Shown: positions 1 through 64,000 of the stretch, one piece after another
How the letters are laid out: every line of letters begins with the position of its first letter
Numbering within the stretch: the first letter of the stretch is position 1
Source: Candidatus Peribacteria bacterium
GTDB lineage: Bacteria > Patescibacteriota > Gracilibacteria > Peribacterales > Peribacteraceae
Assembly (NCBI GenBank): GCA_003483925.1
Contig: DMXL01000004.1
Location: forward strand, 8,242-72,241
DNA: 64,000 bases
Reading direction: 5' to 3'
Translations under genes and position numbers: made by a program
Notes under the pieces: generated by a model
The model's input: only the letters and a program-made list of their open reading frames with translations
Told to the model about the DNA's origin: nothing
The model's database searches: none

Positions 1-1
1 C

Positions 2-1492
2 GACATCGTCATCGTCGCCACGGGCAGCCTCACTTCCACAGGCAGAGATCCCGGGGAGGCGCACCGCGCCGCCATCGATTTTCGCACGGGCATCCGCGAG
101 CTTGCTCCTTCGGATGTCGCCCACTTCGATTTGCTCTGTGAAGTGAAGGGGCTCACGACGGATGCGCAGAGAAGTGAGCTCTTCCGGTGCCTCTGGGGGG
201 ACAAGTGCGGAGTCGGGGGCGTCATCCCTGCGGAGTACTTCCCGGCGAGCGAGAGTGGTTTCTATCCCCGGACGTTCCACAAGAAGGGGGAGTCCATCGT
301 GGGCATCCCCGTCACGCAGGCTTTTGTCGCCTTCGCCCAAGTGCGCGAGAAGCTTGCCTCACTCTTCTCGGATGGCGGGCGGGTGCGCAGCGATCTTGCG
401 CCCGAGACGATGATCGATATCGCCAACGGCGCGGGATCGTCGGTGGAGATGGTCGAGCAGGCGCTCATGGATCTCTTCCGGGCGAAAGTCGATGAGAGGA
501 TCGGCATCGGCTACGGCCGCGGGAAATGGCTGCTGGGGATGCTGGGGAGCATGATCGCCGGGCACATTGCTTCGCAGGCGGGGGTGAAAGGCCCACAGAG
601 CAGCTCCAATTCGGCCTGTGCCTCCTCGGGGCTCTCAATGTTCAACGCGTGGAACGCCATCCGCGCGGGGAACGCGGAGATCGGCATCGTCGGAGGCAGC
701 GAGTGCGCCACGGGCGCGATCACCACGTACGTCGCCTTCGATCACATAATGCTCAGGCGCGGCGCCCTCACGCGGGAGTGGCGGGGCAACCGTCCTCCGG
801 GAGAGGCATTGCTCGCCTTCGATAAGCTGCGGGACGGTTTCGTCCCGGGGGATGCCGCCGCGCTCATCGTGATGATGCGCCGCAGGATCGCCGACCTTCT
901 GCAGATCGAACCGCTCGCGCGCGTGCTCGGCGTCGCCGCCAATACCTGCCAGTCGGAGAAGTACGGCAAGAGCCTCGCGGACGGAACCGTCACGGGGCAG
1001 GCGGCGCTCCTCGAGAGACTCTTCGCCAAATCCGGGATTGATCTCAAGCATCTCCCCGGCAAGCTCATACACTTCCTCCATGGGACGGGGACGCAGGCGG
1101 GAGGCATCAACGAGATCTACGCGGCTGCGAAGGTGCTCGGAGATATCGCGCGCGATGGGCGGTACAGAGCCACGGGGACGAAGGAGCGTGACGGGCATAC
1201 GCTCGGCGCGGCGTTCGCCGCGAACGTCACTGCGGGGGTGGAGGCGATGCGTCACGGCATCGCCCCTGGATTCCCCTCGACGCGCCACGTGGATCCGAAA
1301 CTGCGCGTCGTGGATCCGGAGGTCGTGGGCAAGGAAGGGATTGTGATCGATCCTGCAGCACTCAATGCCGTGGCGGATTCGGTTCTGTGCCGTCGCCACG
1401 CGCCCTTCGATCCGCATGATGACCTCGTGATCGCGGATGCCAAAGGGTTCGGCGGGACGAACGCGGCGGCGCTCCTGGAATCGGAGAGGTAA
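2..1492 (+). CDS. beta-ketoacyl synthase family protein (5' end runs off the window)
   Basis: The frame is open from nt 2. Active-site Cys in NSACASSGLS, His blocks HGTGTQAGG and GHTLGAA, and C-terminal KGFGGTNAAALLE are typical of KAS II / PKS-type ketosynthases. Confidence 0.8.
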   Translation, partial: DIVIVATGSLTSTGRDPGEAHRAAIDFRTGIRELAPSDVAHFDLLCEVKGLTTDAQRSELFRCLWGDKCGVGGVIPAEYFPASESGFYPRTFHKKGESIVGIPVTQAFVAFAQVREKLASLFSDGGRVRSDLAPETMIDIANGAGSSVEMVEQALMDLFRAKVDERIGIGYGRGKWLLGMLGSMIAGHIASQAGVKGPQSSSNSACASSGLSMFNAWNAIRAGNAEIGIVGGSECATGAITTYVAFDHIMLRRGALTREWRGNRPPGEALLAFDKLRDGFVPGDAAALIVMMRRRIADLLQIEPLARVLGVAANTCQSEKYGKSLADGTVTGQAALLERLFAKSGIDLKHLPGKLIHFLHGTGTQAGGINEIYAAAKVLGDIARDGRYRATGTKERDGHTLGAAFAANVTAGVEAMRHGIAPGFPSTRHVDPKLRVVDPEVVGKEGIVIDPAALNAVADSVLCRRHAPFDPHDDLVIADAKGFGGTNAAALLESER

Positions 1493-1646
1493 ATCACTTT
1501 CGGTAAGGAATTGCCGTGTCGCCGGAGGAAAAACTGTCCCCTATACGCTTTACACATCGGCCATAAGAATGAAGAATATCCCTTCCTATTTGGCAAATCT
1601 CGCTGAATAGGATCGGTCTTTCACAGCACGATTGACGAATGTATTT

Positions 1647-1726
1647 CGACATTGGCGGGATGGGTATTACTAGAGAGTATCTCCCCCGCCAATGTCGGAA
1701 CGGTGTCCCCCGCGCGTGCGGGGGAC
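1647..1726 (+). promoter_or_regulatory. Twin hairpins in the leader of the next gene (operator or leader-RNA structure, function unknown)
   Basis: Perfect 13-bp inverted repeat CGACATTGGCGGG (1647-1659) / CCCGCCAATGTCG (1685-1697). It is followed by the 9-bp GC stem GTCCCCCGC-gcgt-GCGGGGGAC (1705-1726), 38 nt before the ATG at 1764. Confidence 0.3.
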
Positions 1727-1763
1727 CGACTCTTGTTCGAACTCAAATTTGGGAGGATGTTCC

Positions 1764-3056
1764 ATGTCACGCATTCGCTTTCCCGCACGATGGGAAGACA
1801 TTCGCATGCAGGCAACCCATGTCGGCAGACAGGTCGATGCACTGCTGGACGCGTTCGGCGGCGTGTTGCCCTTGGGCCCGGCATGGGTGCACCGTGAGTT
1901 CTGCCAGGCAGGCATGGACTTGCGGCTGCATCCGCACCAGTACATGCCGTTCGGACCCCGTAAAGAGGTCGACGAACGGTGGTTTGCGAGCACTATCGGC
2001 GCCAAGAATACGTTCCGTGTCCCGAACGAGGGGTTGAGCTGGATGTTCAGCACTTCGGGCAGGTCGCGGTTCACGCTTGCGGCTGCCGTGGAGGAGCGCG
2101 GGAACGTGCTGGTCGGCGGGACGATGTACGGGAAGTACAGGCACTGGCCCGTGTATAGCAAGTACTTCAACAACCGGCAGCCCCTCCCGCACCACATGCA
2201 CGGGGATGACGCGCAGGCCGCACTCGTCGGACTGCCCGGCAAGCCCGAATCGTACTATTGGCCGCCTGAGTACAACATGCACCGGTCGGCCGACGACGGC
2301 ACGATGATCGGACTGCGTCCGGGTACGACCAGGGAGCAGCTTCGCAATTGCCTCCTGCACTGGGGGACGCGCGGTCACGACATCCGGTTCCTCACGATGA
2401 AGTACGCCATGAAGGTCGGTAGGGGCTGGCGCATGCCCGCCCGCCGGCTGCATGCCCCGGCGGCGCTCTGCACCTACGAGCCGCAGTGGCGCAGCGACGT
2501 CTTCAACATGTTTCAAGGGAAGACGGAAGACGGCTGGCTGGATCGCAGTGTGTTGCTGTTTAAGGACGTCCCGCAGCAGGTCAGCAGAGACCAGAATGTC
2601 GACCACATGGTCGAGATGATCGACTGGCCGGGCAACCTGGCTGACCAGTCGGGCAATCAGATCCTGCCGATCTTCGACGAATCGCGCAGCGGGATCGGCG
2701 TGACGGACATGTGGGTTGTGTACGGCACGTTCCAGAAAGGCGGCGAGGAGAAGGAGCTCTTCAGCGCCAAGCGGCTCGATATCGACCCCGGCGCGGAGAC
2801 GACGCTCCGTGATCCGGGTGCCAGCGGCATGCAAGTGCTCGCGGGCTCCGGAGTCATCGGCAAGTACGAGGTGCAGGCTCCGTACATGCTGCGGGATATC
2901 TACGACGTCCCGCGGGATGAGTGTTTCATTCCGTACGTGACGGCCACCAGCGGCCTCAAGATCCGCAATACCGGCCTCGTTCCTCTCACTCTCCTCCGGT
3001 ACTTCGGTCCGGACGTGTGGGGGAACGACATGCCGCGGCTGCAGAATGCCGTCTGA
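1764..3056 (+). CDS. Cupin-type sugar isomerase-like protein (class I mannose-6-phosphate isomerase-like), function tentative
   Basis: GGGAGG lies 7 nt upstream of the ATG at 1764. The blocks KYFNNRQPLPHHMHGDD, GKPESYYWP and RRLHAPAALCTYEPQWRSD resemble the metal-binding blocks of PMI-type cupins. The assignment is from memory only. Confidence 0.55.
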   Translation: MSRIRFPARWEDIRMQATHVGRQVDALLDAFGGVLPLGPAWVHREFCQAGMDLRLHPHQYMPFGPRKEVDERWFASTIGAKNTFRVPNEGLSWMFSTSGRSRFTLAAAVEERGNVLVGGTMYGKYRHWPVYSKYFNNRQPLPHHMHGDDAQAALVGLPGKPESYYWPPEYNMHRSADDGTMIGLRPGTTREQLRNCLLHWGTRGHDIRFLTMKYAMKVGRGWRMPARRLHAPAALCTYEPQWRSDVFNMFQGKTEDGWLDRSVLLFKDVPQQVSRDQNVDHMVEMIDWPGNLADQSGNQILPIFDESRSGIGVTDMWVVYGTFQKGGEEKELFSAKRLDIDPGAETTLRDPGASGMQVLAGSGVIGKYEVQAPYMLRDIYDVPRDECFIPYVTATSGLKIRNTGLVPLTLLRYFGPDVWGNDMPRLQNAV

Positions 3057-3134
3057 TCGTCAGCTCGATCGTCAATCGTGGAATGAAGCGTGAGTTGTCC
3101 ATGCATGGACTCACGCTGCACGCGAAAGACCCCA

Positions 3135-3176
3135 AAGAACCCAGCAATCTCGACATTGGCGCTGGGTTCTTTTCTT
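3135..3176. terminator. Hairpin between convergent genes, probable bidirectional terminator
   Basis: AAGAACCCAGC (3135-3145) pairs with GCTGGGTTCTT (3161-3171). It is followed by TTTCTT on the + strand and by TTTGGGG on the - strand. Confidence 0.55.
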
Positions 3177-3221
3177 GTGAGTTACACGAAGTAACTGTTT
3201 TTCTCATCTCCGAAAATCATC

Positions 3222-3674
3222 TTACGGAGCTTCCGTATTTCCCGCGTTCGGATTCGGATCGGAGGGGTCCGGGCAGTCGCCGTCGAGGTTCGCCTGCGCA
3301 TTGCAGAGCGTGCCGTCGACGCGCTTGCACATCGGGGTTGCCGTTCCGACTCCTTCCACCTGTCCGCCGGTGATGGCGCAGAAGATCTCCGCGTCATTCT
3401 CATATCCGGTGACTTTCACTCCGCCGGCCGGACAATTGCCGCGTAGAAGCGCCCACTCTTCGCATTGCCGGTTGTCTTCGAAGAGACACACCCCGTACTC
3501 GCCGTTCTTATTTGTACGGATTTCCAGCGTGCCGCCCTTTTCGACGCAGTTCACGGAAGCGGGGTTGGCCATCTGCGCATTTGGTTCTTCGCCGGTTTTG
3601 ATTGCGGGAGTGCTCTGGCATCCGGCTAAAGTGAGCATCAAGCCCGCGCCGAGCATCAAGAATGATTTCTTCAT
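3222..3674 (-). CDS. DUF333-family lipoprotein
   Basis: Signal peptide with lipobox LTLAGC. NPASVNCVEKGGTLE...GVCLFEDNRQCEEWALLRGNC matches the DUF333 Cys pattern. Confidence 0.75.
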   Translation of the reverse strand: MKKSFLMLGAGLMLTLAGCQSTPAIKTGEEPNAQMANPASVNCVEKGGTLEIRTNKNGEYGVCLFEDNRQCEEWALLRGNCPAGGVKVTGYENDAEIFCAITGGQVEGVGTATPMCKRVDGTLCNAQANLDGDCPDPSDPNPNAGNTEAP

Positions 3675-3802
3675 GATGGTTATGGAAGAAATAAAAAGCT
3701 CTGATCATGAAGAACCTACCGGAAACAGGGAAAATGAGCAATTTCCTTTGGCGATGGGCGTGGACGGAGGACTCTCGATGGAGTTTCTGCTAGATTCTCT
3801 TT

Positions 3803-4051
3803 ATGCCGTCTGGGAAGAAGAAGCCGACAGAGAAGAAATTGAAACGAGGGGCCATCCCTCATCTCTTTTTGGTTTTGGGATTCTTCGGGGCGGCACTCAC
3901 GACAGAGGTCGTGAACATAATGCATGAATTCACGAAATCCAATGGAGCGGTTATGTATGGGGTCTATTCGATTGTTGTTGTGTTCATAGCATGGCCTTGG
4001 CTCATGATTCAGATCATGAAAGCCATCGAGCATTTGTATAGCGAAAAATGA
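3803..4051 (+). CDS. Small two-TM membrane protein, hypothetical
   Basis: Basic N-terminus followed by two hydrophobic spans. It lies in a low-GC islet. Confidence 0.4.
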   Translation: MPSGKKKPTEKKLKRGAIPHLFLVLGFFGAALTTEVVNIMHEFTKSNGAVMYGVYSIVVVFIAWPWLMIQIMKAIEHLYSEK

Positions 4052-4085
4052 ATTGGAGGAGAAAGGATTCAGCCTCTACATAAGG

Positions 4086-4340
4086 TCATATCCATTCGCC
4101 TCGAATCAGCTTTTCCTTCTTTCCCCTCGACCATCCTTTGATTTGAATCTCCCTCATCCTCGCAGATGATTTGTCAAGAAATGGTTGTGACTTGTATACC
4201 AAAACAAACGGTCCTTGGTTGATCGCGAAATGAGAACCTTCGCCATTATTATGTTCGGTTATTCTTTGCTGAGGATCGGTTGTGATTCCAACGTAATATC
4301 TTCCTGTTCTGGCACGAGCGATGTAGACAAACCATGGCAT
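4086..4340 (-). CDS. GIY-YIG nuclease superfamily protein (about 85 aa)
   Basis: WFVYIARARTGRYYVGITTDPQQRITEHN matches the GIY-YIG N-terminal block. I chose the internal Met (MPWFVYI) as the start, because the ORF upstream of it looks non-coding. Confidence 0.7.
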   Translation of the reverse strand: MPWFVYIARARTGRYYVGITTDPQQRITEHNNGEGSHFAINQGPFVLVYKSQPFLDKSSARMREIQIKGWSRGKKEKLIRGEWI

Positions 4341-4587
4341 GCACCCAATGTATTTGTGTAACGGAACCCAGAGGAGAGTATGGGAGACTATCCGAAACCT
4401 CCGGGCAGTATTTTCCTCTTCCAGAAGGGAAAGATGCCGTTCTGTATTCGGATAGAACAAAGATGTGAATGGCCCTTCGATTCGATTTTGCTTCGCAAAA
4501 TCTCACTCAGGGTCATTCGACTCTGGCAGAGGGGAATGGTTTACCATGAGCGAGGAGTCGTTACCGCAGTAACGACGACGAGTCGAA

Positions 4588-4996
4588 TGGTGGAGATGCC
4601 GGGAATTGAACCCGGGTCCAACGTGTAGACGTCCTGTCCGTAGAGTCATGTCCTTTCCGATTCTCTCCTGACATAAGGAAGGGACAAGGAAAGTCGGGAG
4701 AGTGTTGACGCGAAGTGTCGGATCCGCCGTCGCGTCACGCGGCGGACCAACCTCGCTGATGACGCCTCATCCCTTTAGCGAGGATGGAAGGAGAGACGCG
4801 TTCCCGGATAAAGGGGAACTTAAGCGGCTACGAGCTGCAGGTCGTTCAGCCGAAGCTGTCCGACGATGTTGCGCGCAGTCGCAAGAATAGATGATTTGGC
4901 ATCTATAGAGTGCAGCAGCGGGTGACGGAAGATGCTGCGATCCCGGACTGAGACGAAGAGCGCCTATGAATCACGCTGTCGAAGCCTGTCATCCCC
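4588..4996 (-). ncRNA. ssrA: tmRNA (transfer-messenger RNA)
   Basis: The minus strand starts GGGGATGACAGGCTTCGACAGCG and ends CCGGGTTCAATTCCCGGCATCTCCACCA, a tRNA-Ala-like acceptor/T-arm with encoded CCA. The internal tag frame at 4820-4876 reads ARNIVGQLRLNDLQLVAA-stop. Confidence 0.9.
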
Positions 4997-5108
4997 ATGG
5001 TGTGAAGAAGCAAATGCGAGGAAAACAGTATAGCAGCACGCGCTCGCCGTGCGAGGAAGTTCACAGTCGAATTGAAACATTCCCCCGTGCCGTGCAGAGT
5101 GGTGCCGC

Positions 5109-6359
5109 ATGGACATCGAGACGCCGATCAGCGGGGTGCCGGGGCGCTTGCCGGTTTCCGGACAATTGCACCGCAACGTGAGGCTGCTTACGTGGTTCAA
5201 TTTCTTCCTCGACTTCGTCCCGTACGCCCCCATTGAGATCATTTACTTCAGCGAGATCACGGGATCGTACGCGCTGGGGCTCTCGATCTTCTCCGTTGTG
5301 ACCATCTCGTCGTCGCTCTTCGAAGTGCCGACGGGAATTTTTTCCGATCGGATCGGCAGGAAGAGGACTATGCTGCTCGGCAGCATCTGCAAGATCCTGG
5401 CCGTCGTCTTCTACGCCTTGGGCGGATCATTCCTCGTGCTCGCCATGGGCGCTCTCTGCGAGGGCATCGGCAGGGCATTCTTCAGCGGCAATAACGATGC
5501 GCTGCTCTACGACTCGCTCGCGGATCGCCATCAGGAGAGTCTGTTCCCCACGTACCTGGGGAAAACGAGCTCGATGTTCCAGATGGGCCTCGCATTTGCA
5601 GCGCTTCTCGGCGGGTTCGTCGCATCGTATTCGTTCAAGTGGGTATTCTGGATCGCAGTCATTCCCCAGACGATCTGCGCGGTGATCAGTCTGTTCTTCG
5701 TCGAACCGGAGCGGCACCGGCGGGAGAGCACGAACGTGTTCGCGCATCTTCGGGAAGCTCTCCGGCACTTCGGGGCCAATGGCAAGCTGCGGCTCCTCAC
5801 GATCGTTTCTGCCGTGCGCAACGGCGTGGGGGAAACCATGTGGCAGTTCGAGCCGGTGTTCATCAGTATGTTCTGGCCGACGTGGGCACTCGGCATCGTG
5901 CGGTTTTTCTCGAACATTTTTGCCGCGGGAGGATTCTGGTACGCGGGTGGAATCATCAAACGATTCACGGCTCTGCGCGTTCTCGTGACGAATCTGCTCT
6001 TCAACAGGATCGTGGGCATCGTCGCCTTCGGATTTCCGACGGTACTCTCGCCGGCGCTCCTGACAGTCGCATCCGTCTTCTATGGATTGGGAATGACGGC
6101 GCAGGGTACCCTGCTCCAGAGAGAATTCACCGATCACCAGCGTGCGACGCTGGGGTCGCTCAATGCGTTCATCGGGAGTCTCTTCTTCGCGGTCTTCGCA
6201 TTCCTGTTCGGATTCATCGCCGACCGCATCGGGGCCACGCACTCGTTGCTCTTGGGGGAGTTCATCCTCCTTCCGCTCTTCTGGGTATTCTGGCGTATCT
6301 TCCAGCATGATCGGCGGAGAAAATCAGCGATGACGGGGGTGGGGGATGGAGTGAGATAG
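5109..6359 (+). CDS. MFS transporter
   Basis: About 12 hydrophobic spans. The MFS loop motif is GIFSDRIGRKRTMLLG. Confidence 0.8.
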   Translation: MDIETPISGVPGRLPVSGQLHRNVRLLTWFNFFLDFVPYAPIEIIYFSEITGSYALGLSIFSVVTISSSLFEVPTGIFSDRIGRKRTMLLGSICKILAVVFYALGGSFLVLAMGALCEGIGRAFFSGNNDALLYDSLADRHQESLFPTYLGKTSSMFQMGLAFAALLGGFVASYSFKWVFWIAVIPQTICAVISLFFVEPERHRRESTNVFAHLREALRHFGANGKLRLLTIVSAVRNGVGETMWQFEPVFISMFWPTWALGIVRFFSNIFAAGGFWYAGGIIKRFTALRVLVTNLLFNRIVGIVAFGFPTVLSPALLTVASVFYGLGMTAQGTLLQREFTDHQRATLGSLNAFIGSLFFAVFAFLFGFIADRIGATHSLLLGEFILLPLFWVFWRIFQHDRRRKSAMTGVGDGVR

Positions 6360-6425
6360 TTCGTCGTTTCGCCGCATTCCGGAGCATTGACATGAATTGC
6401 CATTGATCGTAAGATGCCTATTTGA

Positions 6426-7421
6426 ATGGCAACGACATCGGAGCGAGATTTGGGGGGCACAGAGACCGGCCAACCCGTACGGGACCCTCCCGTACCGGAG
6501 GGGGGTTTGTCGAAGCAAGCGGATCAACTGCTCGCGGAGTTTGCGGTTGCCAGCAGGCACTTCGAGGAGGCGCAGCACCTCGCGGGGTTCGCGGACGGCG
6601 TGGCGCAGGAGCTCATCAATCGCTTCAGCGTGCGCCGTCTCGTCGAGACCATCGTTTCCGTGAAGGAGAGGGGCGGCAGGCTTTTCTACGATGTCCTTTG
6701 CACGCTCATTCCCCGCAGAGCCGATCGCGGTGCTCTCTACGATGAGATTCATACGCGCGCTTCCCAAGTGCGCGAGTCGTACGCCGCGGCAGAGCAGGAG
6801 AACGGCGATCATCATACGCATGCCACCCCCAATCCTCATCGGGATGAATGGGAGACCGTACGGGCACAAGTACGCTACGTCGATTTTTGCAAGCGGCGGG
6901 ATGGACGCAGTATGCTCAAGCGGGTGCTCCAGGGGGCGAATGGCGTGGATGAAGCGGGTGTCGTCTGCCATCACTTCTCCACGTTCGCGATGACCGACCC
7001 CGAAGCGCTCATTGCCAGGTTGGAGGGATGCGGAGGGGATCTGCACGCTTACTACGATCGTGAGCTGAAATCTTTTCAGGCGCTCCTCGAGCGTATTCGC
7101 TCGTTCATCGGTACGGTGCAGCAAGATATCGCGCAGGTGCGTATGCGGGTGGCGAAGCAGGTGCCCTTCGTGATCCGCGGAGAGCAGCTCGATCGGGATC
7201 GCTTGCGCATGGAGAATACAATCTTTGAATCATCCCTCGGCCAGCGTGCGCAGGCACAGATGATCGATGTGCTGACAGGTGCCATCCATCAGCTGGAGGG
7301 AGAGGTGGCGGCTGCGGCGATGCGCGATCCCGAAGCGGTGACGTTGCACGGGATCATGGAACGTGTCCAGCGCGCAGTGGGCTTGGTGACGGAGAACGGC
7401 GGACGGACAGAGGAGATCTAG
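6426..7421 (+). CDS. Hypothetical protein
   Basis: The 331-aa ORF has protein-like composition (helical, charged). The overlapping antisense ORF 6324-7124 is Arg/His-rich and shadow-like. No family recognised. Confidence 0.6.
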   Translation: MATTSERDLGGTETGQPVRDPPVPEGGLSKQADQLLAEFAVASRHFEEAQHLAGFADGVAQELINRFSVRRLVETIVSVKERGGRLFYDVLCTLIPRRADRGALYDEIHTRASQVRESYAAAEQENGDHHTHATPNPHRDEWETVRAQVRYVDFCKRRDGRSMLKRVLQGANGVDEAGVVCHHFSTFAMTDPEALIARLEGCGGDLHAYYDRELKSFQALLERIRSFIGTVQQDIAQVRMRVAKQVPFVIRGEQLDRDRLRMENTIFESSLGQRAQAQMIDVLTGAIHQLEGEVAAAAMRDPEAVTLHGIMERVQRAVGLVTENGGRTEEI

Positions 7422-8035
7422 ATCTTCTCCAGCATCAGATTCATCATGGCCGGCGTCACGAGTTCGGCGAGTGGCGGATTGGCGGGGAGGATACCGCGCT
7501 TGACGAGTGCCTTCACGTAGGGCTCGTACCACACGGTCCTCGGACTCATCGGGTCCGTGGCCAGGCCGGCGGCTTTCGCGAGGATCTTGGACGCCTCGGC
7601 GATGTTGATGGGCTGAGAGGGTCGGAACGTGACATCGTCGTAGCCGCTCACGAGCCCCATAATCATCGCGGCGCAGAGAGACGGGCCGTACGTCGCGTCC
7701 TTTGGTACGTCGGTGAAGAGGAGGCGATAGTTGGAGGGGGAGAGTTGGTCGAAGCAATCGGCGGGAATGCCCGTGGGATGGAATTTCGCGACCATGGAGG
7801 CCACGAACTGTGCTCGTGTGACGACTGTTCCGGAGACGATGGTGACCAGCGGGAAGGTGATTCCTTCATCGACGGTCACGTTCTGGAAGACCGGTCGTAT
7901 GCTGTCCTCCGCTTCCGTCGAGAGAGGGCGACCGCTCGGAAGGCCGAACATGGAAGCGGGATATGCGAATGCGGTGTTTGCCGTGAGTAGCAGGACGAGG
8001 GGGGTGGAGAGGAAGGTCGAGAGGGCGCGGGACAT
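7418..8035 (-). CDS. SLH-domain secreted protein
   Basis: Signal peptide MSRALSTFLSTPLVLLLTANTAFA. The SLH block is FTDVPKDATYGPSLCAAMIMGLVSGYDDVTFRPSQPINIAEASKILAKA. Confidence 0.75.
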   Translation of the reverse strand: MSRALSTFLSTPLVLLLTANTAFAYPASMFGLPSGRPLSTEAEDSIRPVFQNVTVDEGITFPLVTIVSGTVVTRAQFVASMVAKFHPTGIPADCFDQLSPSNYRLLFTDVPKDATYGPSLCAAMIMGLVSGYDDVTFRPSQPINIAEASKILAKAAGLATDPMSPRTVWYEPYVKALVKRGILPANPPLAELVTPAMMNLMLEKI

Positions 8036-8200
8036 AATGTGAAAGGGGGAGAAAAGGGACTTAGTTTGGTCTGATTCTGTCAATGTTCGCAAGGACTTCG
8101 TGGGGAGAGTGTGGAGCAAACTTGTGTTCAGGAATTCGGGTGGAGCCCTGAGAGGAGATTAAAAGATTCATTTTGATTTCAAGGATCCCAATATCTCTCA

Positions 8201-8249
8201 CCACCTTTTTCATAACTGAAAAAGGTGGCGCCAAAAAGGTTTCGGCGCT
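8201..8249. repeat. 49-bp double-hairpin element, exact inverted copy of 55602-55650
   Basis: The reverse complement equals AGCGCCGAAACCTTTTTGGCGCCACCTTTTTCAGTTATGAAAAAGGTGG at 55602-55650, 49/49 by eye. It contains a 12-bp stem CCACCTTTTTCA/TGAAAAAGGTGG. Confidence 0.85.
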
Positions 8250-8601
8250 GATGCTCGCCGCCTGTACGACATCGGCTCGTCTCACGTCCCGCCGCAAACT
8301 CCTCGCTCGCTTACGCTCACTCGTCGGACATGCGGCGCTCCCTTAAGGGCGCTCGCCTCGCCCAAGTCGTACGACGGCGGCTCGCAGGGCGCCGATGGGT
8401 ATTTATTGATTGGAAAGAATGCCCACAATGGCCGGGCCTTCCCCTTCACCCCCTCCTTCGTCAGGCTCAGGACAGGCAGTGGCGGCGGAACCCATCCGGC
8501 GTGGTTTCATGAACCGGCGAAGCGCGGCTTTGCCGCGCTGGAGCCGCACCTTAAAGGGAAGGATGGCTCATGGAAGGGAACCGGCAAGGTTCCCTTCCAT
8601 G

Positions 8602-8638
8602 CAAAAAAGCGCCGAACCCGGGTCCGGGGTTCAGCGCT
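8602..8638 (-). terminator. Rho-independent terminator of the 8645-8899 gene
   Basis: The minus strand reads AGCGCTGAACCCCGGACCCGGGTTCGGCGCT followed by TTTTTT. Confidence 0.7.
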
Positions 8639-8644
8639 ATCATG

Positions 8645-8899
8645 TTACTTCTCGGCGAGGAAGTGTGGCTGATTGGAGCGAATGTCCTCGGTCCCGAGGT
8701 ACTTTTTCTTCATACCTTCGGGATCACGGACATCCCGCCAGATCTTCGGGATCCAGTGCCACCAGCCGGTGGCAGTGTCTTCCATCGTGATCTGGACGGG
8801 CTCTTTCTCCACCCAGAGCTGCCACGCTTTCTGGGTGACATGGCCGATGCAGCATCCTGTGAAGATGATGCAGGCCGACAACACGAGGAAACGAATCAC
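8645..8899 (-). CDS. Small putative lipoprotein, hypothetical
   Basis: The N-terminus MIRFLVLSACIIFTGC is lipobox-like. A clean terminator follows immediately downstream. Confidence 0.5.
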   Translation of the reverse strand: MIRFLVLSACIIFTGCCIGHVTQKAWQLWVEKEPVQITMEDTATGWWHWIPKIWRDVRDPEGMKKKYLGTEDIRSNQPHFLAEK

Positions 8900-9053
8900 G
8901 GAAACCTCCTTTCAAAGATAGGGACCCGACAGTGAACAGTGATAAGAAGTAACTTTTGATATTATGACAGAAAACTTTACAAAAGCAATCATTCTCCCAT
9001 GCTCTCCATGAGACGGATTTCTGTGTAGGATAGGGCTGTTCCCCCTTATTCCC

Positions 9054-9305
9054 ATGGATCAGCCCCTCGATCAGCAGGCCATACAGAAGAAAGTCGAAGC
9101 GTTCTTGAAGGAGCTCAATGTCCCCGCCTTCATCGTCTTCGGGTGGAAGAAGGGGGACTCGGTCAAGCTGGCAACCGCTCCCGGGCAGCAGCCATCCGCC
9201 CAGGCGGAATTTGGGCTCGTGTCTTCCTTCTTCCAGGTTCCCACCAATGCGGCGGTCAAGGGCTTGAGCTGGGCGCTCAACGATTTCATCAGTCGCGCGC
9301 TGTAG
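9054..9305 (+). CDS. Hypothetical small protein
   Basis: 83-aa ORF with balanced composition. No family recognised. Confidence 0.4.
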   Translation: MDQPLDQQAIQKKVEAFLKELNVPAFIVFGWKKGDSVKLATAPGQQPSAQAEFGLVSSFFQVPTNAAVKGLSWALNDFISRAL

Positions 9306-9347
9306 AACCGAAGCCGCGGACAACCGCCTGGACGATGCATGATTTCA

Positions 9348-9785
9348 TCAGTCGCGCGCTTGAGAGCCGAGGATGCGGTGCGTGATCCAGTGCGTGAGGC
9401 CGAAGACGACTGCCACGACGATCCACCCGAAGGGTCCTCCGAAGATGCGGAGCGTGACGAGAGCCGGTTCCATCATGTCCGTGATCTTCACCGTGAGCCA
9501 AACGAACGCGCCGTTCACGACGATGATGGCGAGGATCGTGGCGAAGAGTTTCAGGGGGAGGGTGACGATGGCGAGCACGGGCCGGACGAAGAGGTTCATG
9601 AGCGTGAGCAGTGCCCCCACGATGACGAAGGCAGCGGGGCTGCCGGTCAATTGGAAGTACTGATCGAGGTAGGCGGCCATGAGCCATACGACGCCAACGG
9701 TGACGAGCACGGAGATGAGGAGCCGGATGGGCAGGGACGTTCCGGAGGATTCGGAGGGCATGGGGGAGGGGGGATTGATTGTCAT
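9348..9785 (-). CDS. YvlD/DUF360 (phage_holin_4_2 family) membrane protein
   Basis: Four TM spans. GALLTLMNLFVRPVLAIVTLPLKLFATILAIIVVNGAFVWL matches the family core. Confidence 0.7.
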   Translation of the reverse strand: MTINPPSPMPSESSGTSLPIRLLISVLVTVGVVWLMAAYLDQYFQLTGSPAAFVIVGALLTLMNLFVRPVLAIVTLPLKLFATILAIIVVNGAFVWLTVKITDMMEPALVTLRIFGGPFGWIVVAVVFGLTHWITHRILGSQARD

Positions 9786-9867
9786 TATGTCATAGAACGC
9801 GATGAGATGAGAAATGCTGCGTTGTCAAAAACAGTTTCGGTACAAAGTGGAGGTGCACGGTCCACCT

Positions 9868-9979
9868 GACCCCCTCTCCCTCACCCTCCCCCAATGGGGG
9901 AGGGGAACAATCCGTCTCTTTCCTGGAGGAGGCTTTTCGTTCCCTCTCCCGACGGGAGAGGGTTAGGGAGAGGGGGTCC
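9868..9979. repeat. Paired GC-rich palindromic modules (family also at 20299-20417)
   Basis: GACCCCCTCTCCCTCACCCTCCCCCAATGGGGGAGGGGAA (9868-9907) faces TTCCCTCTCCCGACGGGAGAGGGTTAGGGAGAGGGGGTCC (9940-9979). The latter 40-mer is identical to 20299-20338. Confidence 0.85.
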
Positions 9980-10052
9980 GAAATGTCGATAACGTATTGC
10001 CCTTGCCTCATAGCAGAGGGGCAGACTGCCCACGCCTTCCTGAGGCAATACT

Positions 10053-13000
10053 TTACTGCTTCTGAAACCGGATCGTCACCTTCCTCCCGTCAAGTTCGAC
10101 CGTTAGCGGCTTCCCCTCATTGGCTTTCAGCTTGGACCGCGTTTCCTCTTCGAGGAGCGCTTTGCACGTTCCCACGATATCGTCGAATCCTTTGACGTCG
10201 AGATCGATGATGTCCGTGAAGGAGAGACCCGAGTCCTTGCGCATCTTCTGCACGGCGCGGATGAGATCACGCACGCAGCCCTCGAGTTTGAGATCAGTGG
10301 ATACGGTCGTGTCCAGTCCGACGACGACCCCGCGGTCCGCGGCGGCATCCATCCCTTCCTTCCCGCGGTAGGCGATCTGCACTTCTTCGGGGGCAAGGCG
10401 CTCTTCTCCGATCAGGATCATCCCGTCGGGTTGCACGTCGAATTCCCCGCGCTTGCCGGCGGCAATGATCTCCTGCACGCGCGCGCCGAGGCGCGGTCCG
10501 ACCTTGCGCGCATCCACGAGCGCGACCGTCTGCGCGAGCTTGCCCGGATCCGTGATGAAGGAGAGCTCTTTCACGTTCATCTCCTGGCGCAGGAGAGATC
10601 TGTCCTCGTCGGTAAGCGCGATGGAAGCGAAGGCGGGCGGCAGGGCGATGACTGCGCGCTTGAGCGGCTGGCGCGCCTTCATGTTCTTCTCCGAGCGCAC
10701 CGCATGCCCGAGCGAAACGATGAGCCGCAGCAGGCGGGTCTTCGCAAGGAGCTTATTTTCCGCATCGGTGAGTTTGCGGGCATCCGGCCAATCGGTTAAG
10801 TGCACCGAGCCGTGCTCCTGTGTGACGAGATTCAGGTAAATCGCATCGCTGATGTACGGGCAGAACGGAGCGAGGAGCTGGCTCATCGTCAGCAGAACGT
10901 CGTGGAGTGTCGAGAGCGCAGAGAGCCGGTCTTCCTCGTCCGCTTCCATCTCCGAGGTGTAGCTTGCGTCGGGGGCATCGATGCTCGCCTTGCCGGCGAA
11001 CCGGCGGCGCGATAAGCGGATGTACCAGTTCGTGAGTGCGTCGATCGTTTCGAAGAGCTCCGCGCAGGTGGCGGAGAGATCGTAGCGGTCGAGCTGCTCG
11101 GTCATGCGGTTACAGAGATCCTGCATCTCCGCGCGGATCCAGCGGTCGAGGGGATGAGCGGAGTGCTTGCGGTTTTCGACGGGCTCGTACTTCGCGGCAT
11201 TCGCGTACGTGACGAAGAAGCTGTAGGCGTTCCACAGTGGCAGGAGCACGGAGCGCACGCTCTCCTCCACGAGCTTGCCCGAGAAGCGCAGGTCCTCGCC
11301 GCGCACCGCGGACGAGCTCATGAGGGTGAAACGCACCGCGTCGGCGCCGTGCTTCTCGACGAGCTCCATCGGTTCGGGATAGTTCTTGAGCCGCTTGCTC
11401 ATCTTCTTCCCGTCCTCGGCCAGCACGATGCCGTTGACCACGCAATGCTGGAAGGCGGGTTGATCGAAGAGCGCCGTCGAAAGTACCATGAGCGTGTAGA
11501 ACCATCCGCGCGTCTGATCCATGCCCTCTGCGATGAAGTCGGCGGGGAAACCGGGAGGAAGCGACCCGGCTGGTTCGGACTCAAAGGGATAGTGCGATTG
11601 GGCGTAGGGCATCGAGCCCGACTCGAACCAGCAGTCGAAGACTTCGGAGACGCGTTCCATCGTGCCGCCGTTCGTTGCCTGCCACATGATCGAATCCACG
11701 GTCTCCCGGTGCAGGTCGAGCTGCGACTGCGTCGTGTGATCGAAGAAGAACGTGTAAGGGTCGGCGTAGACGGGGTAGGGCTGGTGGGAGAGCTTCACGG
11801 GATCCTCCTTCGTGAAGACATGACGGATATTGAGCAGCGGGTCCGCGTGCGTGACGAGGACGATGTGCTGTCCGCGGTGTCTCGGCAGGATCTCCGTCAG
11901 GAAGCTCGAGATGCGCACCTGCACGTCCTGCCACGTCTCCATCCCCGGGAAGTGGTAGATGCTCTCGGGGGCACTCTGCTGCAGTTTGTGCGCACGACGC
12001 GCTTTCACGAGGGAGAGATCCGAGAAATCGACGGTCTTCCCTTCGTACGAACCGAACCCCACCTCACGCAGACGATCGTCCGTGATCACCGGAGCATTGG
12101 TCGCCTCGGCTATCATTTTCGCCGTCTGCTGCGTGCGATCGAGCGGGGACGCATAGATGACCGAGATTTCCGCTCCGGCAAGGGCTCGGCCCGTTTCTTT
12201 TGCCTGTTTTTTCCCGCGAGCCGTGAGCGAGGTGCCGGGGACTGCCCCCTGGTACACCGGGATGAGGTTTCCTTCGCTCTCGCCGTGGCGCAGCACGGTG
12301 ACTTTCGTGAAGCGCTGGGGCGAGCGGGTCATGAGCTCATCGCGGCTCGAGATCACTTCGATCTCTCCCGACTTCGAGCAGCGCCAGATGGGCAGCGGCG
12401 TTCCCCAGAAGCGGTTTCTGGAGATCGCCCAGTCGCGCGCACCCTCGAGCCACTTGCCGAACCGCCCGGAGCGCACGTGATCGGGCACCCACTCCGTTTT
12501 CGCATTGGCCTTGAGGAGCCCCTCCTTGATTTCTTCGACCTTCACGAACCATGAGGAGGTCGTGTAAGGAAGGAGAGGGGTATCGCAGCGCCAGCAGTGC
12601 GGGTAGCTGTGAGTGAAGCTGAAGGAGGAGAACACCCTTCCCCGATCTTTCAGCTTGCCAATGATAGCCCGATCGGTCGCTTGCGGGTCTTTCCCTTCAG
12701 GCTTGGCTTGCATGCCGGCGAAGTCCTTCACGTCGCCGGAAAAAATGCCGTCGATGCCGAGATGCCACACGACATCCACGTCCTCTCCCACGGCGATGCG
12801 GTAACTGTCTTCACCCAGGCAGGACGTGGCATGGACGATGCCCGTTCCCTCGGCATCGGAGACTTCCACGTCGTCGTAGATCACGACTTTGAAGACGCGG
12901 TCGCCGTAGGTTTCCTTCGGTCTCTTCTTGCTGCTCGGCTTGTCGACGAAGTAGGGGAAGAGCGGCTCATATTTTTTCCCCGTCAGATCCTTCGGTTTCA

Positions 13001-13826
13001 CAGGACCAATGATTTGGAATTCCTTCCCTTTGAACACCTGATCCAGAAGCTTCCGGGCGAGAATGTATCGCTTGCCCTCCGATTCCACGAGCGCGTACTC
13101 GATGTTCCTGCCGATCGCGAGCCACATATTCCCCGGGAGCGACCAGGGGGTGGTCGTCCAAGCGAGGAGAGCGGTCTTCGGGTCATCCTTCAGGGGAAGG
13201 GTCACGATGACGGACAGGTCCGTCCGGTCCCGGTAGCCCTGTGCAACTTCGAAGTTGCTCAAGGGTGTGGCGCATCGGGGACAGATGTACATCGGCTTAT
13301 ACCCTTCGTAGACCAATCCCTTCCTGTGCAATTCCGAGAACACCCACCAGATGGACTCCATGTAGTCCGGGTCCATCGTCCGGTAGTCATTGTCCATGTC
13401 CACCCACCGTCCCATGCGCTCGACGACTTCGCGCCACTCCTTCGTGAAGCGCTGCACGGACTGGGCGCAGAGGCGGTTGAAGGCGCCGATACCCATCTCG
13501 CGGATCTGCTTGTGGGAGGCGATCTTGTACTCCTTCTCGATCAGATTCTCGACGGGCAGCCCGTGGCAGTCCCAGCCGAATCGCCGCTCCACTCTCTTGC
13601 CGCGCATCGTCTGGTAGCGGGGGATGACATCCTTGATCGTGCCGGCGAGCAGATGCCCGTAGTGGGGCAGCCCCGTGGCGAACGGCGGGCCGTCGTAGAA
13701 GCTGAAGGAATCCTCCGGACTGCGGTTGGAGATCGAGCGCTTGAAGATATCTTCCTCTTTCCAGTACTTGAGGATGCCGTGCTCCATGGCCGGCAGGGAT
13801 TGCCTCGGATCGACGGGGTCGAACAT
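10053..13826 (-). CDS. ileS: Isoleucyl-tRNA synthetase with an inserted histidine-phosphatase domain
   Basis: HIGH-type PHYGHLL and KMSKS-type KKMSKRL are present, along with WFESGSMPYAQ and WISRNRFWGTP-like blocks. I chose the start at MFDPVDPRQSL. For the insert at 11721-12314, see findings. Confidence 0.9.
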   Translation of the reverse strand: MFDPVDPRQSLPAMEHGILKYWKEEDIFKRSISNRSPEDSFSFYDGPPFATGLPHYGHLLAGTIKDVIPRYQTMRGKRVERRFGWDCHGLPVENLIEKEYKIASHKQIREMGIGAFNRLCAQSVQRFTKEWREVVERMGRWVDMDNDYRTMDPDYMESIWWVFSELHRKGLVYEGYKPMYICPRCATPLSNFEVAQGYRDRTDLSVIVTLPLKDDPKTALLAWTTTPWSLPGNMWLAIGRNIEYALVESEGKRYILARKLLDQVFKGKEFQIIGPVKPKDLTGKKYEPLFPYFVDKPSSKKRPKETYGDRVFKVVIYDDVEVSDAEGTGIVHATSCLGEDSYRIAVGEDVDVVWHLGIDGIFSGDVKDFAGMQAKPEGKDPQATDRAIIGKLKDRGRVFSSFSFTHSYPHCWRCDTPLLPYTTSSWFVKVEEIKEGLLKANAKTEWVPDHVRSGRFGKWLEGARDWAISRNRFWGTPLPIWRCSKSGEIEVISSRDELMTRSPQRFTKVTVLRHGESEGNLIPVYQGAVPGTSLTARGKKQAKETGRALAGAEISVIYASPLDRTQQTAKMIAEATNAPVITDDRLREVGFGSYEGKTVDFSDLSLVKARRAHKLQQSAPESIYHFPGMETWQDVQVRISSFLTEILPRHRGQHIVLVTHADPLLNIRHVFTKEDPVKLSHQPYPVYADPYTFFFDHTTQSQLDLHRETVDSIMWQATNGGTMERVSEVFDCWFESGSMPYAQSHYPFESEPAGSLPPGFPADFIAEGMDQTRGWFYTLMVLSTALFDQPAFQHCVVNGIVLAEDGKKMSKRLKNYPEPMELVEKHGADAVRFTLMSSSAVRGEDLRFSGKLVEESVRSVLLPLWNAYSFFVTYANAAKYEPVENRKHSAHPLDRWIRAEMQDLCNRMTEQLDRYDLSATCAELFETIDALTNWYIRLSRRRFAGKASIDAPDASYTSEMEADEEDRLSALSTLHDVLLTMSQLLAPFCPYISDAIYLNLVTQEHGSVHLTDWPDARKLTDAENKLLAKTRLLRLIVSLGHAVRSEKNMKARQPLKRAVIALPPAFASIALTDEDRSLLRQEMNVKELSFITDPGKLAQTVALVDARKVGPRLGARVQEIIAAGKRGEFDVQPDGMILIGEERLAPEEVQIAYRGKEGMDAAADRGVVVGLDTTVSTDLKLEGCVRDLIRAVQKMRKDSGLSFTDIIDLDVKGFDDIVGTCKALLEEETRSKLKANEGKPLTVELDGRKVTIRFQKQ

Positions 13827-13930
13827 GGTTCCAAGTGTATGCGGTCGGGGGCGTTTCGGAAACTTCAGATGGGAGAATTCGCGGTCAAGTGATTGGACAG
13901 GTCTGTATTCGGGGTACAATCCACCCCTTT

Positions 13931-15148
13931 ATGCACGTTCCTGAGCAGCTCGACGAACGGCAACTCGAGACATTGAAGAGGCTCGTATGCATTCCGTCCC
14001 CTTCGGGCGAAGAGCAGGGCATCCTCGAATTCATCGAAACCAGGTGCCAGCAGTTTGAGGGATGCCGCCTCGTCCGACAGGGCCAGGACCGGCAGAATTT
14101 GATCGTGAGGAAGGGGACGGGAACCGATTTCGGCCTTCTCCTCTATGTGCATGTGGACACGGTGCCGCAGAAGGAAGGTTGGGAAAACAGATACGACTTG
14201 TATCGCGACATCGGCGTTGACCGGTTGCGTGGGGTGGGGGTCTACGATATGAAGTCACAGGTGATGGTTGCACTCGATGTCCTCGAGCGGACATCCATTC
14301 CGGATGGCGTCACGCTCACCGTCGTCTTCGGTTCAGCGGAGGAATCCAATTCCGCCGGAGTGCAGGCACTCGTGGATGGGGAAGGAGAGCGGCTGAGAAA
14401 TGGCTGTAAGCTCATCCTCTCGTCGGACATTACGACGTATCGCGGGTATGAGTACGATGCGCCGAAGAGCGTGGTGACCTCCCGCAGGGGGAATCTGAAG
14501 ACCGCAGTCACCGTCTCGGTTCCGGAGGGGCATGGATACAATGATGAAGCGCCAAACGCGCCGGATGCCGCGCGGGAAATGCAGAACCATTTCTTCGAGC
14601 AGTTCGCTCGGGCAGGAAGGACGGATGAGCACTGCGGATCGGAGTGTCTGCGCACGACACGCCTGAATGCGGAGGACAGTGCATATGCATCGTTGACGAC
14701 GGAGGCATCGTGGGGATTTCGGCAGTGGTTGATACCGGGGTCCACGGTCGAAGGGGCTCTCAAGTGGCAACAGGATTGTGCCGCGCGATTGGCTGAGGCA
14801 AAGAAATGGGCGCAATTGGGTATCCAGTACACGCTCGTGAAACGAAGCGGAAGCGTGCGCTCGTACAATCCGTTTCGTACTGATTCGAACGATCCGATGA
14901 TTCAGCAGGTCGTACTACCGAGTGTCGACAGAGTCTACGGCAGTCACCAGCTTACGGGCGGTCTTTCCACGGCGGATACCAACGTGCTTGCGGAGCTCGG
15001 GATCCCTATCGCCGAGGTTGCTCCCATCGGCGGAGATCCGCATCGCGGGACGGAGTGGGTGAGCGAGAGGAGCGTGGCGCGGCTCATCGCCTTCCAGCAC
15101 GATCTGATCGCTTTTCAGATTCCGGCATATCTCCGGCAACAGAAATGA
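13931..15148 (+). CDS. M20 family metallopeptidase (ArgE/DapE/CPG2-like)
   Basis: LLYVHVDTVP, GVGVYDMKS and FGSAEESNSAG are the metal-ligand blocks of M20 enzymes. Start chosen at MHVPEQL. Confidence 0.75.
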   Translation: MHVPEQLDERQLETLKRLVCIPSPSGEEQGILEFIETRCQQFEGCRLVRQGQDRQNLIVRKGTGTDFGLLLYVHVDTVPQKEGWENRYDLYRDIGVDRLRGVGVYDMKSQVMVALDVLERTSIPDGVTLTVVFGSAEESNSAGVQALVDGEGERLRNGCKLILSSDITTYRGYEYDAPKSVVTSRRGNLKTAVTVSVPEGHGYNDEAPNAPDAAREMQNHFFEQFARAGRTDEHCGSECLRTTRLNAEDSAYASLTTEASWGFRQWLIPGSTVEGALKWQQDCAARLAEAKKWAQLGIQYTLVKRSGSVRSYNPFRTDSNDPMIQQVVLPSVDRVYGSHQLTGGLSTADTNVLAELGIPIAEVAPIGGDPHRGTEWVSERSVARLIAFQHDLIAFQIPAYLRQQK

Positions 15149-15239
15149 ATGTGGATGGCACATTGGACGACGAGAGCATTTTTCGGTCCGGAGAACCTTC
15201 TATTTTCTTGGGTTGTCATTTGACTCTCTTGGCCAGCAG

Positions 15240-15854
15240 ATGGAAAATAAAAAGGTCTATATGTTTCTGTCTGAGAACACATCGGCTTCCTCCTCCCCTA
15301 CCACTCCTCCTCCGAGCCACTCAGAAGTGGGAGTACGGGCCGCTGCGCTCGTATCGGTAGTGGATGAGATAGAAGGGGGAGGGGGTCCGAATGCCATCCC
15401 CGATGAGAGTGACTCCGTGCTCGCCGTTCTCGCACAACCGGTCGGGGGGGAGCGAAACCCAGGGAGTGACAGCAATCTTACACAGAAACAGGTGGAAGCC
15501 TTCATCGTCATTTATCTTGATATCGTTCGGCTAGAGCTCGCGAGGTGGTTCAGGATGCTCACTCCGTCTTTCCAGAAGAAAGGGTATGCGACAGCCGAGG
15601 CTCTCCAGAAGGAATGGGAAATGGAGATCGCAAAACGGGCGGGAAGAAAGGCAGCGGGAGAGAGACTGAGAAGCGGGATAACGGATCTGCCGAATGAGTA
15701 TGCAATCAAACCGACAGACCTCGTCATCCGTGCCCTTTTGATGAGGGGGAAAGATGCTGCAAAGCAGGTACTGAATGCGTGGGGGAACGTGCAGTCAGCG
15801 CCTGTTCTTAAGACTTCGGAGACACGCCACACTGGTGTAGTGGCGATCATTTGA
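15240..15854 (+). CDS. Hypothetical protein (ORFan)
   Basis: ORF with an in-frame ATG at 15240 (MENKKVYMF). No motif recognised. GC is somewhat lower than the flanks. Confidence 0.45.
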   Translation: MENKKVYMFLSENTSASSSPTTPPPSHSEVGVRAAALVSVVDEIEGGGGPNAIPDESDSVLAVLAQPVGGERNPGSDSNLTQKQVEAFIVIYLDIVRLELARWFRMLTPSFQKKGYATAEALQKEWEMEIAKRAGRKAAGERLRSGITDLPNEYAIKPTDLVIRALLMRGKDAAKQVLNAWGNVQSAPVLKTSETRHTGVVAII

Positions 15855-15939
15855 ATAATTACACTGATAATTCCTTGCTTTTGCAACATTGGTGTGTAAA
15901 ATTGCACGCCCTTTGCCATTTTGGTATTTCTTCATATCC

Positions 15940-16959
15940 ATGGACGACGATTTAGACGACAACAGCGGCGGGGGAGGGGGACTGGTGCGGCTGGATAACC
16001 TCGAACAAGTCGTGGAGGAGGCCGCTGCAGCTGTGCAGAGGAATGAGTTAATCATGCAGCATTTCAATAGGTTGAGTGCGGATGTCCGGCGCAGTGTCAT
16101 TGCGTTCGTAACGAAGCCCAGTCGGCCACAGATTATCCGTCCCGATACGTTCGCAGAGAGGGAAGAGCTGGTTGCATGCGCGCGCGATCTCTTCGTGCGG
16201 CATCAAAAACTCAACAGAGCCAAGGACTTCGCTCAGGCGATTGAAGCGTGGAAAGCGGGGAATGGTGACGAATTCAAAAGATGGAGGGTTATTGCACAGT
16301 CCGTTGGCGGGTTCCTCGATGATTACCCGCAAGAGGAATTTGAGGGGCGCTTGGAAGATCTTCAACATTGGGCCATTGCGCGTGCCGCTCCCGTACGGGA
16401 GGGGGCGGGGGAACAGCAATTCGTGGCGGATATCCAAATCCATCTTCCCGATGATCATGATGCGGCGTCTGCTCCGGCGATTGCGCTCCTTCCGAAGAGA
16501 GAGGGCGATCTCAAATACGCCACAGATATGGGGAGGAGCTTGCTTGCAGGATTCGATCTGCGGAGGGTGGCTGTTGTCTCGGATATTTGCGCGGATGATT
16601 CATACGCGCACTGCGGATTCGCATCAGCTGCCCGGGATGCGGGTATCCGACGCGTGGAGGAGCTGAACGAGGGGCGAAAGATCCCCATAGACACTGTTCT
16701 TGCAGCGGTCTTCTCGATCAAGGGGCTGAAGAAACAGGACGGAGAGGTGATCCGCCCGCCGCTGGCCCTCAGTAATCTCATCAGCCTGAAGATCCATACG
16801 ATGAGCGGCAAATATCCCGCTGAGCTTGTCTGGTGCCTCACCGGTCGAAACGTCCCGGTTCATCTGGATGGGGATGATCCGACAAAACCGCCGAGTGAAT
16901 TGATTACTGATTGGGAAGTCTGTGCAACAACTTTGAATGCGGAGGGACAGGACCTATGA
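15940..16959 (+). CDS. Hypothetical protein (ORFan)
   Basis: ORF with an ATG at 15940 (MDDDLDDNSGGGGG). Acidic N-terminus, no TM span, no motif recognised. Confidence 0.5.
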   Translation: MDDDLDDNSGGGGGLVRLDNLEQVVEEAAAAVQRNELIMQHFNRLSADVRRSVIAFVTKPSRPQIIRPDTFAEREELVACARDLFVRHQKLNRAKDFAQAIEAWKAGNGDEFKRWRVIAQSVGGFLDDYPQEEFEGRLEDLQHWAIARAAPVREGAGEQQFVADIQIHLPDDHDAASAPAIALLPKREGDLKYATDMGRSLLAGFDLRRVAVVSDICADDSYAHCGFASAARDAGIRRVEELNEGRKIPIDTVLAAVFSIKGLKKQDGEVIRPPLALSNLISLKIHTMSGKYPAELVWCLTGRNVPVHLDGDDPTKPPSELITDWEVCATTLNAEGQDL

Positions 16960-19686
16960 GCGTGTGGCTGCGGAGTAGTACCACAGGAACACGAGGAGCA
17001 GCGGAGCGGCGATGAACGGAGTGAATGAGTGGGTGGAGAGAGCTTCGCCGATGATCGTGGAGAGGCAGACGAAGGGCAGCGCACGGTCGAGCAGGTCGCT
17101 CTTCACGCGGCGCATGGATTCGTAGTAGAGGCCGTACGGGAGCACCGAGAATACGATGACGAACAGGATGCTTCGCAACAGATCATTTGCGGGGAGTGTT
17201 TGAATGGTGGTGAAGGGGAGCAAGAGCAGCACGAACGGCATGCCGATGATGGAGAGCCAGAAGAGGAAGGCGGGGTAGCGTGCGTGGATTATCCCACGCT
17301 GATACCGGGCGCTCACTTCGGAGTAGAGGGCGAATCCGAGAGAGCTGACAGCTGCATAGAGGAGGCCTAAGGGGGAGGTGCCCTGGAGTAGGATGAGCAG
17401 GATGATGCCAAGTGTGATGATCACGAAGGAAAGGTGAAGCTGCCACCAGTGCATGGTGCGTACGGCGATATTTTTAAGAAGGGCGATGACGACGAGCCCC
17501 TCGATGATGAAGAGGATGTACTGGATGGGGGAGATGAGCTCCAGAGCGAGATAGGAACAGAATGCTGTGAGGAACAATGCGAGGGCGGAGGTGACGAGCG
17601 CGGGATGGCGGGGAGAGAGCGGCTTGAGTTTCTGGTTCGAGAACCTGCTCTGCAGTCCGTAGAGGATCGTCGTGGCGATAAACAGTGTGACGAAGCGGAT
17701 GAAAGTGAGGTCGGAAGGGGAAATGTCGGACTTCCAGAGGAGCAAGTGCGCGAAGACCGGATCGAGACCCCACAGGACGATGAGGATGAAGGAGGCGGCG
17801 ATGGATATATGCAGCGCAGTTCTCGTTACCAACGACCAATGTTCGTCCGGGAGAACGGTCTTCAGGAGCGCTCGCAATTCCTGCGATTGTTCGGCGGAGA
17901 GATCATAATCAGCGGTGATCTGGCAGTCCCCGTTCAGATGATGGAATGTAAGAGAGCGGGGAACGCCTATTCTCGTGGCTTTGCTGACGATGTCCGTCAA
18001 TGACGTCGGGAAACGTACGGAGAGATTCCAGCGCCTCTTCTCCGGCTGCGGTTTGCGGGATTTATGTTCCGGGAAGAGAGTACGCGCCGCCCTCTCTGCC
18101 TGGATCTTCCCTTCCGCGATCTGCTCATAGAGAGTTTCGAACGAGGAGATGCCGAGAGCGGAGAGGCGTTGCAGGAGGGCGGTCGTCTCCAGTTCGCCCC
18201 ATTCCACTTTCGCGTAGGTACGCACGGCGTGTTCGAGAAGGCTCTTCCCCAACATCATCTTCTGGCTTTCCGGGACTTGTGCGAGGCCTTGTCGGATGAA
18301 CGCGGAAGCAAGGCCCGTTCGCACGTTCCGGAGCCAGGGGAGCTCGACTTGCGGAAGATCCGCAAACGCAGCACTCACGCTGCAGCCATTCGACAATTCC
18401 TCGTAAAAGGGGACCTTGGTTCCGTTGATGAAAATATCTTTGGTGGTGAGACCTCTTTCCCCGAAGAGGTAGAAGATGGCATCGAGAGCCGTGGCGCTCG
18501 TGGGGAGAAGTTGCACGGTATCGTTCGGTCCGTGAATGGTGATGGATTCGCGGAGGATGTCGCTCTTGAGACTCTCCCAAAATTGTTCGCTTCGATCCTC
18601 GGAATCCTTCGAGAGGGCCGTGATGTGTTCGGTCCACGGGAGGTACGCCATGACGCCTGCAGCTTCGTTCTCGAAACACTTGGAAGCGATGCCCTTGCGG
18701 GCATACACGTGCATCTCGTGCGTGCGAATCTTGCAGCGGACACGCGTGCCGTCTTCGAGAATGATGGTCGTGTGCAGTCCTTGGTAACCGTTGATCTGCC
18801 GATGGTTGATGTAGTCCTCGAAGGAGAGAATCTCCTGCTGCCAGAGCTCGTGGAGCAAGCCCAGCACGCGATAGCATTCATCGGAGGTTTGTGTGAGGAA
18901 TACGATGGTATGTGCGGAGATGCCGGTGGCGGCGAAATCGCCGACGAGCACCTGGTTTCGCAGGCTCTCCCATGGCTTTTGTTCGAAGAGTACTTCAATG
19001 GGAAGGCTCTGCGGCGCAATCTTCGTGAGAGCATCCTTCATCTTCTGGGAGATCTTTTTCCCCTGAGGTTCGTTCTGCTTTCGCAGGGACTTGAGTTGTT
19101 GCAGGAGCTCCGGTTCGAGAACGCCTAAGCAATATTCTTCGAGCTCATCGCGCAGTTCCTGCATGCAGAGGCGATCTGCGATGGTCACGTAGACTTCACT
19201 CGTTTCTCTCGCGAGGGCTTCCTGTCTCTCGGGAGAAACGAACTCGATGGTTTGCATATTGTGGAGGCGGTCGACGAGCTTGAGGACGATAATGCGCACA
19301 TCTTTCTTCAGGAGGGTGAAGATCTTGCGGAGCGTCTCGATGCGATCGTCGAGGGTCGGATGTCCGTCGACGTCCTCGGGCATGAGCTTCGTCACGCCAT
19401 CGATGAGATCGGCGACGGTCGGGCCGAACCGCGCTCGCGCATCTTTCACGGTGAAGGGGGTGTCTTCGATGGTGTCATGGAGGAGGGCGGCGATCAGCGA
19501 GTCGGCGTCCGCCCCCATATCTGCGAGCATGTCGGCCGTTGCGAGCGGATGGGTGAAATAGGGGGCTCCTGATTTTCGAAGTTGGTTTCGGTGGAGCTCC
19601 ATGCCGAGTTCGAACGCCTGTCGCACGCGCTCCTGATCAGCGGCGGAAAGATGCCGAATATGCGTGCGGAACTCATTCCACTGCAT
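16954..19686 (-). CDS. RelA/SpoT homologue (HD hydrolase, degenerate synthetase-like, TGS, ACT-like) fused to a C-terminal 10-TM DMT/EamA-like domain
   Basis: HD blocks THPLATADML, LLHDTIEDT and DRLHNMQT. Synthetase-like block NGYQGLHTTIILEDGTRVRCKIRTHEMH. TGS-like block ITIHGPNDTVQLLPTSATALDAIFYL. Roughly ORF aa 623-910 form ten hydrophobic spans. Confidence 0.8.
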   Translation of the reverse strand: MQWNEFRTHIRHLSAADQERVRQAFELGMELHRNQLRKSGAPYFTHPLATADMLADMGADADSLIAALLHDTIEDTPFTVKDARARFGPTVADLIDGVTKLMPEDVDGHPTLDDRIETLRKIFTLLKKDVRIIVLKLVDRLHNMQTIEFVSPERQEALARETSEVYVTIADRLCMQELRDELEEYCLGVLEPELLQQLKSLRKQNEPQGKKISQKMKDALTKIAPQSLPIEVLFEQKPWESLRNQVLVGDFAATGISAHTIVFLTQTSDECYRVLGLLHELWQQEILSFEDYINHRQINGYQGLHTTIILEDGTRVRCKIRTHEMHVYARKGIASKCFENEAAGVMAYLPWTEHITALSKDSEDRSEQFWESLKSDILRESITIHGPNDTVQLLPTSATALDAIFYLFGERGLTTKDIFINGTKVPFYEELSNGCSVSAAFADLPQVELPWLRNVRTGLASAFIRQGLAQVPESQKMMLGKSLLEHAVRTYAKVEWGELETTALLQRLSALGISSFETLYEQIAEGKIQAERAARTLFPEHKSRKPQPEKRRWNLSVRFPTSLTDIVSKATRIGVPRSLTFHHLNGDCQITADYDLSAEQSQELRALLKTVLPDEHWSLVTRTALHISIAASFILIVLWGLDPVFAHLLLWKSDISPSDLTFIRFVTLFIATTILYGLQSRFSNQKLKPLSPRHPALVTSALALFLTAFCSYLALELISPIQYILFIIEGLVVIALLKNIAVRTMHWWQLHLSFVIITLGIILLILLQGTSPLGLLYAAVSSLGFALYSEVSARYQRGIIHARYPAFLFWLSIIGMPFVLLLLPFTTIQTLPANDLLRSILFVIVFSVLPYGLYYESMRRVKSDLLDRALPFVCLSTIIGEALSTHSFTPFIAAPLLLVFLWYYSAATRS

Positions 19687-19734
19687 AGCATGGAAGTGTA
19701 TATCATCTTTGACGCTTTGGATAGCGCAATTCTC

Positions 19735-20217
19735 TTATTCCTTGAGGAGAGAAAGGATGTAGGTTTGGACGTTGGAGAAGATCTCCGTCGACGGATCGAG
19801 AGCCTCGATTTCTCTTAAGGTGAACCACTTCAGTTCCCGACCTTCGGTTTCATCGAGCGAGAGACCTTGGGAGGCATCGAGGGGGCGGGCGAGGTACACG
19901 AAATCCATGTGCTGGTGTGCCGGTTCGTTCCTTTCGGCCGATGCGGGAATCTCTTCGAGGAGGAGTGCGACGGGGCTTTTCAGCATGCGGCCTTCCGCGG
20001 GATTGGACACAAACATATCCTCTTGTTCCATGCCGATGATCTCCACATCGAGTCCCGTCTCCTCCTTGCACTCGCGTTTGGCGGTCTCCTCCGGCGTCTC
20101 ATTGTCTTCGATGTGCCCGCCCGGCGGCATCCAGCGGCCCAAGCGCTTGTGCCACAGAAGCAGCGTGCGTTTGTGATCATCGACGACGAAGGCGGTGGAG
20201 GTGAAGTGGCGGGGCAT
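19735..20217 (-). CDS. NUDIX hydrolase
   Basis: The Nudix box is GGHIEDNETPEETAKRECKEETGL. I chose the start at MPRHFTS because the upstream part of the ORF is the translated repeat element. Confidence 0.8.
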   Translation of the reverse strand: MPRHFTSTAFVVDDHKRTLLLWHKRLGRWMPPGGHIEDNETPEETAKRECKEETGLDVEIIGMEQEDMFVSNPAEGRMLKSPVALLLEEIPASAERNEPAHQHMDFVYLARPLDASQGLSLDETEGRELKWFTLREIEALDPSTEIFSNVQTYILSLLKE

Positions 20218-20298
20218 GGAGGGAAGGATAGACAAGCGAATGAGGCAAAGAAAGGAAGGATGAGCGTCTACGATTCTCGTTCTTGAGAGTCGTCCGTT

Positions 20299-20417
20299 TT
20301 CCCTCTCCCGACGGGAGAGGGTTAGGGAGAGGGGGTCCACTAGTATCTTTGGATGAGATGCACTCAATACTTTCAATTGACCCCCTCCCCTCCATCCCCT
20401 CCCGTCGGGAGGGGAGG
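20299..20417. repeat. Paired GC-rich palindromic modules (second locus of the 9868-9979 family)
   Basis: A 40-mer at 20299-20338 is identical to 9940-9979. The partner module GACCCCCTCCCCTCCATCCCCTCCCGTCGGGAGGGGAGG is at 20379-20417. Module order is swapped relative to the first locus. Confidence 0.85.
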
Positions 20418-20448
20418 TGTGTATGCTCTTTGAGAAACCGTAGTTCCT

Positions 20449-23343
20449 TCACTTCTTCTCCAGCATCTTCTTCAAGTACTGTCCCGTGAAGCTCTCTTCC
20501 GCCCGTGCGATATCCTCGGGCGTTCCCTGCGCGATGATGCGTCCGCCGAGATCGCCGCCCTCCGGACCCAAATCGAGGACGTGGTCCACGCACTTGATGA
20601 CGTCGAGGTTGTGCTCGATGACGAGCACCGTGTTGCCCTTGTCCACGAGCCGCTGGAGCACGGTGAGAAGTTTCTGGATGTCATCGAAGTGCAGGCCGGT
20701 CGTAGGTTCGTCCAAGATGTAGAACGTCTTGCCCGTGGCGCGCCGCATGAGCTCCGTGGCGAGCTTGACGCGCTGCGCCTCGCCGCCGGAGAGGGTGGTG
20801 GCGCTCTGTCCGAGGTGGATGTAGCCGAGTCCCACGTCCTCGAGCATCTGCAGTTTCTTCTTGAGTGCGGGAATGGCGGAGAAGAAATCGATCGCCTCGC
20901 GGATGGTCATGTCGAGCGCATCGGCGACAGAATGTCCCTTGTAGGTGATCTCGAGCGTCTCGTGATTGTAGCGCTGGCCGTGACAGGTCTCGCAGGTGAC
21001 GAAGACGTCCGGAAGGAAGTGCATCTCGATGCGCTTGAGGCCGTCCCCCTCGCAGTCTTCGCAGCGGCCGCCTTTCACGTTGAAGCTGAAGCGTCCGGTC
21101 TTGTATCCGCGCAGTTTCGCTTCGGGCGTGGAGGCGAAGAGATCGCGAATGTCCGTGAAGATGCCCGTATAGGTTGCGGGGTTGGAGCGCGGCGTGCGTC
21201 CGATGGGGGACTGATCGATCATGATCGCCTTGTCGAGGTGTTCCATTCCCTCGATCGCCTTCACGTTCTGCCCGCGTGCATGCGCCTTGTTGAGGGTGTG
21301 CAGGAGCTCGGGACCGAGGATGCCGTGGATGAGACTCGATTTGCCCGACCCGGATACCCCCGTGATGCCGATGAACGTTCCGAGCGGGAAGGACACATCG
21401 AGATGTTGCAGGTTGTGGAGGTGCGCGTCGCGAATCGTGATGGTTTTGCCACCGCCTTTACGACGTTTGCCGGGGATAGGGATCGTTTTCGTTCCTTTGA
21501 GGTACTGACCCGTGATGGATTTTGCGTTATTGATGAGATCCTCCGGTGTGCCCTGACCGATGATCTCGCCGCCGTACTTGCCGGCGCCCGGACCGATCTC
21601 GAGGAGGAAGTCGGCGGATCGAATCGTTTCCTCATCGTGCTCCACGACGATGACGGTGTTGCCGAGATCGCGGAGTTTCGTGAGCGTGCCGATGAGCCGC
21701 GCGTTGTCACGTTGATGCAGCCCGATGGACGGCTCGTCCAGGACGTAGAGGACGCCCTGCAGGGCGGAACCGATCTGCGTGGCGAGGCGGATGCGTTGGG
21801 CCTCGCCGCCGGAGAGTGTGGCGGCGGAACGCGAGAGCGTGAGGTAGTTCAAGCCCACGTTCTCCAGGAAGCTCAAGCGCGCGATGATCTCACGCAGTAC
21901 CTTCTTTACGACGGCGAACTCATAGTCGGAGAGCACGGAGTCGGAAGGGCCGGCTTTCGCCGTCTCCTTCGTGGGAATCAGCCCTTCGAAGAACTGTTTC
22001 GCCGCGGTGACGGAGAGATCGGTGGATGCCACGATGTTCTTCCCTCCGACGGTCACGCCCAACACGGAGCGCTTGAGGCGCATGCCATTGCAGGAGTTGC
22101 ACGGCAGTTCCTCCATATACTCTTCGATTTGCGTGCGAACGTAGCTCGAGTCCGTCTCGTTGTGGCGGCGCTCGAGGTTGGGGATGACGCCCTCATAGGT
22201 TGTATCGTACGTGCCATTGAACGCTTCGCCCTGCATGGTGACGGTGAGCGGGTGGTCGTAGCCTCTCAGAACGATTTCTTTTGCCGCATCAGGGAGCTTC
22301 TCCCACGGGATGTTCATGCTGAAGCCCGCTTCGCGCGCCACGGATTCGAGGATCCGCATCATGAAGCCCATGCGCGTCGCGGAGGTCGCCCACGGATGGA
22401 TGGCGCCTTCCGCGAGCGACAAGCTTGGATTGGGAATGATCGTTTGCTCATTGATGCGGAGGATGGAACCCAAGCCGTGGCACTCCTCACAGGCTCCGTG
22501 GGGGGAATTGAAGGAGAAGCTCCGCGGTTCGATGGAGGCGATGTCCTCTTCGGGATGGTCGGGGCAGACGAACTCTTCGGAGAATCTTCGCTCTTCGCCG
22601 CTGTCCGCATCGAGCAGGATCATGGACCCCTCTCCCTTTTTGAGAGTGAGCTCGATGGAATCGGCGAGGCGGGTGCGGTTCGGATTCACCGTGCCCTCCT
22701 TGGTCGCCATGTCCTTGAGCACCATGCGGTCGACGATGATCTCGATGGTGTGGGATTTCTTCGGATCGAGCTCCATCTCCTCGTCCACGGTGACGATCTG
22801 TCCGTCGATGCGCATGCGCACGAAGCCTTCGCGGCGGATGGCGTCGATGATCTTCACGTGCGATCCTTTGCGCCCGATGATGATGGGGGCGAGCAGGAAG
22901 ATTTTCTTCCCTTCGGGAAGCGAAGCGATGACGGAGACGATCTGGCTTGCGGACTGCTTGCGAAGCTCCTTGCCGCACTGCGTGCAGTGCACCTTGCCAA
23001 CCTTCGCCCACAGCAGGCGCATGTAGTCGTAGATTTCGGTGATCGTCCCGACGGTGGAGCGCGGATTCCTCGGCGCGGTCTTCTGGTCGATGGAGATCGC
23101 GGGGCTCAGGCCTTCGATGGATTCCACTTCCGGCTTCTCCATCTGCGCGATGAACTGGCGGGCGTACGCGGAGAGGCTCTCCACGTACCGGCGCTGCCCC
23201 TCGGCGAAGATCGTGTCGAACGCGAGCGAAGATTTCCCGGATCCGGAGAGACCCGTGATGACTGTCAGCTTGTTTCTGGGGATGGTCACATCCACGTTCT
23301 TGAGGTTGTGCACCTTCGCGCCTTTGATGATGATGGAATCCAT
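20449..23343 (-). CDS. uvrA: Excinuclease ABC subunit A
   Basis: Two ABC modules ([32 protein letters not shown] twice). Zinc-finger Cys clusters are present. Length is about 964 aa. Confidence 0.95.
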
Positions 23344-23484
23344 GGGGAGGAGAGAGCACACAGTGACCCTTCGACGGGCTTAGGGTTGTTTTGCGTTTCG
23401 CGCAAAACAGAAAAACGCCCGCGGCGCGGGCTCCGAAGAGCCTTCAGCCTACCAGAAATTTCCCTCCGTGTCCAGGGTCTTCAG

Positions 23485-23558
23485 GGAAGGAAACCAAAGA
23501 GTCCAAAGAAACCAATGACGAATCTTCTCGGACTCCTTTGTTTCTTTGGTTTCCTTGG
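23485..23558. repeat. Long imperfect hairpin with tandem-repeat arms in the uvrA/ribE divergent spacer
   Basis: AAGGAAACCAAAGAGTCCAAAGAAACC pairs in several registers with GGACTCCTTTGTTTCTTTGGTTTCCTT. Confidence 0.6.
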
Positions 23559-23612
23559 AATCTTTTGCCTTTCATTGCCCATTCCTCTCTCTCATGAGTA
23601 CCATGATGCTCC

Positions 23613-24188
23613 GTGTTCACCGGCATCATCGAAGCAACGGCTGCAGTCAGAGCTTGCGACAACGGGAAACTCTCCGTTGAGCGACCGCGAATCTTTGATG
23701 ATGTGCAGGTGGGATCGAGCATCTGCGTCTCCGGCGTTTGTCTGACAGTGAAGGCGAGTGATGCGCAGTCCCTCACGTTCGATACGGTCCCCGAAACGCT
23801 GGCCAAAACCACACTCGGTGCGCTGAACCCCGGCGACAGGGTGAATCTCGAACGGGCACTCTCTGCATCCGGCCGCTTCGAGGGGCACATCGTGCAGGGG
23901 CACGCAGAGGGGGCGGGGGAAGTGACGGAGATACAACCGTGCGAAGATGAGAGCAGGGAACTCGTGATCCGGTTGCCTCAGAGTCTGGCGCGTCGCGCCG
24001 TCTCGAAGGGGTCCATCGCCGTCGACGGCGTGTCCCTCACGATCGCAGAGGTGGACGGATGCGATGTGCGCATCGCTCTCATTCCTCATACGCTCGAGTC
24101 GACGACGTTGGGTTCATTGAATGTCAGCGACCATGTGAACATCGAAACGGATATCCTCGGTCGGTACATCGAAAAACTTCTCCCCTAA
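23613..24188 (+). CDS. ribE: Riboflavin synthase alpha chain
   Basis: MFTGIIEATAAV plus duplicated lumazine-binding halves (GSSICVSGVCLTV / GSIAVDGVSLTI). The start codon is GTG. Confidence 0.9.
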   Translation: MFTGIIEATAAVRACDNGKLSVERPRIFDDVQVGSSICVSGVCLTVKASDAQSLTFDTVPETLAKTTLGALNPGDRVNLERALSASGRFEGHIVQGHAEGAGEVTEIQPCEDESRELVIRLPQSLARRAVSKGSIAVDGVSLTIAEVDGCDVRIALIPHTLESTTLGSLNVSDHVNIETDILGRYIEKLLP

Positions 24189-24210
24189 CCCTAACCCTAA
24201 CCCTAACCCT
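24183..24210. repeat. (CCCTAA)4.7 tandem hexamer
   Basis: CCCTAACCCTAACCCTAACCCTAACCCT. The first TAA is the ribE stop codon. Confidence 0.95.
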
Positions 24211-24221
24211 TCTCCGCTCTC

Positions 24222-24707
24222 ATGAAACACGCTCTTCCATCCACGCCTCCTTTTACCATCAACCCCGGCTGGCGCATCGCGATCGTGCACTCGTCTTACT
24301 ATCCGGAGGAAGTCTCGCAACTGGTGGAAGCGGCCAGGAGGACACTCGAAGATGCGGGGATCCCTCGCGCGAACATCTCTGTGCATCCGGTGGCCGGCTC
24401 CTTCGAGATTCCCCTCATCGGAGCGGCGCTTCTCGAGGCGAAGGGGGCGGATGCCCTCATCGGTCTCGGAGTGATCGTCGAGGGGGAGACGCACCATGCC
24501 GACCTCATTGCGCGCGCAGTTGCGCGCGGGATCATGGACGTGCAAATCCGCTACCGTAAGCCATTTTCCTTCGAGGTGCTCTACGTCGATTCCATCGACC
24601 AGGCGAGGGCGCGCAGCGGCACCGATGGGAACAGGGGAGCGGAGGCCGCACGCGGTGTTCTACATTCCCTTGCGCAATTGCACGCCCTTTGTCTTGACGG
24701 CTTGTGA
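24222..24707 (+). CDS. ribH: 6,7-dimethyl-8-ribityllumazine synthase
   Basis: RIAIVHSSYYPEEV, VAGSFEIPL and LIGLGVIVEGETHHADLIA are lumazine synthase blocks. Confidence 0.85.
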   Translation: MKHALPSTPPFTINPGWRIAIVHSSYYPEEVSQLVEAARRTLEDAGIPRANISVHPVAGSFEIPLIGAALLEAKGADALIGLGVIVEGETHHADLIARAVARGIMDVQIRYRKPFSFEVLYVDSIDQARARSGTDGNRGAEAARGVLHSLAQLHALCLDGL

Positions 24708-24758
24708 AGAAAGCGGAGGAACGAGTATGATGACGGACAACTCCTTCACCTCAAGGCC

Positions 24759-26138
24759 ATGCGCAAAATCGGAACTCTCCTCCTGACACTGCTCTTCCTG
24801 CCGAGCGGTGTTGCATTTGCACAACTCGATGCGCCCATCTTCCCCGATGTTCCGGTAGGGCACATCTATCGCGAAGCGATCGAGGCACTCGTGGGTGCGC
24901 GCGTGATCGACGGGAACCCCGATGGGAACTTCTACCCGGAGCGTGCGGTGAATCGCGCCGAGATGATCAAGATGCTCTACAGGGCCAAAGGACGCGTTCC
25001 CGATCCGGCGAACAAAGACTGCTTCAAGGATGTGGAGCGTCAGAGCTGGTACGAGACGTTCATCTGTGATGCGGCTGCGAATCATTTCGTGGACGGATAC
25101 GGCGATGCCACATTCCGTCCGGCCAATCTCGTGAATCGTGTGGAGGCGATCAAGATGATCACCACCGTGTTCGGGATATCGGTCGATGACTACACGGAAG
25201 CAGATCGTTCTCTCGTGAAGTTCGTCGATGTCTCGACGTCCGCGTGGTACACGAAGTACCTCTCCACCGCTTTCAAGAAGGGGATTCTGCCGATCGCGGG
25301 ACAGGTTAGCGGGCACTTCAGTCCGGATTGGCCGCTCCTGCGCGGGGAGGCGGCTGCTTACATCTTCAATGCGTTGAATGTGCAGTTTACAGAGGAGCGC
25401 ACGCCGTCTTCATCAAGTGCCGCTTCGTCTCAGGTTTCGCAGTCCGAAGCTGAGACTTCCTCTTCCGCAGAGCAGACGAGCTCGGCGGCAGCCTCTTCCG
25501 CGGTCGCAGCTTCCTATGAGGCGGATTTCCCATTTTCGATGAACGGAAAGTTCTCGGGCAAGAAGTCCTCCTCCTATACCTTCAGCCTTGCGAAGAACAC
25601 GGTGATGCTCATTGAGGCGGGCTTGCAGTCCGGACAGGCGGGCACAGTGAGCTGTCGGCTCTACCTGTTGGGTGACGAAGGATTCTCAGATCAATACTTC
25701 CTCGGATTCCAGGAGGGGAGTCAGTGTTTCCTGAAGGTCGCCATCGGACCGGGCGATTACCAGCTCCAGCTCCAGCCGACGGTTGCGGATGTGACGTACA
25801 CGGTGGCTGCAGCTGATGCGACCGGCGATGGCAACGACGGATTCATCCAGTCGGTGAAGATCAAGCGCGGCGATACGCGTACGGAGATGCTCAGCGAAGG
25901 CGATTTCCAGGATTTCTACTCCTTCACCGTCGACACACCGAGGAGCATGACAGTCGTCCTCTCGAACGCGGGACAGCTCTCCTGCCTCGTGTACGCGATG
26001 GGGAATGTGGATCTCTTCGGCTTCACCGGCCCGACGTGCAATCAGTCCTACACCTACCCGACGGGTACCTACACCGTCTCTGTCGCGCGCAAGGCCTCGA
26101 GAACGGCCAAGCAGACGTACACGATTCAGGTGAAGTAA
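24759..26138 (+). CDS. SLH-domain surface protein with Ser-rich linker and PPC-like C-terminal domain
   Basis: A signal peptide is followed by three SLH-like repeats (FPDVPVGHIYREAIEALV..., FKDVERQSWYETFICDAA..., FVDVSTSAWYTKYLSTAF...). GDFQDFYSFTV resembles pre-peptidase C-terminal domains. Confidence 0.75.
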   Translation: MRKIGTLLLTLLFLPSGVAFAQLDAPIFPDVPVGHIYREAIEALVGARVIDGNPDGNFYPERAVNRAEMIKMLYRAKGRVPDPANKDCFKDVERQSWYETFICDAAANHFVDGYGDATFRPANLVNRVEAIKMITTVFGISVDDYTEADRSLVKFVDVSTSAWYTKYLSTAFKKGILPIAGQVSGHFSPDWPLLRGEAAAYIFNALNVQFTEERTPSSSSAASSQVSQSEAETSSSAEQTSSAAASSAVAASYEADFPFSMNGKFSGKKSSSYTFSLAKNTVMLIEAGLQSGQAGTVSCRLYLLGDEGFSDQYFLGFQEGSQCFLKVAIGPGDYQLQLQPTVADVTYTVAAADATGDGNDGFIQSVKIKRGDTRTEMLSEGDFQDFYSFTVDTPRSMTVVLSNAGQLSCLVYAMGNVDLFGFTGPTCNQSYTYPTGTYTVSVARKASRTAKQTYTIQVK

Positions 26139-26142
26139 GGAC

Positions 26143-26249
26143 GAGGGTTAGGAATTAAGATGAGGATGAGGGTTGAAGAAATAGAGCCACTGATTCGGTG
26201 CATGTGGAGCGTCGACCCCTAACCCTATCCCTTATTCCTAACCCTAAAG
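26143..26249. terminator. Long imperfect hairpin between convergent genes
   Basis: The left arm GAGGGTTAGGAATTAAGATGAGGATGAGGGTTG pairs with the right arm CCCCTAACCCTATCCCTTATTCCTAACCCTAAAG. The right arm overlaps the last codons of the minus-strand gene. Confidence 0.5.
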
Positions 26250-27760
26250 ACCGCGATCACCTCGTTCGATGCGATGCGTTCCAGCGAGGGCAATGCGCTC
26301 AATGCCTGGACGAAGGAGCGATTCTTCGTGGGGAGGACGAGGTACTGTGCAGAGGGGAAACGGTCGAGCGTTTGGCGGAGCCATGAGGAAGCGGAGATGA
26401 TCGGGTCGGGGAATGCGAAGGTGCGATCTCTCGTGACGTCCAGGAGCAAAGAGCCTGTCTGGTCCTCGATTGCGGTGAAGGATGAATCCATGGCCGTTGC
26501 GTACGTGAGATCCGGACGTACGGCGAAGAGCATCGCGAAGGTATCCCACAAGGTATTGAGGACATGCGCGCCCGGCTCGATGTCCTTGAGGGCTTCAGCG
26601 ACCGGCGCGAGGGAGCGTCGGGGATCCTCGCGAAGCAGGTAGGAGCTGGTCGTCTCGATGTTGTTCGCTGCAATGATGAGCAGTGCGCAGACGGCGAGCG
26701 ATCCAGTGGTAAACCTGGCCGGCAGGATCTTCTGTAAGAGGAGTGCGGGGGCGGAAGGCGCCAGTCCGATGATCTGTCCGATGAGGAGGATGAGGACGGG
26801 CCAGAGCATTTCGATGGATCGTGCCCAGAGCCAGAAAGCCGCGAGAAGTCCTACGACGATGAAGGCGGTGAACGTGACGCCCCGCTCATGCAGCGTCCGC
26901 AGGGGCACTTTGGAGCAGGAGAAAGCGCAGGCTCCGAGCAGGATAGCAGCGCCGGCTGCCGGTTCCGCCATGTGTGAGCCGAGACCGAATCCGCCGAGGA
27001 GCTCCGTGCCATGACTCATTTGCTGCGAGAAGACGGGCTGGAGGAAAACGGTGAAGAGATAGTGCAGGTATGCGGGAGCTTGAGGGTGGAGAAGCAGGCC
27101 GAGGCCGATGCCAAGAATGATGGAGAGAGCTGCCATGCTCGCGCGGCGCACATCGCCGACGGACAGCAGCCACAGGACGCCGATGCAGCTTGCGATCAGC
27201 GGGAAGATGAAGAGGTGCGAGAGCAGCACGGCGAGGGCGAGGAGCGGAAGGAGTGCCCACGTCTGGCGCCGCACGATCGCGAGGATGACGAGAACGAGCA
27301 CGCAGCTTATGAGGATGAACGGACGTGCGAGGAAGAGACGGAGGAAGAACCCCAATTCACCGAAGAGCAGGAGGACGATGAGAATGGCTGCGGAACCGGA
27401 CGGCACCTTGAGGGCGCGGAATGCAAAAATCATGATGACTGCGAGCAGTGCCGAAGAGAGGACGATGAACCACTTGATTCCGGTGACCAGCGGGAAGCCG
27501 GCGAGCGGCAGGAGGAGCACCTCCGACAGGAACCACGGATCACTGTTATGGTGAGTGAAATATCCCGTGAAGAAGAAATCCCCCCAGCCGGTGAAGGCGC
27601 CGATGCCGCGCTCCGCCATGAGACGCGCAAGCGTCAGGTGCCGGATGCCGTCGTCCTGGAACGGGGCGTTCTCAAGCGGCCACAACATGAGGGCGATGAG
27701 CCCTACGCAGAGTGCACCGATGACGAGGGGCATCCAGCGGCGGCGGAGGAGGGAGGACAT
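26225..27760 (-). CDS. Polytopic membrane protein, possibly a GT-C-type glycosyltransferase
   Basis: About 12 or more TM spans. An acidic motif (FQDDG) sits in the first loop and a soluble C-terminal domain follows. The family call is tentative. Confidence 0.5.
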   Translation of the reverse strand: MSSLLRRRWMPLVIGALCVGLIALMLWPLENAPFQDDGIRHLTLARLMAERGIGAFTGWGDFFFTGYFTHHNSDPWFLSEVLLLPLAGFPLVTGIKWFIVLSSALLAVIMIFAFRALKVPSGSAAILIVLLLFGELGFFLRLFLARPFILISCVLVLVILAIVRRQTWALLPLLALAVLLSHLFIFPLIASCIGVLWLLSVGDVRRASMAALSIILGIGLGLLLHPQAPAYLHYLFTVFLQPVFSQQMSHGTELLGGFGLGSHMAEPAAGAAILLGACAFSCSKVPLRTLHERGVTFTAFIVVGLLAAFWLWARSIEMLWPVLILLIGQIIGLAPSAPALLLQKILPARFTTGSLAVCALLIIAANNIETTSSYLLREDPRRSLAPVAEALKDIEPGAHVLNTLWDTFAMLFAVRPDLTYATAMDSSFTAIEDQTGSLLLDVTRDRTFAFPDPIISASSWLRQTLDRFPSAQYLVLPTKNRSFVQALSALPSLERIASNEVIAVFRVRNKG

Positions 27761-27824
27761 CGAACCGCATTGTACAGAAGCGCGGGGGTAATGGGAGGGC
27801 GGCTATCTCTTGGGAGCTCGTGAG

Positions 27825-27948
27825 CCCAGGTGTCATGGTGAGGTGCGAGAGGCATGCATGGATTCGTGGCTTTTTGCTGCGGTAAAAAGCATCTCACCTA
27901 CTTGTCCTGAGCTTGACGAAGGACGCCGCGAGCCACGAACCATCACCT
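27825..27948 (+). repeat. About 124-bp structured repeat (copy 1 of 2)
   Basis: About 93% identical by eye to 36413-36534, in the same orientation. It contains nested hairpins (GCTTTTTxC-TGCG-GTAAAAAGC; GGTGAGGTGC...GCAyCTCACC) and an embedded GTCCTGAGCTTGACGAAGGAC core. Confidence 0.85.
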
Positions 27949-28017
27949 GGGCTTTGAGGGATAGTTGCCTTCTTACGTGACGCTTCCACCCGCCTTCGTT
28001 ACAATACAGCTCCTCTC

Positions 28018-29229
28018 ATGGAGTCCTTCGCATCCATTCCGCAGGCGCTTGCATCGATCCGCGACGGCCGCATGATCATCGTGGTGGATGACGAGGGGCG
28101 TGAGAACGAAGGGGATCTCATCATGGCAGCCGAGCATGTGACGGACGAGGCGATGGCCTTCGTCATCCGGCACACCGGAGGAGTGGTCTGTCTTGCTCTT
28201 TCGCATGCGATCGCCGACCAGCTGGATCTGCCGCCGATGGTAAGTAGAAACACGTCCGCCTTCGGGACGCCGTTCACGGTGAGCATCGAAGCGCGCGAGG
28301 GGGTGACCACGGGCATTTCCGCGCACGATCGCGCGGAGACGGTTCGCCGCGCCGTGCAGCCCGCCACGCGGCCGCAGGATCTCAATCGACCCGGACATGT
28401 CTTTCCGCTGCGTGCACACGACGGCGGTGTCCTGTGCCGTGCAGGCCACACGGAAGCGACGGTGGACCTCTGCAGGCTCGCGGGACTCAAGCCGGGCGGG
28501 ATCTTAAGCGAGCTCATGAATGACGACGGAACGACCATGCGGCTTCCGAAGATCCGTACATTTGCTTCGGAGCATAACCTCCTCATCGTTTCCATCGCGG
28601 ATCTCATCGCGTACCGCCGCACCTCCGAGATACTTGTGAAGCGGGTCGCCCAGACGGAACTCACGACGGAGACCGGTCTCTGGATCATGATCGTCTACGA
28701 GGATACGTGCGATACGGGAGAGCACATTGCTCTCGTGAAGGGGGACATCGGCTCGGGCGCCCCCGTGACGGTCCGGGTGCATTCGGAATGTCTCACGGGG
28801 GACGTGCTCGGATCGCTGCACTGCGACTGCGGATCGCAGCTGAAGACCGCCATGCGCATCATCGAGCAGGAGGGGCGCGGTGTGGTTCTCTACATGCGTC
28901 AGGAGGGTCGTGGAATCGGACTCACCAACAAGATTCGTGCTTATGAGCTCCAGCGCAGCCACGGTCTCGATACGGTGGAGGCGAATGAACGACTCGGTTT
29001 CCCGGCGGATCTCAGAGATTACGGAACCGGAGCGCAGATCCTCAAGGATCTCAAGGTGGAGAAGATCCGGCTGCTCACGAACAATCCCAAGAAGGTGGTG
29101 GGCCTCTCCGGCTACGGGATGGCCATCGTCGAGCAGGTACCCATCGAGCTCAAGGAGCGCACGGATCTCCAGCGCAAGTATTTGCGAACGAAGAAAGAGA
29201 AGATGGGACATGTGATCCGGTCGGTGTGA
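28018..29229 (+). CDS. ribBA: Bifunctional 3,4-dihydroxy-2-butanone-4-phosphate synthase / GTP cyclohydrolase II
   Basis: DDEGRENEGDLIMAAE is the DHBP synthase block. RVHSECLTGDVLGSLHCDCGSQL is the GCH II zinc site. Confidence 0.92.
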   Translation: MESFASIPQALASIRDGRMIIVVDDEGRENEGDLIMAAEHVTDEAMAFVIRHTGGVVCLALSHAIADQLDLPPMVSRNTSAFGTPFTVSIEAREGVTTGISAHDRAETVRRAVQPATRPQDLNRPGHVFPLRAHDGGVLCRAGHTEATVDLCRLAGLKPGGILSELMNDDGTTMRLPKIRTFASEHNLLIVSIADLIAYRRTSEILVKRVAQTELTTETGLWIMIVYEDTCDTGEHIALVKGDIGSGAPVTVRVHSECLTGDVLGSLHCDCGSQLKTAMRIIEQEGRGVVLYMRQEGRGIGLTNKIRAYELQRSHGLDTVEANERLGFPADLRDYGTGAQILKDLKVEKIRLLTNNPKKVVGLSGYGMAIVEQVPIELKERTDLQRKYLRTKKEKMGHVIRSV

Positions 29230-29273
29230 CGATTTCATTTTCTCCAGTTCCCTCTTCCTGATACCGTACCCTT

Positions 29274-30503
29274 ATGGCCAAGCAGAGATCCTCCGCAGCA
29301 CTCATCGTCGCTCTCAGTATCGTCGGTGTGCTCCTCGTCGTCATCCGTCCGCTGCATCGGGAGGCGCAGGTGTTGGAGCACCCCGCGGAGGAGCAAGTTG
29401 CCTCCGCAGCCGTTCTGAGTCGTGCGCTGCTCGATGAATCCCTCGCGCTCGGACGCGGGTATCTCCTCGCCAATCAGAAGGAGGAGGGCAATTTCAATTA
29501 CGAGTACGACTTCCTGACGCGCGCATACTCCACGGGTGACAACCAGGTGCGTCAGGCCGGGCCGCTCTGGGCGCTCGCGCTCATCCACCGCGATCAGCCG
29601 TCGCCCGAGACGCGAGATGCCGTCCTCAAGGGCTTCGCGTTCTTCCGTGCACATTCCAAGGAGCTCCCCGACGGCCGGAGGATCGTCATCTACCCGCACT
29701 CCAAGTACGGCGAGACAGGAACCGTTTCCATCCTCTCCCTCGCCCTCATCGAATTTCTACGCGTGGAAACGGGGTGCCCGGAGTGCGCCGATCTCACGGA
29801 GGATCTCGACGGATACCTGAAGTTTCTGCTCTCCCAGAAGCGTAAGGATGGCCAGTACTATGAACACTATGCGTACAAAGACGGCGCATCGATGGACGGC
29901 ACATCGTCATACTTCGACGGGGAGACACTCCTCGCGCTCTCGAAGGCGGCACGGTATCTCGGTCACGACGAGCTCAAGGATCCCGTCCTCGATTCAGCGA
30001 AGCGCATGTATCACCACTACGTCACGGAAGCGCTTCAGGAGAGCCAGGATCCGGCCATCCTCAAGAGCTTTTACCAGTGGGGAACCATGGCGTACTACGA
30101 GATCGCGACCAGTGGGTGGGAGGACGCGGATGTCTACGGTGACCATGCCATCGAGATGACGCACTGGATGATCGGCGTGCACGATGTCCTGGAGCGCACG
30201 TTCAACACCGGCTACGCGTTCGAAGGCATCATGCATGCGTACGAGCTCGCGCGCCGCAAGGGGGATACGGATGCCGAAGCGCTCTTCCGCGATGCCGCAC
30301 AAGAGGGACTGGGCAAGCTCACGACATGGCAGGTGGGCATCCCCGTCGCGAACGATTATTTGCGTGCGCATTCGACGGACGATCCGCTGGCCCGTGGCGG
30401 GGTCATGAATGCCGCGGACAATCCGAAGCTCAGGATCGATGTCACGCAACATCAGATGCACGCGGTCCTCCTCGCGCGGGAGTTTTTGTATCCGGCTCCG
30501 TAG
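29274..30503 (+). CDS. Membrane-anchored protein with alpha/alpha-toroid-like repeats (terpene cyclase/prenyltransferase-like), function unknown
   Basis: N-terminal anchor AALIVALSIVGVLLVVI. Repeats are of the form LLANQKEEGNFNYEY and LLSQKRKDGQYYEHY. Confidence 0.45.
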   Translation: MAKQRSSAALIVALSIVGVLLVVIRPLHREAQVLEHPAEEQVASAAVLSRALLDESLALGRGYLLANQKEEGNFNYEYDFLTRAYSTGDNQVRQAGPLWALALIHRDQPSPETRDAVLKGFAFFRAHSKELPDGRRIVIYPHSKYGETGTVSILSLALIEFLRVETGCPECADLTEDLDGYLKFLLSQKRKDGQYYEHYAYKDGASMDGTSSYFDGETLLALSKAARYLGHDELKDPVLDSAKRMYHHYVTEALQESQDPAILKSFYQWGTMAYYEIATSGWEDADVYGDHAIEMTHWMIGVHDVLERTFNTGYAFEGIMHAYELARRKGDTDAEALFRDAAQEGLGKLTTWQVGIPVANDYLRAHSTDDPLARGGVMNAADNPKLRIDVTQHQMHAVLLAREFLYPAP

Positions 30504-30628
30504 CTTGCTGGGTTGTTGGCTTGTTGGGTTATTGGCAGCAGGGCACGGCAGTCGCGACCGCCATGCCAGGCCACGTTGTTGGCTTATTTCCATCTCTAAC
30601 AAGCTAACAACCTAACAACCTAACAACC
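30504..30628. repeat. Hairpin element with 8-nt periodic arms (copy A, 3' of two convergent genes)
   Basis: The arms are GGTTGTTG GCTTGTTG GGTTATTG GCAGCAGG and CTCTAACA AGCTAACA ACCTAACA ACCTAACA ACC. It shares exact 25-bp and 43-bp blocks with 31637-31750. Confidence 0.85.
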
Positions 30629-30639
30629 GAAACGCTCAG

Positions 30640-31599
30640 TTAAAGGATCGCATTGAACCCGTATCCGATGAGGATCATCCCCAGCGTGATGATCCCGAAG
30701 AACGCAGCGAGCAGCGGCCAGCGCATGACGCGTTTCAGGATGAGCGCTTCGGGCAGGGACAGCCCCACGACCGCCATCATGAACGCGAGGGCCGTTCCGA
30801 GCGGAACCCCTTTCTCCACGAGCGATTGGATGATGGGGATCACGCCCGTGGCATTCGCGTAGAGCGGCACTCCGGCGAGCACGGCGACGGGGACGGCGAA
30901 GAGACCCTGCGCCGCGACGGACTGTTCGAAGAATCCCGTCGGCACGAATCCATGAATGAGAGCGCCGAGACCGATGCCTAAGAGCACGTACGGCAGGACA
31001 TTCCAGAAGATGCGGAAGGCGTCGCGGGAGGTGAAGCGCAGGATCGCGTTGACGGAGCGGTGCTCTCGCTGCACGGACGCACGCATCTTCGAGGTGTCGG
31101 TGATCACGGCCGATACGAAGCGCTCGAGCCGCAATTTGCCGATCAGGTACCCTCCCGCCATGCCGATAGAGATGCCGGCGGCGACGTACAGGAGAGTGAT
31201 ACGCCAGCCGAAGAGGCCGATCATCATGCCGACGGCGACTTCATTGATGAGCGGCGAGGTGATGAGGAACGCAAGCGTGACGCCGAGCGGGATGCCCGCC
31301 TCGAGGAATCCGATGAAGAGCGGGATGGAGGAGCACGAGCAGAACGGCGTGGCCGCTCCGAAGAGGGTGGCGAGGAAGTAGTCGAGCCCGAAGAGGCGGT
31401 GGCTGGTGAGGAGTGTGCGTATCCGTTCGATCGGGAGATAGTACCGGAGCAGACTCATCGCGTGCGTGATGAGCAGGAGCAGGATCGAGACTTCGATGCT
31501 GTCTTTGATGAAAAACGAAGCGATGGCCGCCCCTTCCGATTGCGGCGGAAGGTGCATGACGGAGCCGACGAACCATTGCACGAATTGCTCGAGCATCAT
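30640..31599 (-). CDS. ArsP_1/DUF318-type permease
   Basis: TPFCSCSSIPLFIGFLEAGIPLGVTLAFLITSPLINEVAV is the family core with its Cys pair. About 8 TM spans. Confidence 0.75.
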   Translation of the reverse strand: MMLEQFVQWFVGSVMHLPPQSEGAAIASFFIKDSIEVSILLLLITHAMSLLRYYLPIERIRTLLTSHRLFGLDYFLATLFGAATPFCSCSSIPLFIGFLEAGIPLGVTLAFLITSPLINEVAVGMMIGLFGWRITLLYVAAGISIGMAGGYLIGKLRLERFVSAVITDTSKMRASVQREHRSVNAILRFTSRDAFRIFWNVLPYVLLGIGLGALIHGFVPTGFFEQSVAAQGLFAVPVAVLAGVPLYANATGVIPIIQSLVEKGVPLGTALAFMMAVVGLSLPEALILKRVMRWPLLAAFFGIITLGMILIGYGFNAIL

Positions 31600-31636
31600 G
31601 GACTACGATAGCGGCTCGCTGTTCGGAGATCTATAT

Positions 31637-31750
31637 GTTGATTGGTAGCTTATTGGGTTATTGGCTTGTTGGGTTATTGGCAGCAGGCCAAATTGTTGGC
31701 TTATTTCCATCTCTAACAAGCTAACAACCTAACAAGCCAACAAGCTTGTT
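31637..31750. repeat. Hairpin element with 8-nt periodic arms (copy B)
   Basis: GGCTTGTTGGGTTATTGGCAGCAGG (31663-31687) equals 30518-30542. TTGTTGGCTTATTTCCATCTCTAACAAGCTAACAACCTAACAA (31693-31735) equals 30576-30618. Confidence 0.85.
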
Positions 31751-32320
31751 CTACGCCTTCTGTTGCGCCGTGCCCCGGTAGCTCATCTGTGTCCGCGCCT
31801 GTTCCCGCAAGTGCATGAGTTTCTCGTAGATGTTCGCAATGGCGGGAGTGAAGTGAATGCGCAGCAGCGTATCCTGTGCCTCGAGTTCGATGGAGCCGAA
31901 GCCGAGGAGGTTCTGGATGAGGCCGTGCTGGTACTTGTTGATATCCTGCAGTGCCCACAGGTCGATACTCTGGTGGTCGTCGAGGATGATGAGCGACTTC
32001 TTGATTCGGTGAATCTTCTTGTCCGTGATGACGATGACGTAGAGGTAGTGTCGATAGAAGCGGGCGAGGAATTCGAAGTTGGCCAGAAGATAGAAGACCG
32101 TCAGGAGGACGAGCGTCGCCCGCCGCGTGAAGCTGTCAGGAATCCGGATCATGGCGAACGTCACGAATGCGATGCCGATGATGAGCAGATGCCAGACGAT
32201 GAGCTTGGTGAACGGCCAGAGCAGCCGGATCCAGTGCTGGCGGAAGGAAAACTGAAAGGCTTCCCCCGGGTGTTTGCCCTGGAACTCGGTATCGGCCGTC
32301 AGGGGCGGGGATTTCACCAT
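31751..32320 (-). CDS. Membrane protein with bacterial PH (bPH_2, YdbS/YdbT-like) domain
   Basis: Two TM spans are followed by IVITDKKIHRIKKSLIILDDHQSIDLWALQDI. Confidence 0.65.
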   Translation of the reverse strand: MVKSPPLTADTEFQGKHPGEAFQFSFRQHWIRLLWPFTKLIVWHLLIIGIAFVTFAMIRIPDSFTRRATLVLLTVFYLLANFEFLARFYRHYLYVIVITDKKIHRIKKSLIILDDHQSIDLWALQDINKYQHGLIQNLLGFGSIELEAQDTLLRIHFTPAIANIYEKLMHLREQARTQMSYRGTAQQKA

Positions 32321-32544
32321 AGGAAGAGGTATGTCACGATGATGACGACGATCAGGAGAAGCGTGTGGACGATGGCGAATGCCTTGAAGCGGATGTGCGT
32401 GAAGAGTGAACGCGCACCCGGGCCGCTCTCATCCGGCAGGCACATCCCTGCGATCTTGCGGTGGAAGATGTACCACATGGCCCCCTCGATGGCGAAGATG
32501 AGGAGGGCGAAGAACACGAGCGCGGTGAGGAGGGTGCTCTCCAT
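32314..32544 (-). CDS. Small two-TM protein, hypothetical
   Basis: The 76-aa ORF overlaps the start of the bPH gene by 7 nt, which suggests translational coupling. Confidence 0.45.
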   Translation of the reverse strand: MESTLLTALVFFALLIFAIEGAMWYIFHRKIAGMCLPDESGPGARSLFTHIRFKAFAIVHTLLLIVVIIVTYLFLW

Positions 32545-32832
32545 GAGAACCTCTCATTCTCCTCGTCTCAGAATTGTCTGTCAAAAACCCGCATATCTTG
32601 CGGAGGAAGCAGGAATGGTCCTTCGATGCGCTCACTGCGTTCGCTTACTCAGGATCATTCGAATCGCGTGAGTGTAAATGGCCGGAGCGCCGCAGCGCGA
32701 CGACCACCCTTCGACAAGCTCAGGGTTGTTCGACTTCATGAATACACCAGTCAAGAACAATCGAAGGACTGTGAGCGAACGAAGTGAGTCGAACAGTGAG
32801 CGAGCTTCTCGCGTAGCGAGAAGCGAGTCGAA

Positions 32833-32909
32833 TGGTGCCCCCTGCAGGGTTCGAACCTGCGACCTTCGGTTCCGAAGACCGACGCTCTATCCAGTTGAGC
32901 TAAGGGGGC
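32833..32909 (-). tRNA. tRNA-Arg (anticodon UCG), CCA encoded
   Basis: The minus strand reads GCCCCCTTAGCTCAACTGGATAGAGCGTCGGTCTTCGGAACCGAAGGTCGCAGGTTCGAACCCTGCAGGGGGCACCA. It has a 7-bp acceptor stem, an anticodon loop CTTCGGA and a T-loop TTCGAAC. Confidence 0.92.
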
Positions 32910-32951
32910 GTGGGAGTTAGCCTAGCACGACTGTGTGGTGTGCGGTACGCG

Positions 32952-35321
32952 ATGGTTAGGGTTACAATGATCTCCGTGCGCCGTTTCGCCTTACTCAGTC
33001 TGTCGGTTCTCGTTCCCCTCGCGGTCGGTGCGCAGATGGTGCCGTTCCTCGACGTCGTCGGGCACCCGCATGCGGCGCAGGTGGAGCTCCTCCACGCCCG
33101 CGGGGTGGTGGAGGGGACCGGTTACGGCCTCTTCCGTCCGGATATCCTCCTCAACCGTGCGGAGTTTCTCAAGATTCTCATGCGAGCGGTCTACGGTGAT
33201 ACGGGAGCGCAGACGGGAGACACATCCTGCTTCGCGGACTTCGTCGGATCTCCCCAGTGGTACTGGGGCGTCGCGTGCGCGGCGAAGGCGCGGGGAATCA
33301 TCGAAGGGTACCCGGATGGCACGTTCCGCGGCCAGAAGAACGTGATCCTCGCGGAAGCGCTCAAGATGAGCATCGACGGCTGGAAGATGCAGATACCCTC
33401 CTACCCCTCCGGTACGGCGAATTGGTACGACCCGTACATCGATGTCGGCGCGAGCAAGCGGATCTTCGACTACTTCCCCTACGATCCGGGGCATCTCCTC
33501 ACGCGGAGTGAGATGGCGGTCCTCCTCGTGTCGCTTGGCGGGAATATCGCGACGGTCGGCATCGAGCCGCCGCGCAGCGCATCGAGCGTATCCAGCGCGG
33601 CTTCCTCCGTCGCCTCGTCCTCGTCTCAGAGCTCCGTCACCTCGCCTGTTTGTGGCAACGGGAAAGTGGAGACGGGAGAACAGTGTGACGATGGCAACAG
33701 CGTGGCCGGTGACGGATGTTCTTCGCAGTGCGTGATCGATGCCGTGCTTCCGGCAGAACTCCTGCTCGCGGTGCAGGAGACCCCTTCCGGGATGCGCGAA
33801 GGCGGGAGCAAAGATGTCCCGCTCCTGACGATCGATGCCGCTGCGCGCAACGGAGATGTGCTTCTCACCGGCCTCCATGTGCAGGTAATGACGGGGAGCA
33901 TCGCGCGGCTGCGCAACTTCCGCATCCGCTTCGATGCGGATGGTGACGGGATGCCGGAGAAAGTGGCGGGGAATGCCGTCCTTGCGGGAAATACGCTTCC
34001 GTTTTCCGCACTCGCGGTTCCCGTTCGTGCCGGAACCATCGTGCGCATCGAGGTCATCGCGGATATCTTGCTCACGGTCGATCCGCAGGCGATCGGAGCG
34101 CGGATCGATCCGGAAAATCAGGAGTCCGTCCGCGCGATCAGCGTTCGGGGATTCACCGATCTCACTGGCATTCATCTCGACGATCAACCCTGTCCGGTGG
34201 CGTCGTGCGCCGTCACGCTGTCCGTCGGCGGCGGGGCGACGGAGCTTCCGACGACAGGGCCGGCAGCCGGCACGCTCACGGTGATGCAGGACTCCGTTCC
34301 GGTGCGAAGCCGTCAGCTGCTCCCGGGAAGCGCGGACAGCGTCGTGGCGCGGTTCAAGCTGCACGCGAGCGGCGAGGATGTGCGCGTGACGGGTCTGGCT
34401 TTCAGCGGGGCTTCCGTGGTGCCGTACTTGGAGCTCTACCAGGGGAGCTCCGCGATGCCGTTCGCCTCGGCGACCGCATCCGATTGCGGGAATTCTTCCG
34501 GTGGCCTGCTCTGCGCACAGACCGATTTCGTCGTCATGCAGGATCGGGATGTGACGCTCCTCATCCGGGCGCAAATTCCCGCAGGCAGTCCCCGGCGTTT
34601 GAGCGGCCGATCCATCGCCGTGACGCTGTTGCCATCCTCGCTTCAGCAGTCCGCAGTGGAGGCGATCGGTGTGCAGTCGGGTGTTGCGTTCAAGCTCTCC
34701 GATCCTCTGGGCAAGCAGGAGGGGAGGATCTTCTTGGGTTCCGCTTCCGGCGCGCCACAGGCGCTCGTCGGGCCGCGGCATGACATCGCCGCATCGCGGA
34801 TCGTGGCGATCGAGAATGCGGACATCCATCCGGATGGTTCACCGGTGCAGCTCGGACTCATGACTGCGGGGGCTCTTCGCTTCCGGGCATCGCCCGGTCC
34901 CGGAAAGATCGCGCTCGATTCGTTCCCGCCGCGCCTGCACACGCTCGTCTTCACCCTCACGACGCAGAACGTGGACATCGACCCTGCCACCATTACGCTC
35001 GTCAATCCGCGCACCCCTTCCGCCGCGAAGACCTGCACGGCCGGCGAGCCGGGCACGTCGCTTGTCATCACCTGCACGCATCTGGAAGGAAGCGCCGTCC
35101 AGACCGTCATCCCGCAAGGCGATGTCATCACGCTGGCGCTCAAGGTGAACGTACGAAAGATCGCGAAGGGCAGCGGTCCGGCCGTGCTGCAGCTGTCGCT
35201 GCCCAATCTGGGCAACCGCACCCAGACGGGCACGATCGAGTGGGACGACAGCCAGACGACCTATCATTGGCTGGATCTGGATCAGACGATCGTAAAATCC
35301 ACGATGTACCGATCGGAATAG
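32952..35321 (+). CDS. Large SLH-domain surface protein with a Cys-rich DGN repeat
   Basis: Signal peptide ISVRRFALLSLSVLVPLAVGAQ. SLH blocks FLDVVGHPHAAQVELLHARGVVEG and FADFVGSPQWYWGVACAAKARGIIEGYPDGTF. CGNGKVETGEQCDDGNSVAGDGCSSQC is also present. The start could instead be 32967. Confidence 0.75.
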   Translation: MVRVTMISVRRFALLSLSVLVPLAVGAQMVPFLDVVGHPHAAQVELLHARGVVEGTGYGLFRPDILLNRAEFLKILMRAVYGDTGAQTGDTSCFADFVGSPQWYWGVACAAKARGIIEGYPDGTFRGQKNVILAEALKMSIDGWKMQIPSYPSGTANWYDPYIDVGASKRIFDYFPYDPGHLLTRSEMAVLLVSLGGNIATVGIEPPRSASSVSSAASSVASSSSQSSVTSPVCGNGKVETGEQCDDGNSVAGDGCSSQCVIDAVLPAELLLAVQETPSGMREGGSKDVPLLTIDAAARNGDVLLTGLHVQVMTGSIARLRNFRIRFDADGDGMPEKVAGNAVLAGNTLPFSALAVPVRAGTIVRIEVIADILLTVDPQAIGARIDPENQESVRAISVRGFTDLTGIHLDDQPCPVASCAVTLSVGGGATELPTTGPAAGTLTVMQDSVPVRSRQLLPGSADSVVARFKLHASGEDVRVTGLAFSGASVVPYLELYQGSSAMPFASATASDCGNSSGGLLCAQTDFVVMQDRDVTLLIRAQIPAGSPRRLSGRSIAVTLLPSSLQQSAVEAIGVQSGVAFKLSDPLGKQEGRIFLGSASGAPQALVGPRHDIAASRIVAIENADIHPDGSPVQLGLMTAGALRFRASPGPGKIALDSFPPRLHTLVFTLTTQNVDIDPATITLVNPRTPSAAKTCTAGEPGTSLVITCTHLEGSAVQTVIPQGDVITLALKVNVRKIAKGSGPAVLQLSLPNLGNRTQTGTIEWDDSQTTYHWLDLDQTIVKSTMYRSE

Positions 35322-35324
35322 ATC

Positions 35325-35415
35325 AGCTTGTTAGCTTCTTAGCTTGTTAGCTTCTTAGCAGTAGGCCACTTTGACGAGGAGCTTCCACTCCTAAGAAGCT
35401 ACAACCTAAGAAGCT
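35325..35415. terminator. Hairpin with 8-nt periodic arms between convergent genes
   Basis: AGCTTGTT AGCTTCTT AGCTTGTT AGCTTCTT AGC pairs with CTAAGAAGCTACAACCTAAGAAGCT. Confidence 0.5.
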
Positions 35416-35435
35416 CGTTTCATTGAGTATCTCTC

Positions 35436-36092
35436 TTATGGTTTCCGCTGCCGGTACAGCACGTACGAATACACGACCGGCACCACGACGACTGCGGTGA
35501 TGACCGCGATGAAGACGGGGATCTCGTATTTCCAGATCGCCGCTTCGGCCATGAAGGCGAGGCCGCCCAAAACGAACATCCAGCCGCCGAAGCGCTGGCT
35601 CCGGCTCCAGACTTCCGGATCGGAGAGACTCCACGGCGTGCGCAGTCCCACGAAGAAATTCTGCCGGATCTTGCCCATGTAGTTGCCGATGACGACGAAG
35701 AGCGCGCCCACGCCCAAGAGGATGAAGCGGCCGACCAGGGCTGAGGCTTCGGGGTGGATCGAGGCGTAGAGCTGCACGGCGAAGATGTAGGCCATCATCG
35801 CGATCATGGCGATCTGGATGATCTCCCACGTTCGGGCGAAGAGCGGGTAGTTCTCCTGTTTGGGGTCCAGGCGGCTGAAGATGGGAAAGAGGATCGTCAT
35901 GAGGAGCGTGAGACCCGGGAGCAGCCACGTGCCGTAGGCTTTCGGCATCCAGCCGTCCGGCTGCCCGCTTACTCCCCAGTGTGTGGTGATGATGTCCGGG
36001 AGCTTCGGGTAGAGGAGTGCCCCGGCCAGGAACATGCCGGCGACGATGAGGATTTTCACCCACAGGAGGGTTCGGGAGGAATGCGTGTCCAT
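35436..36092 (-). CDS. SdpI/YfhL-type membrane protein (DUF1648 + SdpI)
   Basis: HWGVSGQPDGWMPK is the DUF1648 block. NFFVGLRTPWSLSDPEVWSRSQR is the SdpI motif. Confidence 0.75.
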   Translation of the reverse strand: MDTHSSRTLLWVKILIVAGMFLAGALLYPKLPDIITTHWGVSGQPDGWMPKAYGTWLLPGLTLLMTILFPIFSRLDPKQENYPLFARTWEIIQIAMIAMMAYIFAVQLYASIHPEASALVGRFILLGVGALFVVIGNYMGKIRQNFFVGLRTPWSLSDPEVWSRSQRFGGWMFVLGGLAFMAEAAIWKYEIPVFIAVITAVVVVPVVYSYVLYRQRKP

Positions 36093-36094
36093 GG

Positions 36095-36352
36095 TCAGCG
36101 GGAGAAGAGGGAGTAGAAGGATTGCAGAACGTCCTCGAAGACGGAGGTATTGAGGGAGTAGAAGATGAACTGCCCCCGGCGCTCGGTGATCACGAGGTTG
36201 GCGCGCTTGAGGGTATCGAGGTGGTGGCTCAAGGTCGCTCCCGTGAAGGGGAAGTGCTTCTGGATCTCGGTCACGGAGAGATCCCGCTTCTTAAGGAGCG
36301 TGAGGATTTTCCGCCGATGCGGGTCCGAGAGGGCTTTGAAGACCGAGTCCAT
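36095..36352 (-). CDS. ArsR/SdpR-family HTH repressor
   Basis: FKALSDPHRRKILTLLKKRDLSVTEIQKHFPFTGATLSHHLDTLKRANLV. It lies 2 nt upstream of the SdpI-like gene. Confidence 0.85.
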   Translation of the reverse strand: MDSVFKALSDPHRRKILTLLKKRDLSVTEIQKHFPFTGATLSHHLDTLKRANLVITERRGQFIFYSLNTSVFEDVLQSFYSLFSR

Positions 36353-36412
36353 GGTGAGATAATTAGATAACTATCTAAATACTAAAGGATCATGCATCGG
36401 GAGTCAAGAGTG

Positions 36413-36534
36413 CCCAGGTGTCATGGTGAGGTGCGAGCGGCGTGCATGGATTCGTGGCTTTTTACTGCGGTAAAAAGCACCTCACCAACTTGTCCTGAGC
36501 TTGACGAAGGACGCCGCGCCACGAACCACGACCT
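36413..36534 (+). repeat. About 124-bp structured repeat (copy 2 of 2)
   Basis: See 27825-27948. Confidence 0.85.
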
Positions 36535-36742
36535 ATGCCCACCGCCAATTTGCCGCCCTTCGTCTCCGCTCAGGGTGACACATTGGCGGTTTTTCAGAGG
36601 TTCCTTGAGATTTTGAGAAAAGTAGCACCAGCGAAATATAGATAATGCGCGAAGCGTGGGTCTCGCGGGCCCCACGCTGGAGCGCCTCCTCAAAGGGAAA
36701 GAGAGCTCATGAGAGGAAACCGTCAAGGTTTCCTCTCATGCA

Positions 36743-37969
36743 TTACTCATACCTCAGTGCCTCAATGGGCTTAAGCTTTGCCGCTTTCCACGCCGGCAGC
36801 ATGCCGAAGAAGATGCCCACGCCCACGGAGAAGGCGAAGGCGAGGAACACCGAGGAGAAGGCGATGGAGGCATCGAAGGAGAAGTACGTGCTCACGATCC
36901 ACGAGCCGATCCAGCTCACGAGCGTTCCGATGGCGCCGCCGAGTACGCTTAAGACCGTGGACTCCACGAGGAACTGCAGCAGGATGTCGCGCTTCTTCGC
37001 TCCGATGGCCTTGCGGATGCCGATCTCGCGCGTGCGCTCCGTGACGGAGACGAGCATGATGTTCATCACGCCGATTCCTCCGACGAGGAGCGAAATGGCG
37101 GCGATCCCGCCGAGGAGCATCGTGAATGTTCCCGTGATGGAAGTGAGCGTCTGCACGATGTCGGCCTGGTTCAAGACCGAGAAGTCCTGCTTGGATGTAT
37201 CCGTGATGCCGTGCTCGTTCAAGAGGACGGCGGTGATCACCTGTTGCACGTAGTCCATCTCGTCCTGATTCTTCACGGACACGCTGATGGAGCTTAAGGT
37301 GTCTTTCCCCGTGACCCGCTGCTGCATGGTGGTCAGAGGGATGATGATCATGTCGTCGCGGTTCGTCGCTCCCTGTCCGCCCTTTGCTTCCATGACGCCG
37401 ATGACGGTGAAGAGGTTATTCCCTATGCGGATGCTCTCGCCCAGCGGATCGGGCGTATCGGGGAAAAGCGTCGAAAGCGTCTCCGATCCCAGCACGGCCA
37501 CTTTGTCCATGTTCGTCAGGTTGTCTGGCGTGATGAAACTGCCGAAATCCACGGAGGCGTTGCGGACGGAGAGGTACGAGGGGGTGGTCCCGATCACGCT
37601 CGTATTCGTATTTTGACTGCCGTAGATCACCTGCTGGCGGCTCGAGAGCTCGGGCTCGATGCCGCTTAAGAATGCGGAGACATTCTTCTCCAGTGCGTCG
37701 GCGTCCGTGGCTTTCAGCGTGGCGGTCGTCGACCCCCCGCCGCCGAAGCGGACATTCGTCCGGTTGGGGCTGCCGGGGGAGATGGAGAGGAGGTTGGTGC
37801 CGAGATTCTGGATCTGGGAGGTGATGCTGCGCTGCGATCCCTGGCCGATGGCCACCAGCAGCACCACGGACGCCACGCCGATGACGATGCCGAGCATTGT
37901 GAGGCCGGAGCGCATCTTGTTGCTCCCGATGGCTCCGAGCGCGTTGAGGACATTCTCGAGGATATTCAT
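36743..37969 (-). CDS. ABC transporter permease, MacB/FtsX type
   Basis: One N-terminal TM span, a periplasmic domain, then three C-terminal TM spans containing ERTREIGIRKAIGAKKRDIL. Confidence 0.85.
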   Translation of the reverse strand: MNILENVLNALGAIGSNKMRSGLTMLGIVIGVASVVLLVAIGQGSQRSITSQIQNLGTNLLSISPGSPNRTNVRFGGGGSTTATLKATDADALEKNVSAFLSGIEPELSSRQQVIYGSQNTNTSVIGTTPSYLSVRNASVDFGSFITPDNLTNMDKVAVLGSETLSTLFPDTPDPLGESIRIGNNLFTVIGVMEAKGGQGATNRDDMIIIPLTTMQQRVTGKDTLSSISVSVKNQDEMDYVQQVITAVLLNEHGITDTSKQDFSVLNQADIVQTLTSITGTFTMLLGGIAAISLLVGGIGVMNIMLVSVTERTREIGIRKAIGAKKRDILLQFLVESTVLSVLGGAIGTLVSWIGSWIVSTYFSFDASIAFSSVFLAFAFSVGVGIFFGMLPAWKAAKLKPIEALRYE

Positions 37970-38637
37970 TGTTTCTTGGTGAGGATGAGGCCGTCTTGAA
38001 TGGAGATGGTGCGGTGGGCGAAGGTGGCGACTCTCGGCTCATGCGTCACCATGACGATGGTCTTTCCCTGCTTATTGAGATTGGTGAGGATATCCATCAC
38101 CTCGTGGCCCGTCTGCGTGTCGAGGGCGCCCGTCGGCTCATCGGCGAGAATGATCGCGGGATCGGTGACGAGCGCACGCGCGATGGCGACGCGCTGTTGC
38201 TGGCCGCCGGAGAGCTCGGAGGGGTTGTGGGAGATCCGCTCGGAGAGACCGACCGTGTGCAAAGCTTGGCGTGCGCGCTCCTCCGTCTGTGTGCGGTGGA
38301 TGCCTTGGTACAGCAGCGGTTGCATCACCTGGCGCAGGGCGTCCATGCGCGGGAGCAGATTGAACGCCTGGAAGACGAAGCCGATGCGCTTCGATCGCAC
38401 GTCCGCCTGGGCGTTCTCATCGAGGCTCCCCACCTCTGCGTTCTCGAGCAGGTACGAGCCGCTCGAGGGCGTATCGAGCAGTCCGATGATGTTCATGAGG
38501 GTGGATTTGCCCGATCCCGACGGCCCCATGATGGCGACGAATTCCCCCCGATTGATCGTGAGCGAGATGCCCTTGAGCACGACGAGCTGGTCGTGACCGA
38601 GAGGATAGGCCTTGATGATGTTCGTCAGGGTAATCAT
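37966..38637 (-). CDS. ABC transporter ATP-binding protein (MacB/LolD-like)
   Basis: Walker [10 protein letters not shown], signature [15 protein letters not shown] and Walker [13 protein letters not shown] 4-nt overlap links it to the permease gene. Confidence 0.92.
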
Positions 38638-38651
38638 GGTATGCGTCGGGT

Positions 38652-40589
38652 TTAGCGCGGGGGGCCGCCCGTATCGCCCCCCAAGCCGCCGAGCCCTCGC
38701 ATGATCTGCTGCGTGGTGGCGGAGCTGGATTGGCCGGTTGCGACATTGACGGAGAGGATGGAGTCTCCTTCGCTCAAGCCGGAGAGGATTTCGGTGAAGC
38801 GGCCGTCCGTGACGCCTGTCAGCACCTCCACGGTCTCGCCGGAGGCTTTCTGGACGGTCGTCGCGTTCTCCTCATGCTTGAGGGCGAGATTGGGCACGAT
38901 GAGGACGTTCTCCCGGCGATCCGTCACGATCTGGACGGTCGCGGTCATGCCCGAGAGGATCGTGAGGCCCTCGGGAGTCGGCAGCTTCACTTCCACGTCG
39001 TAGGACACCACGCCGGACTGCTCGATGGCGGTCGGATTGATCTCATCGACGGTGCCGACGAACGTCTTTCCGGGGAGGGCGTCCAAGGCGATCGATCCGG
39101 ACATGCCCTTGCGGACGCGCACCACGTCCACCTGATCGAGTGGGACGGTGATGATGAGGAAGGCGGGATTCTCGATGACGATGTACTTGCTCTCGGTCGT
39201 GTCGGCCAACAGGTTGTCGCCGACTTGGAAATCCACGCGGCGGATGATGCCGTCGAACGGTGCTTTGAGCTGGTAGTCCTCGAGCGTCTTGCGGGTCTTG
39301 GAGAGAGCGGCGGACTTCTGGCCGATGTCGTTGAGCTTCAGGCGGATCTGGATGTCCGTTCCCGTGGTCGTGTTGTCGAAAGCCTGCTGTTTCGAAGCCA
39401 GCGTGCCGGGGTTCTGCGTCTGGAGGACCTTGAGATTCTCCTCTGCGGTCTTGAGAGCGTTTTCCGCCGTGATCACGGCGTCTTGCTTGGTTTTGAGGGT
39501 GACGGAGGGGATGCCTCCGTCTTCCGATGCGGCGGCGAGGTTGGCCTGCGCGGTCTCCGCTTCATTGATGAGATCGGCCGCCGTGGAGCGGTTGGAGCTG
39601 ACCGTCGTGCGCAGGGTCGTGAGGTCCGAAACCATGAAATCGGTGGTCCCCGTCGTCGCGCCTCGCAGGAGATCGTACGTGTTTTCACTGAGCGTATAGA
39701 TGTTGCTCGCGAGCTCCTGGGCATCGGACAGCGCTTGCATGAGGATGGCGGAATTACGCTGGATGGCGATGGTATCGCCGAACTGCTCACGCATCGTCAT
39801 CGCGGCGTTCACGGCATTGAGGTACGCCGTCTCAACGGATTGCTTGATGGCGTAATCATTGAAGAGCAACGGATCGATCTCAAGGTCGTAGTTGCCTTGC
39901 GAAGGGCGGGCGGATGTATCGCGCGTGAGGACACCGTAGAACGAATCGAGGAGCTTCTCCGAAGAGGTGAGCACGCTCTGCACGGTATTCCCCAGATTTT
40001 GCAGCTCCGTGGTGCGTTGCTTCTCCAAGTCCAGCTTCGATGCTTCGAGGGCCGTCTGCTTCTCCGAGACGCTCCGTGCGGCGGCATCGATGTCGGAAGG
40101 GAGTTTCTGCTGGGATGTGGCGAGATCGTTCTTCGCATCGAGGACCGTCTTCTCATTATCGTTGCGTAGCTGCTCCAGCTGCAGGGAGGAGGCGGCGATG
40201 GCCAGCTCGGCCTGCCGGATGTCGGAGAGAATCGAGGTCTTGTCCAGTTCGGCGATGATCTGCCCCTTCTTCACGATGTCACCTTCTTGGATGTTCACTT
40301 TGGCGACGGTGCCACGCTGATTGAAACGCATCTGTTGCTCATTGACGAAGGTGACGGACCCCGTGGCTTTCACGGAGGAGACGATGGATCCGCGTTCGAC
40401 GGTCGTCATGCTTTGCACCGTGGTCGTCGTCGTGGAGCTCTCTGTGAAGAAGAAGTAGTAGATGCCCCCTCCGAAGACGAGGCACACGCCGATTCCCCAG
40501 AGGTAACTGCGAAGCGACGTTCCGCTGAAGAAAGTTTTCCACCGTTTCAGCACGGCGAAGCGTTCAAGAAGGAGAGGGGAGGTGATCAT
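38652..40589 (-). CDS. HlyD/MacA-type periplasmic adaptor with extended coiled coil
   Basis: An N-terminal anchor is followed by the lipoyl-like block VNIQEGDIVKKGQIIAELD, a very long coiled coil, and beta-barrel blocks (APFDGIIRRVDFQVGD). The start ATGA overlaps the upstream stop. Confidence 0.8.
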   Translation of the reverse strand: MITSPLLLERFAVLKRWKTFFSGTSLRSYLWGIGVCLVFGGGIYYFFFTESSTTTTTVQSMTTVERGSIVSSVKATGSVTFVNEQQMRFNQRGTVAKVNIQEGDIVKKGQIIAELDKTSILSDIRQAELAIAASSLQLEQLRNDNEKTVLDAKNDLATSQQKLPSDIDAAARSVSEKQTALEASKLDLEKQRTTELQNLGNTVQSVLTSSEKLLDSFYGVLTRDTSARPSQGNYDLEIDPLLFNDYAIKQSVETAYLNAVNAAMTMREQFGDTIAIQRNSAILMQALSDAQELASNIYTLSENTYDLLRGATTGTTDFMVSDLTTLRTTVSSNRSTAADLINEAETAQANLAAASEDGGIPSVTLKTKQDAVITAENALKTAEENLKVLQTQNPGTLASKQQAFDNTTTGTDIQIRLKLNDIGQKSAALSKTRKTLEDYQLKAPFDGIIRRVDFQVGDNLLADTTESKYIVIENPAFLIITVPLDQVDVVRVRKGMSGSIALDALPGKTFVGTVDEINPTAIEQSGVVSYDVEVKLPTPEGLTILSGMTATVQIVTDRRENVLIVPNLALKHEENATTVQKASGETVEVLTGVTDGRFTEILSGLSEGDSILSVNVATGQSSSATTQQIMRGLGGLGGDTGGPPR

Positions 40590-40978
40590 GGCTGAGCGGG
40601 AAGAGAGGAGGCTGAAGAATGGCTGGAAGATTGATCGGACTTCGCGGGGGGAAACGCACCGCTTCCCGTTTCGCTGTCTCGACCCCACCCGCGGTCCGGG
40701 AAAGCGATGCCGCGCTCGGCGGAGATATCCCGGATGGTCTTGCCGCTGCCGAGGGCCGCGCGCAGTTCATCTTCCGTCATATGGAGTCTCTGTGCCATGC
40801 GCGAGAAATTCATCCCCTGCCCATCACCCTGTCGTTGCTGGAGAGTGCCACCATTCATTCCTGTTCGGGGAAACGGACGGGCAGGACCGAAGAAGCGCAG
40901 GCCGCCGATCACGAGAACGAGGACGAGGGCCCCGGAGAGGACGCCGATACCGAACGAGACAGGTTGGAACTTTTTCAT
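40586..40978 (-). CDS. Small membrane-anchored protein with MTEDEL-AAL-SGxTI module
   Basis: TM anchor GIGVLSGALVLVLVIGGL. The C-terminal module LHMTEDELRAALGSGKTIRDISAERGIAFP is paralogous to the C-terminus of the 50792-51502 product. Confidence 0.6.
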   Translation of the reverse strand: MKKFQPVSFGIGVLSGALVLVLVIGGLRFFGPARPFPRTGMNGGTLQQRQGDGQGMNFSRMAQRLHMTEDELRAALGSGKTIRDISAERGIAFPDRGWGRDSETGSGAFPPAKSDQSSSHSSASSLPAQP

Positions 40979-41019
40979 GAAAAGAGGGGGGAACTGCCTC
41001 TCAGTCTAGAGGAGTGATA

Positions 41020-41037
41020 TTAAGGGTGGATTAAGGC
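41020..41037 (-). promoter_or_regulatory. Direct repeat CCTTAAT-N4-CCTTAAT (candidate response-regulator site), oriented toward the efflux operon
   Basis: The plus strand reads ATTAAGGgtggATTAAGG with 11-bp spacing, about 45 nt upstream of the 40978 start. Confidence 0.4.
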
Positions 41038-41072
41038 ATTGCCCAGGCCAGAGGGACAGAGAATTCGTGAGA

Positions 41073-41091
41073 TTCTTAACCCATTCTTAAT
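41073..41091 (+). promoter_or_regulatory. Direct repeat ATTCTTAA-N3-ATTCTTAA (candidate response-regulator site), oriented toward the regulator gene
   Basis: 11-bp spacing. It ends 43 nt before the ATG at 41134. Confidence 0.4.
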
Positions 41092-41133
41092 GGGGAGAGC
41101 CTATCATAACCCCCGCATTCTTTCGCACCCTTC

Positions 41134-41799
41134 ATGCATATCCTCCTCGTCGAAGATCAGCGGAAACTCGCGGACAACATCAAACAGTTCCTCGAGCTGG
41201 AACACTACGTCGTAACCGTCGCCTCCGACGGCAAGGAGGGCTTCGAGCTCGCCATGACGCAGGACGTGGATCTCATCATTCTCGACATCAATCTCCCCGG
41301 CATGGACGGGTACGTCATCTGTACGATGCTGCGGCAGAATAAGAAGAACATGCCCATCCTCATGCTCACCGCGCGCGGCAAGCAAACGGAGATCATCCAC
41401 GGGCTGAATATCGGCGCGGACGACTACCTCCCCAAGCCCTTCGATCTTTCCGAGCTTCTGGCGCGTGTGAAGGCGCTCTTGCGGCGCAACAGTATCGAGA
41501 AGGCTCCCGTGCTCATCGCAGGGGACATCACCCTCGATACCAATACGCAGGAGGTTCGCAGGGGCGCGGACAAGGTCGCGCTCTCTCCCAAGGAGTATGC
41601 GCTCTTCGAATTCCTGCTCCGCAACAAAGGCGCCGTGCAGGATCGGCCGCGCATCCTCGATCACGTCTGGGGCGGACGGGACGATCTGATGTTCTCCCAG
41701 ACCGTCGACGTGCATATCGCTTACCTGCGGCGCAAGCTCGGCAAAGGGGCGGTGCGGACGGTCCCCGGGAAGGGGTATCTTGTGCCAGACTCCGCGTAG
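41134..41799 (+). CDS. OmpR/PhoB-family response regulator
   Basis: Receiver block ILLVEDQ...DLIILDINLPGMDG. The winged-helix output block is LSPKEYALFEFLLRNKGAVQDRPRILDHVWG. Confidence 0.92.
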   Translation: MHILLVEDQRKLADNIKQFLELEHYVVTVASDGKEGFELAMTQDVDLIILDINLPGMDGYVICTMLRQNKKNMPILMLTARGKQTEIIHGLNIGADDYLPKPFDLSELLARVKALLRRNSIEKAPVLIAGDITLDTNTQEVRRGADKVALSPKEYALFEFLLRNKGAVQDRPRILDHVWGGRDDLMFSQTVDVHIAYLRRKLGKGAVRTVPGKGYLVPDSA

Positions 41800-41918
41800 C
41801 GGAGTCTGCCCATCAGCCTTCGCTCCTCTTAGGAGCTTCGGCCGACAGGCCACGCTACGTCCGGCAGGCCTGCCTCCTCTCCCCCCTCGCCATGTTTCAT
41901 CTTCTTGCCTCTCGATAG

Positions 41919-43100
41919 ATGTTCAAGCGCATCAGCCGCATCATCGCGCTTCAGTTCACTGCATTCATCTTCGTTCTGCTGCTCTTAAACGGCTTCCTCT
42001 TCCTCGCGGCGGATCTGGGCAATGAGCAGCGGCAGATGCGCTTCCGCCTCGAACGAATGGCGGAGGGCATCGCCGGCCGCTTCGAAATAGGAGTTTCTCC
42101 TCTCATGCCCCGGGAGGTGCCGCCGGGCATGCGTGATCGAGTGCAAATTCTCGACGCAGAGGGCGATGTGCTCTTCGGCAGTTCCCTCTTCGGTGACATT
42201 CCCTTCGAGAAGAGGCAGGGGTTTGCCGAGTTCTCGATTCAGGGAGAGCAGTACGCCGTCCTCACGGAACCGATTGTTCGCTCGGGGCGTACGGTGGGAT
42301 ATGCACAAGTCGCGGATGTCATCCGTTTCCAGATGGACGATCTTCCTCTGCGTGTCCTGCTGTACCTCATCTTAAGTGTTTCGATTTCGACGCTCATCTA
42401 CTTGGTGGCACTTGCCTTTGCCAAGCGCAGCCTCAAGCCCGCCGAGGAAATGGTCGAACGCCTCGAACAATTCACGCAGGATGCGAGCCATGAGTTGCGC
42501 ACGCCGCTCGCGACCTTGAGCTCTTCCCTCGATCTCGCGCTGCATAACGGCAAGCATCGCGAAGGTATCCTCTCGGCCAAGGATGACCTGAAGCAGGCGG
42601 AAGTGCTCGTGGAACGGCTCCTCGAGCTGGCGCGGCTCGACAAGTTTCTCCTCGAAACGTCTTCGGTGGATCTCTCGACGATGGTGGAGGAAGCCGTCGA
42701 GCGGCACCGCGCGTTCGCAGCCGAGAAGCACATCACGCTCGATGCGTCGATCGCGGCGAAGGTGAAGGTGAAGGGGGATGCGGCGCTGCTTCGGCAAGTG
42801 GTGAGTAATCTCCTCGCCAATGCGATCAAGTTCTCCAAGCCTGCAGGCGGCACGATCACCGTCACGCTCACGAAGACGGCGCTCACCATCGCCGACACGG
42901 GGATCGGCATTGCCAAGGATATTCTGCCGCGCGTCTTCGATCGCTTCTTCCAGGCGGATGAATCGCGGGCGCGGGGGGGATTTGGTCTTGGGCTCGCGTT
43001 GGTCAAGCGCATCGTGGAGCTGCATGGCTGGACGATCGTTGTCTCGAGTACGAAGGGGAAGGGGACGGCATTCCGGATTGACATCACGTCACAGTCTTGA
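41919..43100 (+). CDS. Sensor histidine kinase
   Basis: Two TM spans flank a sensor loop. The H-box is FTQDASHELRTPLATL. N and G boxes are NLLANAIKFS and DTGIGI...GGFGLGLALV. Confidence 0.9.
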   Translation: MFKRISRIIALQFTAFIFVLLLLNGFLFLAADLGNEQRQMRFRLERMAEGIAGRFEIGVSPLMPREVPPGMRDRVQILDAEGDVLFGSSLFGDIPFEKRQGFAEFSIQGEQYAVLTEPIVRSGRTVGYAQVADVIRFQMDDLPLRVLLYLILSVSISTLIYLVALAFAKRSLKPAEEMVERLEQFTQDASHELRTPLATLSSSLDLALHNGKHREGILSAKDDLKQAEVLVERLLELARLDKFLLETSSVDLSTMVEEAVERHRAFAAEKHITLDASIAAKVKVKGDAALLRQVVSNLLANAIKFSKPAGGTITVTLTKTALTIADTGIGIAKDILPRVFDRFFQADESRARGGFGLGLALVKRIVELHGWTIVVSSTKGKGTAFRIDITSQS

Positions 43101-43115
43101 GGGGGAGATAGACAT

Positions 43116-43131
43116 CTTAATCTCTCCTTAA
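43116..43131 (+). promoter_or_regulatory. CTTAA-N6-CTTAA motif copy with no obvious downstream gene
   Basis: CTTAAtctctcCTTAA lies 16 nt after the kinase stop codon. Confidence 0.25.
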
Positions 43132-43547
43132 TTTCTGCCCTTTAGAGTGCGGGCAGGTCTTTTCTCGTAGCTCTCACCTGATGAATGCGGAGGGGATCAC
43201 CAGCCTTCGCCCCGCGATGCGGGCTTCCCCCTTCGCTCCTGACGGAGCTACGGGGGGACAAGCCGGCCGGCGAGAGTGGTCATTATTCTTCTCTTGAACA
43301 GAATGGACTGTTAGGGAGATGGGCAACCACCGGCGAGAAAGCCGCCGCCATTGGATGGCGGCTCTTTCTGAGGGGGTTGCATCAGCTTGGCAACTGCTTG
43401 TGCTCCGTCTCCCGCATCTTTCCGTCCGGGGCTTCCAATTTCAACTGTCGACAAACTGTCGATGGTTCAAAGCCATCCTCTTCATGCGCTTCATGCCCCT
43501 TTCGAAACCTCTCGTAAGGACAAGACCGAATGTTTTCCGTGGAGTAC

Positions 43548-43817
43548 TCACTCTTTCAGTATATCATCGACCATCGCCTTCACGGAGCGGTATCTCTTCC
43601 CGTGCTTAAGTGCCTCTTCGCCCTCCCGGATCATCCTTCGCTCCTGTTCCACGGTGAAGCCGTTCACTGTGCGCAGAGGGAAGGGGATGCCCTGCGTGAT
43701 GACGATCTGGTGGAGGTACAGCTTGATGGCACTGCTCATATCCAGTCCGATACTCTCCAATACTTTCTGCGCATCTTTCTTGAGCTTGTTGTCGGTACGT
43801 ACTTGGATGGCGGTCAT
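43548..43817 (-). CDS. RelB/DinJ-family antitoxin-like protein (no toxin partner seen)
   Basis: IQVRTDNKLKKDAQKVLESIGLDMSSAIKLYLHQIVITQGIPF matches the DinJ ribbon-helix-helix core. Confidence 0.7.
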   Translation of the reverse strand: MTAIQVRTDNKLKKDAQKVLESIGLDMSSAIKLYLHQIVITQGIPFPLRTVNGFTVEQERRMIREGEEALKHGKRYRSVKAMVDDILKE

Positions 43818-43990
43818 GAGACAGGGGGTGAATATCTGTCACCATTGTAGTGCATTTGTAGTGATGATGTCAATACAGTATTCTTTTATCCGAGGATAGG
43901 AAGTTTAGGTGTCATGGTGAGGTGTCCTGAGCCTGACGAAGGGCCACGAATCCATACACGCCGCAATTTTATTGTCAGGCTCGGCTGGGG

Positions 43991-44524
43991 GTGTACAATC
44001 GTACAGTGAATGACATGTTAAAGAACTATCGACGGCAGTTTCTTCAGGCGAGAAGTCTGAGACAAGAGGCTCAAGAGAAGCTGAAAGATTATGAATCAGC
44101 CATGGGGAGAGCGTGGAGGGACTACGAGAAGTTGCGGAAAGAGGGCATACCATGCAAGGCGTTTGTCGAAGCGGACGGCCAATCGGAAGTGATTCAGGTT
44201 ACGCGTTGTTGTTGGAATCATGTCTTCAAACACCGTCACAAGAGAGGGACGAAGCTGGAGAAATTGGAGCGGGCCCTTTCGCTGTCTTTGGCAGTGAAAC
44301 TCTTGAATCGCACAACGACTTATCAGGAAGTGTCACGCGAAAAAGATCGCGGGGACAATACGTGGCTCTATTTCGGGATCATCGGTTATGTTCGGGGAGT
44401 GCGTATGAAAGTAATCATTCGCAAGCAAGAGAAATCCACCAATCCACAAAAAATTCTCTTCTCATTTTTCCAAATGTCTTCTGCCCCAGCAAAAACACAA
44501 CAAAAAGAAGAACTTGCTGAGTAG
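43991..44524 (+). CDS. Hypothetical protein, possibly BECR-fold RNase-like (very tentative)
   Basis: An N-terminal coiled coil is followed by VIQVTRCCWNHVFKHRHKRG...TWLYFGIIGYVRGVRMKVIIRK, a pattern reminiscent of phage/toxin barnase-EndoU-RelE-like modules. Confidence 0.45.
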   Translation: MYNRTVNDMLKNYRRQFLQARSLRQEAQEKLKDYESAMGRAWRDYEKLRKEGIPCKAFVEADGQSEVIQVTRCCWNHVFKHRHKRGTKLEKLERALSLSLAVKLLNRTTTYQEVSREKDRGDNTWLYFGIIGYVRGVRMKVIIRKQEKSTNPQKILFSFFQMSSAPAKTQQKEELAE

Positions 44525-44578
44525 CCCTGTCTTCGACTCCGCTCGCTTGCGCGTAGCTGGCCGGATCAAGGTGCTCCC

Positions 44579-44785
44579 TTGCGGGAACGGAACCTTTCAG
44601 GGCTGATACTATTGTCTCACATCCTCTCTTCCATAACAAGATCACGAAACGGCTTTTCTCACAGTTATACATACAAGGTGGCGCGCCGAAGTTTCGGCGG
44701 GCATCCGTGCAAGATATGCGGGGCGCGGATTCCGGGAAATAAGTCGTACTGTGCGGCGTGCTATTACAAGTACATCAAGAAGTAG
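44579..44785 (+). CDS. Possible small zinc-ribbon ORF (start uncertain)
   Basis: C-terminal CKICGARIPGNKSYCAACY (CxxC-x11-CxxC). The N-terminal part looks non-coding. Confidence 0.25.
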   Translation: MRERNLSGLILLSHILSSITRSRNGFSHSYTYKVARRSFGGHPCKICGARIPGNKSYCAACYYKYIKK

Positions 44786-45548
44786 GTGTTGGCTGATCCA
44801 AGGGAATCACTTTCTCTAAAATTGATTGGCCTTGCTCCCCACTTCCATATCCAACAACGGCACCGATTTTTCGGCGAAGGAATTTTTCTCCATCTCGCGT
44901 ATATATCGGCACACGCTTCCTCGCCCCATTGAACTTCTCGCGATCTAGCTTTCGGAGCCAATCGTCGGTAAGCCAAGGGCAGTTGTGAAAGTATATACAA
45001 GCTTCAAGCCTCAGAGCATCTTCACCAAACATCTGAACACAGCGAGCGTGAATTTCTTCCATCCGAGACTCCAGCTGACGAGGAGGACATTTGGCATCCT
45101 GTGATTTGCCATGTGCAACTGTTGCCACGCTCTCCTTGTCCATGGAGTCAGCAATATCAAACCAATCCTCCTTGCTCCACTGCTTCAATTCGACAAGGAT
45201 AGCGTTATTGCACTCGTTTCGACTCTGGCCGCAAATGATCGCATCAATTCTTCTCCATGTATCCAGTCGTGCTTCCAGGATCACAATCTGATTGCGTGAA
45301 ATATTCGATTCGGCAATGACTTTTGCAAGGGCGCGAGGCGAGTGGTGCCAAGAATTGATCTCAGGAGGCTTAGGAGGATTGTTGGGGTGGAAATGATGGT
45401 GTGCCGCTTTCAGGATTCGTGCAAAGTAGCCCTCTTTTTTGGCATCATCCAGATACCGCCGCACCGGTTCGGCGTAGTACCAATGTGTTGAGACAAGATT
45501 GGACATAAAGGGAGGCATTTTATCACAAATTGGAGTAATATAAGCCAA
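44775..45548 (-). CDS. PD-(D/E)xK nuclease-like protein resembling the N-terminal module of DUF2075-type proteins, without the ATPase
   Basis: IVILEARLDTWRRIDAIICGQ...NAILVELKQWS gives E...D...ELK in the order expected for a restriction-endonuclease-like fold. The gene is low-GC. Confidence 0.55.
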   Translation of the reverse strand: MAYITPICDKMPPFMSNLVSTHWYYAEPVRRYLDDAKKEGYFARILKAAHHHFHPNNPPKPPEINSWHHSPRALAKVIAESNISRNQIVILEARLDTWRRIDAIICGQSRNECNNAILVELKQWSKEDWFDIADSMDKESVATVAHGKSQDAKCPPRQLESRMEEIHARCVQMFGEDALRLEACIYFHNCPWLTDDWLRKLDREKFNGARKRVPIYTRDGEKFLRRKIGAVVGYGSGEQGQSILEKVIPLDQPTPTS

Positions 45549-45551
45549 TCC

Positions 45552-46400
45552 ATGATTTTGCTATTCTCAGAAATTCCAGGGCACCGGGACCAGCTTGGGA
45601 ATAAGAACAGGTCCATCTTTCGCATTGCGTCAGCAAAAGAATTTCCTATCCTTGAGGCAGGTTCGGCATTTATTATTCTTTCAGATGAACAAGAATTGCG
45701 AAGAAATACTGGCTTACTCGAGGATAAATTTGGATGTTTGAGAAGAGAATCAGACAAGTTTTTTGACTCGATATTGCGGCAGAAAGCGCCAAGTGGGTGG
45801 CGACTCCAGGAAATACTTATACCGTCATCCAATTTACGAACGAATGAAGAAATCCACATATTTCGTTCTGCTCAATATCCCGAACAGATGATTATTGTTG
45901 CGGATTCTTTGGATCGAATACTCATAGATATACAACTGTTCACACAAGGTGAGACTGTTCATGCTATATACAATCACTTCCAAGCAGCTATCAACAGATA
46001 TGCAATGAGACAGGCAGAAATTCTTCTCAAGTTGGAGCCACAATCAGCAGAGGAGGCACAACTACTTAAACGAAGCACAACTGATCTCCATATTCAATGG
46101 CAGTTGGCGAGAGAATTCTTTGGCCATCAGCATGATTGGACCAATGTTATGCAGAAAATTGAGTTGGCAAAGCAGCATGCTATTGATCGGTTATCATATT
46201 TTCCAGTGGTAAGCCCTATAACAGCTGCAATTATTGCTGGAGGCAATGTAGTCGCAGGTGGCGATATCAGGGTTAATTCAAACAACGTTCGTAATACCAA
46301 ACCAGAACATAATTGGAAGCGCATTCTCATTGAGATTGTTGTGGGTGTTCTTGTCGTGGCGATAGGAGGTTATTTGCTCTTCGTGTTTGGCTGGAATTAA
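45552..46400 (+). CDS. Hypothetical protein with a single C-terminal TM helix
   Basis: 282-aa low-GC ORF ending in WKRILIEIVVGVLVVAIGGYLLFVFGWN. The start is uncertain because it sits only 4 nt from the divergent gene's start; the next in-frame Met is at 45888. Confidence 0.5.
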   Translation: MILLFSEIPGHRDQLGNKNRSIFRIASAKEFPILEAGSAFIILSDEQELRRNTGLLEDKFGCLRRESDKFFDSILRQKAPSGWRLQEILIPSSNLRTNEEIHIFRSAQYPEQMIIVADSLDRILIDIQLFTQGETVHAIYNHFQAAINRYAMRQAEILLKLEPQSAEEAQLLKRSTTDLHIQWQLAREFFGHQHDWTNVMQKIELAKQHAIDRLSYFPVVSPITAAIIAGGNVVAGGDIRVNSNNVRNTKPEHNWKRILIEIVVGVLVVAIGGYLLFVFGWN

Positions 46401-46401
46401 C

Positions 46402-49305
46402 TCATGATTTTTCGATAATTGCTTTTTCCTCTTCCGTCAGCCCATACAACTCATACACCAACTCATCAATCTTCCGATCCGTTACCTCGATTTGACGCTT
46501 AAGGGACTCTTGATCGTGCGGAGTTTTCGGATGCAGTTTGTGTAACGAAAGCATTTTATCAACAAGATTGATGATTTGTTCTTTAACATGCATATTTGAA
46601 TTTATGCATAGCGGCAAGCTATTTAACTCGCCAATTCGTATCTCTGGGAAAGTGTTTTCCGTACGGTCATATCTCTTCTTGAAATAGAAAGCTATTAGCC
46701 GACTACCGAGAAGAGCTGCGACATATTTGCTATCAACACTTCCATTCCGGGGCTTTACCGTGTGCAGTAATTGATCTGCAATTAATAAATCCGAGACTGG
46801 ACACAAAACTAATCGATCTCCGACAATCCTACGAATTAATACTCTCGGTCCAGAGAACAGGTCTATCGTTCTTGGTTCTGCTAGATGCACACCGTATTTA
46901 ATCCATGACCCACCAGAATAGATTTGATAAGGTGTGATGTGCTTTCCTCGAATATAGGGATAAAAACTGGAATCAATTTTTTTATCTGATTCGAATAGTT
47001 TTTGTTTTGCCTCCTGTTCTGTCTGAGGCGGGAGACCTTTTCCAACTTGATAAACCTTTACGCCAAATCTTACATCACATGTATTTGATAATGGCTCTCC
47101 AATTTTTTCAATTTTATTTAAAATAGAAATGTCCGTTGCAGAAACAGATAAATTAAAAACTAGATTGGGATTTGATCGCCAACACATCGGAGTAATCTTA
47201 TGAGTTTTGAACTCAAGTTGGCTCTCATAATTCTCAATAACGATTGGTGTGTTTAGATCCGATGATTTTCTGGAAATAGCAATGAACACAATAGGTAATA
47301 CTGTTGCACCTGAAAAAACACTGACATTTCGAAAGTCACCTATTCTTTGAATCTGGCTAACTTCCATGACATATTTTCTTAATAAATAATAATGTTCATT
47401 GTTTAGCCAAGTATTTGGAGTAATAAATCCTAAATAACCGTCTTTTCTAAGTAAGTCATATGCCTTTTGAAGAAAAAGGGCATATAGATCATATTGATCT
47501 GTCATACAGGAAAATTTTGTTTTGAAATACGAGCGTAATTTCCGCATTTCATCTTCCCATTCTCTTCCTGCTAAGTATGGAGGATTCCCGATCACCGCAT
47601 CGAACCCCGGATTTGCGCGTTTGAAGACCTGCGGGAAAGCCGGTTCCCAATCGAAGACATTGATGCGCTGACGATCGGTATCTTCTGTCGCAAGGAGTGT
47701 CTGTTGCTCACCGTCATAGAAATCCGACCCGATGAGAGAATTGCCACACTTGATATTGGCCCCCAGGTCCGGCAGCACACGCTCACGCATGCCGGAGAGC
47801 TGCTGCTGCGCCGTCAGCCCCGTTTCGCCCTCCAAGACTTTGAGCAAGAGCGAGAGCTTGGTGACCTCCACAGCCTGCGGATCGATGTCCACGCCGAAGA
47901 TAGTGGAGAGGAGGATGCGCTTGCGCTCGGAGATGGAAAGGCGGTAGCCCGTGTCGTGAGCCCGCACGTCTGGTTCGACGGGCTCACCATGACGTGCTGA
48001 GATGCTACAAAGCTCCTTCTTCCACTTCTTTGGATCGTGTTCCAAGTAATACTTCAAATGCCAGTCGAGCAGGTACTGGTACGCACCGAGGAGGAAGGAA
48101 CCGGAGCCGCAGGCGGGGTCCACGATCTTGAGCTCCGCGACTTTCTTGGGGGTCTTGCTTTCGAGGAGCTTGCCCACCGTGTGCTCGACGATGTAGTCCA
48201 CGATGTACTTGGGCGTGTAGTACACGCCGCCCGCCTTGCGGACTTCGGGCTTCTCCTCGACTTTGGCATGGTGGCCTTCCGTGAGGCGGATGACTTTTCC
48301 CAGGAATTGCTCGTAGACATGCCCGAGGATGTCAGGCGGGATGACGGCGAACGCATAGGGGCCGTCGTAGAGACTGGCGATAATTTCCTTGAGCACCGCG
48401 TCATCAATCGTGAGATGCGGCGTAACCATATCCGGCGGCTCGCCTTGGCCCTTCTCCTCTCGGAAGTGGAAGAGCCCGGAGTTGTAGCGGCCATCGGCGT
48501 CGCGGAAGAGCTGCTTCAAGCGCTCGTAGGTATCGGAGCCGCTCATTTCCGCCATGAGCCTGCCGTACTGCTCGATCCCTCGATCTTCGCAGATCCTCAG
48601 GAAGATCATGCGGTCGATGGTCTGCTGGACGGCGTAGTTCATCTCCTGCTGACCCAGCGTGGGATTGCGATTAGCGATGTTCTTCGCAAGAAGCTCCCGC
48701 CAGTGCTCGATCTCCTTCAAAAATTCATCATCCACTTCCTGTGTGCCGTGCCGCTTCTCGCCCGCATACTTGTCGAAGGAACCTTGGAGAACGGCATCCT
48801 TGGAGAAGATAGCCGCAATCTCATCCCAGCGTGCCGCATACTCCTCGAAAGTGAAGAGATGAATGCGGGCAACCGATGCCTTGTCGGCGCTCTTGGGACG
48901 GCTGCGGCAGTCATAGACGGCGAACTCCTCGAAGTCCGTGAGGATGGAGAGGGGGAGCTTGGCGGACCACGCGTAGCGACGTAACTGGTAGGCGGGCCCC
49001 GGCGCACCCTTGATATCCACGGATGGCTTCTTGGCTTCTACGAAGAATTTGCGATCGTGTCCGATGCGCATGCAGTAGTCGGGAGCCTTCATAGCATCCC
49101 CGATGCGAATGGCATCTTCGTGGATCACTTCTTTGAAAGCCTCTGCATGTCCTTGGGTATTGCGTACGTCCCACCCCAATGTTTCGAGGAAAGGATCGAG
49201 GAACTCCACGCGTAGCGAGGCTTCTTTGTATCGCGACGCCTTCAGTTCATCACGCTTGCGCTTGAATTGCTCGACAAGGGTAAGTATTTCCTTTGGTGCG
49301 GGCAT
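46402..49305 (-). CDS. Type IIG restriction-modification enzyme (PD-(D/E)xK nuclease + gamma-class N6-adenine methyltransferase + specificity domain)
   Basis: N-terminal nuclease block APDYCMRIGHDRKFFVEAKKPS. Methyltransferase motif I is VDPACGSGSFLLGA and motif IV is VIGNPPYL. The long C-terminal region is TaqI/Eco57I-type. Confidence 0.85.
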   Translation of the reverse strand: MPAPKEILTLVEQFKRKRDELKASRYKEASLRVEFLDPFLETLGWDVRNTQGHAEAFKEVIHEDAIRIGDAMKAPDYCMRIGHDRKFFVEAKKPSVDIKGAPGPAYQLRRYAWSAKLPLSILTDFEEFAVYDCRSRPKSADKASVARIHLFTFEEYAARWDEIAAIFSKDAVLQGSFDKYAGEKRHGTQEVDDEFLKEIEHWRELLAKNIANRNPTLGQQEMNYAVQQTIDRMIFLRICEDRGIEQYGRLMAEMSGSDTYERLKQLFRDADGRYNSGLFHFREEKGQGEPPDMVTPHLTIDDAVLKEIIASLYDGPYAFAVIPPDILGHVYEQFLGKVIRLTEGHHAKVEEKPEVRKAGGVYYTPKYIVDYIVEHTVGKLLESKTPKKVAELKIVDPACGSGSFLLGAYQYLLDWHLKYYLEHDPKKWKKELCSISARHGEPVEPDVRAHDTGYRLSISERKRILLSTIFGVDIDPQAVEVTKLSLLLKVLEGETGLTAQQQLSGMRERVLPDLGANIKCGNSLIGSDFYDGEQQTLLATEDTDRQRINVFDWEPAFPQVFKRANPGFDAVIGNPPYLAGREWEDEMRKLRSYFKTKFSCMTDQYDLYALFLQKAYDLLRKDGYLGFITPNTWLNNEHYYLLRKYVMEVSQIQRIGDFRNVSVFSGATVLPIVFIAISRKSSDLNTPIVIENYESQLEFKTHKITPMCWRSNPNLVFNLSVSATDISILNKIEKIGEPLSNTCDVRFGVKVYQVGKGLPPQTEQEAKQKLFESDKKIDSSFYPYIRGKHITPYQIYSGGSWIKYGVHLAEPRTIDLFSGPRVLIRRIVGDRLVLCPVSDLLIADQLLHTVKPRNGSVDSKYVAALLGSRLIAFYFKKRYDRTENTFPEIRIGELNSLPLCINSNMHVKEQIINLVDKMLSLHKLHPKTPHDQESLKRQIEVTDRKIDELVYELYGLTEEEKAIIEKS

Positions 49306-49412
49306 TTGTAGGAACTATAGCGCTATACGGAATGGAGCGGAAAAGAATAAGTCTCATATTTTACAAAATATGAGACGAATATGGACTTAGGTCGCACTCG
49401 TGGGATGTATCG

Positions 49413-50504
49413 CTAAACGATGGCTATTAGCTTTGGAAATACAAATAATGCAGGCCTTCCCCGTACGCCCTTTCTGACCAAATCAATGGTTCCGCCCTTT
49501 TGGAGCTGCTGAAGTATACGAAGAGCAGTTGCACGGGGAATCCGCGAAGTAGTTATAAAGTCAGTGCTGTTGAAAATTGGATTTTTAAAAAGAAAATCAA
49601 GAGCTTCAACCGTGTATTGCGAATGGGTTAGGGCACGGAGGCGCTCCTTCTTCTTGTCGTAGAGCTGATGTATAGCCCTTGCCTTTTGAATATTCATCTT
49701 TGATTGTTCGATTACGGCTCTTAGGAAATAGCTGATCCACCCATTCCAGTCATCATGTTGAGAAATCCCAAGAAGGCCATCGTAATATTCTCGCCGATGA
49801 CTCTCAAAATATTCACTAATGTAGAACATGGGGGACGATAGGACACCCTTGAAAGAGAGAAAGAGTGGCATGAGCATTCTTCCAACGCGACCGTTGCCGT
49901 CTGCAAAAGGATGAATGAGTTCAAACTGAGCATGAATAATTGCGAGCTGTACGAGCTTGTCTTTCTCATCTCCATGTATGTACTTTTCAAGATTGGAAAA
50001 ATAGCTCTCTACTTCTTGTGGAGGTGGAGGAATATAAAAGGCTTCCTCAATGGGTCTGCCAGGTCTGCCAATGTGTACTTGCGATCTCCTGAAATTTCCT
50101 CGATCGGCATTATGGCCTCGAACATTCTCCAATAGAATGGCATGAGCTTCTTTAATAAGACGCCCGCTCAACGAGATATTTTCCATGTTTTGAATAGAGT
50201 GACGCATTGCTCTCCGATAATTGAGAATGAGATCAATATCTCCGCCCTTTTTATTCTCTCTTTCCGGTTCAGCCTCAAATCGCAGCACATCCTCGAGAGA
50301 GGCTTCTGTTCCTTCGATCTTGGAAGAAAGAACGGCCTCGTTTGTTTCTAAAGGAGAGAGAAGGACTTGCGGATTTGGAAGGCTTTGTAATAGGCCATCG
50401 AAGCGGGCGACTTCCGCATTTGCGGGTCCGATGAGATGGACGAACCTCTCCCATTGGAGCTCAGTAAGTGGGAGGTGTTTTGGATCAAATGGCTTGATCA
50501 TCAA
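49413..50504 (-). CDS. Fic family protein with C-terminal winged-helix
   Basis: The Fic motif is HPFADGNGRVGRMLM. An N-terminal Fic_N-like region is also present. Confidence 0.9.
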   Translation of the reverse strand: MMIKPFDPKHLPLTELQWERFVHLIGPANAEVARFDGLLQSLPNPQVLLSPLETNEAVLSSKIEGTEASLEDVLRFEAEPERENKKGGDIDLILNYRRAMRHSIQNMENISLSGRLIKEAHAILLENVRGHNADRGNFRRSQVHIGRPGRPIEEAFYIPPPPQEVESYFSNLEKYIHGDEKDKLVQLAIIHAQFELIHPFADGNGRVGRMLMPLFLSFKGVLSSPMFYISEYFESHRREYYDGLLGISQHDDWNGWISYFLRAVIEQSKMNIQKARAIHQLYDKKKERLRALTHSQYTVEALDFLFKNPIFNSTDFITTSRIPRATALRILQQLQKGGTIDLVRKGVRGRPALFVFPKLIAIV

Positions 50505-50549
50505 TCGTTGGAAGAATCGTACATAGTATATGCCAATACAGCTCGAAAT

Positions 50550-50621
50550 AAACGAGAGGGAATACCCTTCGGACGAAACCTTTGGTGTGCCCTCTCATCG
50601 TGATGGAATCATCATACTGCG
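50550..50621 (+). repeat. 72-nt structured repeat (copy 1)
   Basis: 67/72 identical by eye to 56534-56605. It has the stems GAGAGGG...CCCTCTC and TGATG-GAAT-CATCA. Confidence 0.8.
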
Positions 50622-50711
50622 ATCCGGGGCCTAACCAACGAGAATAGTGAGATAGGGTGGCTCATTCTTGCCGAATATTTCCTCGTTTCGCATCACTATG
50701 CTGCGAAAGCT

Positions 50712-50727
50712 GTTAACCAACTCTTAA
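50712..50727 (+). promoter_or_regulatory. GTTAA-N6-CTTAA motif copy
   Basis: GTTAAccaactCTTAA lies 65 nt upstream of the ATG at 50792. Confidence 0.35.
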
Positions 50728-50791
50728 ACCCTCCTCCCTATACTCCCCTTTGCTTAAGCGCGTTTTCTATTTCGTTCTCCCCTATTCCCCT

Positions 50792-51502
50792 ATGAAATTA
50801 TCCTCTTTTACTCTCGGCGCTGTTGCCGGACTCTCGGCTATGGCGCTCGCGGTCCCCTTCGCGGCGCAGATCGTGGGCGCGCAGACCACTTCGGCTCCTT
50901 CCGGCGAGCGGTCCCGTCCCGTGCCTACACAGGCATGCGTGCTCGCTCTCGCGGAGCAGGAAGGGACCTATCTCTCGACAGTCGACACGTTGATCGCAGC
51001 GCGGAAGTCCGCCATGCAGATCCACAAGGATGCCCTCACGGCTGCTTCTGCTATCGCAGATGATGCGCAGCGTGCGGCCGCTGTCCAGAAAGCCAACGAC
51101 GACCTGCGTGCGGCCATGGAAGCCGCCAGGAAAGCGCAGGGGGACGGGAAGACACAGATGGATGCCCTGAAAACGGCCTGCGGCGACAGCGCTTTCCGCG
51201 GGTTCGGCCCCATGATGGGCGGCGGCATGCCGGGGTTCGGCGGGCGCGGCATGGGCATGCAGGCAAGAGGGGAGGGGCGTGGCCCCGGCCCCAGGACGGA
51301 CGTACTCGCAGAAAAACTCGGCATGACCGAGGATGAACTGCAGGCGGCGCTCGAGAGCGGTCAGACGATCGAGCAGATCGCAGAAAGCAAGGGTATCACG
51401 CTTCCGGCCCGCCAAGAGAAGGGCAAGGGCATGATGCGCGGCGGCTGGGGTCGCGGCGGCGCACCGTCGGATGCGACGAGCAGTTCCTCTTCACAACCCT
51501 AG
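50792..51502 (+). CDS. Secreted helical / Gly-Met-rich protein with MTEDEL-AAL-SGxTI module
   Basis: Signal peptide MKLSSFTLGAVAGLSAMALAVPFAAQ. It has the GFGPMMGGGMPGFGGRGMGM tract and the C-terminal LGMTEDELQAALESGQTIEQIAESKGITLP. Confidence 0.7.
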   Translation: MKLSSFTLGAVAGLSAMALAVPFAAQIVGAQTTSAPSGERSRPVPTQACVLALAEQEGTYLSTVDTLIAARKSAMQIHKDALTAASAIADDAQRAAAVQKANDDLRAAMEAARKAQGDGKTQMDALKTACGDSAFRGFGPMMGGGMPGFGGRGMGMQARGEGRGPGPRTDVLAEKLGMTEDELQAALESGQTIEQIAESKGITLPARQEKGKGMMRGGWGRGGAPSDATSSSSSQP

Positions 51503-51814
51503 AATCACTCTTCCATCGGCATCCGGAAGGCCGCCGGGAAGGGCGGCCTTTTGGATAAGAAGGAGGGATTCTTCTTTCGCCGCAACCGGGGCCCCTGTGT
51601 CATCCTGAGCGGAGTCGAAGGATGAACACGGGGGCCATGACAAAGTGTGTCGCGCTTCGTGGTTCGACTCCGCTCACCATGACACGAGCTCAGCGCGACA
51701 CCCTTTATGTAGACACGTAAGGTACTCAGGATGACACCTAGGCTTCCTAGCTCCAAAGGGATAGTCGCTTAAAAAGATTCTTCTTTCGCCGCGTCATCCG
51801 GTGGGGATATCTGT

Positions 51815-52426
51815 CTACAACCCCGGGCCGGCAGCATCTGCAGATACGACCAGCCGTTCACTGTAGTTCTTCCGGGCCGTGTCCCAGGCGCCGCTGCAGG
51901 TCACGAGATTCAGATGGCTCCCATCGCTGCTGCGAAAGAGATCCGGAGCATACTCATTGGACGGAAGCGTGCGCATTTCCCGTACGACGAACGGAACGAA
52001 TTTCCCCTTGTCCGTCTCGACGGACAGGATGTCCCCCTTGCGCAGCGCATCCAAATGCCGGAACACCGCCGTTTTCCCGCCATACCAGTCCAGATGTCCG
52101 GCCAGCACGGCGCTGCCCTTCTCCCCCGGACGCGATCCGAGGCTGTACCACCCCACCGTGTCAGGATTGCCCGGCGCATCCATCATCCCCTTCGACGTAC
52201 GGCCGACGGGCTCGATGGCCGCATCCACGCCGATGCTCGGAATCCTCAGACGGACCGGAGCACCCACGCTTGCCCGGGACGGTCGCAGGAGAGTCAAACC
52301 TTGCGTCGGCCTCTGCGGGATAGCAGGGCTCTCCGCCCGGAGAGCGGGTGGACCGAACAGGCAGGACGCACATCCGATATTAGCGAAGATGAACAGTACC
52401 GCTTTTGAGAGAGCTTCTGTATACAT
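51815..52426 (-). CDS. Sortase (class E/F-like)
   Basis: N-terminal anchor, LRIPSIGVDAAIEPVG, AVLAGHLDWYG, and the catalytic LNLVTCSG plus ERLVV. Confidence 0.85.
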   Translation of the reverse strand: MYTEALSKAVLFIFANIGCASCLFGPPALRAESPAIPQRPTQGLTLLRPSRASVGAPVRLRIPSIGVDAAIEPVGRTSKGMMDAPGNPDTVGWYSLGSRPGEKGSAVLAGHLDWYGGKTAVFRHLDALRKGDILSVETDKGKFVPFVVREMRTLPSNEYAPDLFRSSDGSHLNLVTCSGAWDTARKNYSERLVVSADAAGPGL

Positions 52427-53498
52427 TCAGGAAGAGAGAAGAAAGATTCCGGAGGAGGAGCTCCAAGGAACTCCCGAAGGATTCTTGCGTTTCGACTCCT
52501 GCATCGCCCACTCCCGTATTCGGCAGGAGCGGCACGGGCGTCGGGGCAGGCGCAGGCGGGGGAACGTAAACGGGACGGGAGCGCACTGACGATGCGCGGG
52601 ACGAAGCGGCTGAAGAAGAGCGGACGGAGCTGCTGCGCGCACTCGATGCCTGCACACTGCTGTTCGAGTGAGACGAGGACGCGGATGACGTCGGCACACT
52701 GCTGCTGGAGGCGGCGGACGAGCTTGTGACGCTGCTCGATGACGATGACGAAGACGATGAAGCGGCTGCGCAGATCGTGAGGAAGTTCGTGTCGGTTGTC
52801 ACCGTTCCGCCGAATGCCAGAGCCATTCCTGTCCACGTGGTGTTCGCGCCCACTGTGATGCCCGCATCGTCCATGACGATTCCCGCGAACGTCGTATTGG
52901 CGGCAAGCGTCGTGGCCTGGGTCGGTGTCCAGAATACGCTGCAAGCCGATGCGCCGATCAGGGTGACGATCGCGCCGGCCGTCGATGTCAGCGCGCCGCC
53001 GGACCTGAAGATGTACGTTCCGTTACCGCTGAGGATAAGCGGACCGCCCACATTCATCGCTCCCGTGCTGCAGTACACGCCGGGAACATACACGCCGAGA
53101 AGACCGTGTGTCGTATCCGTGGAGAGGTTGATTGCTCCGGACGGGAACGTGAAGGTGCACGGTTGGGAAGCCAGGGAAGAGAGGGCGATGCCCTGATCGG
53201 TGCCTGCCAAAGCATAGGGGGCGCCGGATCCGTAGTGCGCATGCGCGCCTGCGGGAGTCACGGCCGGTCCCGTGGTAAATCCCACGTCTCCGTTGATCGT
53301 CGTTCCCGCGGATGTGTTGGTGAAGGTACTCGCGAGAACACCGTAGGTTGCCGCTGCTCCGAGCGAGGGCGTCGTTGCCGCCTGCGCCGCAGGGACGAAG
53401 GGTGCCGCCATCGAAACGATCAGGAGCAAGGGCAGGAGTTTCAACCGCGGGGAACTCGATTGGGCCGGGATCCTCAGGGCAGAAGGGAGACTGAACAT
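52380..53498 (-). CDS. Ice-binding-like (DUF3494) surface protein with Ser-rich stalk and LPNTG motif
   Basis: LGAAATYGVLASTFTNTSAGTTINGDVGFTTGPAVTP and the beta-solenoid-like repeats are DUF3494-like. A long poly-Ser region and LLPNTG near the C-terminus follow. Confidence 0.75.
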   Translation of the reverse strand: MFSLPSALRIPAQSSSPRLKLLPLLLIVSMAAPFVPAAQAATTPSLGAAATYGVLASTFTNTSAGTTINGDVGFTTGPAVTPAGAHAHYGSGAPYALAGTDQGIALSSLASQPCTFTFPSGAINLSTDTTHGLLGVYVPGVYCSTGAMNVGGPLILSGNGTYIFRSGGALTSTAGAIVTLIGASACSVFWTPTQATTLAANTTFAGIVMDDAGITVGANTTWTGMALAFGGTVTTDTNFLTICAAASSSSSSSSSSVTSSSAASSSSVPTSSASSSHSNSSVQASSARSSSVRSSSAASSRASSVRSRPVYVPPPAPAPTPVPLLPNTGVGDAGVETQESFGSSLELLLRNLSSLFLNVYRSSLKSGTVHLR

Positions 53499-53833
53499 GT
53501 GTGGGTGGAGAAAGAAGGTATATCATAATCCTTATTTGAGAAATAGCAAGCAGCTGATGGGGTTTCGCTGCTGCCAAGAGCCGGTGCCGGGGGGGGACGC
53601 CACGACCGTCCTTCGTGGTTCGTCGGGCTCACCATGACATGGCTCACCATGATGTATCTTGTTTCTTCCAAAAAAGGGAAGGGAGGGAAGGGGGAGGGAG
53701 AGAGTGGTTTGGAGGGAGAGGAAACAATGTCATCCTGAGCCTGTCGAAGGGCGGACAAGGTTCCCTCTCCCTCCAAGGAAGGAAAAAGTACCAATAACCA
53801 AGCAGAAGCATCCGAGCGGAGGTGCCCTTCCCC

Positions 53834-53849
53834 TTTAATCAAATCTTAA
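53834..53849 (+). promoter_or_regulatory. TTTAA-N6-CTTAA motif copy
   Basis: TTTAAtcaaatCTTAA lies 46 nt upstream of the ATG at 53895. The surrounding ~35-nt block is similar to 55671-55705. Confidence 0.35.
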
Positions 53850-53894
53850 GCCCCCTTATCCTCCCCCTCGCTTCAGCCTCTTCTATTCTCCGCT

Positions 53895-55283
53895 ATGCTG
53901 CACTCCATGCAGAGAAGGGGACGCCGATGCTGCGGATGCATGGCACTCATAGGCGTATTGCTCCTTCAGAGCGCACACGCAGTCGCCACGAGCCCTCCGC
54001 CTTTTCCCGATATGGCGAAATCGTGGTACGGCTACCAGGAGAGTGTCACGTATCTGAAAGACAAAGGTTCCATCGGCGGGTACCCCGACGGACTCTTCCA
54101 TCCCAGAGAAACAGTCAACCGCGCGGAATTCCTCAAGCTCGTTTTCCGCTCCAAAGGCGCTGCCGAACCGGTTACGGAGAATTGTTTCGCCGATGTCCCT
54201 GCCGATGCGTGGTACGCGCCGTTCGTGTGCGCGGCCAAGCGGCGGGGGATGGTGAGCGGGTATAAGGTAGGATCGCGCGCGCTCTTCCGGCCGGAGCAGC
54301 CGATCATCTTCGCCGAGGCCATCAAGATGGCGGTGCTTGCGTACGGAAACGCCGTCACCGAGGGGCGGGGAGAGGAGTGGTACAAGCCGTACGTCGATGT
54401 CCTCGATAGCCGGAAGATTCTCGCGAGCTGGTCGTATGTTCCGTGGGACCCCATCACGCGCGAGCGCGCCGCCGATCTGATCGCCCGGTTCGTGCGGCAC
54501 GATGAAGACCGCGTGATCCCCAACCTCTCGCCCGGGTGCGGGAAAACCGAGCGCAGTCCTTCGCTCGTCCTCTCCGTCGGGGGGCGGGAGCGCACGTACC
54601 TGCTCACCCAAGCGCGCAACGCGAGTGCCGGTACCCCTTCGCCGCTCATCGTCGCCTTCCACGGCCGCACCAACAGCAATGCGCAAGTGCGGGAGTACTT
54701 CGGCCTGGATCGTGCGGCATCCGCGTATTTCATCGCCTACCCGGACGGCGTCTTAAGCGGGAACGGAAGCTACTCCTGGTCGGACCCGGGGGATCCGGCG
54801 CAGGAGCTGCGGGATTTCGCGGAATTCGATGCCATCGTGCGGGAAATCGCCGAGAGCGCGTGCATCGACATGGATCGCATTTTCGTGGTGGGCCATTCGC
54901 TCGGCGCGTGGTTCGCCAATGCCGTCGCGTGCGCGCGCGGAGGTATTGTGCGCGGTTCCGCCACCGTCGGCGGTTCCACGACGATGCAGAACTGCACGGG
55001 GCCTTCCGCCGCGATGATCATCAACAATCCGAAAGATGCCCTCTCGTCGCAGGTGACTGCGGAAGCGATGCGCGATATCCGTCTGGAAGAAAATGCGTGC
55101 ACCACGACGACGCGGCGTGCGGATCCCGCATCTCTCTCGTGCGTGCAGTATGCCGGTTGCATCCGGGATCCCGTCGTCTTCTGCCCGCATACCATCGATA
55201 CCGATCATCGCGGGGCGTACTACCCGCACGTGTGGCCACCGGGCACCGCGGAAGCGATGGTGAAGTTCTTCGGAGGGCTGTAG
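53895..55283 (+). CDS. SLH-domain esterase (PHB depolymerase / LpqC-like alpha/beta hydrolase)
   Basis: A signal peptide is followed by SLH blocks (FPDMAKSWYGYQESVTYLKDKGSIGGYPDGLF; FADVPADAWYAPFVCAAKRRGMVSGY), then LIVAFHGRTNS and the nucleophile elbow VVGHSLGAW. Confidence 0.75.
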   Translation: MLHSMQRRGRRCCGCMALIGVLLLQSAHAVATSPPPFPDMAKSWYGYQESVTYLKDKGSIGGYPDGLFHPRETVNRAEFLKLVFRSKGAAEPVTENCFADVPADAWYAPFVCAAKRRGMVSGYKVGSRALFRPEQPIIFAEAIKMAVLAYGNAVTEGRGEEWYKPYVDVLDSRKILASWSYVPWDPITRERAADLIARFVRHDEDRVIPNLSPGCGKTERSPSLVLSVGGRERTYLLTQARNASAGTPSPLIVAFHGRTNSNAQVREYFGLDRAASAYFIAYPDGVLSGNGSYSWSDPGDPAQELRDFAEFDAIVREIAESACIDMDRIFVVGHSLGAWFANAVACARGGIVRGSATVGGSTTMQNCTGPSAAMIINNPKDALSSQVTAEAMRDIRLEENACTTTTRRADPASLSCVQYAGCIRDPVVFCPHTIDTDHRGAYYPHVWPPGTAEAMVKFFGGL

Positions 55284-55601
55284 GACTTACGTTGCATGTA
55301 CTGCTGCCAAGAGCGTGTCGACCCTTCGACTACGCTCAGGGTGACACGCATGAAGGACTCAGGACAGGCTCTGGCGCGCCAGCCCACCAAACATCAATTA
55401 ACAAATCGCAACACACTCGGCGCCCTGCGAGCCGCCGTGGTACGACGTGGTGAGACAAGTAGACATCAAATGCAATGGGCCACAAATGTGTCAGTCTGAG
55501 CGTAGTCGAAGACTCGACACATTTGTGGCTTGGCGGCGTATCGACCCTTCGACTCCGCTCAGGGTGACACGCCTTTGGTGCTATTCACCCACAATGGCAC
55601 A

Positions 55602-55650
55602 AGCGCCGAAACCTTTTTGGCGCCACCTTTTTCAGTTATGAAAAAGGTGG
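55602..55650. repeat. 49-bp double-hairpin element, exact inverted copy of 8201-8249
   Basis: AGCGCCGAAACCTTTTTGGCGCCACCTTTTTCAGTTATGAAAAAGGTGG. Confidence 0.85.
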
Positions 55651-55681
55651 CAGAGGGCGGTTCAAGAAGGTGCCCCTTCCC

Positions 55682-55697
55682 TTTAACCAACTCTTAA
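55682..55697 (+). promoter_or_regulatory. TTTAA-N6-CTTAA motif copy
   Basis: TTTAAccaactCTTAA lies 31 nt upstream of the ATG at 55728. Confidence 0.3.
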
Positions 55698-55727
55698 CCC
55701 CCCCCCCTTCATTTTTCGAGGAACGAA

Positions 55728-56534
55728 ATGCACTTTACAAGCAGGTGTACACCTGTACACTCTCACTATGAATTTCTTGAAGGACGAAAATCGTGCGTGT
55801 ACAATACAAGTATTCCTCCCCACGGGTTTCCCCCGTGGCCCCCGGGCGGCTCGAGCCCCCGGGATTTTTTGTATGTTCTCATGTCACAACGCGTAATCGC
55901 TTTCATCGACGGCTTCAATCTCTATCACGCGCTTGATCTGTACGTGAAGTACCGGGTCCCCGGCTCCGAGGGGATGGAGATGAGAATGCCTTACCACCAA
56001 TATAAATGGCTGGATTTGAAGAAACTTTGCCAGTGTTTTCTCACGAAAGGAGAGGAACTGGTTACCGCGTACTATTTCACCGCCCTTGCCACGTGGTCAC
56101 CCGAGAAAATGGAACGCCACACACGATATATGAGAGCCTTGGAATGGACGGGGGTGAAGGTCGTGCATGGGGCATTCAGGGAAAAAGAGGTGTACTGCAC
56201 CCATTGCAAAACGACCTTCGTCAAACACGAGGAGAAGCGCACGGACGTCAATATCGCTATCCATCTCCTTGGCCTCGCTCAAGCGAATGCGTATGACCGA
56301 GCCCTTCTTATGACCGGTGACAGCGACCTGATCCCCGCAGTGGAATGGGTGCGTGCGCAGTATCCTCAGAAGCGCATCAGTGTCATCGTGCCCATTGCCC
56401 GACCCGTGACGAAGCACCTGCGTCTCGTGGCGAACGACCATGCAAAGATCAAAGAAGATCACTTGCGAAGGTGCCAGCTTCCTTCGACGATTATGCTTGA
56501 GAACGGTCAAGAGGTTATTTCGCCCTATTCATGA
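55728..56534 (+). CDS. NYN-domain (LabA-like) protein
   Basis: VIAFIDGFNLYHAL, TDVNIAIHLL and LLMTGDSDLIPAV are NYN acidic blocks. The ATG at 55728 has GAGGA 6 nt upstream. The conserved domain only begins at the alternative ATG at 55881. Confidence 0.75.
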   Translation: MHFTSRCTPVHSHYEFLEGRKSCVYNTSIPPHGFPPWPPGGSSPRDFLYVLMSQRVIAFIDGFNLYHALDLYVKYRVPGSEGMEMRMPYHQYKWLDLKKLCQCFLTKGEELVTAYYFTALATWSPEKMERHTRYMRALEWTGVKVVHGAFREKEVYCTHCKTTFVKHEEKRTDVNIAIHLLGLAQANAYDRALLMTGDSDLIPAVEWVRAQYPQKRISVIVPIARPVTKHLRLVANDHAKIKEDHLRRCQLPSTIMLENGQEVISPYS

Positions 56535-56605
56535 AACGAGAGGGAGTACCCTTCGGACGGGACCTTAGGTGTGCCCTCTCATCGTGATGGAATCATCATC
56601 CTGCG
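56534..56605 (+). repeat. 72-nt structured repeat (copy 2)
   Basis: It starts at the last base of the NYN stop codon. See 50550-50621. Confidence 0.8.
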
Positions 56606-56702
56606 GCCAGAGAACCAAATCAATGAGAAATTCGAGAGAGAATCCGCAAGAGAGTTATGCGCGAAGGGCTCAGGATGACACAATGGAAGGTTTTATCATG
56701 CA

Positions 56703-57719
56703 TCACTCATTCTCCTTCAAGTTCTCCCGCAGAAAAGCAGTCGTCCGTCGCATGAAGTCTTCCCATTGCGAGATGAATTCGTGTTTCTCGCCTTCGTAGG
56801 TGACGAAGGTGACATCCTTGCCCAGCTCTCTGAGCTTCGCATCCAGGAATGTCGCCCACTCCGGCGGGACGTCTGCGTCCGCCGTGCCCTGGAAGAGGAG
56901 GATCGGTGCGGTGATAGCGCGCAGGAATGTGAGGGAGGAGAGCGCATCCCAGGCTTCCGGATGCTCAGAGCGCGTGCCGAGCGCCTCCAGCGTGCGATCC
57001 TCTTGATCGCGCTCGGAGCGCCAGCGCGTGAAATTTTCCCATGCGTCGGCGTGTACGGGGGCGTAGAGCACGAAGGCGCTCACGAGGTCCGGTCGTGCAG
57101 TGGCGATATTCAGCGAGACCCCTCCGCCGAGCGAGTGGCCCAGCATGCCGACCCGCCGCGCATCCACCTGCGGCAGGCGTGCTTCGCGTACCGCAAGGAT
57201 CGCGTTGGCGCTGTCCATGCTGTACTCAAGTCCGGCGTCGTAGACTTCCCGCACGTCGGGACTGGGATCCGATCCGGCATGTCCGCGGTAGTCGGGATGG
57301 AGCACGGCGAAGCCGTGGCGTGCCAGATAGTCCTGCTCGCGCTTGAGTCCCCGGCCTTGCGTGTAGACGGCGGGGGCGATGTAGCCGTGATTAAGCACGA
57401 CGAGCGGGAACGGGCCCTCGCCCTTGGGGATGTTCATGATGCCGCTCAAGAGCAGCCCATTGCTCCGGTACGTGATGGCGTAGCGCGTGTAGGCGGCATT
57501 GGTTGCGAGGATGTCCCCGAGCGTGAAGCCGGTCCCCGCGAGGCGCATCGCGCCGAAGTGCCGGATCGAGAGCTCCGATGGTACTTGCTCGAGGGCGGGT
57601 TCTTCCACTTGCAGAGCGCCGCTGCCGGAGGTCCCGTCCTTGCCCGCGAGGTTTTGCGAGGCGGGGGAACAGGCGGTCAGGAGCAGGAGGCCGAGGGTGA
57701 AGCCGAAGAGCCGGGTCAT
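56703..57719 (-). CDS. Alpha/beta hydrolase lipoprotein (S9 / dienelactone hydrolase-like)
   Basis: Lipobox LLLLTACS, nucleophile elbow GMLGHSLGGG and C-terminal acid/His region DADVP...GEKHEF. Confidence 0.8.
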   Translation of the reverse strand: MTRLFGFTLGLLLLTACSPASQNLAGKDGTSGSGALQVEEPALEQVPSELSIRHFGAMRLAGTGFTLGDILATNAAYTRYAITYRSNGLLLSGIMNIPKGEGPFPLVVLNHGYIAPAVYTQGRGLKREQDYLARHGFAVLHPDYRGHAGSDPSPDVREVYDAGLEYSMDSANAILAVREARLPQVDARRVGMLGHSLGGGVSLNIATARPDLVSAFVLYAPVHADAWENFTRWRSERDQEDRTLEALGTRSEHPEAWDALSSLTFLRAITAPILLFQGTADADVPPEWATFLDAKLRELGKDVTFVTYEGEKHEFISQWEDFMRRTTAFLRENLKENE

Positions 57720-57944
57720 GCACGCATGCTAGAGCGACCTCTGGAACTCTTCCACTCCCTTGAGCCCGTGCCCGGATACGGTGAGCAGGCATCGATCGTT
57801 TCGTCGCAGCCAGGAAGCCCAAGTGTCATGGTTCGTGGTTCGACTACGCTCACCATGACACGAGCTCACCATGGCACGCTTCCCTAGGCATGAAGGGAAG
57901 GCTCCCTTTTCATTTCTCTGAACAGCATGTGATACACTATTCAA

Positions 57945-60035
57945 ATGAAGAAAAACGCCCGCTCTTCCAGGAAATCCGTGAGTGCCGCTGTTTTGGCTGC
58001 CGCGGGAGTTGCCTCCATCGTGATGGGCATCGTCACGGTGGTTCTCGAAGAGCATGGCATCTCTGCCGGCCGTCTCGCGCAGGTCGCCGGGAAGTGCGGC
58101 GCAGCACAGGCATCGGACACCTTCATCAAGACGTACCGCATGCGCGATCGCGCCGAAGGATACGGCGTCCTGTCCCTGAAAGACGGCGGATACCTTCTCA
58201 CGGGCGATACCACCTATAGTTCCGGGATGGGCGTATGGAATGCGTTCGTCGTCCGGACCGACGCGAAGGGGGCGGCTCTCTGGAGCCGTCAATTCGGCAG
58301 CATGAGCGCGGCGCAGGGCGTGCTGACGGAAACGAAGCGCCTCTCCGTAGAGACGAGTGACGGCAATCTCGTCGTCGCGGGAGATATCATCGATTTCTAC
58401 GACGCGGCGTACGAGGACAGGAAGGAGGGTTGGGGGGATGTGATGGTGACGAAGCTGGACGGCGACGGGAACAGGATATGGTCGACGATGGTCGGCGACT
58501 ACAGCATGGATTTCCCGCAGAGGATGTGGGCGGCGTCCGACGGAGGCGTCATCCTCCTCGCCAAACTCAAGGAGATGGGTCACGGCTCGGACATCGCGGA
58601 CTTCGACGCCGTGCCGGGCTACAGCGCCGTCATCAAGTTTGACGGGAAAGGGAAGGTGCAGTGGAGCAGGAAGATGGATTGGGTCGCAACCGATATGGAG
58701 GCGTTGGCCGACGGCGGCTTCATCGCGGTGGCCGACGTCGCTGCCGCGGATGTTCCGATGGGCAAACTGCCGGCCATCATCCGATTGGACAACACAGCGA
58801 AAGTTCTGTGGTCCAAGAGCATCGAAACGACGCCGATGGAGATCCCTTCGGTGACCGGGACCACCTCCGACGATCTGAAAATCGGCATGAAGCAATTCCG
58901 TCTGTCCGGCGGCGATTTCCGCTCGGTGAAACAAGCGCCGGACGGAGGGTTCATCGCGTTCGGGCGCTACTTCAATGCCGCTCAGTTCATTGGCGGCGGA
59001 GCGAGCGTCCAGAGCCTCATCGATGCCATCCCCACGGTGGCGGTGAAGGTGAACGCCCAGGGGAAGTACCAGTGGGCCAGGAGCGTGAAGACGACCGGCG
59101 GCACGCTCGACACGGATCTCCATGTCGCGAAGACGAATGACGGGGGATTTGTCATTGCCCGCAATGTGATGCGGAAAGCCGGGTCGTTGAAGGATATGGT
59201 GAGCACGGTGGAGCTCGTCAAAGTGAACGCGAATGCGGATCCGCAGTGGGGCAAAAAAATCGACATCGAACGGAATACGGCCGGCTACGATATCCGCCCG
59301 GCGAGAGACGGAGGCGTCGTCGTTTCGGGCAGGGTCGTCACGACCGAACAGCATATGATCATGGGCAGCCTGGAGCCGTACGAGGAAGCGCTCCTCGTCA
59401 AAGCCGATATCAATGGAAATGTCAGCGGCGCGGGCGTCGTGACCGATGGCGCGCAGGCGATCGCAGGGGACGTAAGCTCCTATCTGATCATGCAGAACAT
59501 GACGGTGCGCACGGAGGATCTGAAGTTGCCGATCAATAAGAGCGTCGGTTCGGACGTATCGGATATCGAGGACAAGCAGCGAACGATCGTTGCGTACGCC
59601 CATGCGAGCGTGAAGCCCGTCTGTTCCTCTCTGAAGGCCGGCGGATCGGGGGCGCCGTCGGCGGCGGCGGGGCAGGATGCGCAGCCCCAGGCCAAGGGCT
59701 GGCCGCAGATCAGCTTCGAGAGCGCCGCTGAGGCGAAGATCGAGACCGAGAAGAGCCGGACGATTCACGCGGAGCTCCTCCCGATTCTCAAGAAGGTGTA
59801 CGCCGATCAGGTGAAGATGATCGACAATACGAGTGGTCTGTGGCTCACGTACTCGTTCCCGCGTCAGGCGACCGTCGCCGACCGGGAAGCGGTGCAGAAG
59901 GCGTACGAGAAGCTTGGCTACAAGGTGGACGAGTCTGAAGGGGGGCATCTCACCGTCTCCAAGGTCGGCCTGTCCCTGCGCATGACGTTCTCGATCAACA
60001 ATGCCATGAAGGGGAAACTGGAGGTGATGTGGTGA
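57945..60035 (+). CDS. Membrane-anchored beta-propeller repeat protein (SBBP-like repeats, tentative)
   Basis: N-terminal anchor plus seven DGG[FYV]-type repeats (LKDGGYLLTGD, TSDGNLVVAGD, ASDGGVILLAK, LADGGFIAVAD, APDGGFIAFGR, TNDGGFVIARN, ARDGGVVVSGR). Confidence 0.7.
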   Translation: MKKNARSSRKSVSAAVLAAAGVASIVMGIVTVVLEEHGISAGRLAQVAGKCGAAQASDTFIKTYRMRDRAEGYGVLSLKDGGYLLTGDTTYSSGMGVWNAFVVRTDAKGAALWSRQFGSMSAAQGVLTETKRLSVETSDGNLVVAGDIIDFYDAAYEDRKEGWGDVMVTKLDGDGNRIWSTMVGDYSMDFPQRMWAASDGGVILLAKLKEMGHGSDIADFDAVPGYSAVIKFDGKGKVQWSRKMDWVATDMEALADGGFIAVADVAAADVPMGKLPAIIRLDNTAKVLWSKSIETTPMEIPSVTGTTSDDLKIGMKQFRLSGGDFRSVKQAPDGGFIAFGRYFNAAQFIGGGASVQSLIDAIPTVAVKVNAQGKYQWARSVKTTGGTLDTDLHVAKTNDGGFVIARNVMRKAGSLKDMVSTVELVKVNANADPQWGKKIDIERNTAGYDIRPARDGGVVVSGRVVTTEQHMIMGSLEPYEEALLVKADINGNVSGAGVVTDGAQAIAGDVSSYLIMQNMTVRTEDLKLPINKSVGSDVSDIEDKQRTIVAYAHASVKPVCSSLKAGGSGAPSAAAGQDAQPQAKGWPQISFESAAEAKIETEKSRTIHAELLPILKKVYADQVKMIDNTSGLWLTYSFPRQATVADREAVQKAYEKLGYKVDESEGGHLTVSKVGLSLRMTFSINNAMKGKLEVMW

Positions 60036-60075
60036 GGGATGGGACTGGTGGACGATTTCAGAAAGATCCGTTGTA

Positions 60076-61554
60076 TCAGCGTCGTTGGATGTTCCATGAC
60101 TTCCGTGCGCGCAGGAGGACATCGGTCAGCGTGAACTCGTAGAACCGCTTCTCATCCGTGATGGCGGATTTTTTCGCAAGCCAGTCGTTCCAATCGGCAT
60201 TATGAAGACTCTCTTCCCCGGCGAGATCGTACACATCGCCGGACAGCATCCGCAGCTCAAGCATGTCTATCCTTGAATCAGCGCGCCTTGCGAGCGCACG
60301 ATTGGCGCGAAAGATCATTTGTTCAACCGGCAAGATCGTCGCAACCGCGTACATCCAAATGAATGCGATAACGAGATAGCGAAGGATGTCAGTTTTGCCG
60401 GATTGAAACAATGCCGTGATGAGACGGACAAAGAGAAAAACGGCAAAGACCACCGTGTACGCCGCGAAAAACTTCTCGTAACTGAAACCATAGTAAAACA
60501 CGTACATGCCCATGCGTTTCGCTGCAGAAAGAAGCAGGAACAGCGACGCAAACATGAACGCAATGAGCATGGTCTGAACCGGTTTGGATGTGCGGCGATA
60601 GTACAGAAGGAAGAGAAGGACGTTGATGCCGCTTAAGAAGAAGAGTTGCCAGAAACCGCTCTTCACCAGCTGTTCGGTATCCAGAAATTGTTGCGGGAGC
60701 TCATAGACCCACAGCGTCTGCAGTTGCGTGAAAAGGAAGAGAACATAGAGCAGGAGGATGCCGCCCAGCACGATGCCGGACACGACGGCATCCATGTGTT
60801 TCATGTCCGTGTGCCCGGAAAACTCCTCCTCTTTCGTCCACTGGATCAGCCCCGCAAGGATCAGCAATGACAGGACGATGAAGACGACGATCTTCATGAT
60901 CGTATCGAATGCGATGATGGCGATAACGGCGCGATAGAAATCCTGCATCATGTTCGCGAATGCGGAGTCGGCGCCGGAGAGAAGGGGGATGAAAAGGATC
61001 GATGCCGCGGCGGCGAAAATCCCGCATCCGAGCGCAATCCGTTTCACAAGATCCGATCGCCTCTCTCCGCCCGGAATCACGGCACAGACGACCAGAGATA
61101 CGGCATGCTGCCCCTGACCGACGATCCCCAGTCCGCGCTCCAATAGCCGCTTCACCCAGAGGAGGTTCCAGACGACCGTCTGATGCTGCCGGGTCGATGT
61201 CATGATCCAGTACGATGCGAACAGGATCGGCAGCACCGCCATGTTGACAGCCTTCACGTATGGATTTTCGTACAGGGAATAGCTGAGAGCGACCAAGAGA
61301 AGCGGAATGAACCACACGAGCTCGCGTCTGGTGATGCTCCTTCGTTGCGCATGCGCGTACAGCATGATCATGCATGCGACGAAGAATGTGAGGTTCCACC
61401 CGAGCGCATCCACTCCCTTGCTCCATATCCCCCACAGAGTGACCACCCAATACAGCGCCAGCAAAAACGCCGCGTACACGGTACTACGTTTCGTAAGGTG
61501 CGTGAGCATAGGGAGGAATGATAGTGGAAGATGCCTATCTTTCCAGTCATTCAT
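60076..61554 (-). CDS. Polytopic membrane protein, family uncertain (DUF4153/DUF4173-like?)
   Basis: About 10-12 TM spans followed by a soluble C-terminal tail. Confidence 0.6.
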   Translation of the reverse strand: MNDWKDRHLPLSFLPMLTHLTKRSTVYAAFLLALYWVVTLWGIWSKGVDALGWNLTFFVACMIMLYAHAQRRSITRRELVWFIPLLLVALSYSLYENPYVKAVNMAVLPILFASYWIMTSTRQHQTVVWNLLWVKRLLERGLGIVGQGQHAVSLVVCAVIPGGERRSDLVKRIALGCGIFAAAASILFIPLLSGADSAFANMMQDFYRAVIAIIAFDTIMKIVVFIVLSLLILAGLIQWTKEEEFSGHTDMKHMDAVVSGIVLGGILLLYVLFLFTQLQTLWVYELPQQFLDTEQLVKSGFWQLFFLSGINVLLFLLYYRRTSKPVQTMLIAFMFASLFLLLSAAKRMGMYVFYYGFSYEKFFAAYTVVFAVFLFVRLITALFQSGKTDILRYLVIAFIWMYAVATILPVEQMIFRANRALARRADSRIDMLELRMLSGDVYDLAGEESLHNADWNDWLAKKSAITDEKRFYEFTLTDVLLRARKSWNIQRR

Positions 61555-61698
61555 CCAAGAGATTGTTGATGAGTCCGTGGGCTGCTTCAGTCCTTACTAT
61601 TGGTGGCTGGGCGGAACGGTCGCGAACTTTTTTTGTTGAGTCCCAGACAAGGGTTTTGAAGGTTGGAATTTAGAAATGAGAGGGCAAGACGGTCCAGG

Positions 61699-62283
61699 TT
61701 ATTCAGCTTGACCCCTTTGCCTAAAGCATCCGTGAGAATCAGAAATGACTTTCCCATCATTTACTTCAAATTTTTCATTTATGAATGAACCAGAATCACT
61801 CAATGATATTAGACTTGGGGTCGAATCCATTCTTTCCCCACTCGTAAATACCAATGCAATTGGAATTGGCCGTTGAAGATTTTCTAATGCGATCTTAAAA
61901 GCGCCAATCTTATTAACCTCAGGTGCATAGATCAAAAGGTTCGGAACTATTGACTTTTGTGATTCTAATGTAAAAAATTTCCCGTCCGCTGTTTTCCAAA
62001 GCGGATCGGCTTGTACGATTTCCGTATTTTGACAAAAAGAGATTGCTGCAACCCACGCGCTTGAAATGAAATCACCGTGATTTTTAGCCTTAAAATAAAC
62101 ATCAAATGGTTTGTCACGTTCTAAAGCTATTGTCTCTGGAGATTCCATCTGTATTTCGATCGCAGATTTAGCATTCAAATCCTTTAATTGTTGATAAGAC
62201 AAAATCAGAGTTGGGATTCCGATTAGGATTCCGATTATTGTAGCAATTGATGAAATCGTAGAAAGATCTTCCTTTGTACACAT
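61699..62283 (-). CDS. Hypothetical single-TM protein (low-GC ORFan)
   Basis: TM span ISSIATIIGILIGIPTLIL. GC is under 40% by eye, against about 58% in the flanks. Confidence 0.5.
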   Translation of the reverse strand: MCTKEDLSTISSIATIIGILIGIPTLILSYQQLKDLNAKSAIEIQMESPETIALERDKPFDVYFKAKNHGDFISSAWVAAISFCQNTEIVQADPLWKTADGKFFTLESQKSIVPNLLIYAPEVNKIGAFKIALENLQRPIPIALVFTSGERMDSTPSLISLSDSGSFINEKFEVNDGKVISDSHGCFRQRGQAE

Positions 62284-62351
62284 AGAGCTATTTTAGCAAA
62301 GTATTGGCTTTTTAGGTATAAATATGCACCACGGTCGCGTGCACATGTTGG

Positions 62352-62600
62352 CTATTGTAATAGTAGCACTCTCTTCTTCAGGATTGCTGCGCCTGATCCG
62401 GTTTTTAAGTATTGCTCAAGTGAGCGCGCCTGCTCCTGAGTCTTGACAGCTATGTAAGCTTCCAGAGTGATAGGCAATCTCTTGGATGTTGAAATACATT
62501 CTCCATGTTCATGCTGTTCCAGACGACGCTGAAGATTATTGGTGGAACCAACATACGTGTTGCCATCTTTGTTGCTTCTGAGAACGTAAACATACCACAT
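62352..62600 (-). CDS. GIY-YIG nuclease superfamily protein (82 aa)
   Basis: MWYVYVLRSNKDGNTYVGSTNNLQRRLEQHEHG. Confidence 0.75.
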   Translation of the reverse strand: MWYVYVLRSNKDGNTYVGSTNNLQRRLEQHEHGECISTSKRLPITLEAYIAVKTQEQARSLEQYLKTGSGAAILKKRVLLLQ

Positions 62601-62954
62601 GGCAGATCAGTGTAGCCCCCCTGCGCTCGACTCGCTACGCTCATCGAGCTTCGGGGGACAACCTGCGCGACATACATCAAAAACAAGCGGGTATTTTGGC
62701 CCGCCAACCGAAGCGCCGGAGCGCGCAGGTTGGCTGCAATTGCTGAACAAAATTCGAACCGACCTTCGCTAAAGCTACGGCCGGCAGGCGGAATTGAGCT
62801 GAACGACCGGCGGCGGCCGCAAAACTTCGCGCGCCCGGCCGCCGCCGCACTACCGAACGGCTGGCCGTTTCCAGGCGATTTCCAGCTGCTCTCAAACGGG
62901 TGGCACATGAAGAATCTCTGGATTATATTCGGGAATTCCCAGATAATCTCGACG

Positions 62955-64000
<1,046 letters not shown>

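What the first reader, a model, noticed from the sequence alone, without database searches (positions are those of the whole stretch)
11721..12314. Complete histidine-phosphatase (PGAM-type) domain inserted inside isoleucyl-tRNA synthetase
The ileS ORF is about 1257 aa, roughly 200 aa longer than the type-2 IleRS enzymes I know. The class I signatures are intact (PHYGHLL, KKMSKRLKN). Both flanks of the extra segment are ordinary IleRS sequence (GTPLPIWRCSKSGEIEVISSRDEL | insert | QLDLHRETVDSIMW...VFDCWFESGSMPYAQ). The ~198-aa insert (ORF aa 536-733) carries, in order, all four catalytic blocks of the histidine phosphatase superfamily: VLRHGESEGN, SPLDRTQQTA, LREVGFGSYEG and VLVTHADPL. There is no stop or frameshift at either junction, so it would be made as one polypeptide. 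I know of no described aminoacyl-tRNA synthetase with this domain. What it dephosphorylates (a nucleotide, an alarmone, a phosphorylated tRNA end) is pure speculation.
Basis: partly seen in the sequence, partly recalled or inferred. Interest (0 to 1): 0.8.

Follow-up and report, generated by a model that had tools for sequence, protein, structure and literature searches.

The report
Phosphatase domain nested inside isoleucyl-tRNA synthetase
The isoleucine-charging enzyme of this groundwater Peribacteria (CPR) bacterium really does carry a complete, apparently active phosphatase domain spliced into a surface loop; this is not an assembly error but a conserved, widespread and so far undescribed habit of CPR bacteria, and what the phosphatase acts on is unknown.

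Summary
Confirmed. Window 10053-13826 (-) encodes a 1257-aa type-2 IleRS. A ~200-aa histidine-phosphatase domain (Pfam His_Phos_1, E = 8e-37) replaces an ~8-residue loop of sub-domain CP3.

- Catalytic Arg513, His514, Asn520, Arg564, Glu588 and His660 are intact.
- The AlphaFold model is confident (pLDDT 94) and closest to PhoE and PspA phosphatases.
- It is not a chimera: the identical protein lies on 21 independently assembled contigs.
- The 120 best Peribacterial relatives all carry the domain, as do 117 of 120 hits to a Parcubacterial profile.
- The insert is as conserved as the IleRS core.

Unexpectedly, relatives carry one to four such domains at five or more sites in IleRS. Most Peribacteria have two, and the window enzyme seems to have lost the second.

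Automatic pipelines already flag the architecture (JGI: [quoted passage not shown]), but nine literature searches found no description.

The best reading is a functional IleRS carrying an autonomous phosphomonoesterase. The substrate is unknown. It matches no characterised subfamily (dPGM, PspA and CobC cut-offs are all missed).

The feature is real, conserved and uncharacterised, and of moderate to high interest.

The parts
10053..13826 (-). ileS coding sequence, 1257 aa plus stop (ATG start)
   Evidence: ORF. Identical to database protein P0121 (1257 aa, 100% identity and coverage). NCBIfam TIGR00392 ileS scores 830 bits against a cut-off of 621.
12330..13826 (-). IleRS aa 1-499: first Rossmann half, CP core, CP1 editing domain, CP2 and the start of CP3
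   Evidence: Pfam tRNA-synt_1 covers aa 18-500. The segment aligns to human and yeast IleRS residues 7-489. Coordinates checked.
13647..13667 (-). HIGH signature (PHYGHLL, aa 54-60)
13143..13160 (-). Editing-site threonine-rich motif WTTTPW (aa 223-228)
   Evidence: W223, T224-T226 and W228 are invariant in 88 homologues.
11721..12329 (-). Whole extra segment, aa 500-702 (203 aa), inserted in CP3
   Evidence: It has no counterpart in solved IleRS and replaces about 8 residues. In yeast IleRS CP3 is residues 459-526 (PMC7955072).
11808..12299 (-). His_Phos_1 Pfam match (aa 510-673)
   Evidence: E = 7.8e-37. AF2 model pLDDT 94.4. Foldseek top hits are PhoE 1h2e and PspA 4ij5/4ij6.
12285..12290 (-). 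Arg513-His514 of the RHG motif; His514 is the predicted phospho-accepting nucleophile
   Evidence: They align to R8-H9 of PspA 4ij5. Invariant in all copies. Codons checked.
12135..12137 (-). Arg564 (phosphate pocket)
   Evidence: Invariant.
12063..12065 (-). Glu588 (predicted proton donor)
   Evidence: Conserved in 118 of 120 close homologues (the other 2 are unaligned) and in 24 of 26 distant ones.
11847..11849 (-). His660 (second catalytic histidine)
   Evidence: Invariant.
11931..12032 (-). Cap segment of the phosphatase (aa 599-632, VDFSDLSLVKARRAHKLQQSAPESIYHFPGMETW), the likely substrate-specificity region
   Evidence: Strongly conserved among 120 Peribacterial HP1 domains and absent from HP2.
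11661..11684 (-). Site B (aa 715-722, WQATNGGT): the loop where most Peribacterial relatives carry a second, and sometimes a third, His_Phos domain; empty in the window enzyme
   Evidence: The core tree suggests secondary loss in the window lineage.
10053..11720 (-). IleRS aa 703-1257: end of CP3, second Rossmann half, KMSKS, anticodon-binding domain and C-terminal DUF5915 domain
11382..11408 (-). KMSKS signature (KKMSKRLKN, aa 807-815)
   Evidence: K808-M-S-K811 is invariant.

Best explanation
Shown:
- The gene encodes a normal type-2 (eukaryote-like) isoleucyl-tRNA synthetase whose CP3 sub-domain hosts a complete, independently folding histidine phosphatase of the PhoE/PspA kind.
- The synthetase signatures (HIGH, KMSKS, editing motif) and all six phosphatase catalytic residues are intact.
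- These residues are as conserved as the synthetase core across CPR bacteria.

Inferred:
- Both activities work in one polypeptide.
- The phosphatase uses the standard family chemistry. His514 attacks a phosphomonoester to form a phospho-histidine intermediate. Arg513, Asn520, Arg564 and His660 hold the phosphate, and Glu588 donates the proton.
- Because it keeps a full, conserved substrate cap like the small-molecule enzymes of the family, it most probably hydrolyses a small anionic phosphomonoester (a metabolite or nucleotide-type compound), not a protein or RNA end.
- IleRS serves as an essential, constitutively made, insertion-tolerant scaffold.

The window's enzyme is the one-domain form of a family that usually carries two domains. 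The specific substrate, and the reason for the coupling to IleRS, are not known.
For: - Domain identity: Pfam E = 8e-37. The best solved relatives are PspA 4ij5 (E = 6e-22) and PhoE 1h2e, with all catalytic blocks aligned. The AF2 model has pLDDT 94.4 and pTM 0.91. Foldseek gives target-normalised TM-scores of 0.77-0.81 to PhoE and PspA.
- Host intact: TIGR00392 scores 830 bits against a 621 cut-off. The aa 1-1078 model has pLDDT 89.5 and pTM 0.84, with junction blocks at 91-95, and superimposes on IleRS 1ile (TMt 0.90), 6ldk (0.85) and 7d5c (0.81).
- Real and selected: the exact protein is on 21 contigs. All 120 best relatives carry PF00300, as do 117 of 120 hits to a non-Peribacterial profile and 14 species-representative genomes.
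- Catalytic residues are invariant in every copy.
- Insert identity to the window is 64% against 66% for the N-terminal core and 50% for CP1.
- The cap segment is strongly conserved.
- Insert-less close relatives exist (P0501 and P0507), so the domain is not needed for the synthetase fold.
Against: - No substrate can be read from the sequence. Every characterised subfamily model is missed (PspA 103 bits against 350, archaeal dPGM 102 against 225, CobC 88 against 163, pgm_1 36 against 82).
- The same domain family has been inserted or duplicated in IleRS at five or more sites and in up to four copies. That is hard to explain by a passive 'scaffold' alone and hints at a functional tie to IleRS or tRNA.
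- The insertion point lies just after the CP2-3 linker that lines the tRNA CCA pocket.
- I could not obtain model coordinates, so the orientation of the phosphatase active site relative to the tRNA path is unknown.
- I could not check whether this is the only IleRS in the genome.
- The hit lists are ranked with queries that contain the domain, so they over-represent fusions.
Confidence: 0.6

Rival explanations
1. The phosphatase is functionally coupled to aminoacylation. It acts on the tRNA acceptor end (removing a 3'- or 2'-phosphate or pyrophosphate left by nucleases or toxins, so that tRNA-Ile can be charged) or on a nucleotide bound at or released from the synthetic site.
For: - The insertion sits in CP3, immediately after the CP2-3 linker that forms part of the tRNA CCA / reveromycin pocket (PMC7955072).
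- The domain has been placed repeatedly in IleRS at five or more sites, in one to four copies, in different CPR lineages, which suggests selection for physical proximity.
- A free-standing relative overlaps the end of an ArgRS gene in a Staskawiczbacteria genome (L013).
- The insert is mildly basic (pI 8.8 against 6.0 for the core) and has a conserved Arg/Lys-rich cap, KARRAHK.
Against: - The domain has the full cap typical of small-molecule enzymes (PhoE, PspA), not the stripped-down form of SixA-like macromolecule phosphatases (family knowledge).
- Some insertion sites (before the anticodon-binding domain, site D) are far along the sequence from the catalytic site.
- Only IleRS hosts appeared among the long proteins in the top 150 representatives.
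- The yeast IleRS-tRNA paper does not describe CP3 as contacting tRNA.
- No geometry was available.
Confidence: 0.2
2. The domain is kept mainly for a non-catalytic role: dimerising IleRS (PhoE/PspA-type enzymes are dimers, and tandem HP1-HP2 could be an internal pseudo-dimer), sensing a phospho-metabolite to regulate IleRS, or replacing the CP3 zinc knuckle structurally.
For: - Peribacterial enzymes have lost the four-Cys knuckle that flanks the site in Parcubacterial relatives. The consensus 'W.C..C ... C.KC' contrasts with 'WRCSKSG ... WQATNGG' in the window.
- Free-standing tandem di-His_Phos proteins are common among the nearest relatives.
- High pLDDT at both junctions suggests a fixed rather than floppy attachment.
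Against: All catalytic residues are invariant over deep divergence (about 25-30% identity between lineages) in every copy. That is not expected for a purely structural or binding role.
Confidence: 0.1
3. The domain is the organism's cofactor-dependent phosphoglycerate mutase (or its phosphoserine phosphatase), supplying a missing step of central metabolism from inside IleRS.
For: - JGI auto-names some homologues 'bisphosphoglycerate-dependent phosphoglycerate mutase'.
- The best NCBIfam matches are PspA and archaeal dPGM.
- The Peribacteria genome paper infers glycolysis and serine synthesis but never mentions a mutase or phosphatase.
Against: - All equivalog cut-offs are missed by a wide margin.
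- The glutamate block reads E-V-G-F-G-S-Y-E-G, as in PhoE/PspA/CobC-type phosphatases, not the E-R-H-Y-G of mutases (sequence plus family knowledge).
- Structural neighbours rank phosphatases above mutases (TMt about 0.8 against about 0.65).
- I could not inspect the rest of the genome for other PGM or PSP genes.
Confidence: 0.08
4. Assembly chimera, or a frameshifted fusion of two neighbouring genes.
For: None beyond the a priori possibility in metagenome assemblies.
Against: - The identical 1257-aa protein is on 21 contigs from different assemblers and samples, including a 505-kb NCBI contig.
- IleRS sequence lies on both sides of the domain in a single frame.
- Hundreds of diverged homologues have the same junctions.
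- There is no compositional break.
Confidence: 0.01

Closest known systems
PhoE (Geobacillus stearothermophilus YhfR, PDB 1h2e/1ebb) and PspA (Hydrogenobacter thermophilus metal-independent phosphoserine phosphatase, PDB 4ij5)
   Same: They share the fold, size (about 200 aa) and catalytic residues, including the E-x3-G-x-[WY]-x-G block. They are the best sequence matches (E = 6e-22 and 5e-17) and the best structural matches (TMt 0.77-0.81).
   Different: Those are free-standing, dimeric, soluble enzymes, whereas this domain is nested in a synthetase. Identity is only about 27-32%. The PspA equivalog cut-off is missed (103 bits against 350). The cap sequence (DFSDL..KARRAHK..PESIYHFPGMETW) is specific to the Peribacterial HP1 clade.
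Type-2 (eukaryote-like) isoleucyl-tRNA synthetases: yeast and human cytoplasmic IleRS, T. thermophilus IleRS, Priestia megaterium IleRS2, MupA/MupB
   Same: The host is a member. TIGR00392 is passed. E-values to 9w01, 8wnd and 8c8v are 1e-230 to 1e-203. It has the same C-terminal DUF5915-type domain, and the model superimposes with TMt 0.8-0.9.
   Different: None of the solved or described enzymes has anything but a short loop at this CP3 position. The window enzyme also lacks the CP3 Cys4 knuckle that Parcubacterial relatives retain.
Synthetases carrying extra enzyme or adaptor domains (for example NCBIfam NF040702 'isoleucine--tRNA ligase, N-acetyltransferase domain-containing', and the GST, WHEP and EMAPII appendages of eukaryotic aaRS)
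   Same: The principle is the same: an aaRS acquires an accessory domain (domain list in PMC11580382).
   Different: Known accessory domains are mostly terminal appendages. Here a full enzyme is nested inside the catalytic body, sometimes in two to four copies at several sites. The published aaRS domain catalogue does not list a phosphatase.
Bifunctional RNase H / acid phosphatase of actinobacteria (NCBIfam NF005567, Rv2228c type)
   Same: A CobC/PhoE-type His_Phos domain is fused to a nucleic-acid enzyme. The insert matches its phosphatase half (93 bits).
   Different: That is an end-to-end fusion with a different partner. The cut-off of 326 bits is not met.

Membership tests
Histidine phosphatase superfamily, branch 1 (Pfam PF00300) | Profile score above Pfam's gathering threshold | tested here: met
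   127.3 bits in the whole protein and 131.5 bits for the insert alone, against a 21.7 cut-off.
Histidine phosphatase superfamily, branch 1 (Pfam PF00300) | RHG motif with the nucleophilic His, plus a second Arg, a Glu proton donor and a C-terminal His | tested here: met
   R513-H514-G515, N520, R564, E588 and H660 align to the catalytic residues of PspA 4ij5. They are invariant across homologues.
Histidine phosphatase superfamily, branch 1 (Pfam PF00300) | Alpha/beta fold of the family, complete | tested here: met
   AF2 pLDDT 94.4 and pTM 0.91. Foldseek probability 1.00 and TMt about 0.8 to 1h2e and 4ij5.
Histidine phosphatase superfamily, branch 1 (Pfam PF00300) | Phosphomonoesterase or mutase activity through a phospho-histidine intermediate | not testable with these tools
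   Needs enzymology.
Cofactor-dependent phosphoglycerate mutase (dPGM; TIGR01258, NF038349) | Score above the curated cut-off of the equivalog or subfamily model | tested here: not met
   pgm_1 scores 35.5 bits against 81.7. Archaeal dPGM scores 101.6 against 225.
PspA-type phosphoserine phosphatase (NF045917) | Score above the curated cut-off | tested here: not met
   102.9 bits against 350.
CobC alpha-ribazole phosphatase (TIGR03162) | Score above the curated cut-off | tested here: not met
   87.7 bits against 162.9.
Isoleucyl-tRNA synthetase (TIGR00392) | Equivalog score above the cut-off | tested here: met
   830.1 bits against 621.4, in two stretches interrupted by the insert.
Isoleucyl-tRNA synthetase (TIGR00392) | Class I HIGH and KMSKS signatures and the CP1 editing motifs | tested here: met
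   PHYGHLL, KKMSKR, WTTTPW and GTGIVH...D341 are present and invariant or nearly so.
Isoleucyl-tRNA synthetase (TIGR00392) | Type-2 (eukaryote-like) subtype | tested here: met
   The best solved relatives are eukaryotic cytoplasmic IleRS, P. megaterium IleRS2 and T. thermophilus IleRS. Type-1 enzymes score far lower (1e-90 against 1e-230). It has a DUF5915 C-terminal domain.
Isoleucyl-tRNA synthetase (TIGR00392) | Sole or functional IleRS of the organism; aminoacylation activity | not tested
   Only 64 kb of the genome was available, and no second ileS is in the window.
Mupirocin-resistance IleRS MupA/MupB (NF000257, NF000258) | Score above the curated cut-off | tested here: not met
   649 and 656 bits against 1900. 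The resemblance is generic to type-2 enzymes.
Anti-phage defence proteins (PADLOC) | Any model hit | tested here: not met
   No families match the whole protein or the insert.

The most novel reading that the evidence does not exclude
CPR bacteria have repeatedly built active histidine phosphatases into IleRS because the phosphatase works on the tRNA or aminoacylation pathway itself. Examples would be healing phosphorylated or pyrophosphorylated tRNA 3' ends, or destroying a phosphorylated inhibitor or by-product at the synthetic site. That would be a previously unknown class of synthetase-embedded repair or quality-control activity.
Probability: 0.15. Interest if true: 0.85.

Novelty: new variant of a known kind. 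Interest (0 to 1): 0.58.

Why it matters
Aminoacyl-tRNA synthetases are among the most conserved enzymes. Accessory domains in them have repeatedly turned out to carry real biology, such as editing, signalling and complex formation.

Here a second, apparently active enzyme is nested in the catalytic body of IleRS across a huge, uncultivated bacterial radiation. It occurs in one to four copies at several sites and is under the same purifying selection as the synthetase.

If the phosphatase is only a passenger, it is still a clear natural example of domain nesting in an essential enzyme. It would also be a candidate for a 'missing' metabolic phosphatase in reduced CPR genomes. If it acts on tRNA or on an aminoacylation-linked compound, it would be a new kind of synthetase function.

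It also matters practically. Annotation pipelines call these proteins 'class I tRNA ligase family protein' or 'hypothetical protein', so a phosphatase activity is being overlooked in metabolic reconstructions of CPR genomes.

Tried and rejected
- **Assembly artefact:** rejected.
- **Recent horizontal insertion:** no G+C discontinuity, and the domain is ancient within the clade.
- **Subfamily assignment by NCBIfam:** every equivalog cut-off was missed, so no substrate call is possible.
- **Defence-system link:** no PADLOC hits.
- **Literature:** nine full-text searches with different term sets found nothing on the fusion. The founding Peribacteria genome paper does not mention it.
- **Cultured host:** The two non-CPR loci (Phycicoccus MAG L015 and Moryella indoligenes L022) are ordinary free-standing His_Phos genes, so no cultured host was found.
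- **Domain tree:** the neighbour-joining tree of phosphatase domains is star-like and has no support values. I use it only for the HP1-versus-HP2 distinction, which the consensus comparison backs.
- **Orientation of the active site:** the prediction tool returns confidence and secondary structure but no coordinates, so the position relative to the tRNA path could not be measured.
- **Other copies in the window:** a six-frame search found no other His_Phos gene in the 64 kb.
- **Ranking bias:** the hit lists were ranked with queries that contain the domain. 'All 120' and '117 of 120' therefore overstate prevalence, and insert-less relatives do exist (P0501, P0507).
Full report
**1. The observation**

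The minus strand of the window holds one long open frame, 10053..13919 from the first TTG. The ATG at 13826 gives a 1257-aa protein that is identical in length and sequence to a database protein (P0121).

Window 11721-12314 is aa 505-702 in ATG numbering.

Pfam finds tRNA-synt_1 split in two around a His_Phos_1 match at aa 510-673 (E = 7.8e-37, 127 bits against a cut-off of 21.7). Anticodon_1 and DUF5915 follow. The insert alone scores E = 3.9e-38.

NCBIfam's IleRS equivalog is passed (830 bits against 621). Alignment to solved IleRS structures shows that query residues 500-702 replace a loop of about eight residues (human 9w01 489-497, yeast 8wnd 488-498). G+C content does not change across the junctions.

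**2. Not an artefact**

The exact 1257-aa protein is called on 21 contigs. These come from ENA groundwater assemblies, two JGI metagenomes and an NCBI genome (GCA_003451275.1, a 505-kb contig of 'Candidatus Peribacteria bacterium'). The neighbours are the same in each: a Peptidase_M20 gene and a PF04020 membrane protein. Hundreds of diverged homologues share the same junctions.

**3. What the insert is**

*Sequence.* The closest solved relatives are the metal-independent phosphoserine phosphatase PspA of Hydrogenobacter (4ij5, E = 6e-22) and PhoE of Geobacillus (1h2e/1ebb, E = 5e-17). The RHG, SP..R, E...G.[WY].G and (S/T)H blocks all align.

*Structure.* An AlphaFold2 model of aa 485-725, built with 128 homologues, is very confident (mean pLDDT 94.4, pTM 0.91). 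Foldseek ranks PhoE and PspA first (target-normalised TM 0.77-0.81), ahead of true mutases (about 0.65).

*Subfamily.* No characterised subfamily model is passed: PspA 103 bits against 350, archaeal dPGM 102 against 225, CobC 88 against 163, pgm_1 36 against 82. It is therefore a bona fide branch-1 histidine phosphatase of the PhoE/PspA kind. 'PGAM-type' holds only at superfamily level.

**4. Where it sits**

In yeast IleRS, CP3 is residues 459-526. The CP2-3 linker (453-465) forms part of the pocket that binds reveromycin A and the tRNA CCA end (PMC7955072). The insertion point corresponds to yeast 488-498, so it is inside CP3, about 25 residues after that linker.

A model of aa 1-1078 is confident (pLDDT 89.5, pTM 0.84). 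Both junction blocks score 91-95. Its body superimposes on solved type-2 IleRS: 1ile TMt 0.90, 6ldk 0.85, 7d5c 0.81. The nested domain is therefore compatible with an intact synthetase.

The tool gives no coordinates, so I could not determine which way the phosphatase pocket faces.

**5. Distribution and evolution**

*Breadth.* With the full protein as query, all 120 best hits (57-69% identity) carry PF00133 plus PF00300. They are named Peribacteria, Peribacteraceae, Peregrinibacteria or Patescibacteria, and include the closed genome of Ca. Peribacter riflensis. A profile of six non-Peribacterial fusions returns 117 of 120 hits with PF00300, named Parcubacteria, Nealsonbacteria, Moranbacteria and Patescibacteria.

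A truncated scan of species-representative genomes adds Spechtbacterales, Minisyncoccia, Paceibacteria, Yanofskybacteria and a 'Saccharibacteria' MAG. In 14 of those loci the domain is nested at the same site in one long frame.

Both rankings used queries containing the domain, so they overstate prevalence. Insert-less relatives do exist (P0501, P0507).

*Copy number and sites.* Among the 120 Peribacterial proteins, 20-22 have one domain, 96-98 have two and 3-4 have three, depending on the counting method. Other lineages carry up to four (P0253). The sites, in window numbering, are:

| Site | Position | Notes |
|---|---|---|
| A | after ~aa 499 | the window's site; nearly universal |
| B | ~aa 715-722 | Peribacterial HP2 and HP3 |
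| C | ~aa 745-760 | after the HYPFE loop |
| D | ~aa 884-890 | just before the anticodon-binding domain |
| E | ~aa 433-455 | seen only in P0253 |

*HP1 versus HP2.* These are different subfamilies, with about 24% identity between consensus sequences. HP1 has a distinctive conserved cap. HP2 is a generic RHGETDWN...HGG type and is more variable.

*The window's state.* On a tree of the IleRS core with phosphatase columns removed, one-domain proteins are scattered among two-domain ones. The window's nearest clade of ten holds nine two-domain enzymes. This is a neighbour-joining tree without support values. It suggests the window enzyme lost HP2 secondarily.

*Nearest relatives of the insert.* An exhaustive search of 1.84 billion representatives with the insert alone finds 23,404 relatives. 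Only nine have E <= 1e-30. The long ones I classified (P0241-P0247) are IleRS fusions or fragments, and P0248 is a free-standing tandem protein. Next come free-standing tandem di-His_Phos proteins of about 410 aa (one from a Woesearchaeota MAG) and ordinary 200-aa enzymes at 30-40% identity.

**6. Selection**

Arg513, His514, Asn520, Arg564, Glu588 and His660 are invariant wherever aligned, in first, second and third copies. Across 88 one-domain enzymes from several CPR lineages, R513, H514, S560, R564 and H660 are as invariant as the KMSK loop.

Within Peribacteria, identity of each region to the window is:

| Region | Mean identity to window |
|---|---|
| Phosphatase insert | 64% |
| N-terminal IleRS core | 66% |
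| Second catalytic half | 75% |
| CP1 editing domain | 50% |
| C-terminal domain | 54% |

The domain is under purifying selection as an enzyme.

**7. Mechanism**

*Shown:* a functional-looking type-2 IleRS with a complete, conserved phosphatase nested in CP3.

*Inferred from family knowledge:* His514 forms a phospho-enzyme intermediate, Arg513, Asn520, Arg564 and His660 bind the phosphate, and Glu588 is the acid/base.

I commit to an autonomous small-molecule phosphomonoesterase riding on IleRS, at about 0.6 for the whole statement. The reasons are these:
- The domain keeps the full cap of the small-molecule enzymes.
- Its nearest structural relatives are metabolite phosphatases.
- Insert-less IleRS relatives exist.
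- Some insertion sites are remote from the active site.

The main rival (about 0.2) is a phosphatase coupled to tRNA or aminoacylation. It is favoured by the repeated targeting of IleRS, the position next to the CCA-pocket linker, a free-standing relative overlapping argS in L013, and the mildly basic, Arg/Lys-rich cap. A structural, dimerising or regulatory role (about 0.1) and a 'missing' dPGM or PSP (about 0.08) are less likely. A chimera is excluded.

**8. Novelty**

Automatic pipelines already record the architecture. JGI uses 'isoleucyl-tRNA synthetase/broad specificity phosphatase PhoE' or '/bisphosphoglycerate-dependent phosphoglycerate mutase'. PGAP uses 'class I tRNA ligase family protein', and the window's own protein is a 'hypothetical protein'.

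I found no paper describing it. The Peribacteria genome paper does not mention it, and a 2024 catalogue of aaRS domains lists no phosphatase.

I rate it a new variant of a known kind (a synthetase with an accessory domain). It is real, widespread in CPR bacteria, uncharacterised, and surprising in its multiplicity. Interest is about 0.58.

Noticed in passing
related proteins P0122, P0130, P0216, P0188, P0253, P0254, P0268, P0277 (not in the window): IleRS of other CPR bacteria carries two, three or even four catalytically intact His_Phos domains, at five or more different insertion sites. The window's enzyme is the reduced one-domain form.
   Followed up: yes
L013:2453-3061 (+) and L013:834-2489 (+): In a Ca. 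Staskawiczbacteria genome, a free-standing 202-aa His_Phos of the same CPR flavour starts inside the last codons of a 551-aa arginyl-tRNA-synthetase-like gene. This is a possible second link between this phosphatase type and class I synthetases, from one case only.
   Followed up: partly
window 16954-19686 (-): A 910-aa RelA/SpoT homologue (HD_4 plus RelA_SpoT domains) has a weak EamA-like transporter match at its C-terminus (aa 773-864), an unusual combination.
   Followed up: no
window 4588-4996 (-): A tmRNA gene (Rfam 92.5 bits) has a long predicted tag peptide, AKSSILATARNIVGQLRLNDLQLVAA.
   Followed up: no
window 46402-49305 (-) and 49413-50504 (-): A 967-aa fused restriction-modification enzyme of the Eco57I/MmeI type lies next to a Fic/DOC family protein.
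   Followed up: no
window 11154-12554 (+) and 12597-13892 (+): Two long ORFs (466 and 431 aa) run antisense to ileS. They are most likely shadow ORFs of a G+C-rich gene, not genes.
   Followed up: no
related proteins P0120 and P0424; NCBIfam NF040702: IleRS appears to host other foreign domains too. Examples are a TMP-TENI (PF02581) match in fragment P0120, a Zn-ribbon (PF09723) in P0424, and a curated NCBIfam model for a GNAT-containing IleRS.
   Followed up: no
L018 (Ca. Yanofskybacteria MGLG01000014.1): The open frame begins inside the phosphatase domain and continues into the C-terminal half of IleRS. This could be an ileS split at the insertion or a frameshift in the assembly.
   Followed up: no
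related proteins P0248, P0251, P0264 and about 30 others: Free-standing tandem di-His_Phos proteins of about 405-430 aa are among the nearest relatives of the insert. One is from a Woesearchaeota (DPANN) MAG.
   Followed up: partly
window 28018-29229 (+): A bifunctional RibBA gene (DHBP synthase plus GTP cyclohydrolase II) fits the riboflavin pathway reported for Peribacteria.
   Followed up: no

What the first reader, a model, noticed from the sequence alone, without database searches (positions are those of the whole stretch)
16954..20217. RelA/SpoT homologue with degenerate synthetase fused to a 10-TM DMT/EamA-like domain, co-oriented behind a Nudix gene
The 910-aa ORF has a well-conserved HD hydrolase region (HPLATADML, LLHDTIEDT, DRLHNMQT), a TGS-like segment and an ACT-like segment. 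Instead of ending there, it continues for about 290 aa (16954-17820) as ten hydrophobic spans arranged like a drug/metabolite-transporter (EamA x2) fold. In the synthetase-like region, the positions I would align with the catalytic acidic residues are replaced: the expected DxxGxR strand reads GISAHTIVF, and the expected E-x-Q-IRT reads RCKIRT. That suggests a hydrolase-only enzyme with a pseudo-synthetase. A Nudix hydrolase gene sits 48 nt upstream on the same strand, and some Nudix enzymes are known to degrade (p)ppGpp. Tethering an alarmone hydrolase to a transporter-like module could couple metabolite flux or sensing at the membrane to alarmone levels. I am not aware of a described RSH with this architecture.
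Basis: partly seen in the sequence, partly recalled or inferred. Interest (0 to 1): 0.75.

Follow-up and report, generated by a model that had tools for sequence, protein, structure and literature searches.

The report
Membrane-embedded alarmone hydrolase fused to transporter
This gene from an uncultured Peribacteria (candidate phyla radiation) bacterium encodes a stress-signal (ppGpp) degrading enzyme of the RelA/SpoT family that has lost its signal-making site and its ribosome-docking zinc-finger domain and is instead fused to a ten-helix transporter-like membrane domain, a conserved architecture I could not find described in the papers I searched.

Summary
ORF 16954-19686 (-) encodes a 910-aa long RSH. 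It has an intact HD hydrolase domain and a synthetase fold that lacks both Mg2+-binding acidic residues: the D264 position is deleted in 105/106 family members and E323 is Arg in 105/106. After these come Core, TGS-like and helical domains, a predicted ACT/RRM-like βαββαβ unit, and then a 10-TM DMT/EamA module. There is no zinc-finger domain. The AlphaFold2 model is confident (pLDDT 91, pTM 0.80). Its best PDB match is the hydrolase-only SpoT of A. baumannii, and its C-terminal part matches the DMT transporters TPT, SLC35B1 and YddG. The fusion is not an artefact: more than 120 full-length protein clusters at 40-86% identity carry it, and the named ones come from Peribacteria/Peregrinibacteria. 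A Nudix gene lies 48 nt upstream on the same strand, and this pairing recurs in 12 of 19 related loci. A second, longer RSH-DMT paralogue family (about 1,100 aa) exists in the same lineage. The best reading is a membrane-integral, hydrolase-only, SpoT-like enzyme in which a transporter-like module replaces ribosome sensing. The catalytic assignments rest on sequence only. Coupling between transporter and hydrolase is inferred. I found no paper describing this architecture. Verdict: new variant of a known kind, interest about 0.65.

The parts
16954..19686 (-). Whole RSH-DMT gene (910 aa plus stop). It is identical to GenBank OGJ84097.1/HAI98828.1, 'hypothetical protein [Candidatus Peribacteria bacterium]'.
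19117..19686 (-). HD (p)ppGpp-hydrolase domain, residues 1-190. All canonical catalytic motifs are invariant in the family: H..Q.R.SG, H46, H70-D71, E74-D75, E117..R120-K121, D139-R140-x-H142-N143.
   Evidence: Pfam HD_4 2.4e-35; invariant columns; alignment to canonical Rel/SpoT; Foldseek matches to Rel/SpoT N-terminal structures with TMt 0.83-0.87
18667..18996 (-). Pseudo-synthetase (SYNTH fold), residues 231-340. The D264 position is deleted, E323 is Arg, Q325 is Lys, and R241, K251, R269, R295, K297 and K304 are replaced. The guanine-contacting N306, Y308 and H312, and also R327, are retained.
   Evidence: Pfam RelA_SpoT 6e-15, partial, profile 32-105/113; per-site counts in 106 sequences; alignments
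18547..18666 (-). Core helix-turn-helix between pseudo-SYNTH and TGS, residues 341-380. It is strongly conserved (LPWT..RS.EFW.SLQSDILGESI) and its length is nearly fixed at 41-43 aa.
18352..18546 (-). TGS-like β-grasp, residues 381-445. The conserved His of the canonical DFAYxIHT motif is F/Y/L in 105 of 106 sequences.
   Evidence: AF2 secondary structure; TIGR00691 alignment; column counts; no Pfam TGS hit
18067..18351 (-). α-helical (AH/HEL) domain, residues 446-540.
   Evidence: Pfam RelA_AH_RIS 455-549, covering only profile positions 4-94 of 185; AF2 helices
17824..18036 (-). Predicted ACT/RRM-like βαββαβ unit, residues 551-621. It is the least conserved domain (17% mean identity to the query). 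Its last strand runs straight into TM1.
   Evidence: AF2 elements E551-560, H561-571, E578-584, E587-596, H598-611, E617-621; conservation; junction length 23-28 aa
16957..17823 (-). 10-TM DMT/EamA module, residues 622-910, with N-in/C-in topology. TM1 carries an invariant W639-G640-x-D642-P643; R664 in TM2 is 99% conserved; Y712, Y723 and Y851 are invariant.
   Evidence: Pfam EamA; AF2 ten helices; Foldseek 5y78_A TMt 0.73, SLC35B1 0.71-0.73, YddG 5i20 0.67; positive-inside counts
19687..19734 (-). 48-nt spacer between the Nudix stop codon and the RSH-DMT start codon. The consensus scans find no promoter-like or terminator-like site in it.
19735..20217 (-). Nudix hydrolase gene, 160 aa from the conserved ATG, with an intact Nudix box (GHIEDNETPEETAKRECKEETGL). 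It is 60-70% identical across relatives.
   Evidence: Pfam NUDIX 1.6e-17; PDB best hits 3f6a and 1jrk, both uncharacterised; adjacency in relatives
20304..20412 (-). Long, very stable hairpin in the UvrA-Nudix intergenic region. It may be a terminator or insulator that sets the Nudix-RSH pair apart from uvrA.
   Evidence: Weak palindromic Rfam matches; fold of 20295-20425: -77.5 kcal/mol, z = -7.5; single copy in the window

Best explanation
The gene encodes a membrane-integral, hydrolase-only long RSH, functionally SpoT-like and written [Hs] in RSH nomenclature, that is specific to Peribacteria/Peregrinibacteria. Shown by sequence and structure prediction: the cytoplasmic N-terminal HD domain keeps every residue needed for Mn2+-dependent removal of the 3'-pyrophosphate of (p)ppGpp. 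The SYNTH fold is kept under purifying selection but has lost both Mg2+-coordinating acidic residues and most ATP- and GDP-phosphate-contacting basic residues, so it cannot make alarmone. It does keep the guanine-stacking Tyr, Asn and His. The Core, TGS-like, helical and ACT/RRM-like domains follow. The zinc-finger domain and the TGS histidine are gone. The ACT/RRM-like unit runs without a linker into TM1 of a 10-TM DMT/EamA module, whose topology leaves the whole RSH part in the cytoplasm. Inferred: the ribosome/tRNA input of canonical Rel has been replaced by the DMT module. The conformational or substrate-occupancy state of that module, for an unknown metabolite, would be relayed through the ACT/RRM-like unit, pseudo-SYNTH and Core to tune the hydrolase, much as the C-terminal domains tune hydrolysis in A. 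baumannii SpoT. The enzyme would then lower alarmone levels according to what is available at, or crossing, the membrane. That would make sense for an organism reported to depend on externally derived amino acids. The upstream Nudix gene is probably co-transcribed. Its substrate is unknown.
For: Domain parsing. Catalytic-site audit in 106 homologues. HD motifs are invariant, D264 is deleted in 105/106, E323 is R in 105/106, Q325 is K in 106/106, and N306 and Y308 are kept in 106/106 and H312 in 104/106. AF2 model with pLDDT 91.3 and pTM 0.80, showing a βαββαβ unit at 551-621 running directly into ten TM helices. Foldseek: the best hit is the full-length hydrolase-only SpoT 7qpr (5.6e-28), and the C-terminus matches DMT structures 5y78, 9gry/9i20 and 5i20 (TMt 0.67-0.73). 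EamA in 16 of 20 C-termini. Family-wide positive-inside pattern (inside loops 2.0-3.2 K+R, outside loops 0.2-0.3). Conserved intramembrane polar residues (WGxDP in TM1, R664 in TM2, Y712, Y723, Y851) argue that the module is more than an anchor. The junction length is constrained to 23-28 aa. ZFD absent. TGS His lost. Fusion conserved in more than 120 clusters, and full-length matches in the GTDB scan come only from genomes titled Peribacteria/Peribacterales/Peregrinibacteria plus one unclassified MAG (L013). Precedent: SpoT of A. baumannii is a hydrolase-only long RSH with a regulatory pseudo-SYNTH, and its CTD, including RRM-pseudo-SYNTH contacts, allosterically tunes hydrolysis (PMC9974481, read). 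Ecology: Peribacteria encode nucleotide synthesis but few amino-acid biosynthesis genes and are inferred to rely on externally derived amino acids (PMC4736985). Nudix pairing.
Against: No activity was measured, so hydrolase competence and substrate are inferred from motifs. Nothing shows directly that the DMT state affects the hydrolase. The ACT/RRM-like unit that would relay the signal is the least conserved domain (17% identity). The cytoplasmic loops of the DMT are not significantly more conserved than the outer loops (0.45 vs 0.39, p = 0.25). The DMT module fits no curated transporter subfamily, so its ligand is unknown. I could not inspect the inter-domain contacts of the model. I could not establish that the organism makes (p)ppGpp: no other SYNTH-like ORF was found in the window or in about 255 kb of related DNA, and paralogue 2 is at best partly synthetase-like.
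Confidence: 0.5

Rival explanations
1. Control runs the other way. The DMT module is a working transporter (importer or exporter of an amino acid, nucleotide or other metabolite), and the RSH part is its cytoplasmic regulatory domain. It would sense (p)ppGpp at the HD site, or a guanine nucleotide at the pseudo-SYNTH site, and gate transport, with hydrolysis serving mainly to reset the sensor.
For: The DMT has conserved intramembrane charged and polar residues typical of a substrate cavity (D642, R664, Y712, Y723, Y851). Its closest folds are real transporters, including the nucleotide and nucleotide-sugar carriers SLC35B1, CST and Vrg4. The pseudo-SYNTH keeps the guanine-binding N306, Y308 and H312 almost invariantly and gains basic residues (R317, K319), which would fit a ligand-binding role.
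Against: All catalytic HD residues are invariant, so strong selection acts on catalysis and not only on binding. There is no precedent for an RSH acting as a transporter regulator. No subfamily assignment or substrate hint was found.
Confidence: 0.2
2. Anchor only. The DMT-derived domain merely tethers a constitutive or otherwise regulated alarmone hydrolase to the membrane, for instance near a host-contact site, without ligand sensing or transport.
For: The relay domain is poorly conserved. Cytoplasmic loops are not preferentially conserved. TM5 and TM10 are poorly conserved. The DMT fits no curated transporter subfamily.
Against: Ten helices with invariant buried Asp, Arg and Tyr residues, and near-fixed spacing between them (R664 to Y712 is 49 aa in 99 of 106 sequences), are far more than an anchor needs. 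The module has been kept in two paralogue families.
Confidence: 0.15
3. The substrate is not (p)ppGpp. The HD domain would act on another 3'-phosphorylated nucleotide, such as (p)ppApp or, as reported for the metazoan homologue Mesh1, NADPH. This could be because the organism makes no (p)ppGpp itself, or because it must detoxify alarmones delivered by neighbours.
For: No intact synthetase was found in paralogue 1 (0 of 106) or anywhere in 255 kb of Peribacteria DNA. Foldseek also matches MESH1 in complex with NADPH and with PAPS (5vxa, 9chy). Exported (p)ppApp/(p)ppGpp synthetases exist in bacteria (PMC12691689).
Against: The HD motifs are those of canonical (p)ppGpp-hydrolysing long RSHs, and the best matches are Rel/SpoT structures, several bound to ppGpp or pppGpp. 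34 of 79 paralogue-2 proteins retain both catalytic acidic residues, so an endogenous source is not excluded.
Confidence: 0.1
4. Assembly or annotation artefact. A missed stop codon or frameshift near 17.8-17.9 kb joins a SpoT-like gene to a separate EamA transporter gene.
For: None found.
Against: The identical 910-aa protein is recorded on 15 contigs from several sources. More than 120 clusters at 40-86% identity have the same uninterrupted length of about 900-930 aa. 12 GTDB genomes show tblastn matches spanning residue 1 to beyond residue 855. The junction length is conserved. AF2 models the junction confidently.
Confidence: 0.01

Closest known systems
Hydrolase-only SpoT of Acinetobacter baumannii / Moraxellaceae (SpoT[Hs]; PDB 7qpr; Tamman et al. 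2022, PMC9974481)
   Same: It is a long RSH with an active-type HD domain, a catalytically dead but retained pseudo-SYNTH, a short structured Core, and TGS, helical and RRM/ACT domains. It is the best structural match to the model. In it, the C-terminal domains regulate hydrolysis.
   Different: SpoT_Ab is soluble, has a ZFD and has no membrane domain. Its pseudo-SYNTH lost the guanine-stacking Tyr (Y329 to N304 per the paper), whereas the Peribacteria protein keeps N306, Y308 and H312 almost invariantly. The loss of synthetase is independent: the Peribacteria proteins form their own clade apart from the canonical Rel/SpoT sampled, and are only about 29% identical to them.
Canonical bifunctional Rel (for example B. 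subtilis Rel 6yxa, mycobacterial Rel 8fr8/5xnx, RelSeq 1vj7)
   Same: The domain order HD-SYNTH-Core-TGS-AH is shared, and the sequence similarity is the strongest found (phmmer 1.6e-69 to 5.4e-64). HD chemistry is conserved.
   Different: Rel has an active synthetase (D264, E323 and others) and ribosome- and tRNA-sensing elements (TGS His, ZFD, RRM). Here the synthetase site is destroyed, the ZFD is absent, the TGS His is replaced and a 10-TM DMT is appended. TIGR00691 scores 370 bits, below its 499-bit cutoff, and covers only profile positions 1-532 of 687.
DMT-superfamily transporters (EamA family; YddG 5i20, triose-phosphate/phosphate translocator 5y78, SLC35B1 9gry/9i20, CMP-sialic acid and GDP-mannose transporters)
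   Same: The fold is a 10-TM 5+5 arrangement over about 300 aligned columns with TMt 0.56-0.73. The Pfam EamA match is above threshold. The topology is N-in/C-in.
   Different: The known members listed here are not described as fused to an RSH. Sequence identity to them is 11-18%. No curated subfamily matches. TM1 carries a distinctive invariant WGxDP motif. Transport has not been shown.
Small alarmone hydrolases / Mesh1 (for example 3nr1, 5vxa, RelH 7qoc)
   Same: These are HD-domain alarmone hydrolases that act without a synthetase in the same polypeptide, and in metazoa without any synthetase in the genome. They match the HD domain structurally.
   Different: They are single-domain and soluble, with no pseudo-SYNTH, TGS, AH or membrane module.
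Transporter-like sensor domains fused to signalling enzymes (for example the ammonium-transporter-histidine-kinase fusion Ks-Amt5). Recalled from memory, not checked here.
   Same: The concept is the same: a membrane transporter fold serves as the input domain of a cytoplasmic signalling enzyme (a 'transceptor').
   Different: The transporter family and the output domain both differ. I know of no case where the output is an alarmone hydrolase.
Paralogue 2 of the same lineage (about 1,100-aa RSH-DMT proteins, P0121-P0200; L005:2621-5920)
   Same: It has an HD domain with intact motifs, a degenerate SYNTH, no ZFD, an ACT-like unit and a C-terminal EamA 10-TM module. It groups with paralogue 1 in 200 of 200 NJ bootstraps.
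   Different: It has about 190 extra residues with additional hydrophobic, TM-like stretches before the EamA part. It is only about 30% identical in the RSH part and 13% in the DMT part. 34 of 79 members keep both catalytic acidic residues. Its genomic context differs. It is not present in this window.

Membership tests
RelA/SpoT homologue (RSH) superfamily, long RSH | N-terminal HD (HD_4) alarmone-hydrolase domain | tested here: met
   PF13328 at 2.4e-35 over profile 1-153 of 156; phmmer to Rel/SpoT structures down to 1.6e-69
RelA/SpoT homologue (RSH) superfamily, long RSH | RelA_SpoT (SYNTH) fold following the HD domain | tested here: met
   PF04607 at 6e-15, 55.9 bits against a cutoff of 27, although only profile positions 32-105 of 113 match; AF2 and Foldseek superpose on Rel N-terminal structures with TMt 0.83-0.87
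RelA/SpoT homologue (RSH) superfamily, long RSH | Full C-terminal regulatory region: TGS, helical, zinc-finger (ZFD/RIS) and ACT/RRM domains | tested here: not met
   TGS-like and ACT/RRM-like units are seen only in the predicted structure. The AH_RIS profile matches only positions 4-94 of 185. There is no ZFD segment. TIGR00691 scores 370 bits, below its 499 cutoff, and covers profile 1-532 of 687.
Monofunctional hydrolase-type long RSH ([Hs], as in Moraxellaceae SpoT). This is a functional class, not orthology. | HD catalytic residues intact | tested here: met
   H46, H70, D71, E74, D75, E117, R120, K121, D139, R140, H142 and N143 are invariant in 106 sequences and align with canonical Rel/SpoT
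Monofunctional hydrolase-type long RSH ([Hs], as in Moraxellaceae SpoT). This is a functional class, not orthology. | Residues critical for SYNTH activity lost | tested here: met
   D264 is deleted in 105/106, E323 is R in 105/106, Q325 is K in 106/106, and R241, K251, R269, R295, K297 and K304 are replaced
Monofunctional hydrolase-type long RSH ([Hs], as in Moraxellaceae SpoT). This is a functional class, not orthology. | Demonstrated (p)ppGpp hydrolysis and absence of synthesis | not testable with these tools
   This needs enzyme assays or E. coli complementation as in PMC9974481
Proteobacterial SpoT (orthologous group) | Descent from the RelA/SpoT duplication in Beta- and Gammaproteobacteria | tested here: not met
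   The Peribacteria proteins form a separate clade (200 of 200 NJ bootstraps) and are about 29% identical to all canonical sequences sampled. The lowest mean distances are to Saccharibacteria, Ktedonobacteraceae (Chloroflexi) and Nanopelagicales (actinobacterial) Rel, not SpoT. NF008303 (SpoT equivalog) scores 282 bits against a cutoff of 947.
Drug/metabolite transporter (DMT) superfamily, EamA family | EamA repeat detected by sequence profile | tested here: met
   PF00892 scores 29.4 bits (full protein) and 33.1 bits (C-terminus alone) against a cutoff of 28.2. 16 of 20 family C-termini match, best E-value 4e-10.
Drug/metabolite transporter (DMT) superfamily, EamA family | Ten TM helices in a 5+5 arrangement with both termini cytoplasmic | tested here: met
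   AF2 gives ten helices at 622-909. Foldseek matches YddG, TPT and SLC35 over about 300 columns. The positive-inside pattern holds across the family.
Drug/metabolite transporter (DMT) superfamily, EamA family | Substrate transport | not testable with these tools
   No curated subfamily is assigned. Reconstitution assays are needed.
Nudix hydrolase (upstream gene) | Nudix fold and Nudix box GX5EX7REUXEEXGU | tested here: met
   PF00293 at 64.2 bits against a cutoff of 21.1. The box GHIEDNETPEETAKRECKEETGL was read from the translation. PDB hits 3f6a and 1jrk score about 1e-16.
   The best solved relatives are uncharacterised (3f6a, 1jrk). All NCBIfam equivalogs score far below their cutoffs. 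Only the conserved gene pairing supports a link.

The most novel reading that the evidence does not exclude
Peribacteria have moved their whole alarmone metabolism to the membrane. Two paralogous RSH-DMT fusion proteins would replace the ribosome-coupled Rel of other bacteria. Both lack the ribosome-binding zinc finger. One is strictly hydrolase-only (this gene). The other is at most a weak synthetase. Each would use a transporter-fold module as its input. In the strongest version there is no endogenous synthetase at all, and these enzymes sense, import or destroy alarmones or related nucleotides that originate from the host or from neighbouring cells. That would let a symbiont read or defuse its partner's stringent response.
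Probability: 0.12. Interest if true: 0.9.

Novelty: new variant of a known kind. Interest (0 to 1): 0.65.

Why it matters
Long RSH enzymes are the master switches of the bacterial stringent response. The well-studied ones (Rel, RelA, SpoT) are soluble, and Rel and RelA take their main input from the ribosome, while SpoT uses protein partners. A large, conserved clade of long RSHs that are integral membrane proteins would add a new class of input to alarmone control. These proteins have no synthetase site, no zinc-finger domain and no TGS histidine, and they are joined directly to a transporter fold. They occur in a candidate-phyla-radiation lineage with small genomes and a presumed symbiotic lifestyle. 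The protein offers a ready-made natural system for asking how a C-terminal module sets hydrolase output in long RSHs. It also makes a specific question testable: whether these organisms produce alarmones at all, or only degrade them.

Tried and rejected
1. Gene-fusion artefact: rejected by comparative data.
2. A hidden intact synthetase after proper alignment: rejected for this family, 0 of 106.
3. Another synthetase or small alarmone synthetase nearby: an HMM of canonical SYNTH domains, run with --max against all six-frame ORFs of the window plus 15 Peribacteria loci (255 kb), found only the RSH-DMT genes. This is not a whole-genome test.
4. Paralogue 2 in the window: absent, including at the position syntenic with L006.
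5. Substrate hint for the DMT module from NCBIfam: nothing useful. A profile search of PDB sequences found only YddG, at E = 0.09.
6. Cytoplasmic DMT loops as a conserved docking surface: not significant.
7. Riboswitch or other known RNA around the operon: none. Only weak palindromic matches appeared, and they turned out to be a long hairpin.
8. Sigma-70-like promoter or intrinsic terminator in the 48-nt spacer: none. The scans are of limited value for this lineage.
Four protein-based look-ups replaced it.
10. Literature: Atkinson 2011 and Jimmy 2020 do not mention membrane-fused long RSHs. The Peribacteria genome paper does not mention SpoT or the stringent response. Full-text searches found nothing relevant. 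The supplementary tables of Jimmy 2020 are not held.

Full report
OBSERVATION. The 910-aa ORF at 16954-19686 on the minus strand is real, and its N-terminus matches the consensus of its homologues. Pfam finds HD_4 (24-173, 2.4e-35), a partial RelA_SpoT domain (264-336, 6e-15, profile positions 32-105 of 113), the helical half of RelA_AH_RIS (455-549) and EamA (773-864, just above threshold). NCBIfam's RelA/SpoT subfamily model aligns to residues 24-553. It covers only profile positions 1-532 of 687 and scores 370 bits, below its 499-bit cutoff. The Nudix gene is best read as 19735-20217 (-), 160 aa, starting at the ATG that relatives share. It ends exactly 48 nt before the RSH start codon.

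CATALYTIC SITES. I aligned the protein to solved Rel/RelA/SpoT sequences, to canonical Rel/SpoT taken from fetched loci, and across 106 family members.
- Every canonical HD motif is invariant: H..Q.R.SG, H46, H70-D71, E74-D75, E117..R120-K121 and D139-R140-x-H142-N143.
- In the synthetase fold (RelSeq numbering) the D264 position is deleted in 105/106, E323 is Arg in 105/106 and Q325 is Lys in 106/106.
- Also replaced are R241 (to Glu in 95), K251 (to Gln in 93), R269 (to Val/Ala/Ile), R295 (to Ser in 97), K297 (to Gln/Glu in 99) and K304 (variable).
- N306 and Y308 are kept in 106/106, H312 in 104/106 and R327 in 104/106.
Which residues bind Mg2+, ATP and GDP is established knowledge from the RelSeq and Rel structures, recalled from memory. 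The fold is still well conserved (55% mean identity to the query, against 62% for the HD domain). It is a maintained pseudo-enzyme domain rather than a decaying one.

STRUCTURE. AlphaFold2 with the 106-sequence alignment gives a confident model (pLDDT 91.3, pTM 0.80). The domains in order are:
- HD, residues 1-190
- a long linker helix
- pseudo-SYNTH, 231-340
- a helix-turn-helix Core, 341-380
- a β-grasp TGS-like unit, 381-441
- a helical domain, 451-537
- a βαββαβ ACT/RRM-like unit, 551-621
- ten long helices, 622-909
The last strand of the ACT/RRM-like unit (617-621) runs directly into TM1, with no linker. No zinc-finger domain is present. Foldseek against the PDB ranks the full-length, hydrolase-only SpoT of A. 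baumannii first (7qpr, 5.6e-28). Rel and RelA structures follow. The C-terminal 300 residues match DMT-superfamily transporters: triose-phosphate/phosphate translocator 5y78 (TMt 0.73), SLC35B1 (0.71-0.73), YddG 5i20 (0.67), and the CMP-sialic acid and GDP-mannose transporters. EamA is detected by sequence in 16 of 20 family C-termini. Loop charges obey the positive-inside rule across the family: 2.0-3.2 K+R in the loops predicted to be cytoplasmic and 0.2-0.3 in the outer loops. This places the RSH part and the C-terminus in the cytoplasm. TM1 has an invariant W-G-x-D-P motif, TM2 a nearly invariant Arg, and TM3, TM4 and TM8 invariant Tyr residues, with near-fixed spacing between them. The conserved His of the canonical DFAYxIHT motif in TGS is Phe, Tyr or Leu in 105 of 106 sequences. 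In RelA that His contacts the tRNA 3' end; this is my recollection.

NOT AN ARTEFACT, AND CLADE-SPECIFIC. The window protein is identical to GenBank entries annotated 'hypothetical protein [Candidatus Peribacteria bacterium]' and is recorded on 15 contigs of up to 506 kb. A search of 5.8 billion proteins lists 120 hits, nearly all about 900-930 aa long, at 40-86% identity and more than 93% coverage. Those that carry a name are from Peribacteria or Peregrinibacteria. In one-genome-per-species GTDB contigs, matches that span the whole protein occur in genomes titled Peribacteria, Peribacterales or Peregrinibacteria, plus one unclassified MAG (L013). All other hits stop at about residue 470-600, as expected for ordinary Rel/SpoT.

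CONTEXT. The neighbourhood is uvrA, then Nudix, then RSH-DMT, then a convergent unannotated ORF, then an M20 peptidase, then a class-I tRNA synthetase. It is broadly syntenic among relatives. The Nudix gene lies immediately upstream and co-oriented, with gaps of about 46-110 nt, in 12 of 19 related loci. In two more, an opposite-strand gene has been inserted between the two. The genes between uvrA and Nudix (a metallophosphatase, a peroxiredoxin) come and go, while the Nudix-RSH pair stays together. This Nudix type is 60-70% identical among relatives and was not found beside any of the canonical Rel/SpoT loci fetched. Its nearest solved relatives are uncharacterised. The gene pairing is therefore solid, but a role in alarmone breakdown remains only a hypothesis. 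That some Nudix enzymes degrade (p)ppGpp is my recollection and was not checked here. The scans find no promoter-like or terminator-like site in the 48-nt spacer. A very stable hairpin (-77.5 kcal/mol, z = -7.5) lies between uvrA and Nudix.

A SECOND PARALOGUE. Two relatives (L005, L006) carry, within a few kilobases, a second RSH fused to an EamA module. This is a family of its own: about 85 clusters of roughly 1,090-1,130 aa from the same lineage. It has intact HD motifs, no ZFD, an ACT-like unit, additional hydrophobic TM-like stretches and then the EamA part. Its synthetase site is also degenerate: R269, K304 and Q325 are essentially never kept. However, 34 of 79 members retain both catalytic acidic residues with Lys-to-Arg swaps, so residual synthetase activity cannot be excluded there. 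The two paralogues group together against 23 canonical Rel/SpoT sequences in 200 of 200 neighbour-joining bootstraps. Long-branch attraction is a caveat. They also share derived traits: ZFD loss, the FWxxLQSDIL Core motif and a basic residue at the Q325 position. Their DMT modules are homologous but only 13% identical (hhalign probability 96%, E = 2e-9). One ancestral fusion followed by duplication is the simplest reading. Paralogue 2 is not in this 64-kb window.

MECHANISM. Shown by sequence and structure prediction:
- a cytoplasmic HD domain with a complete catalytic set
- a dead but conserved SYNTH fold
- no ZFD and no TGS histidine
- a rigid junction into an N-in/C-in DMT module with conserved intramembrane polar residues
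Inferred: the protein degrades (p)ppGpp at the membrane, and the DMT module has replaced the ribosome as its regulatory input. The best experimental analogue is SpoT of A. baumannii. There the pseudo-SYNTH is regulatory, and the C-terminal domains, including RRM-pseudo-SYNTH contacts, tune hydrolysis through the Core (PMC9974481). Peribacteria are reported to encode nucleotide synthesis but few amino-acid biosynthesis genes, and to rely on external amino acids (PMC4736985). Coupling alarmone removal to something sensed or carried at the membrane is therefore plausible. Three findings weigh against a finely tuned relay. The ACT/RRM-like unit is the least conserved part. Cytoplasmic DMT loops are not preferentially conserved. 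The DMT fits no known substrate class. The rival readings are transport gated by the RSH part, a simple anchor, and a non-ppGpp substrate. They are listed with their tests.

NOVELTY. The RSH survey papers (Atkinson 2011, Jimmy 2020) do not mention membrane-fused long RSHs. The Peribacteria genome paper does not mention SpoT or the stringent response. Full-text searches combining RelA/SpoT, RSH, ppGpp, EamA, transmembrane, Peregrinibacteria and CPR found nothing relevant. Public records call these proteins 'hypothetical protein', 'HD domain-containing protein' or generic GTP pyrophosphokinase. One automated JGI label does list both halves. The parts are well known. The combination and what it implies are not described in anything I could search. 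I rate it a new variant of a known kind, with interest about 0.65.

Noticed in passing
L005:2621-5920 (-), L006:10029-12944 (-), L082:10001-13306; proteins P0121-P0200: A second family of RSH-DMT fusion proteins (about 1,100 aa) occurs in Peribacteria/Peregrinibacteria. It has extra hydrophobic TM-like stretches before the EamA module and no ZFD, and 34 of 79 members keep both synthetase acidic residues. It lies adjacent to paralogue 1 in L005 and about 3 kb away in L006. In L082 it sits next to pyrimidine-synthesis genes. It is absent from this window.
   Followed up: partly
window 10053-13919 (-): A 1,288-aa class-I tRNA synthetase (tRNA-synt_1, Anticodon_1, DUF5915; isoleucyl-type by domain set) has a histidine-phosphatase domain (His_Phos_1, 8e-37) inserted at residues 541-704, between the halves of the catalytic core. 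The same arrangement is seen in five relatives.
   Followed up: no
window 20304-20412 (intergenic, between uvrA and the Nudix gene): A G/C-rich hairpin of about 110 nt is very stable (-77.5 kcal/mol, z = -7.5 against shuffles). It occurs once in the window and produced weak palindromic matches to miRNA-precursor models. It may be a uvrA terminator or insulator.
   Followed up: partly
window 15889-16959 (+): A 356-aa ORF with no Pfam match is convergent with the RSH-DMT gene and overlaps its stop codon by 6 nt. A similarly placed, unannotated ORF of 325-352 aa on the opposite strand is present in relatives (L001, L163, L164, L165), and L006 shows weak similarity (24.7% identity).
   Followed up: no
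window 16957-18996 (pseudo-SYNTH at 18667-18996): The dead synthetase pocket is not merely degraded. It has gained invariant basic and Cys residues (R317-C318-K319 in place of E-x-Q) while keeping the guanine-contacting N, Y and H. This could mean it has been repurposed as a Mg2+-independent nucleotide-binding (allosteric) site.
   Followed up: no
window 24759-26138 (+) and 7418-8119 (-): Two proteins contain S-layer homology (SLH) domains. A riboflavin synthase alpha-chain gene lies at 23613-24188 (+).
   Followed up: no
L050, L057, L075 (Saccharibacteria loci): The RSH genes of the Saccharibacteria loci read so far (L050, L057) are short (about 500-520 aa) and keep an intact synthetase motif (E.QIRT, D264). 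RSH architecture therefore seems to vary considerably between CPR lineages.
   Followed up: no

Follow-up and report, generated by a model that had tools for sequence, protein, structure and literature searches.

A predicted OmpR-type operator and its candidate envelope-stress regulon in a Peribacteraceae genome

In PhoB-dependent promoters, the pho box is made up of tandem repeats in an 11-bp phase, which stand in place of the -35 element and lie about 10 bp upstream of the -10 element. Another set of two-component systems, comprising CpxRA, CssRS, MprAB and BaeSR, responds to envelope or secretion stress and controls HtrA-family proteases; the CpxR consensus, GTAAA-N5-GTAAA, differs from the CTTAAT box that is the subject of this report. 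A further regulator, PmrA (BasR), controls lipid A modification genes. The PmrA box of Salmonella consists of the hexamers 'CTTAAG' and 'xTTAAT' placed five base pairs apart (PMC3973317), and that of K. pneumoniae pbgP reads TCTTAATATTATCCTAAGC (PMC3973317).

These PmrA systems have enterobacterial hosts, whereas the locus described here belongs to a CPR bacterium, a member of the Candidatus Peribacteria (Peribacteraceae). CPR bacteria, or Patescibacteria, are uncultured, and a search of the literature for two-component systems, response regulators and HtrA in Peregrinibacteria and Peribacteria turned up no paper. The genome comprises 1,383,074 bp in 7 contigs, with 58% GC, and the stretch that was analysed, called the window below, is the 64,000 nucleotides of C7:8242-72241. 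An earlier note on the window had proposed that a spaced direct repeat ties an OmpR-type two-component system to six loci, which would form a candidate regulon, and computational checks on rarity, conservation, regulator uniqueness and phyletic tracking support that proposal. The earlier note lacked the -10 hexamer at a fixed distance, four further sites, and the identity of layout with the PmrA box.

The predicted regulator gene (41134..41799, plus strand) encodes a response regulator of the OmpR/PhoB family, with REC and Trans_reg_C domains (PF00072, 2e-33; PF00486, 4e-19), and on the same strand the gene for the cognate sensor histidine kinase follows at 41919..43100 (HisKA and HATPase_c by Pfam). 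The kinase, its topology read by eye, is predicted to have two transmembrane segments flanking an outside loop of about 110 amino acids. In a search with PF00486, this genome gave exactly one match, as did every one of ten further family genomes, and tblastn of the regulator against the whole genome found further receiver domains, with no second winged-helix domain. The best structural homologue of the regulator is T. maritima DrrD (1kgs, 1.4e-54). Placement in a named orthologous group was tried and rejected, as the protein scores below every NCBIfam equivalog cut-off (186 against 279 bits for the heavy-metal model); by its scores it is classed as a generic member of the OmpR/PhoB family.

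The recurring box consists of two head-to-tail hexamers with an 11-bp period, (T)CTTAAT-N5-CTTAAT. Two boxes face outwards within the 155-bp spacer between the divergent efflux operon and regulator gene. Box A (41019..41036, minus strand; CCTTAATCCACCCTTAAT) has the second-highest PWM score of the genome, 33.9, and box B (41074..41091, plus strand; TCTTAACCCATTCTTAAT) is the predicted autoregulatory operator 5' of the regulator gene. The other four are on the plus strand: box C (43116..43132; CTTAATCTCTCCTTAAT) lies directly 3' of the kinase stop and is the genome's top PWM match (37.3), box D (50712..50727; GTTAACCAACTCTTAA) is the proximal predicted operator of a secreted-protein gene, and two atypical boxes, E (53834..53849; TTTAATCAAATCTTAA) and F (55682..55697; TTTAACCAACTCTTAA), are found 46 nt 5' of the start of an SLH-esterase gene and 5' of a NYN-domain gene, respectively. 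Direct reading recovered all six sites that had been proposed, A and B among them, with the coordinates of A moved by one base, from 41020-41037 to 41019-41036. The proposed half-site yTTAA was too narrow, since it does not cover box D (50712), where the first half-site is GTTAA.

How surprising is it to find such a box here? The 1,383,074 bp contain just 841 copies of TTAA, so that about 0.5 TTAA-N7-TTAA sites are expected genome-wide; ten were found. The other spacings from N0 to N30 gave 0-5 sites each (mean about 1.9), and N7 alone is enriched. The stricter form yTTAA-N6-CTTAA occurs seven times genome-wide, with five of the seven within 15 kb of the window. All ten TTAA-N7-TTAA sites are upstream of a gene and oriented towards it, at 27-100 nt from the start codon, which bears out the earlier view that the recurrence of the spaced motif in intergenic DNA is unlikely to be chance. 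A crude ORF caller places nine of the ten in intergenic DNA, and the tenth (E) overlaps only a spurious ORF.

It could be argued that the recurrence is a matter of chance, or an artefact of composition, the intergenic DNA being AT-rich and the genome GC-rich. Intergenic DNA does have a TTAA density about 3.5-fold that of coding DNA (219 of the 841 copies in about 9% of the genome), and the motif was defined after the sites had been seen. The enrichment is confined to N7, however, and composition explains neither the orientation of the sites nor their fixed distance to the -10 element (see below). Moreover, a scan of 58 Peribacteria loci of about 6.5 kb each found 127 full boxes, whereas at the control rate the strand searched, about 0.75 Mb, should yield fewer than one, and we regard the probability of an artefact as close to nil. 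Avoidance of TTAA as a restriction or transposon target was considered as the cause of its rarity and rejected, because the ratio of observed copies to those expected from trinucleotides is 1.23, that is, plain composition. The tetramer that is truly avoided is CTAG, with an observed/expected ratio of 0.33. Being rare by ordinary composition, TTAA makes a high-information core for an operator.

Four of the ten sites lie outside the window, upstream of genes for an ABC/ABC-2 transporter (C7:84703, minus strand), an HtrA protease (C5:313337, minus strand) and a GGDEF-like protein (C3:142815, plus strand), and of an ECF sigma/anti-sigma operon (C6:27343, minus strand), which we count as a weaker candidate member of the regulon. 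A PWM scan of the genome for weaker sites added one further near-match, at C3:194606 on the minus strand, with one core mismatch. A relaxed one-mismatch regular expression combined with a -10 requirement found no additional sites in the genome, and a fuzzy search for the GGTGCCCCTTCCC flank used too loose a threshold and was uninformative.

The second feature of these sites is a TAnnnT hexamer, placed exactly 11 nt after the second CTTAA in eight of the ten and 12 nt after it in the ABC-transporter site. The predicted -10 hexamers include TATGCT, TATCTT and TACCCT as well as those of the first four boxes: TAGACT in promoter A (41003..41008, minus strand; 11 nt from CTTAA, with the ATG at 40978 a further 25 nt on), TATCAT in promoter B (41102..41107, plus strand; again 11 nt from CTTAA, with the ATG a further 26 nt on), TAGAGT in promoter C (43143..43148, plus strand, read directly) and TATACT in promoter D (50739..50744, plus strand, 11 nt after CTTAA). 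Ordinary promoters of the genome follow the pattern TTGAC-N17/18-TAnnnT (39 and 29 matches, the background being about 6). In those with a box, the expected position of a -35 hexamer falls in the spacer between the half-sites, which bears no resemblance to TTGACA; the box has its 3' end 10-11 bp upstream of TAnnnT and spans roughly -40 to -23, where a -35 element would be. Because the ordinary promoters are canonical and carry a -35 element while the boxed ones do not, the boxed promoters form a separate class, and with no recognisable -35 element they are probably activator-dependent. To judge solely by the missing -35, the regulator probably acts as an activator rather than a repressor. This promoter geometry is a reading of the sequence, and the -10 elements in it are predicted ones.

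Boxes E and F depart from this pattern. Neither has a TAnnnT at +11 or +12: E comes closest with a TATCCT at +7 and a TATTCT (53884-53889) only 5 nt ahead of the ATG, and F offers a weak candidate, CATTTT at +12, after a C10 run. Their PWM scores are also the lowest, 14.0 for F and below the cut-off for E. The earlier note had described a common block of about 35 nt, GGTGCCC..TTCCC..TTTAAyCAAmTCTTAAsCCCCC, which we also see in both E and F, and an identical 15-mer, TTAACCAACTCTTAA, is common to D and F. Perhaps, then, E and F are not working operators but copies of D within a locally duplicated block, in which case the regulon inside the window would consist of A-D only; the NYN gene, in addition, is not among the targets seen in relatives. 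Against this, both sites keep two TTAA cores at the exact spacing, oriented towards a start codon 31-46 nt away, canonical boxes precede SLH-protein genes in 7 related species, and first half-sites of the TTTAAT type are present in bona fide autoregulatory boxes of other species. On balance, we find it unlikely that E and F are only copies, and we treat both as candidate operators below.

Behind box A lies a candidate target operon (36743..40978, minus strand; from Pfam and ORFs), which is syntenic in L062, the closest relative found. Its first gene encodes a 130-aa membrane-anchored 'MTEDEL...SGKTI' protein (40586-40978; small130 below), and the others encode an HlyD-type adaptor (38652-40688), an ABC ATPase (37966-38637) and a MacB/FtsX permease (36743-37969), all on the minus strand and the last three by Pfam. 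Box D precedes the gene for a secreted 236-aa protein (50792..51502, plus strand; secreted236 below), with a signal peptide, a long helical hairpin and a C-terminal MTEDEL..SGQTI module. The SLH-esterase gene (SLH-hydrolase by Pfam; 53895-55283) behind box E and the NYN-domain gene (Pfam; 55728-56534) 31 nt behind box F are both on the plus strand. Neither small130 nor secreted236 belongs to a Pfam or NCBIfam family; the secreted236 family comprises about 80 clusters, none functionally named, and the small number that bear a label are listed as hypothetical proteins from Peribacteria or Peregrinibacteria. In an AlphaFold2 model of secreted236 (46-sequence alignment, mean pLDDT 72.6), the signal peptide is followed by a long helical hairpin modelled with confidence (residues 47-130), then by a Gly/Met linker, which is disordered, and by a small three-helix module with MTEDEL...SGQTI, and a Foldseek search of the PDB with this model gave nothing below E = 1.

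The regulon would thus comprise the regulator and kinase genes, small130 with the HlyD/ABC/MacB efflux genes, the stretch that follows the kinase gene, secreted236, the SLH-esterase and NYN genes, and the four genes outside the window. On gene content alone, the combination of HtrA, exported proteins, efflux and SLH surface proteins suggests a response to cell-envelope or secretion stress.

The expectation that the box would be conserved upstream of orthologues held: it precedes the regulator gene in 10/10 genera of the family and in 44/47 Peribacteria species. When the DNA upstream of the regulator was aligned across the ten genera, whose orthologues are 64-81% identical in protein sequence, the intergenic DNA proved unalignable save for TTAA-N7-TTAA and the T, A and T of the -10 element, all of which are invariant. 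Core bases that stay fixed while their flanks diverge again argue against a compositional artefact. A second comparison used 47 species loci fetched by protein similarity, and the exact box with TAnnnT at 10-12 nt was present in 44 of them (at 11 nt in 37 of the 44), giving the consensus TCTTAAT-N4-YCTTAAT, then TAnnnT (N10). Three regulator homologues from outside the Peribacteria (Thermoleophilia, Ktedonobacterales and Actinomycetes) had no box. In 21 of the 44 regulator promoters the -10 element ends 6-9 nt before the ATG. Since this is the distance from a -10 element to a transcription start, many of these operons are probably leaderless, and the leaderless-type spacing lends independent support to the -10 assignment.

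The boxes of the 58 Peribacteria loci fall before the regulator gene (51), genes of the secreted236 family (23), small130/HlyD genes (18, made up of 15 small130-family and 3 HlyD genes), SLH-protein genes (7) and other or unclassified ORFs (27). A box 3' of the kinase gene was found in about 30 Peribacteria loci. The secreted236 family is the most widely conserved target outside the two-component operon, and its genes also carry a box elsewhere in the genomes of four relatives (G002, G011, G012 and G014); in G015 the box precedes a small130-type gene divergent from the regulator. Boxes in relatives were also seen, by sequence reading, before lineage-specific exported proteins of cupredoxin-like and YceI-like types and lipoproteins. 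The box and -10 element occur together upstream of htrA in G000, G001, G005 and G014, and in G006 a TTAA pair lies upstream of htrA in the opposite orientation. HtrA was rejected as a universal target, because at E<=1e-60 it is missing from several genomes that have the system.

Comparison with L062, whose regulator is 93% identical, is informative about boxes C and D. The order in L062 is kinase gene, box C, a short stretch with a terminator-like hairpin, box D (there TTTAACCGAATCTTAA, its spacer 12 nt long), the secreted-protein gene, a further box, and the SLH-protein gene. The window aligns to L062 up to 43199 and again at 43328-43376, which is the hairpin, conserved in L062, that ends the box C unit; the alignment then resumes exactly at box D, at 50713. 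By this alignment, the island of low GC at about 43.4-50.7 kb has been inserted between the hairpin and box D, and with the insertion placed there, box C is not a relic of the secreted gene's promoter. The terminator-bounded box C unit measures about 95 nt in L062 and about 220 nt here, the greater length being due to a 128-nt insertion.

Which protein would bind the box? We counted occurrences of the box with a -10 element at 11 nt in 31 genomes, with the reversed sequence as control. The eleven family genomes with the regulator gave 41 matches against 11 in the control, while the eight family genomes without it gave 8 against 13, six of these eight matches coming from one AT-rich genome that had 5 control matches. 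The earlier link between an OmpR-type regulator and the motif is supported both by the presence of a sole Trans_reg_C protein and by box enrichment that tracks the presence of the regulator. One genome of the same genus, G001, counts against the assignment of the box to the regulator: a search of its assembly found no regulator and no two-component locus, only weak matches to ABC paralogues, and yet intact boxes still stand before htrA and a GGDEF-like gene. This pattern could reflect a recent loss, an assembly gap or another binder.

The last of these can be put in general form. The box might be a genuine operator bound by some other DNA-binding protein co-inherited with the locus, its linkage to the regulator being merely genomic; binding by the regulator is, after all, a prediction, and G001 has its two boxes with no regulator in the assembly. 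It is difficult, however, to see which protein this would be, as a tandem pair of hexamers at the -35 position, offset by one helical turn, is the signature of the OmpR/PhoB family, the genome encodes a single such protein, and no other conserved regulator gene was seen in the locus. Boxes are densest and best conserved on either side of the regulator gene itself, and the regulator's homologue PmrA binds the same hexamer at the same spacing (PMC3973317). Another binder is accordingly improbable, and we put at roughly 0.8 the probability that the box is the operator, as predicted, of the regulator encoded at 41134-41799, acting within activator-dependent sigma-70-type promoters.

A different possibility is that the box and -10 element together form the promoter of an alternative sigma factor of the ECF type, such as the one encoded on C6, and are not a response-regulator operator. 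Autoregulation is usual for ECF sigmas, one of the ten sites stands before the ECF sigma/anti-sigma operon, and two conserved parts at a fixed distance do look like a promoter. The parts themselves argue otherwise: in the upstream part a single hexamer is duplicated in tandem at an 11-bp phase, with neither copy 16-18 bp from the -10 element, and the downstream part is a normal TAnnnT rather than an ECF -10 of the CGT type. Nor does the sigma factor follow the distribution of the box. An orthologue is present in nearly all genomes of the family and class, including genomes in which the box is unenriched (G003, G004, G009, G010, G013 and G016), and no box was found near the orthologue in any relative examined, G001 included. 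Given a near-universal sigma factor and a box that is not, we reject the alternative sigma promoter as highly improbable, and return to the box as a predicted operator of the OmpR-type regulator.

If the box is read in this way, the sequence of events can be modelled on PhoB and PmrA/BasR. The kinase (41919-43100) would phosphorylate the regulator, which would dimerise and place its two winged-helix domains on the two half-sites in tandem; the dimer would then recruit RNA polymerase to promoters that are otherwise unrecognisable, and the regulator/kinase operon would be under positive autoregulation via box B. A bolder reading takes into account that Peribacteraceae genomes of about 1-1.5 Mb carry a single winged-helix response regulator. 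The box may define a self-contained, patchily inherited Peribacteraceae envelope-stress cassette, made up of the sensor and its regulator, an efflux pump and two exported 'MTxDEL-SGKTI' proteins specific to the lineage (feedback or chaperone partners?), with largely leaderless promoters that lack a -35 element and perhaps a small regulator-driven RNA after the kinase gene. We offer this as speculation with the odds well against it; if true, no cis-regulatory circuit would have been defined in a CPR bacterium before this one, whose DNA code matches that of proteobacterial PmrA.

The predicted operator and regulator make a concrete pair with a compact regulon, kept across dozens of species, and they point to what these reduced cells sense at their surface. 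They also flag a lineage-specific family of exported proteins as the main candidate output of the only OmpR-type system in the cell. Since the proposed mechanism is a textbook one, what the pair contributes is annotation and a way into experiments, and not a new principle.

How, finally, does the locus compare with the systems with which we began? The likeness to the PmrA/BasR box of Salmonella, Klebsiella and E. coli is one of layout: the 44-species consensus conforms to the YTTAAK-N5-YTTAAK type. The boxes of Salmonella and K. pneumoniae show that sequences of this kind are genuine targets of the OmpR/PhoB family. PmrA/BasR structures are clear homologues of the Peribacteria regulator (E about 1e-36), but it is not a PmrA orthologue, scoring 176.4 bits against the 330-bit cut-off of NF007928, and its DNA-binding domain has closer matches in T. 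maritima DrrD and M. tuberculosis PhoP than in BasR. No lipid A or LPS modification genes were found among the genes downstream of the ten sites. The pho box has the same geometry as the Peribacteria box, and the regulator operon is predicted to be autoregulated as in the pho system. On the other hand, the PhoB half-site is CTGTCAT and not CTTAAT, the regulator reaches 180 bits against a 296-bit cut-off for PhoB, and the phosphate-uptake genes of the PhoB regulon are absent from the targets. With a DNA-binding domain that is not closest to BasR and with unrelated targets, the predicted operator is classed as one that would work like a PmrA or pho box and is a member of neither regulon.

The target genes call to mind the envelope-stress systems instead. 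Judged by genes and boxes, the locus shares with CpxRA, CssRS, MprAB and BaeSR a protease of the HtrA/DegP type, an efflux pump, and a small exported protein divergent from an autoregulated operon, the last recalling cpxP-cpxRA in its arrangement. The regulator is neither a CpxR orthologue (133 bits against a cut-off of 341) nor a BaeR one (134 against 380), the CssR and MprA models are not among the NCBIfam matches listed for it, and the small exported proteins, whose counterparts there would be the CpxP/Spy family, gave no Pfam or NCBIfam match and no PDB fold match at E < 1. What the comparison leaves is an ordinary and well-supported kind of circuit, documented in an unusual CPR lineage, which by its gene content and predicted promoters is probably an envelope-stress regulon.

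Boxes matching the putative operator of the sole OmpR-type regulator, the tandem direct repeat CTTAAT-N5-CTTAAT, are also found in the genome beyond the window. A seventh box on contig C7, TTAATCCCTCCTTAAT, lies on the minus strand at C7:84685-84717, 12.5 kb past the window end; TACCCT follows at +12, and 7 nt separate it from the ATG. Downstream is a gene pair encoding an ABC ATPase and an ABC-2 permease, a second transporter of the putative regulon. The only extra match above threshold in the PWM scan of the whole genome was a near-box, CCCTTAATCCCTTCTTAGG, mismatched at one core position and located outside the window on the minus strand at C3:194606. With regard to overall composition, CTAG is the most avoided tetranucleotide in this genome (observed/expected 0.33, with the expectation derived from trinucleotide frequencies); TTAA has a low absolute count, 841 copies, but is not avoided when composition is allowed for (observed/expected 1.23).

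Within the window, the promoter directly 3' of the kinase gene (promoter C) and the short stretch downstream of it (43143-43376) are closed by a terminator-like hairpin, GAGAAAGCCGCCGCC..GGCGGCTCTTTCTGA, at 43328-43376. The stretch is kept, at a length of ~95 nt, in the closest relative found (locus L062), and compared with that locus a 128-nt insertion splits it in this genome. The stretch may represent a regulator-dependent small RNA or a tiny ORF (MNAEGI...). Relative to L062, everything from the end of the hairpin to the box at 50712 (~43377-50711) is likewise inserted, and the segment coincides with a low-GC, defence-type island carrying a type IIG restriction-modification gene, Fic and an orphan RelB/DinJ. 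Transcription from promoter C would read the dinJ-like gene (43548-43817) in the antisense direction.

The exported protein encoded beyond that box (50792-51502) is a paralogue of the one at 40586-40978, and the two have in common the C-terminal module LGMTxDELxAALxSGKTIxxIAxxKGxxLP. The family has no name beyond the hypothetical-protein labels that a few members carry in Peribacteria or Peregrinibacteria. The predicted structure combines a long helical hairpin with a module of three helices, and a PDB fold search with this model returned no match.

In a genome of the same genus (G001), neither a Trans_reg_C protein nor any sign of the two-component locus is present, yet intact boxes with their -10 hexamers are kept upstream of GGDEF-like and htrA genes (C7:2288-2319 and C11:43269-43300).

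The ~80 nt upstream of the regulator start (position 3001 in loci L062-L116) place the 3' end of the promoter's -10 hexamer just 6-9 nt 5' of the ATG in 21 of 44 Peribacteria species, which implies that the regulator operon mRNAs would be leaderless in many lineages; the leader here is 26 nt. Outside the CPR, an uncultured member of the Thermoleophilia (L117) encodes a homologue with 55% identity to the regulator, preceded at L117:2925-3003 by CGTAAGGGTGCCTTAAC and, 11 nt on, TATCGT. Because a single half-site and the geometry persist there, the sequences hint at a common origin of the system, or at its transfer.
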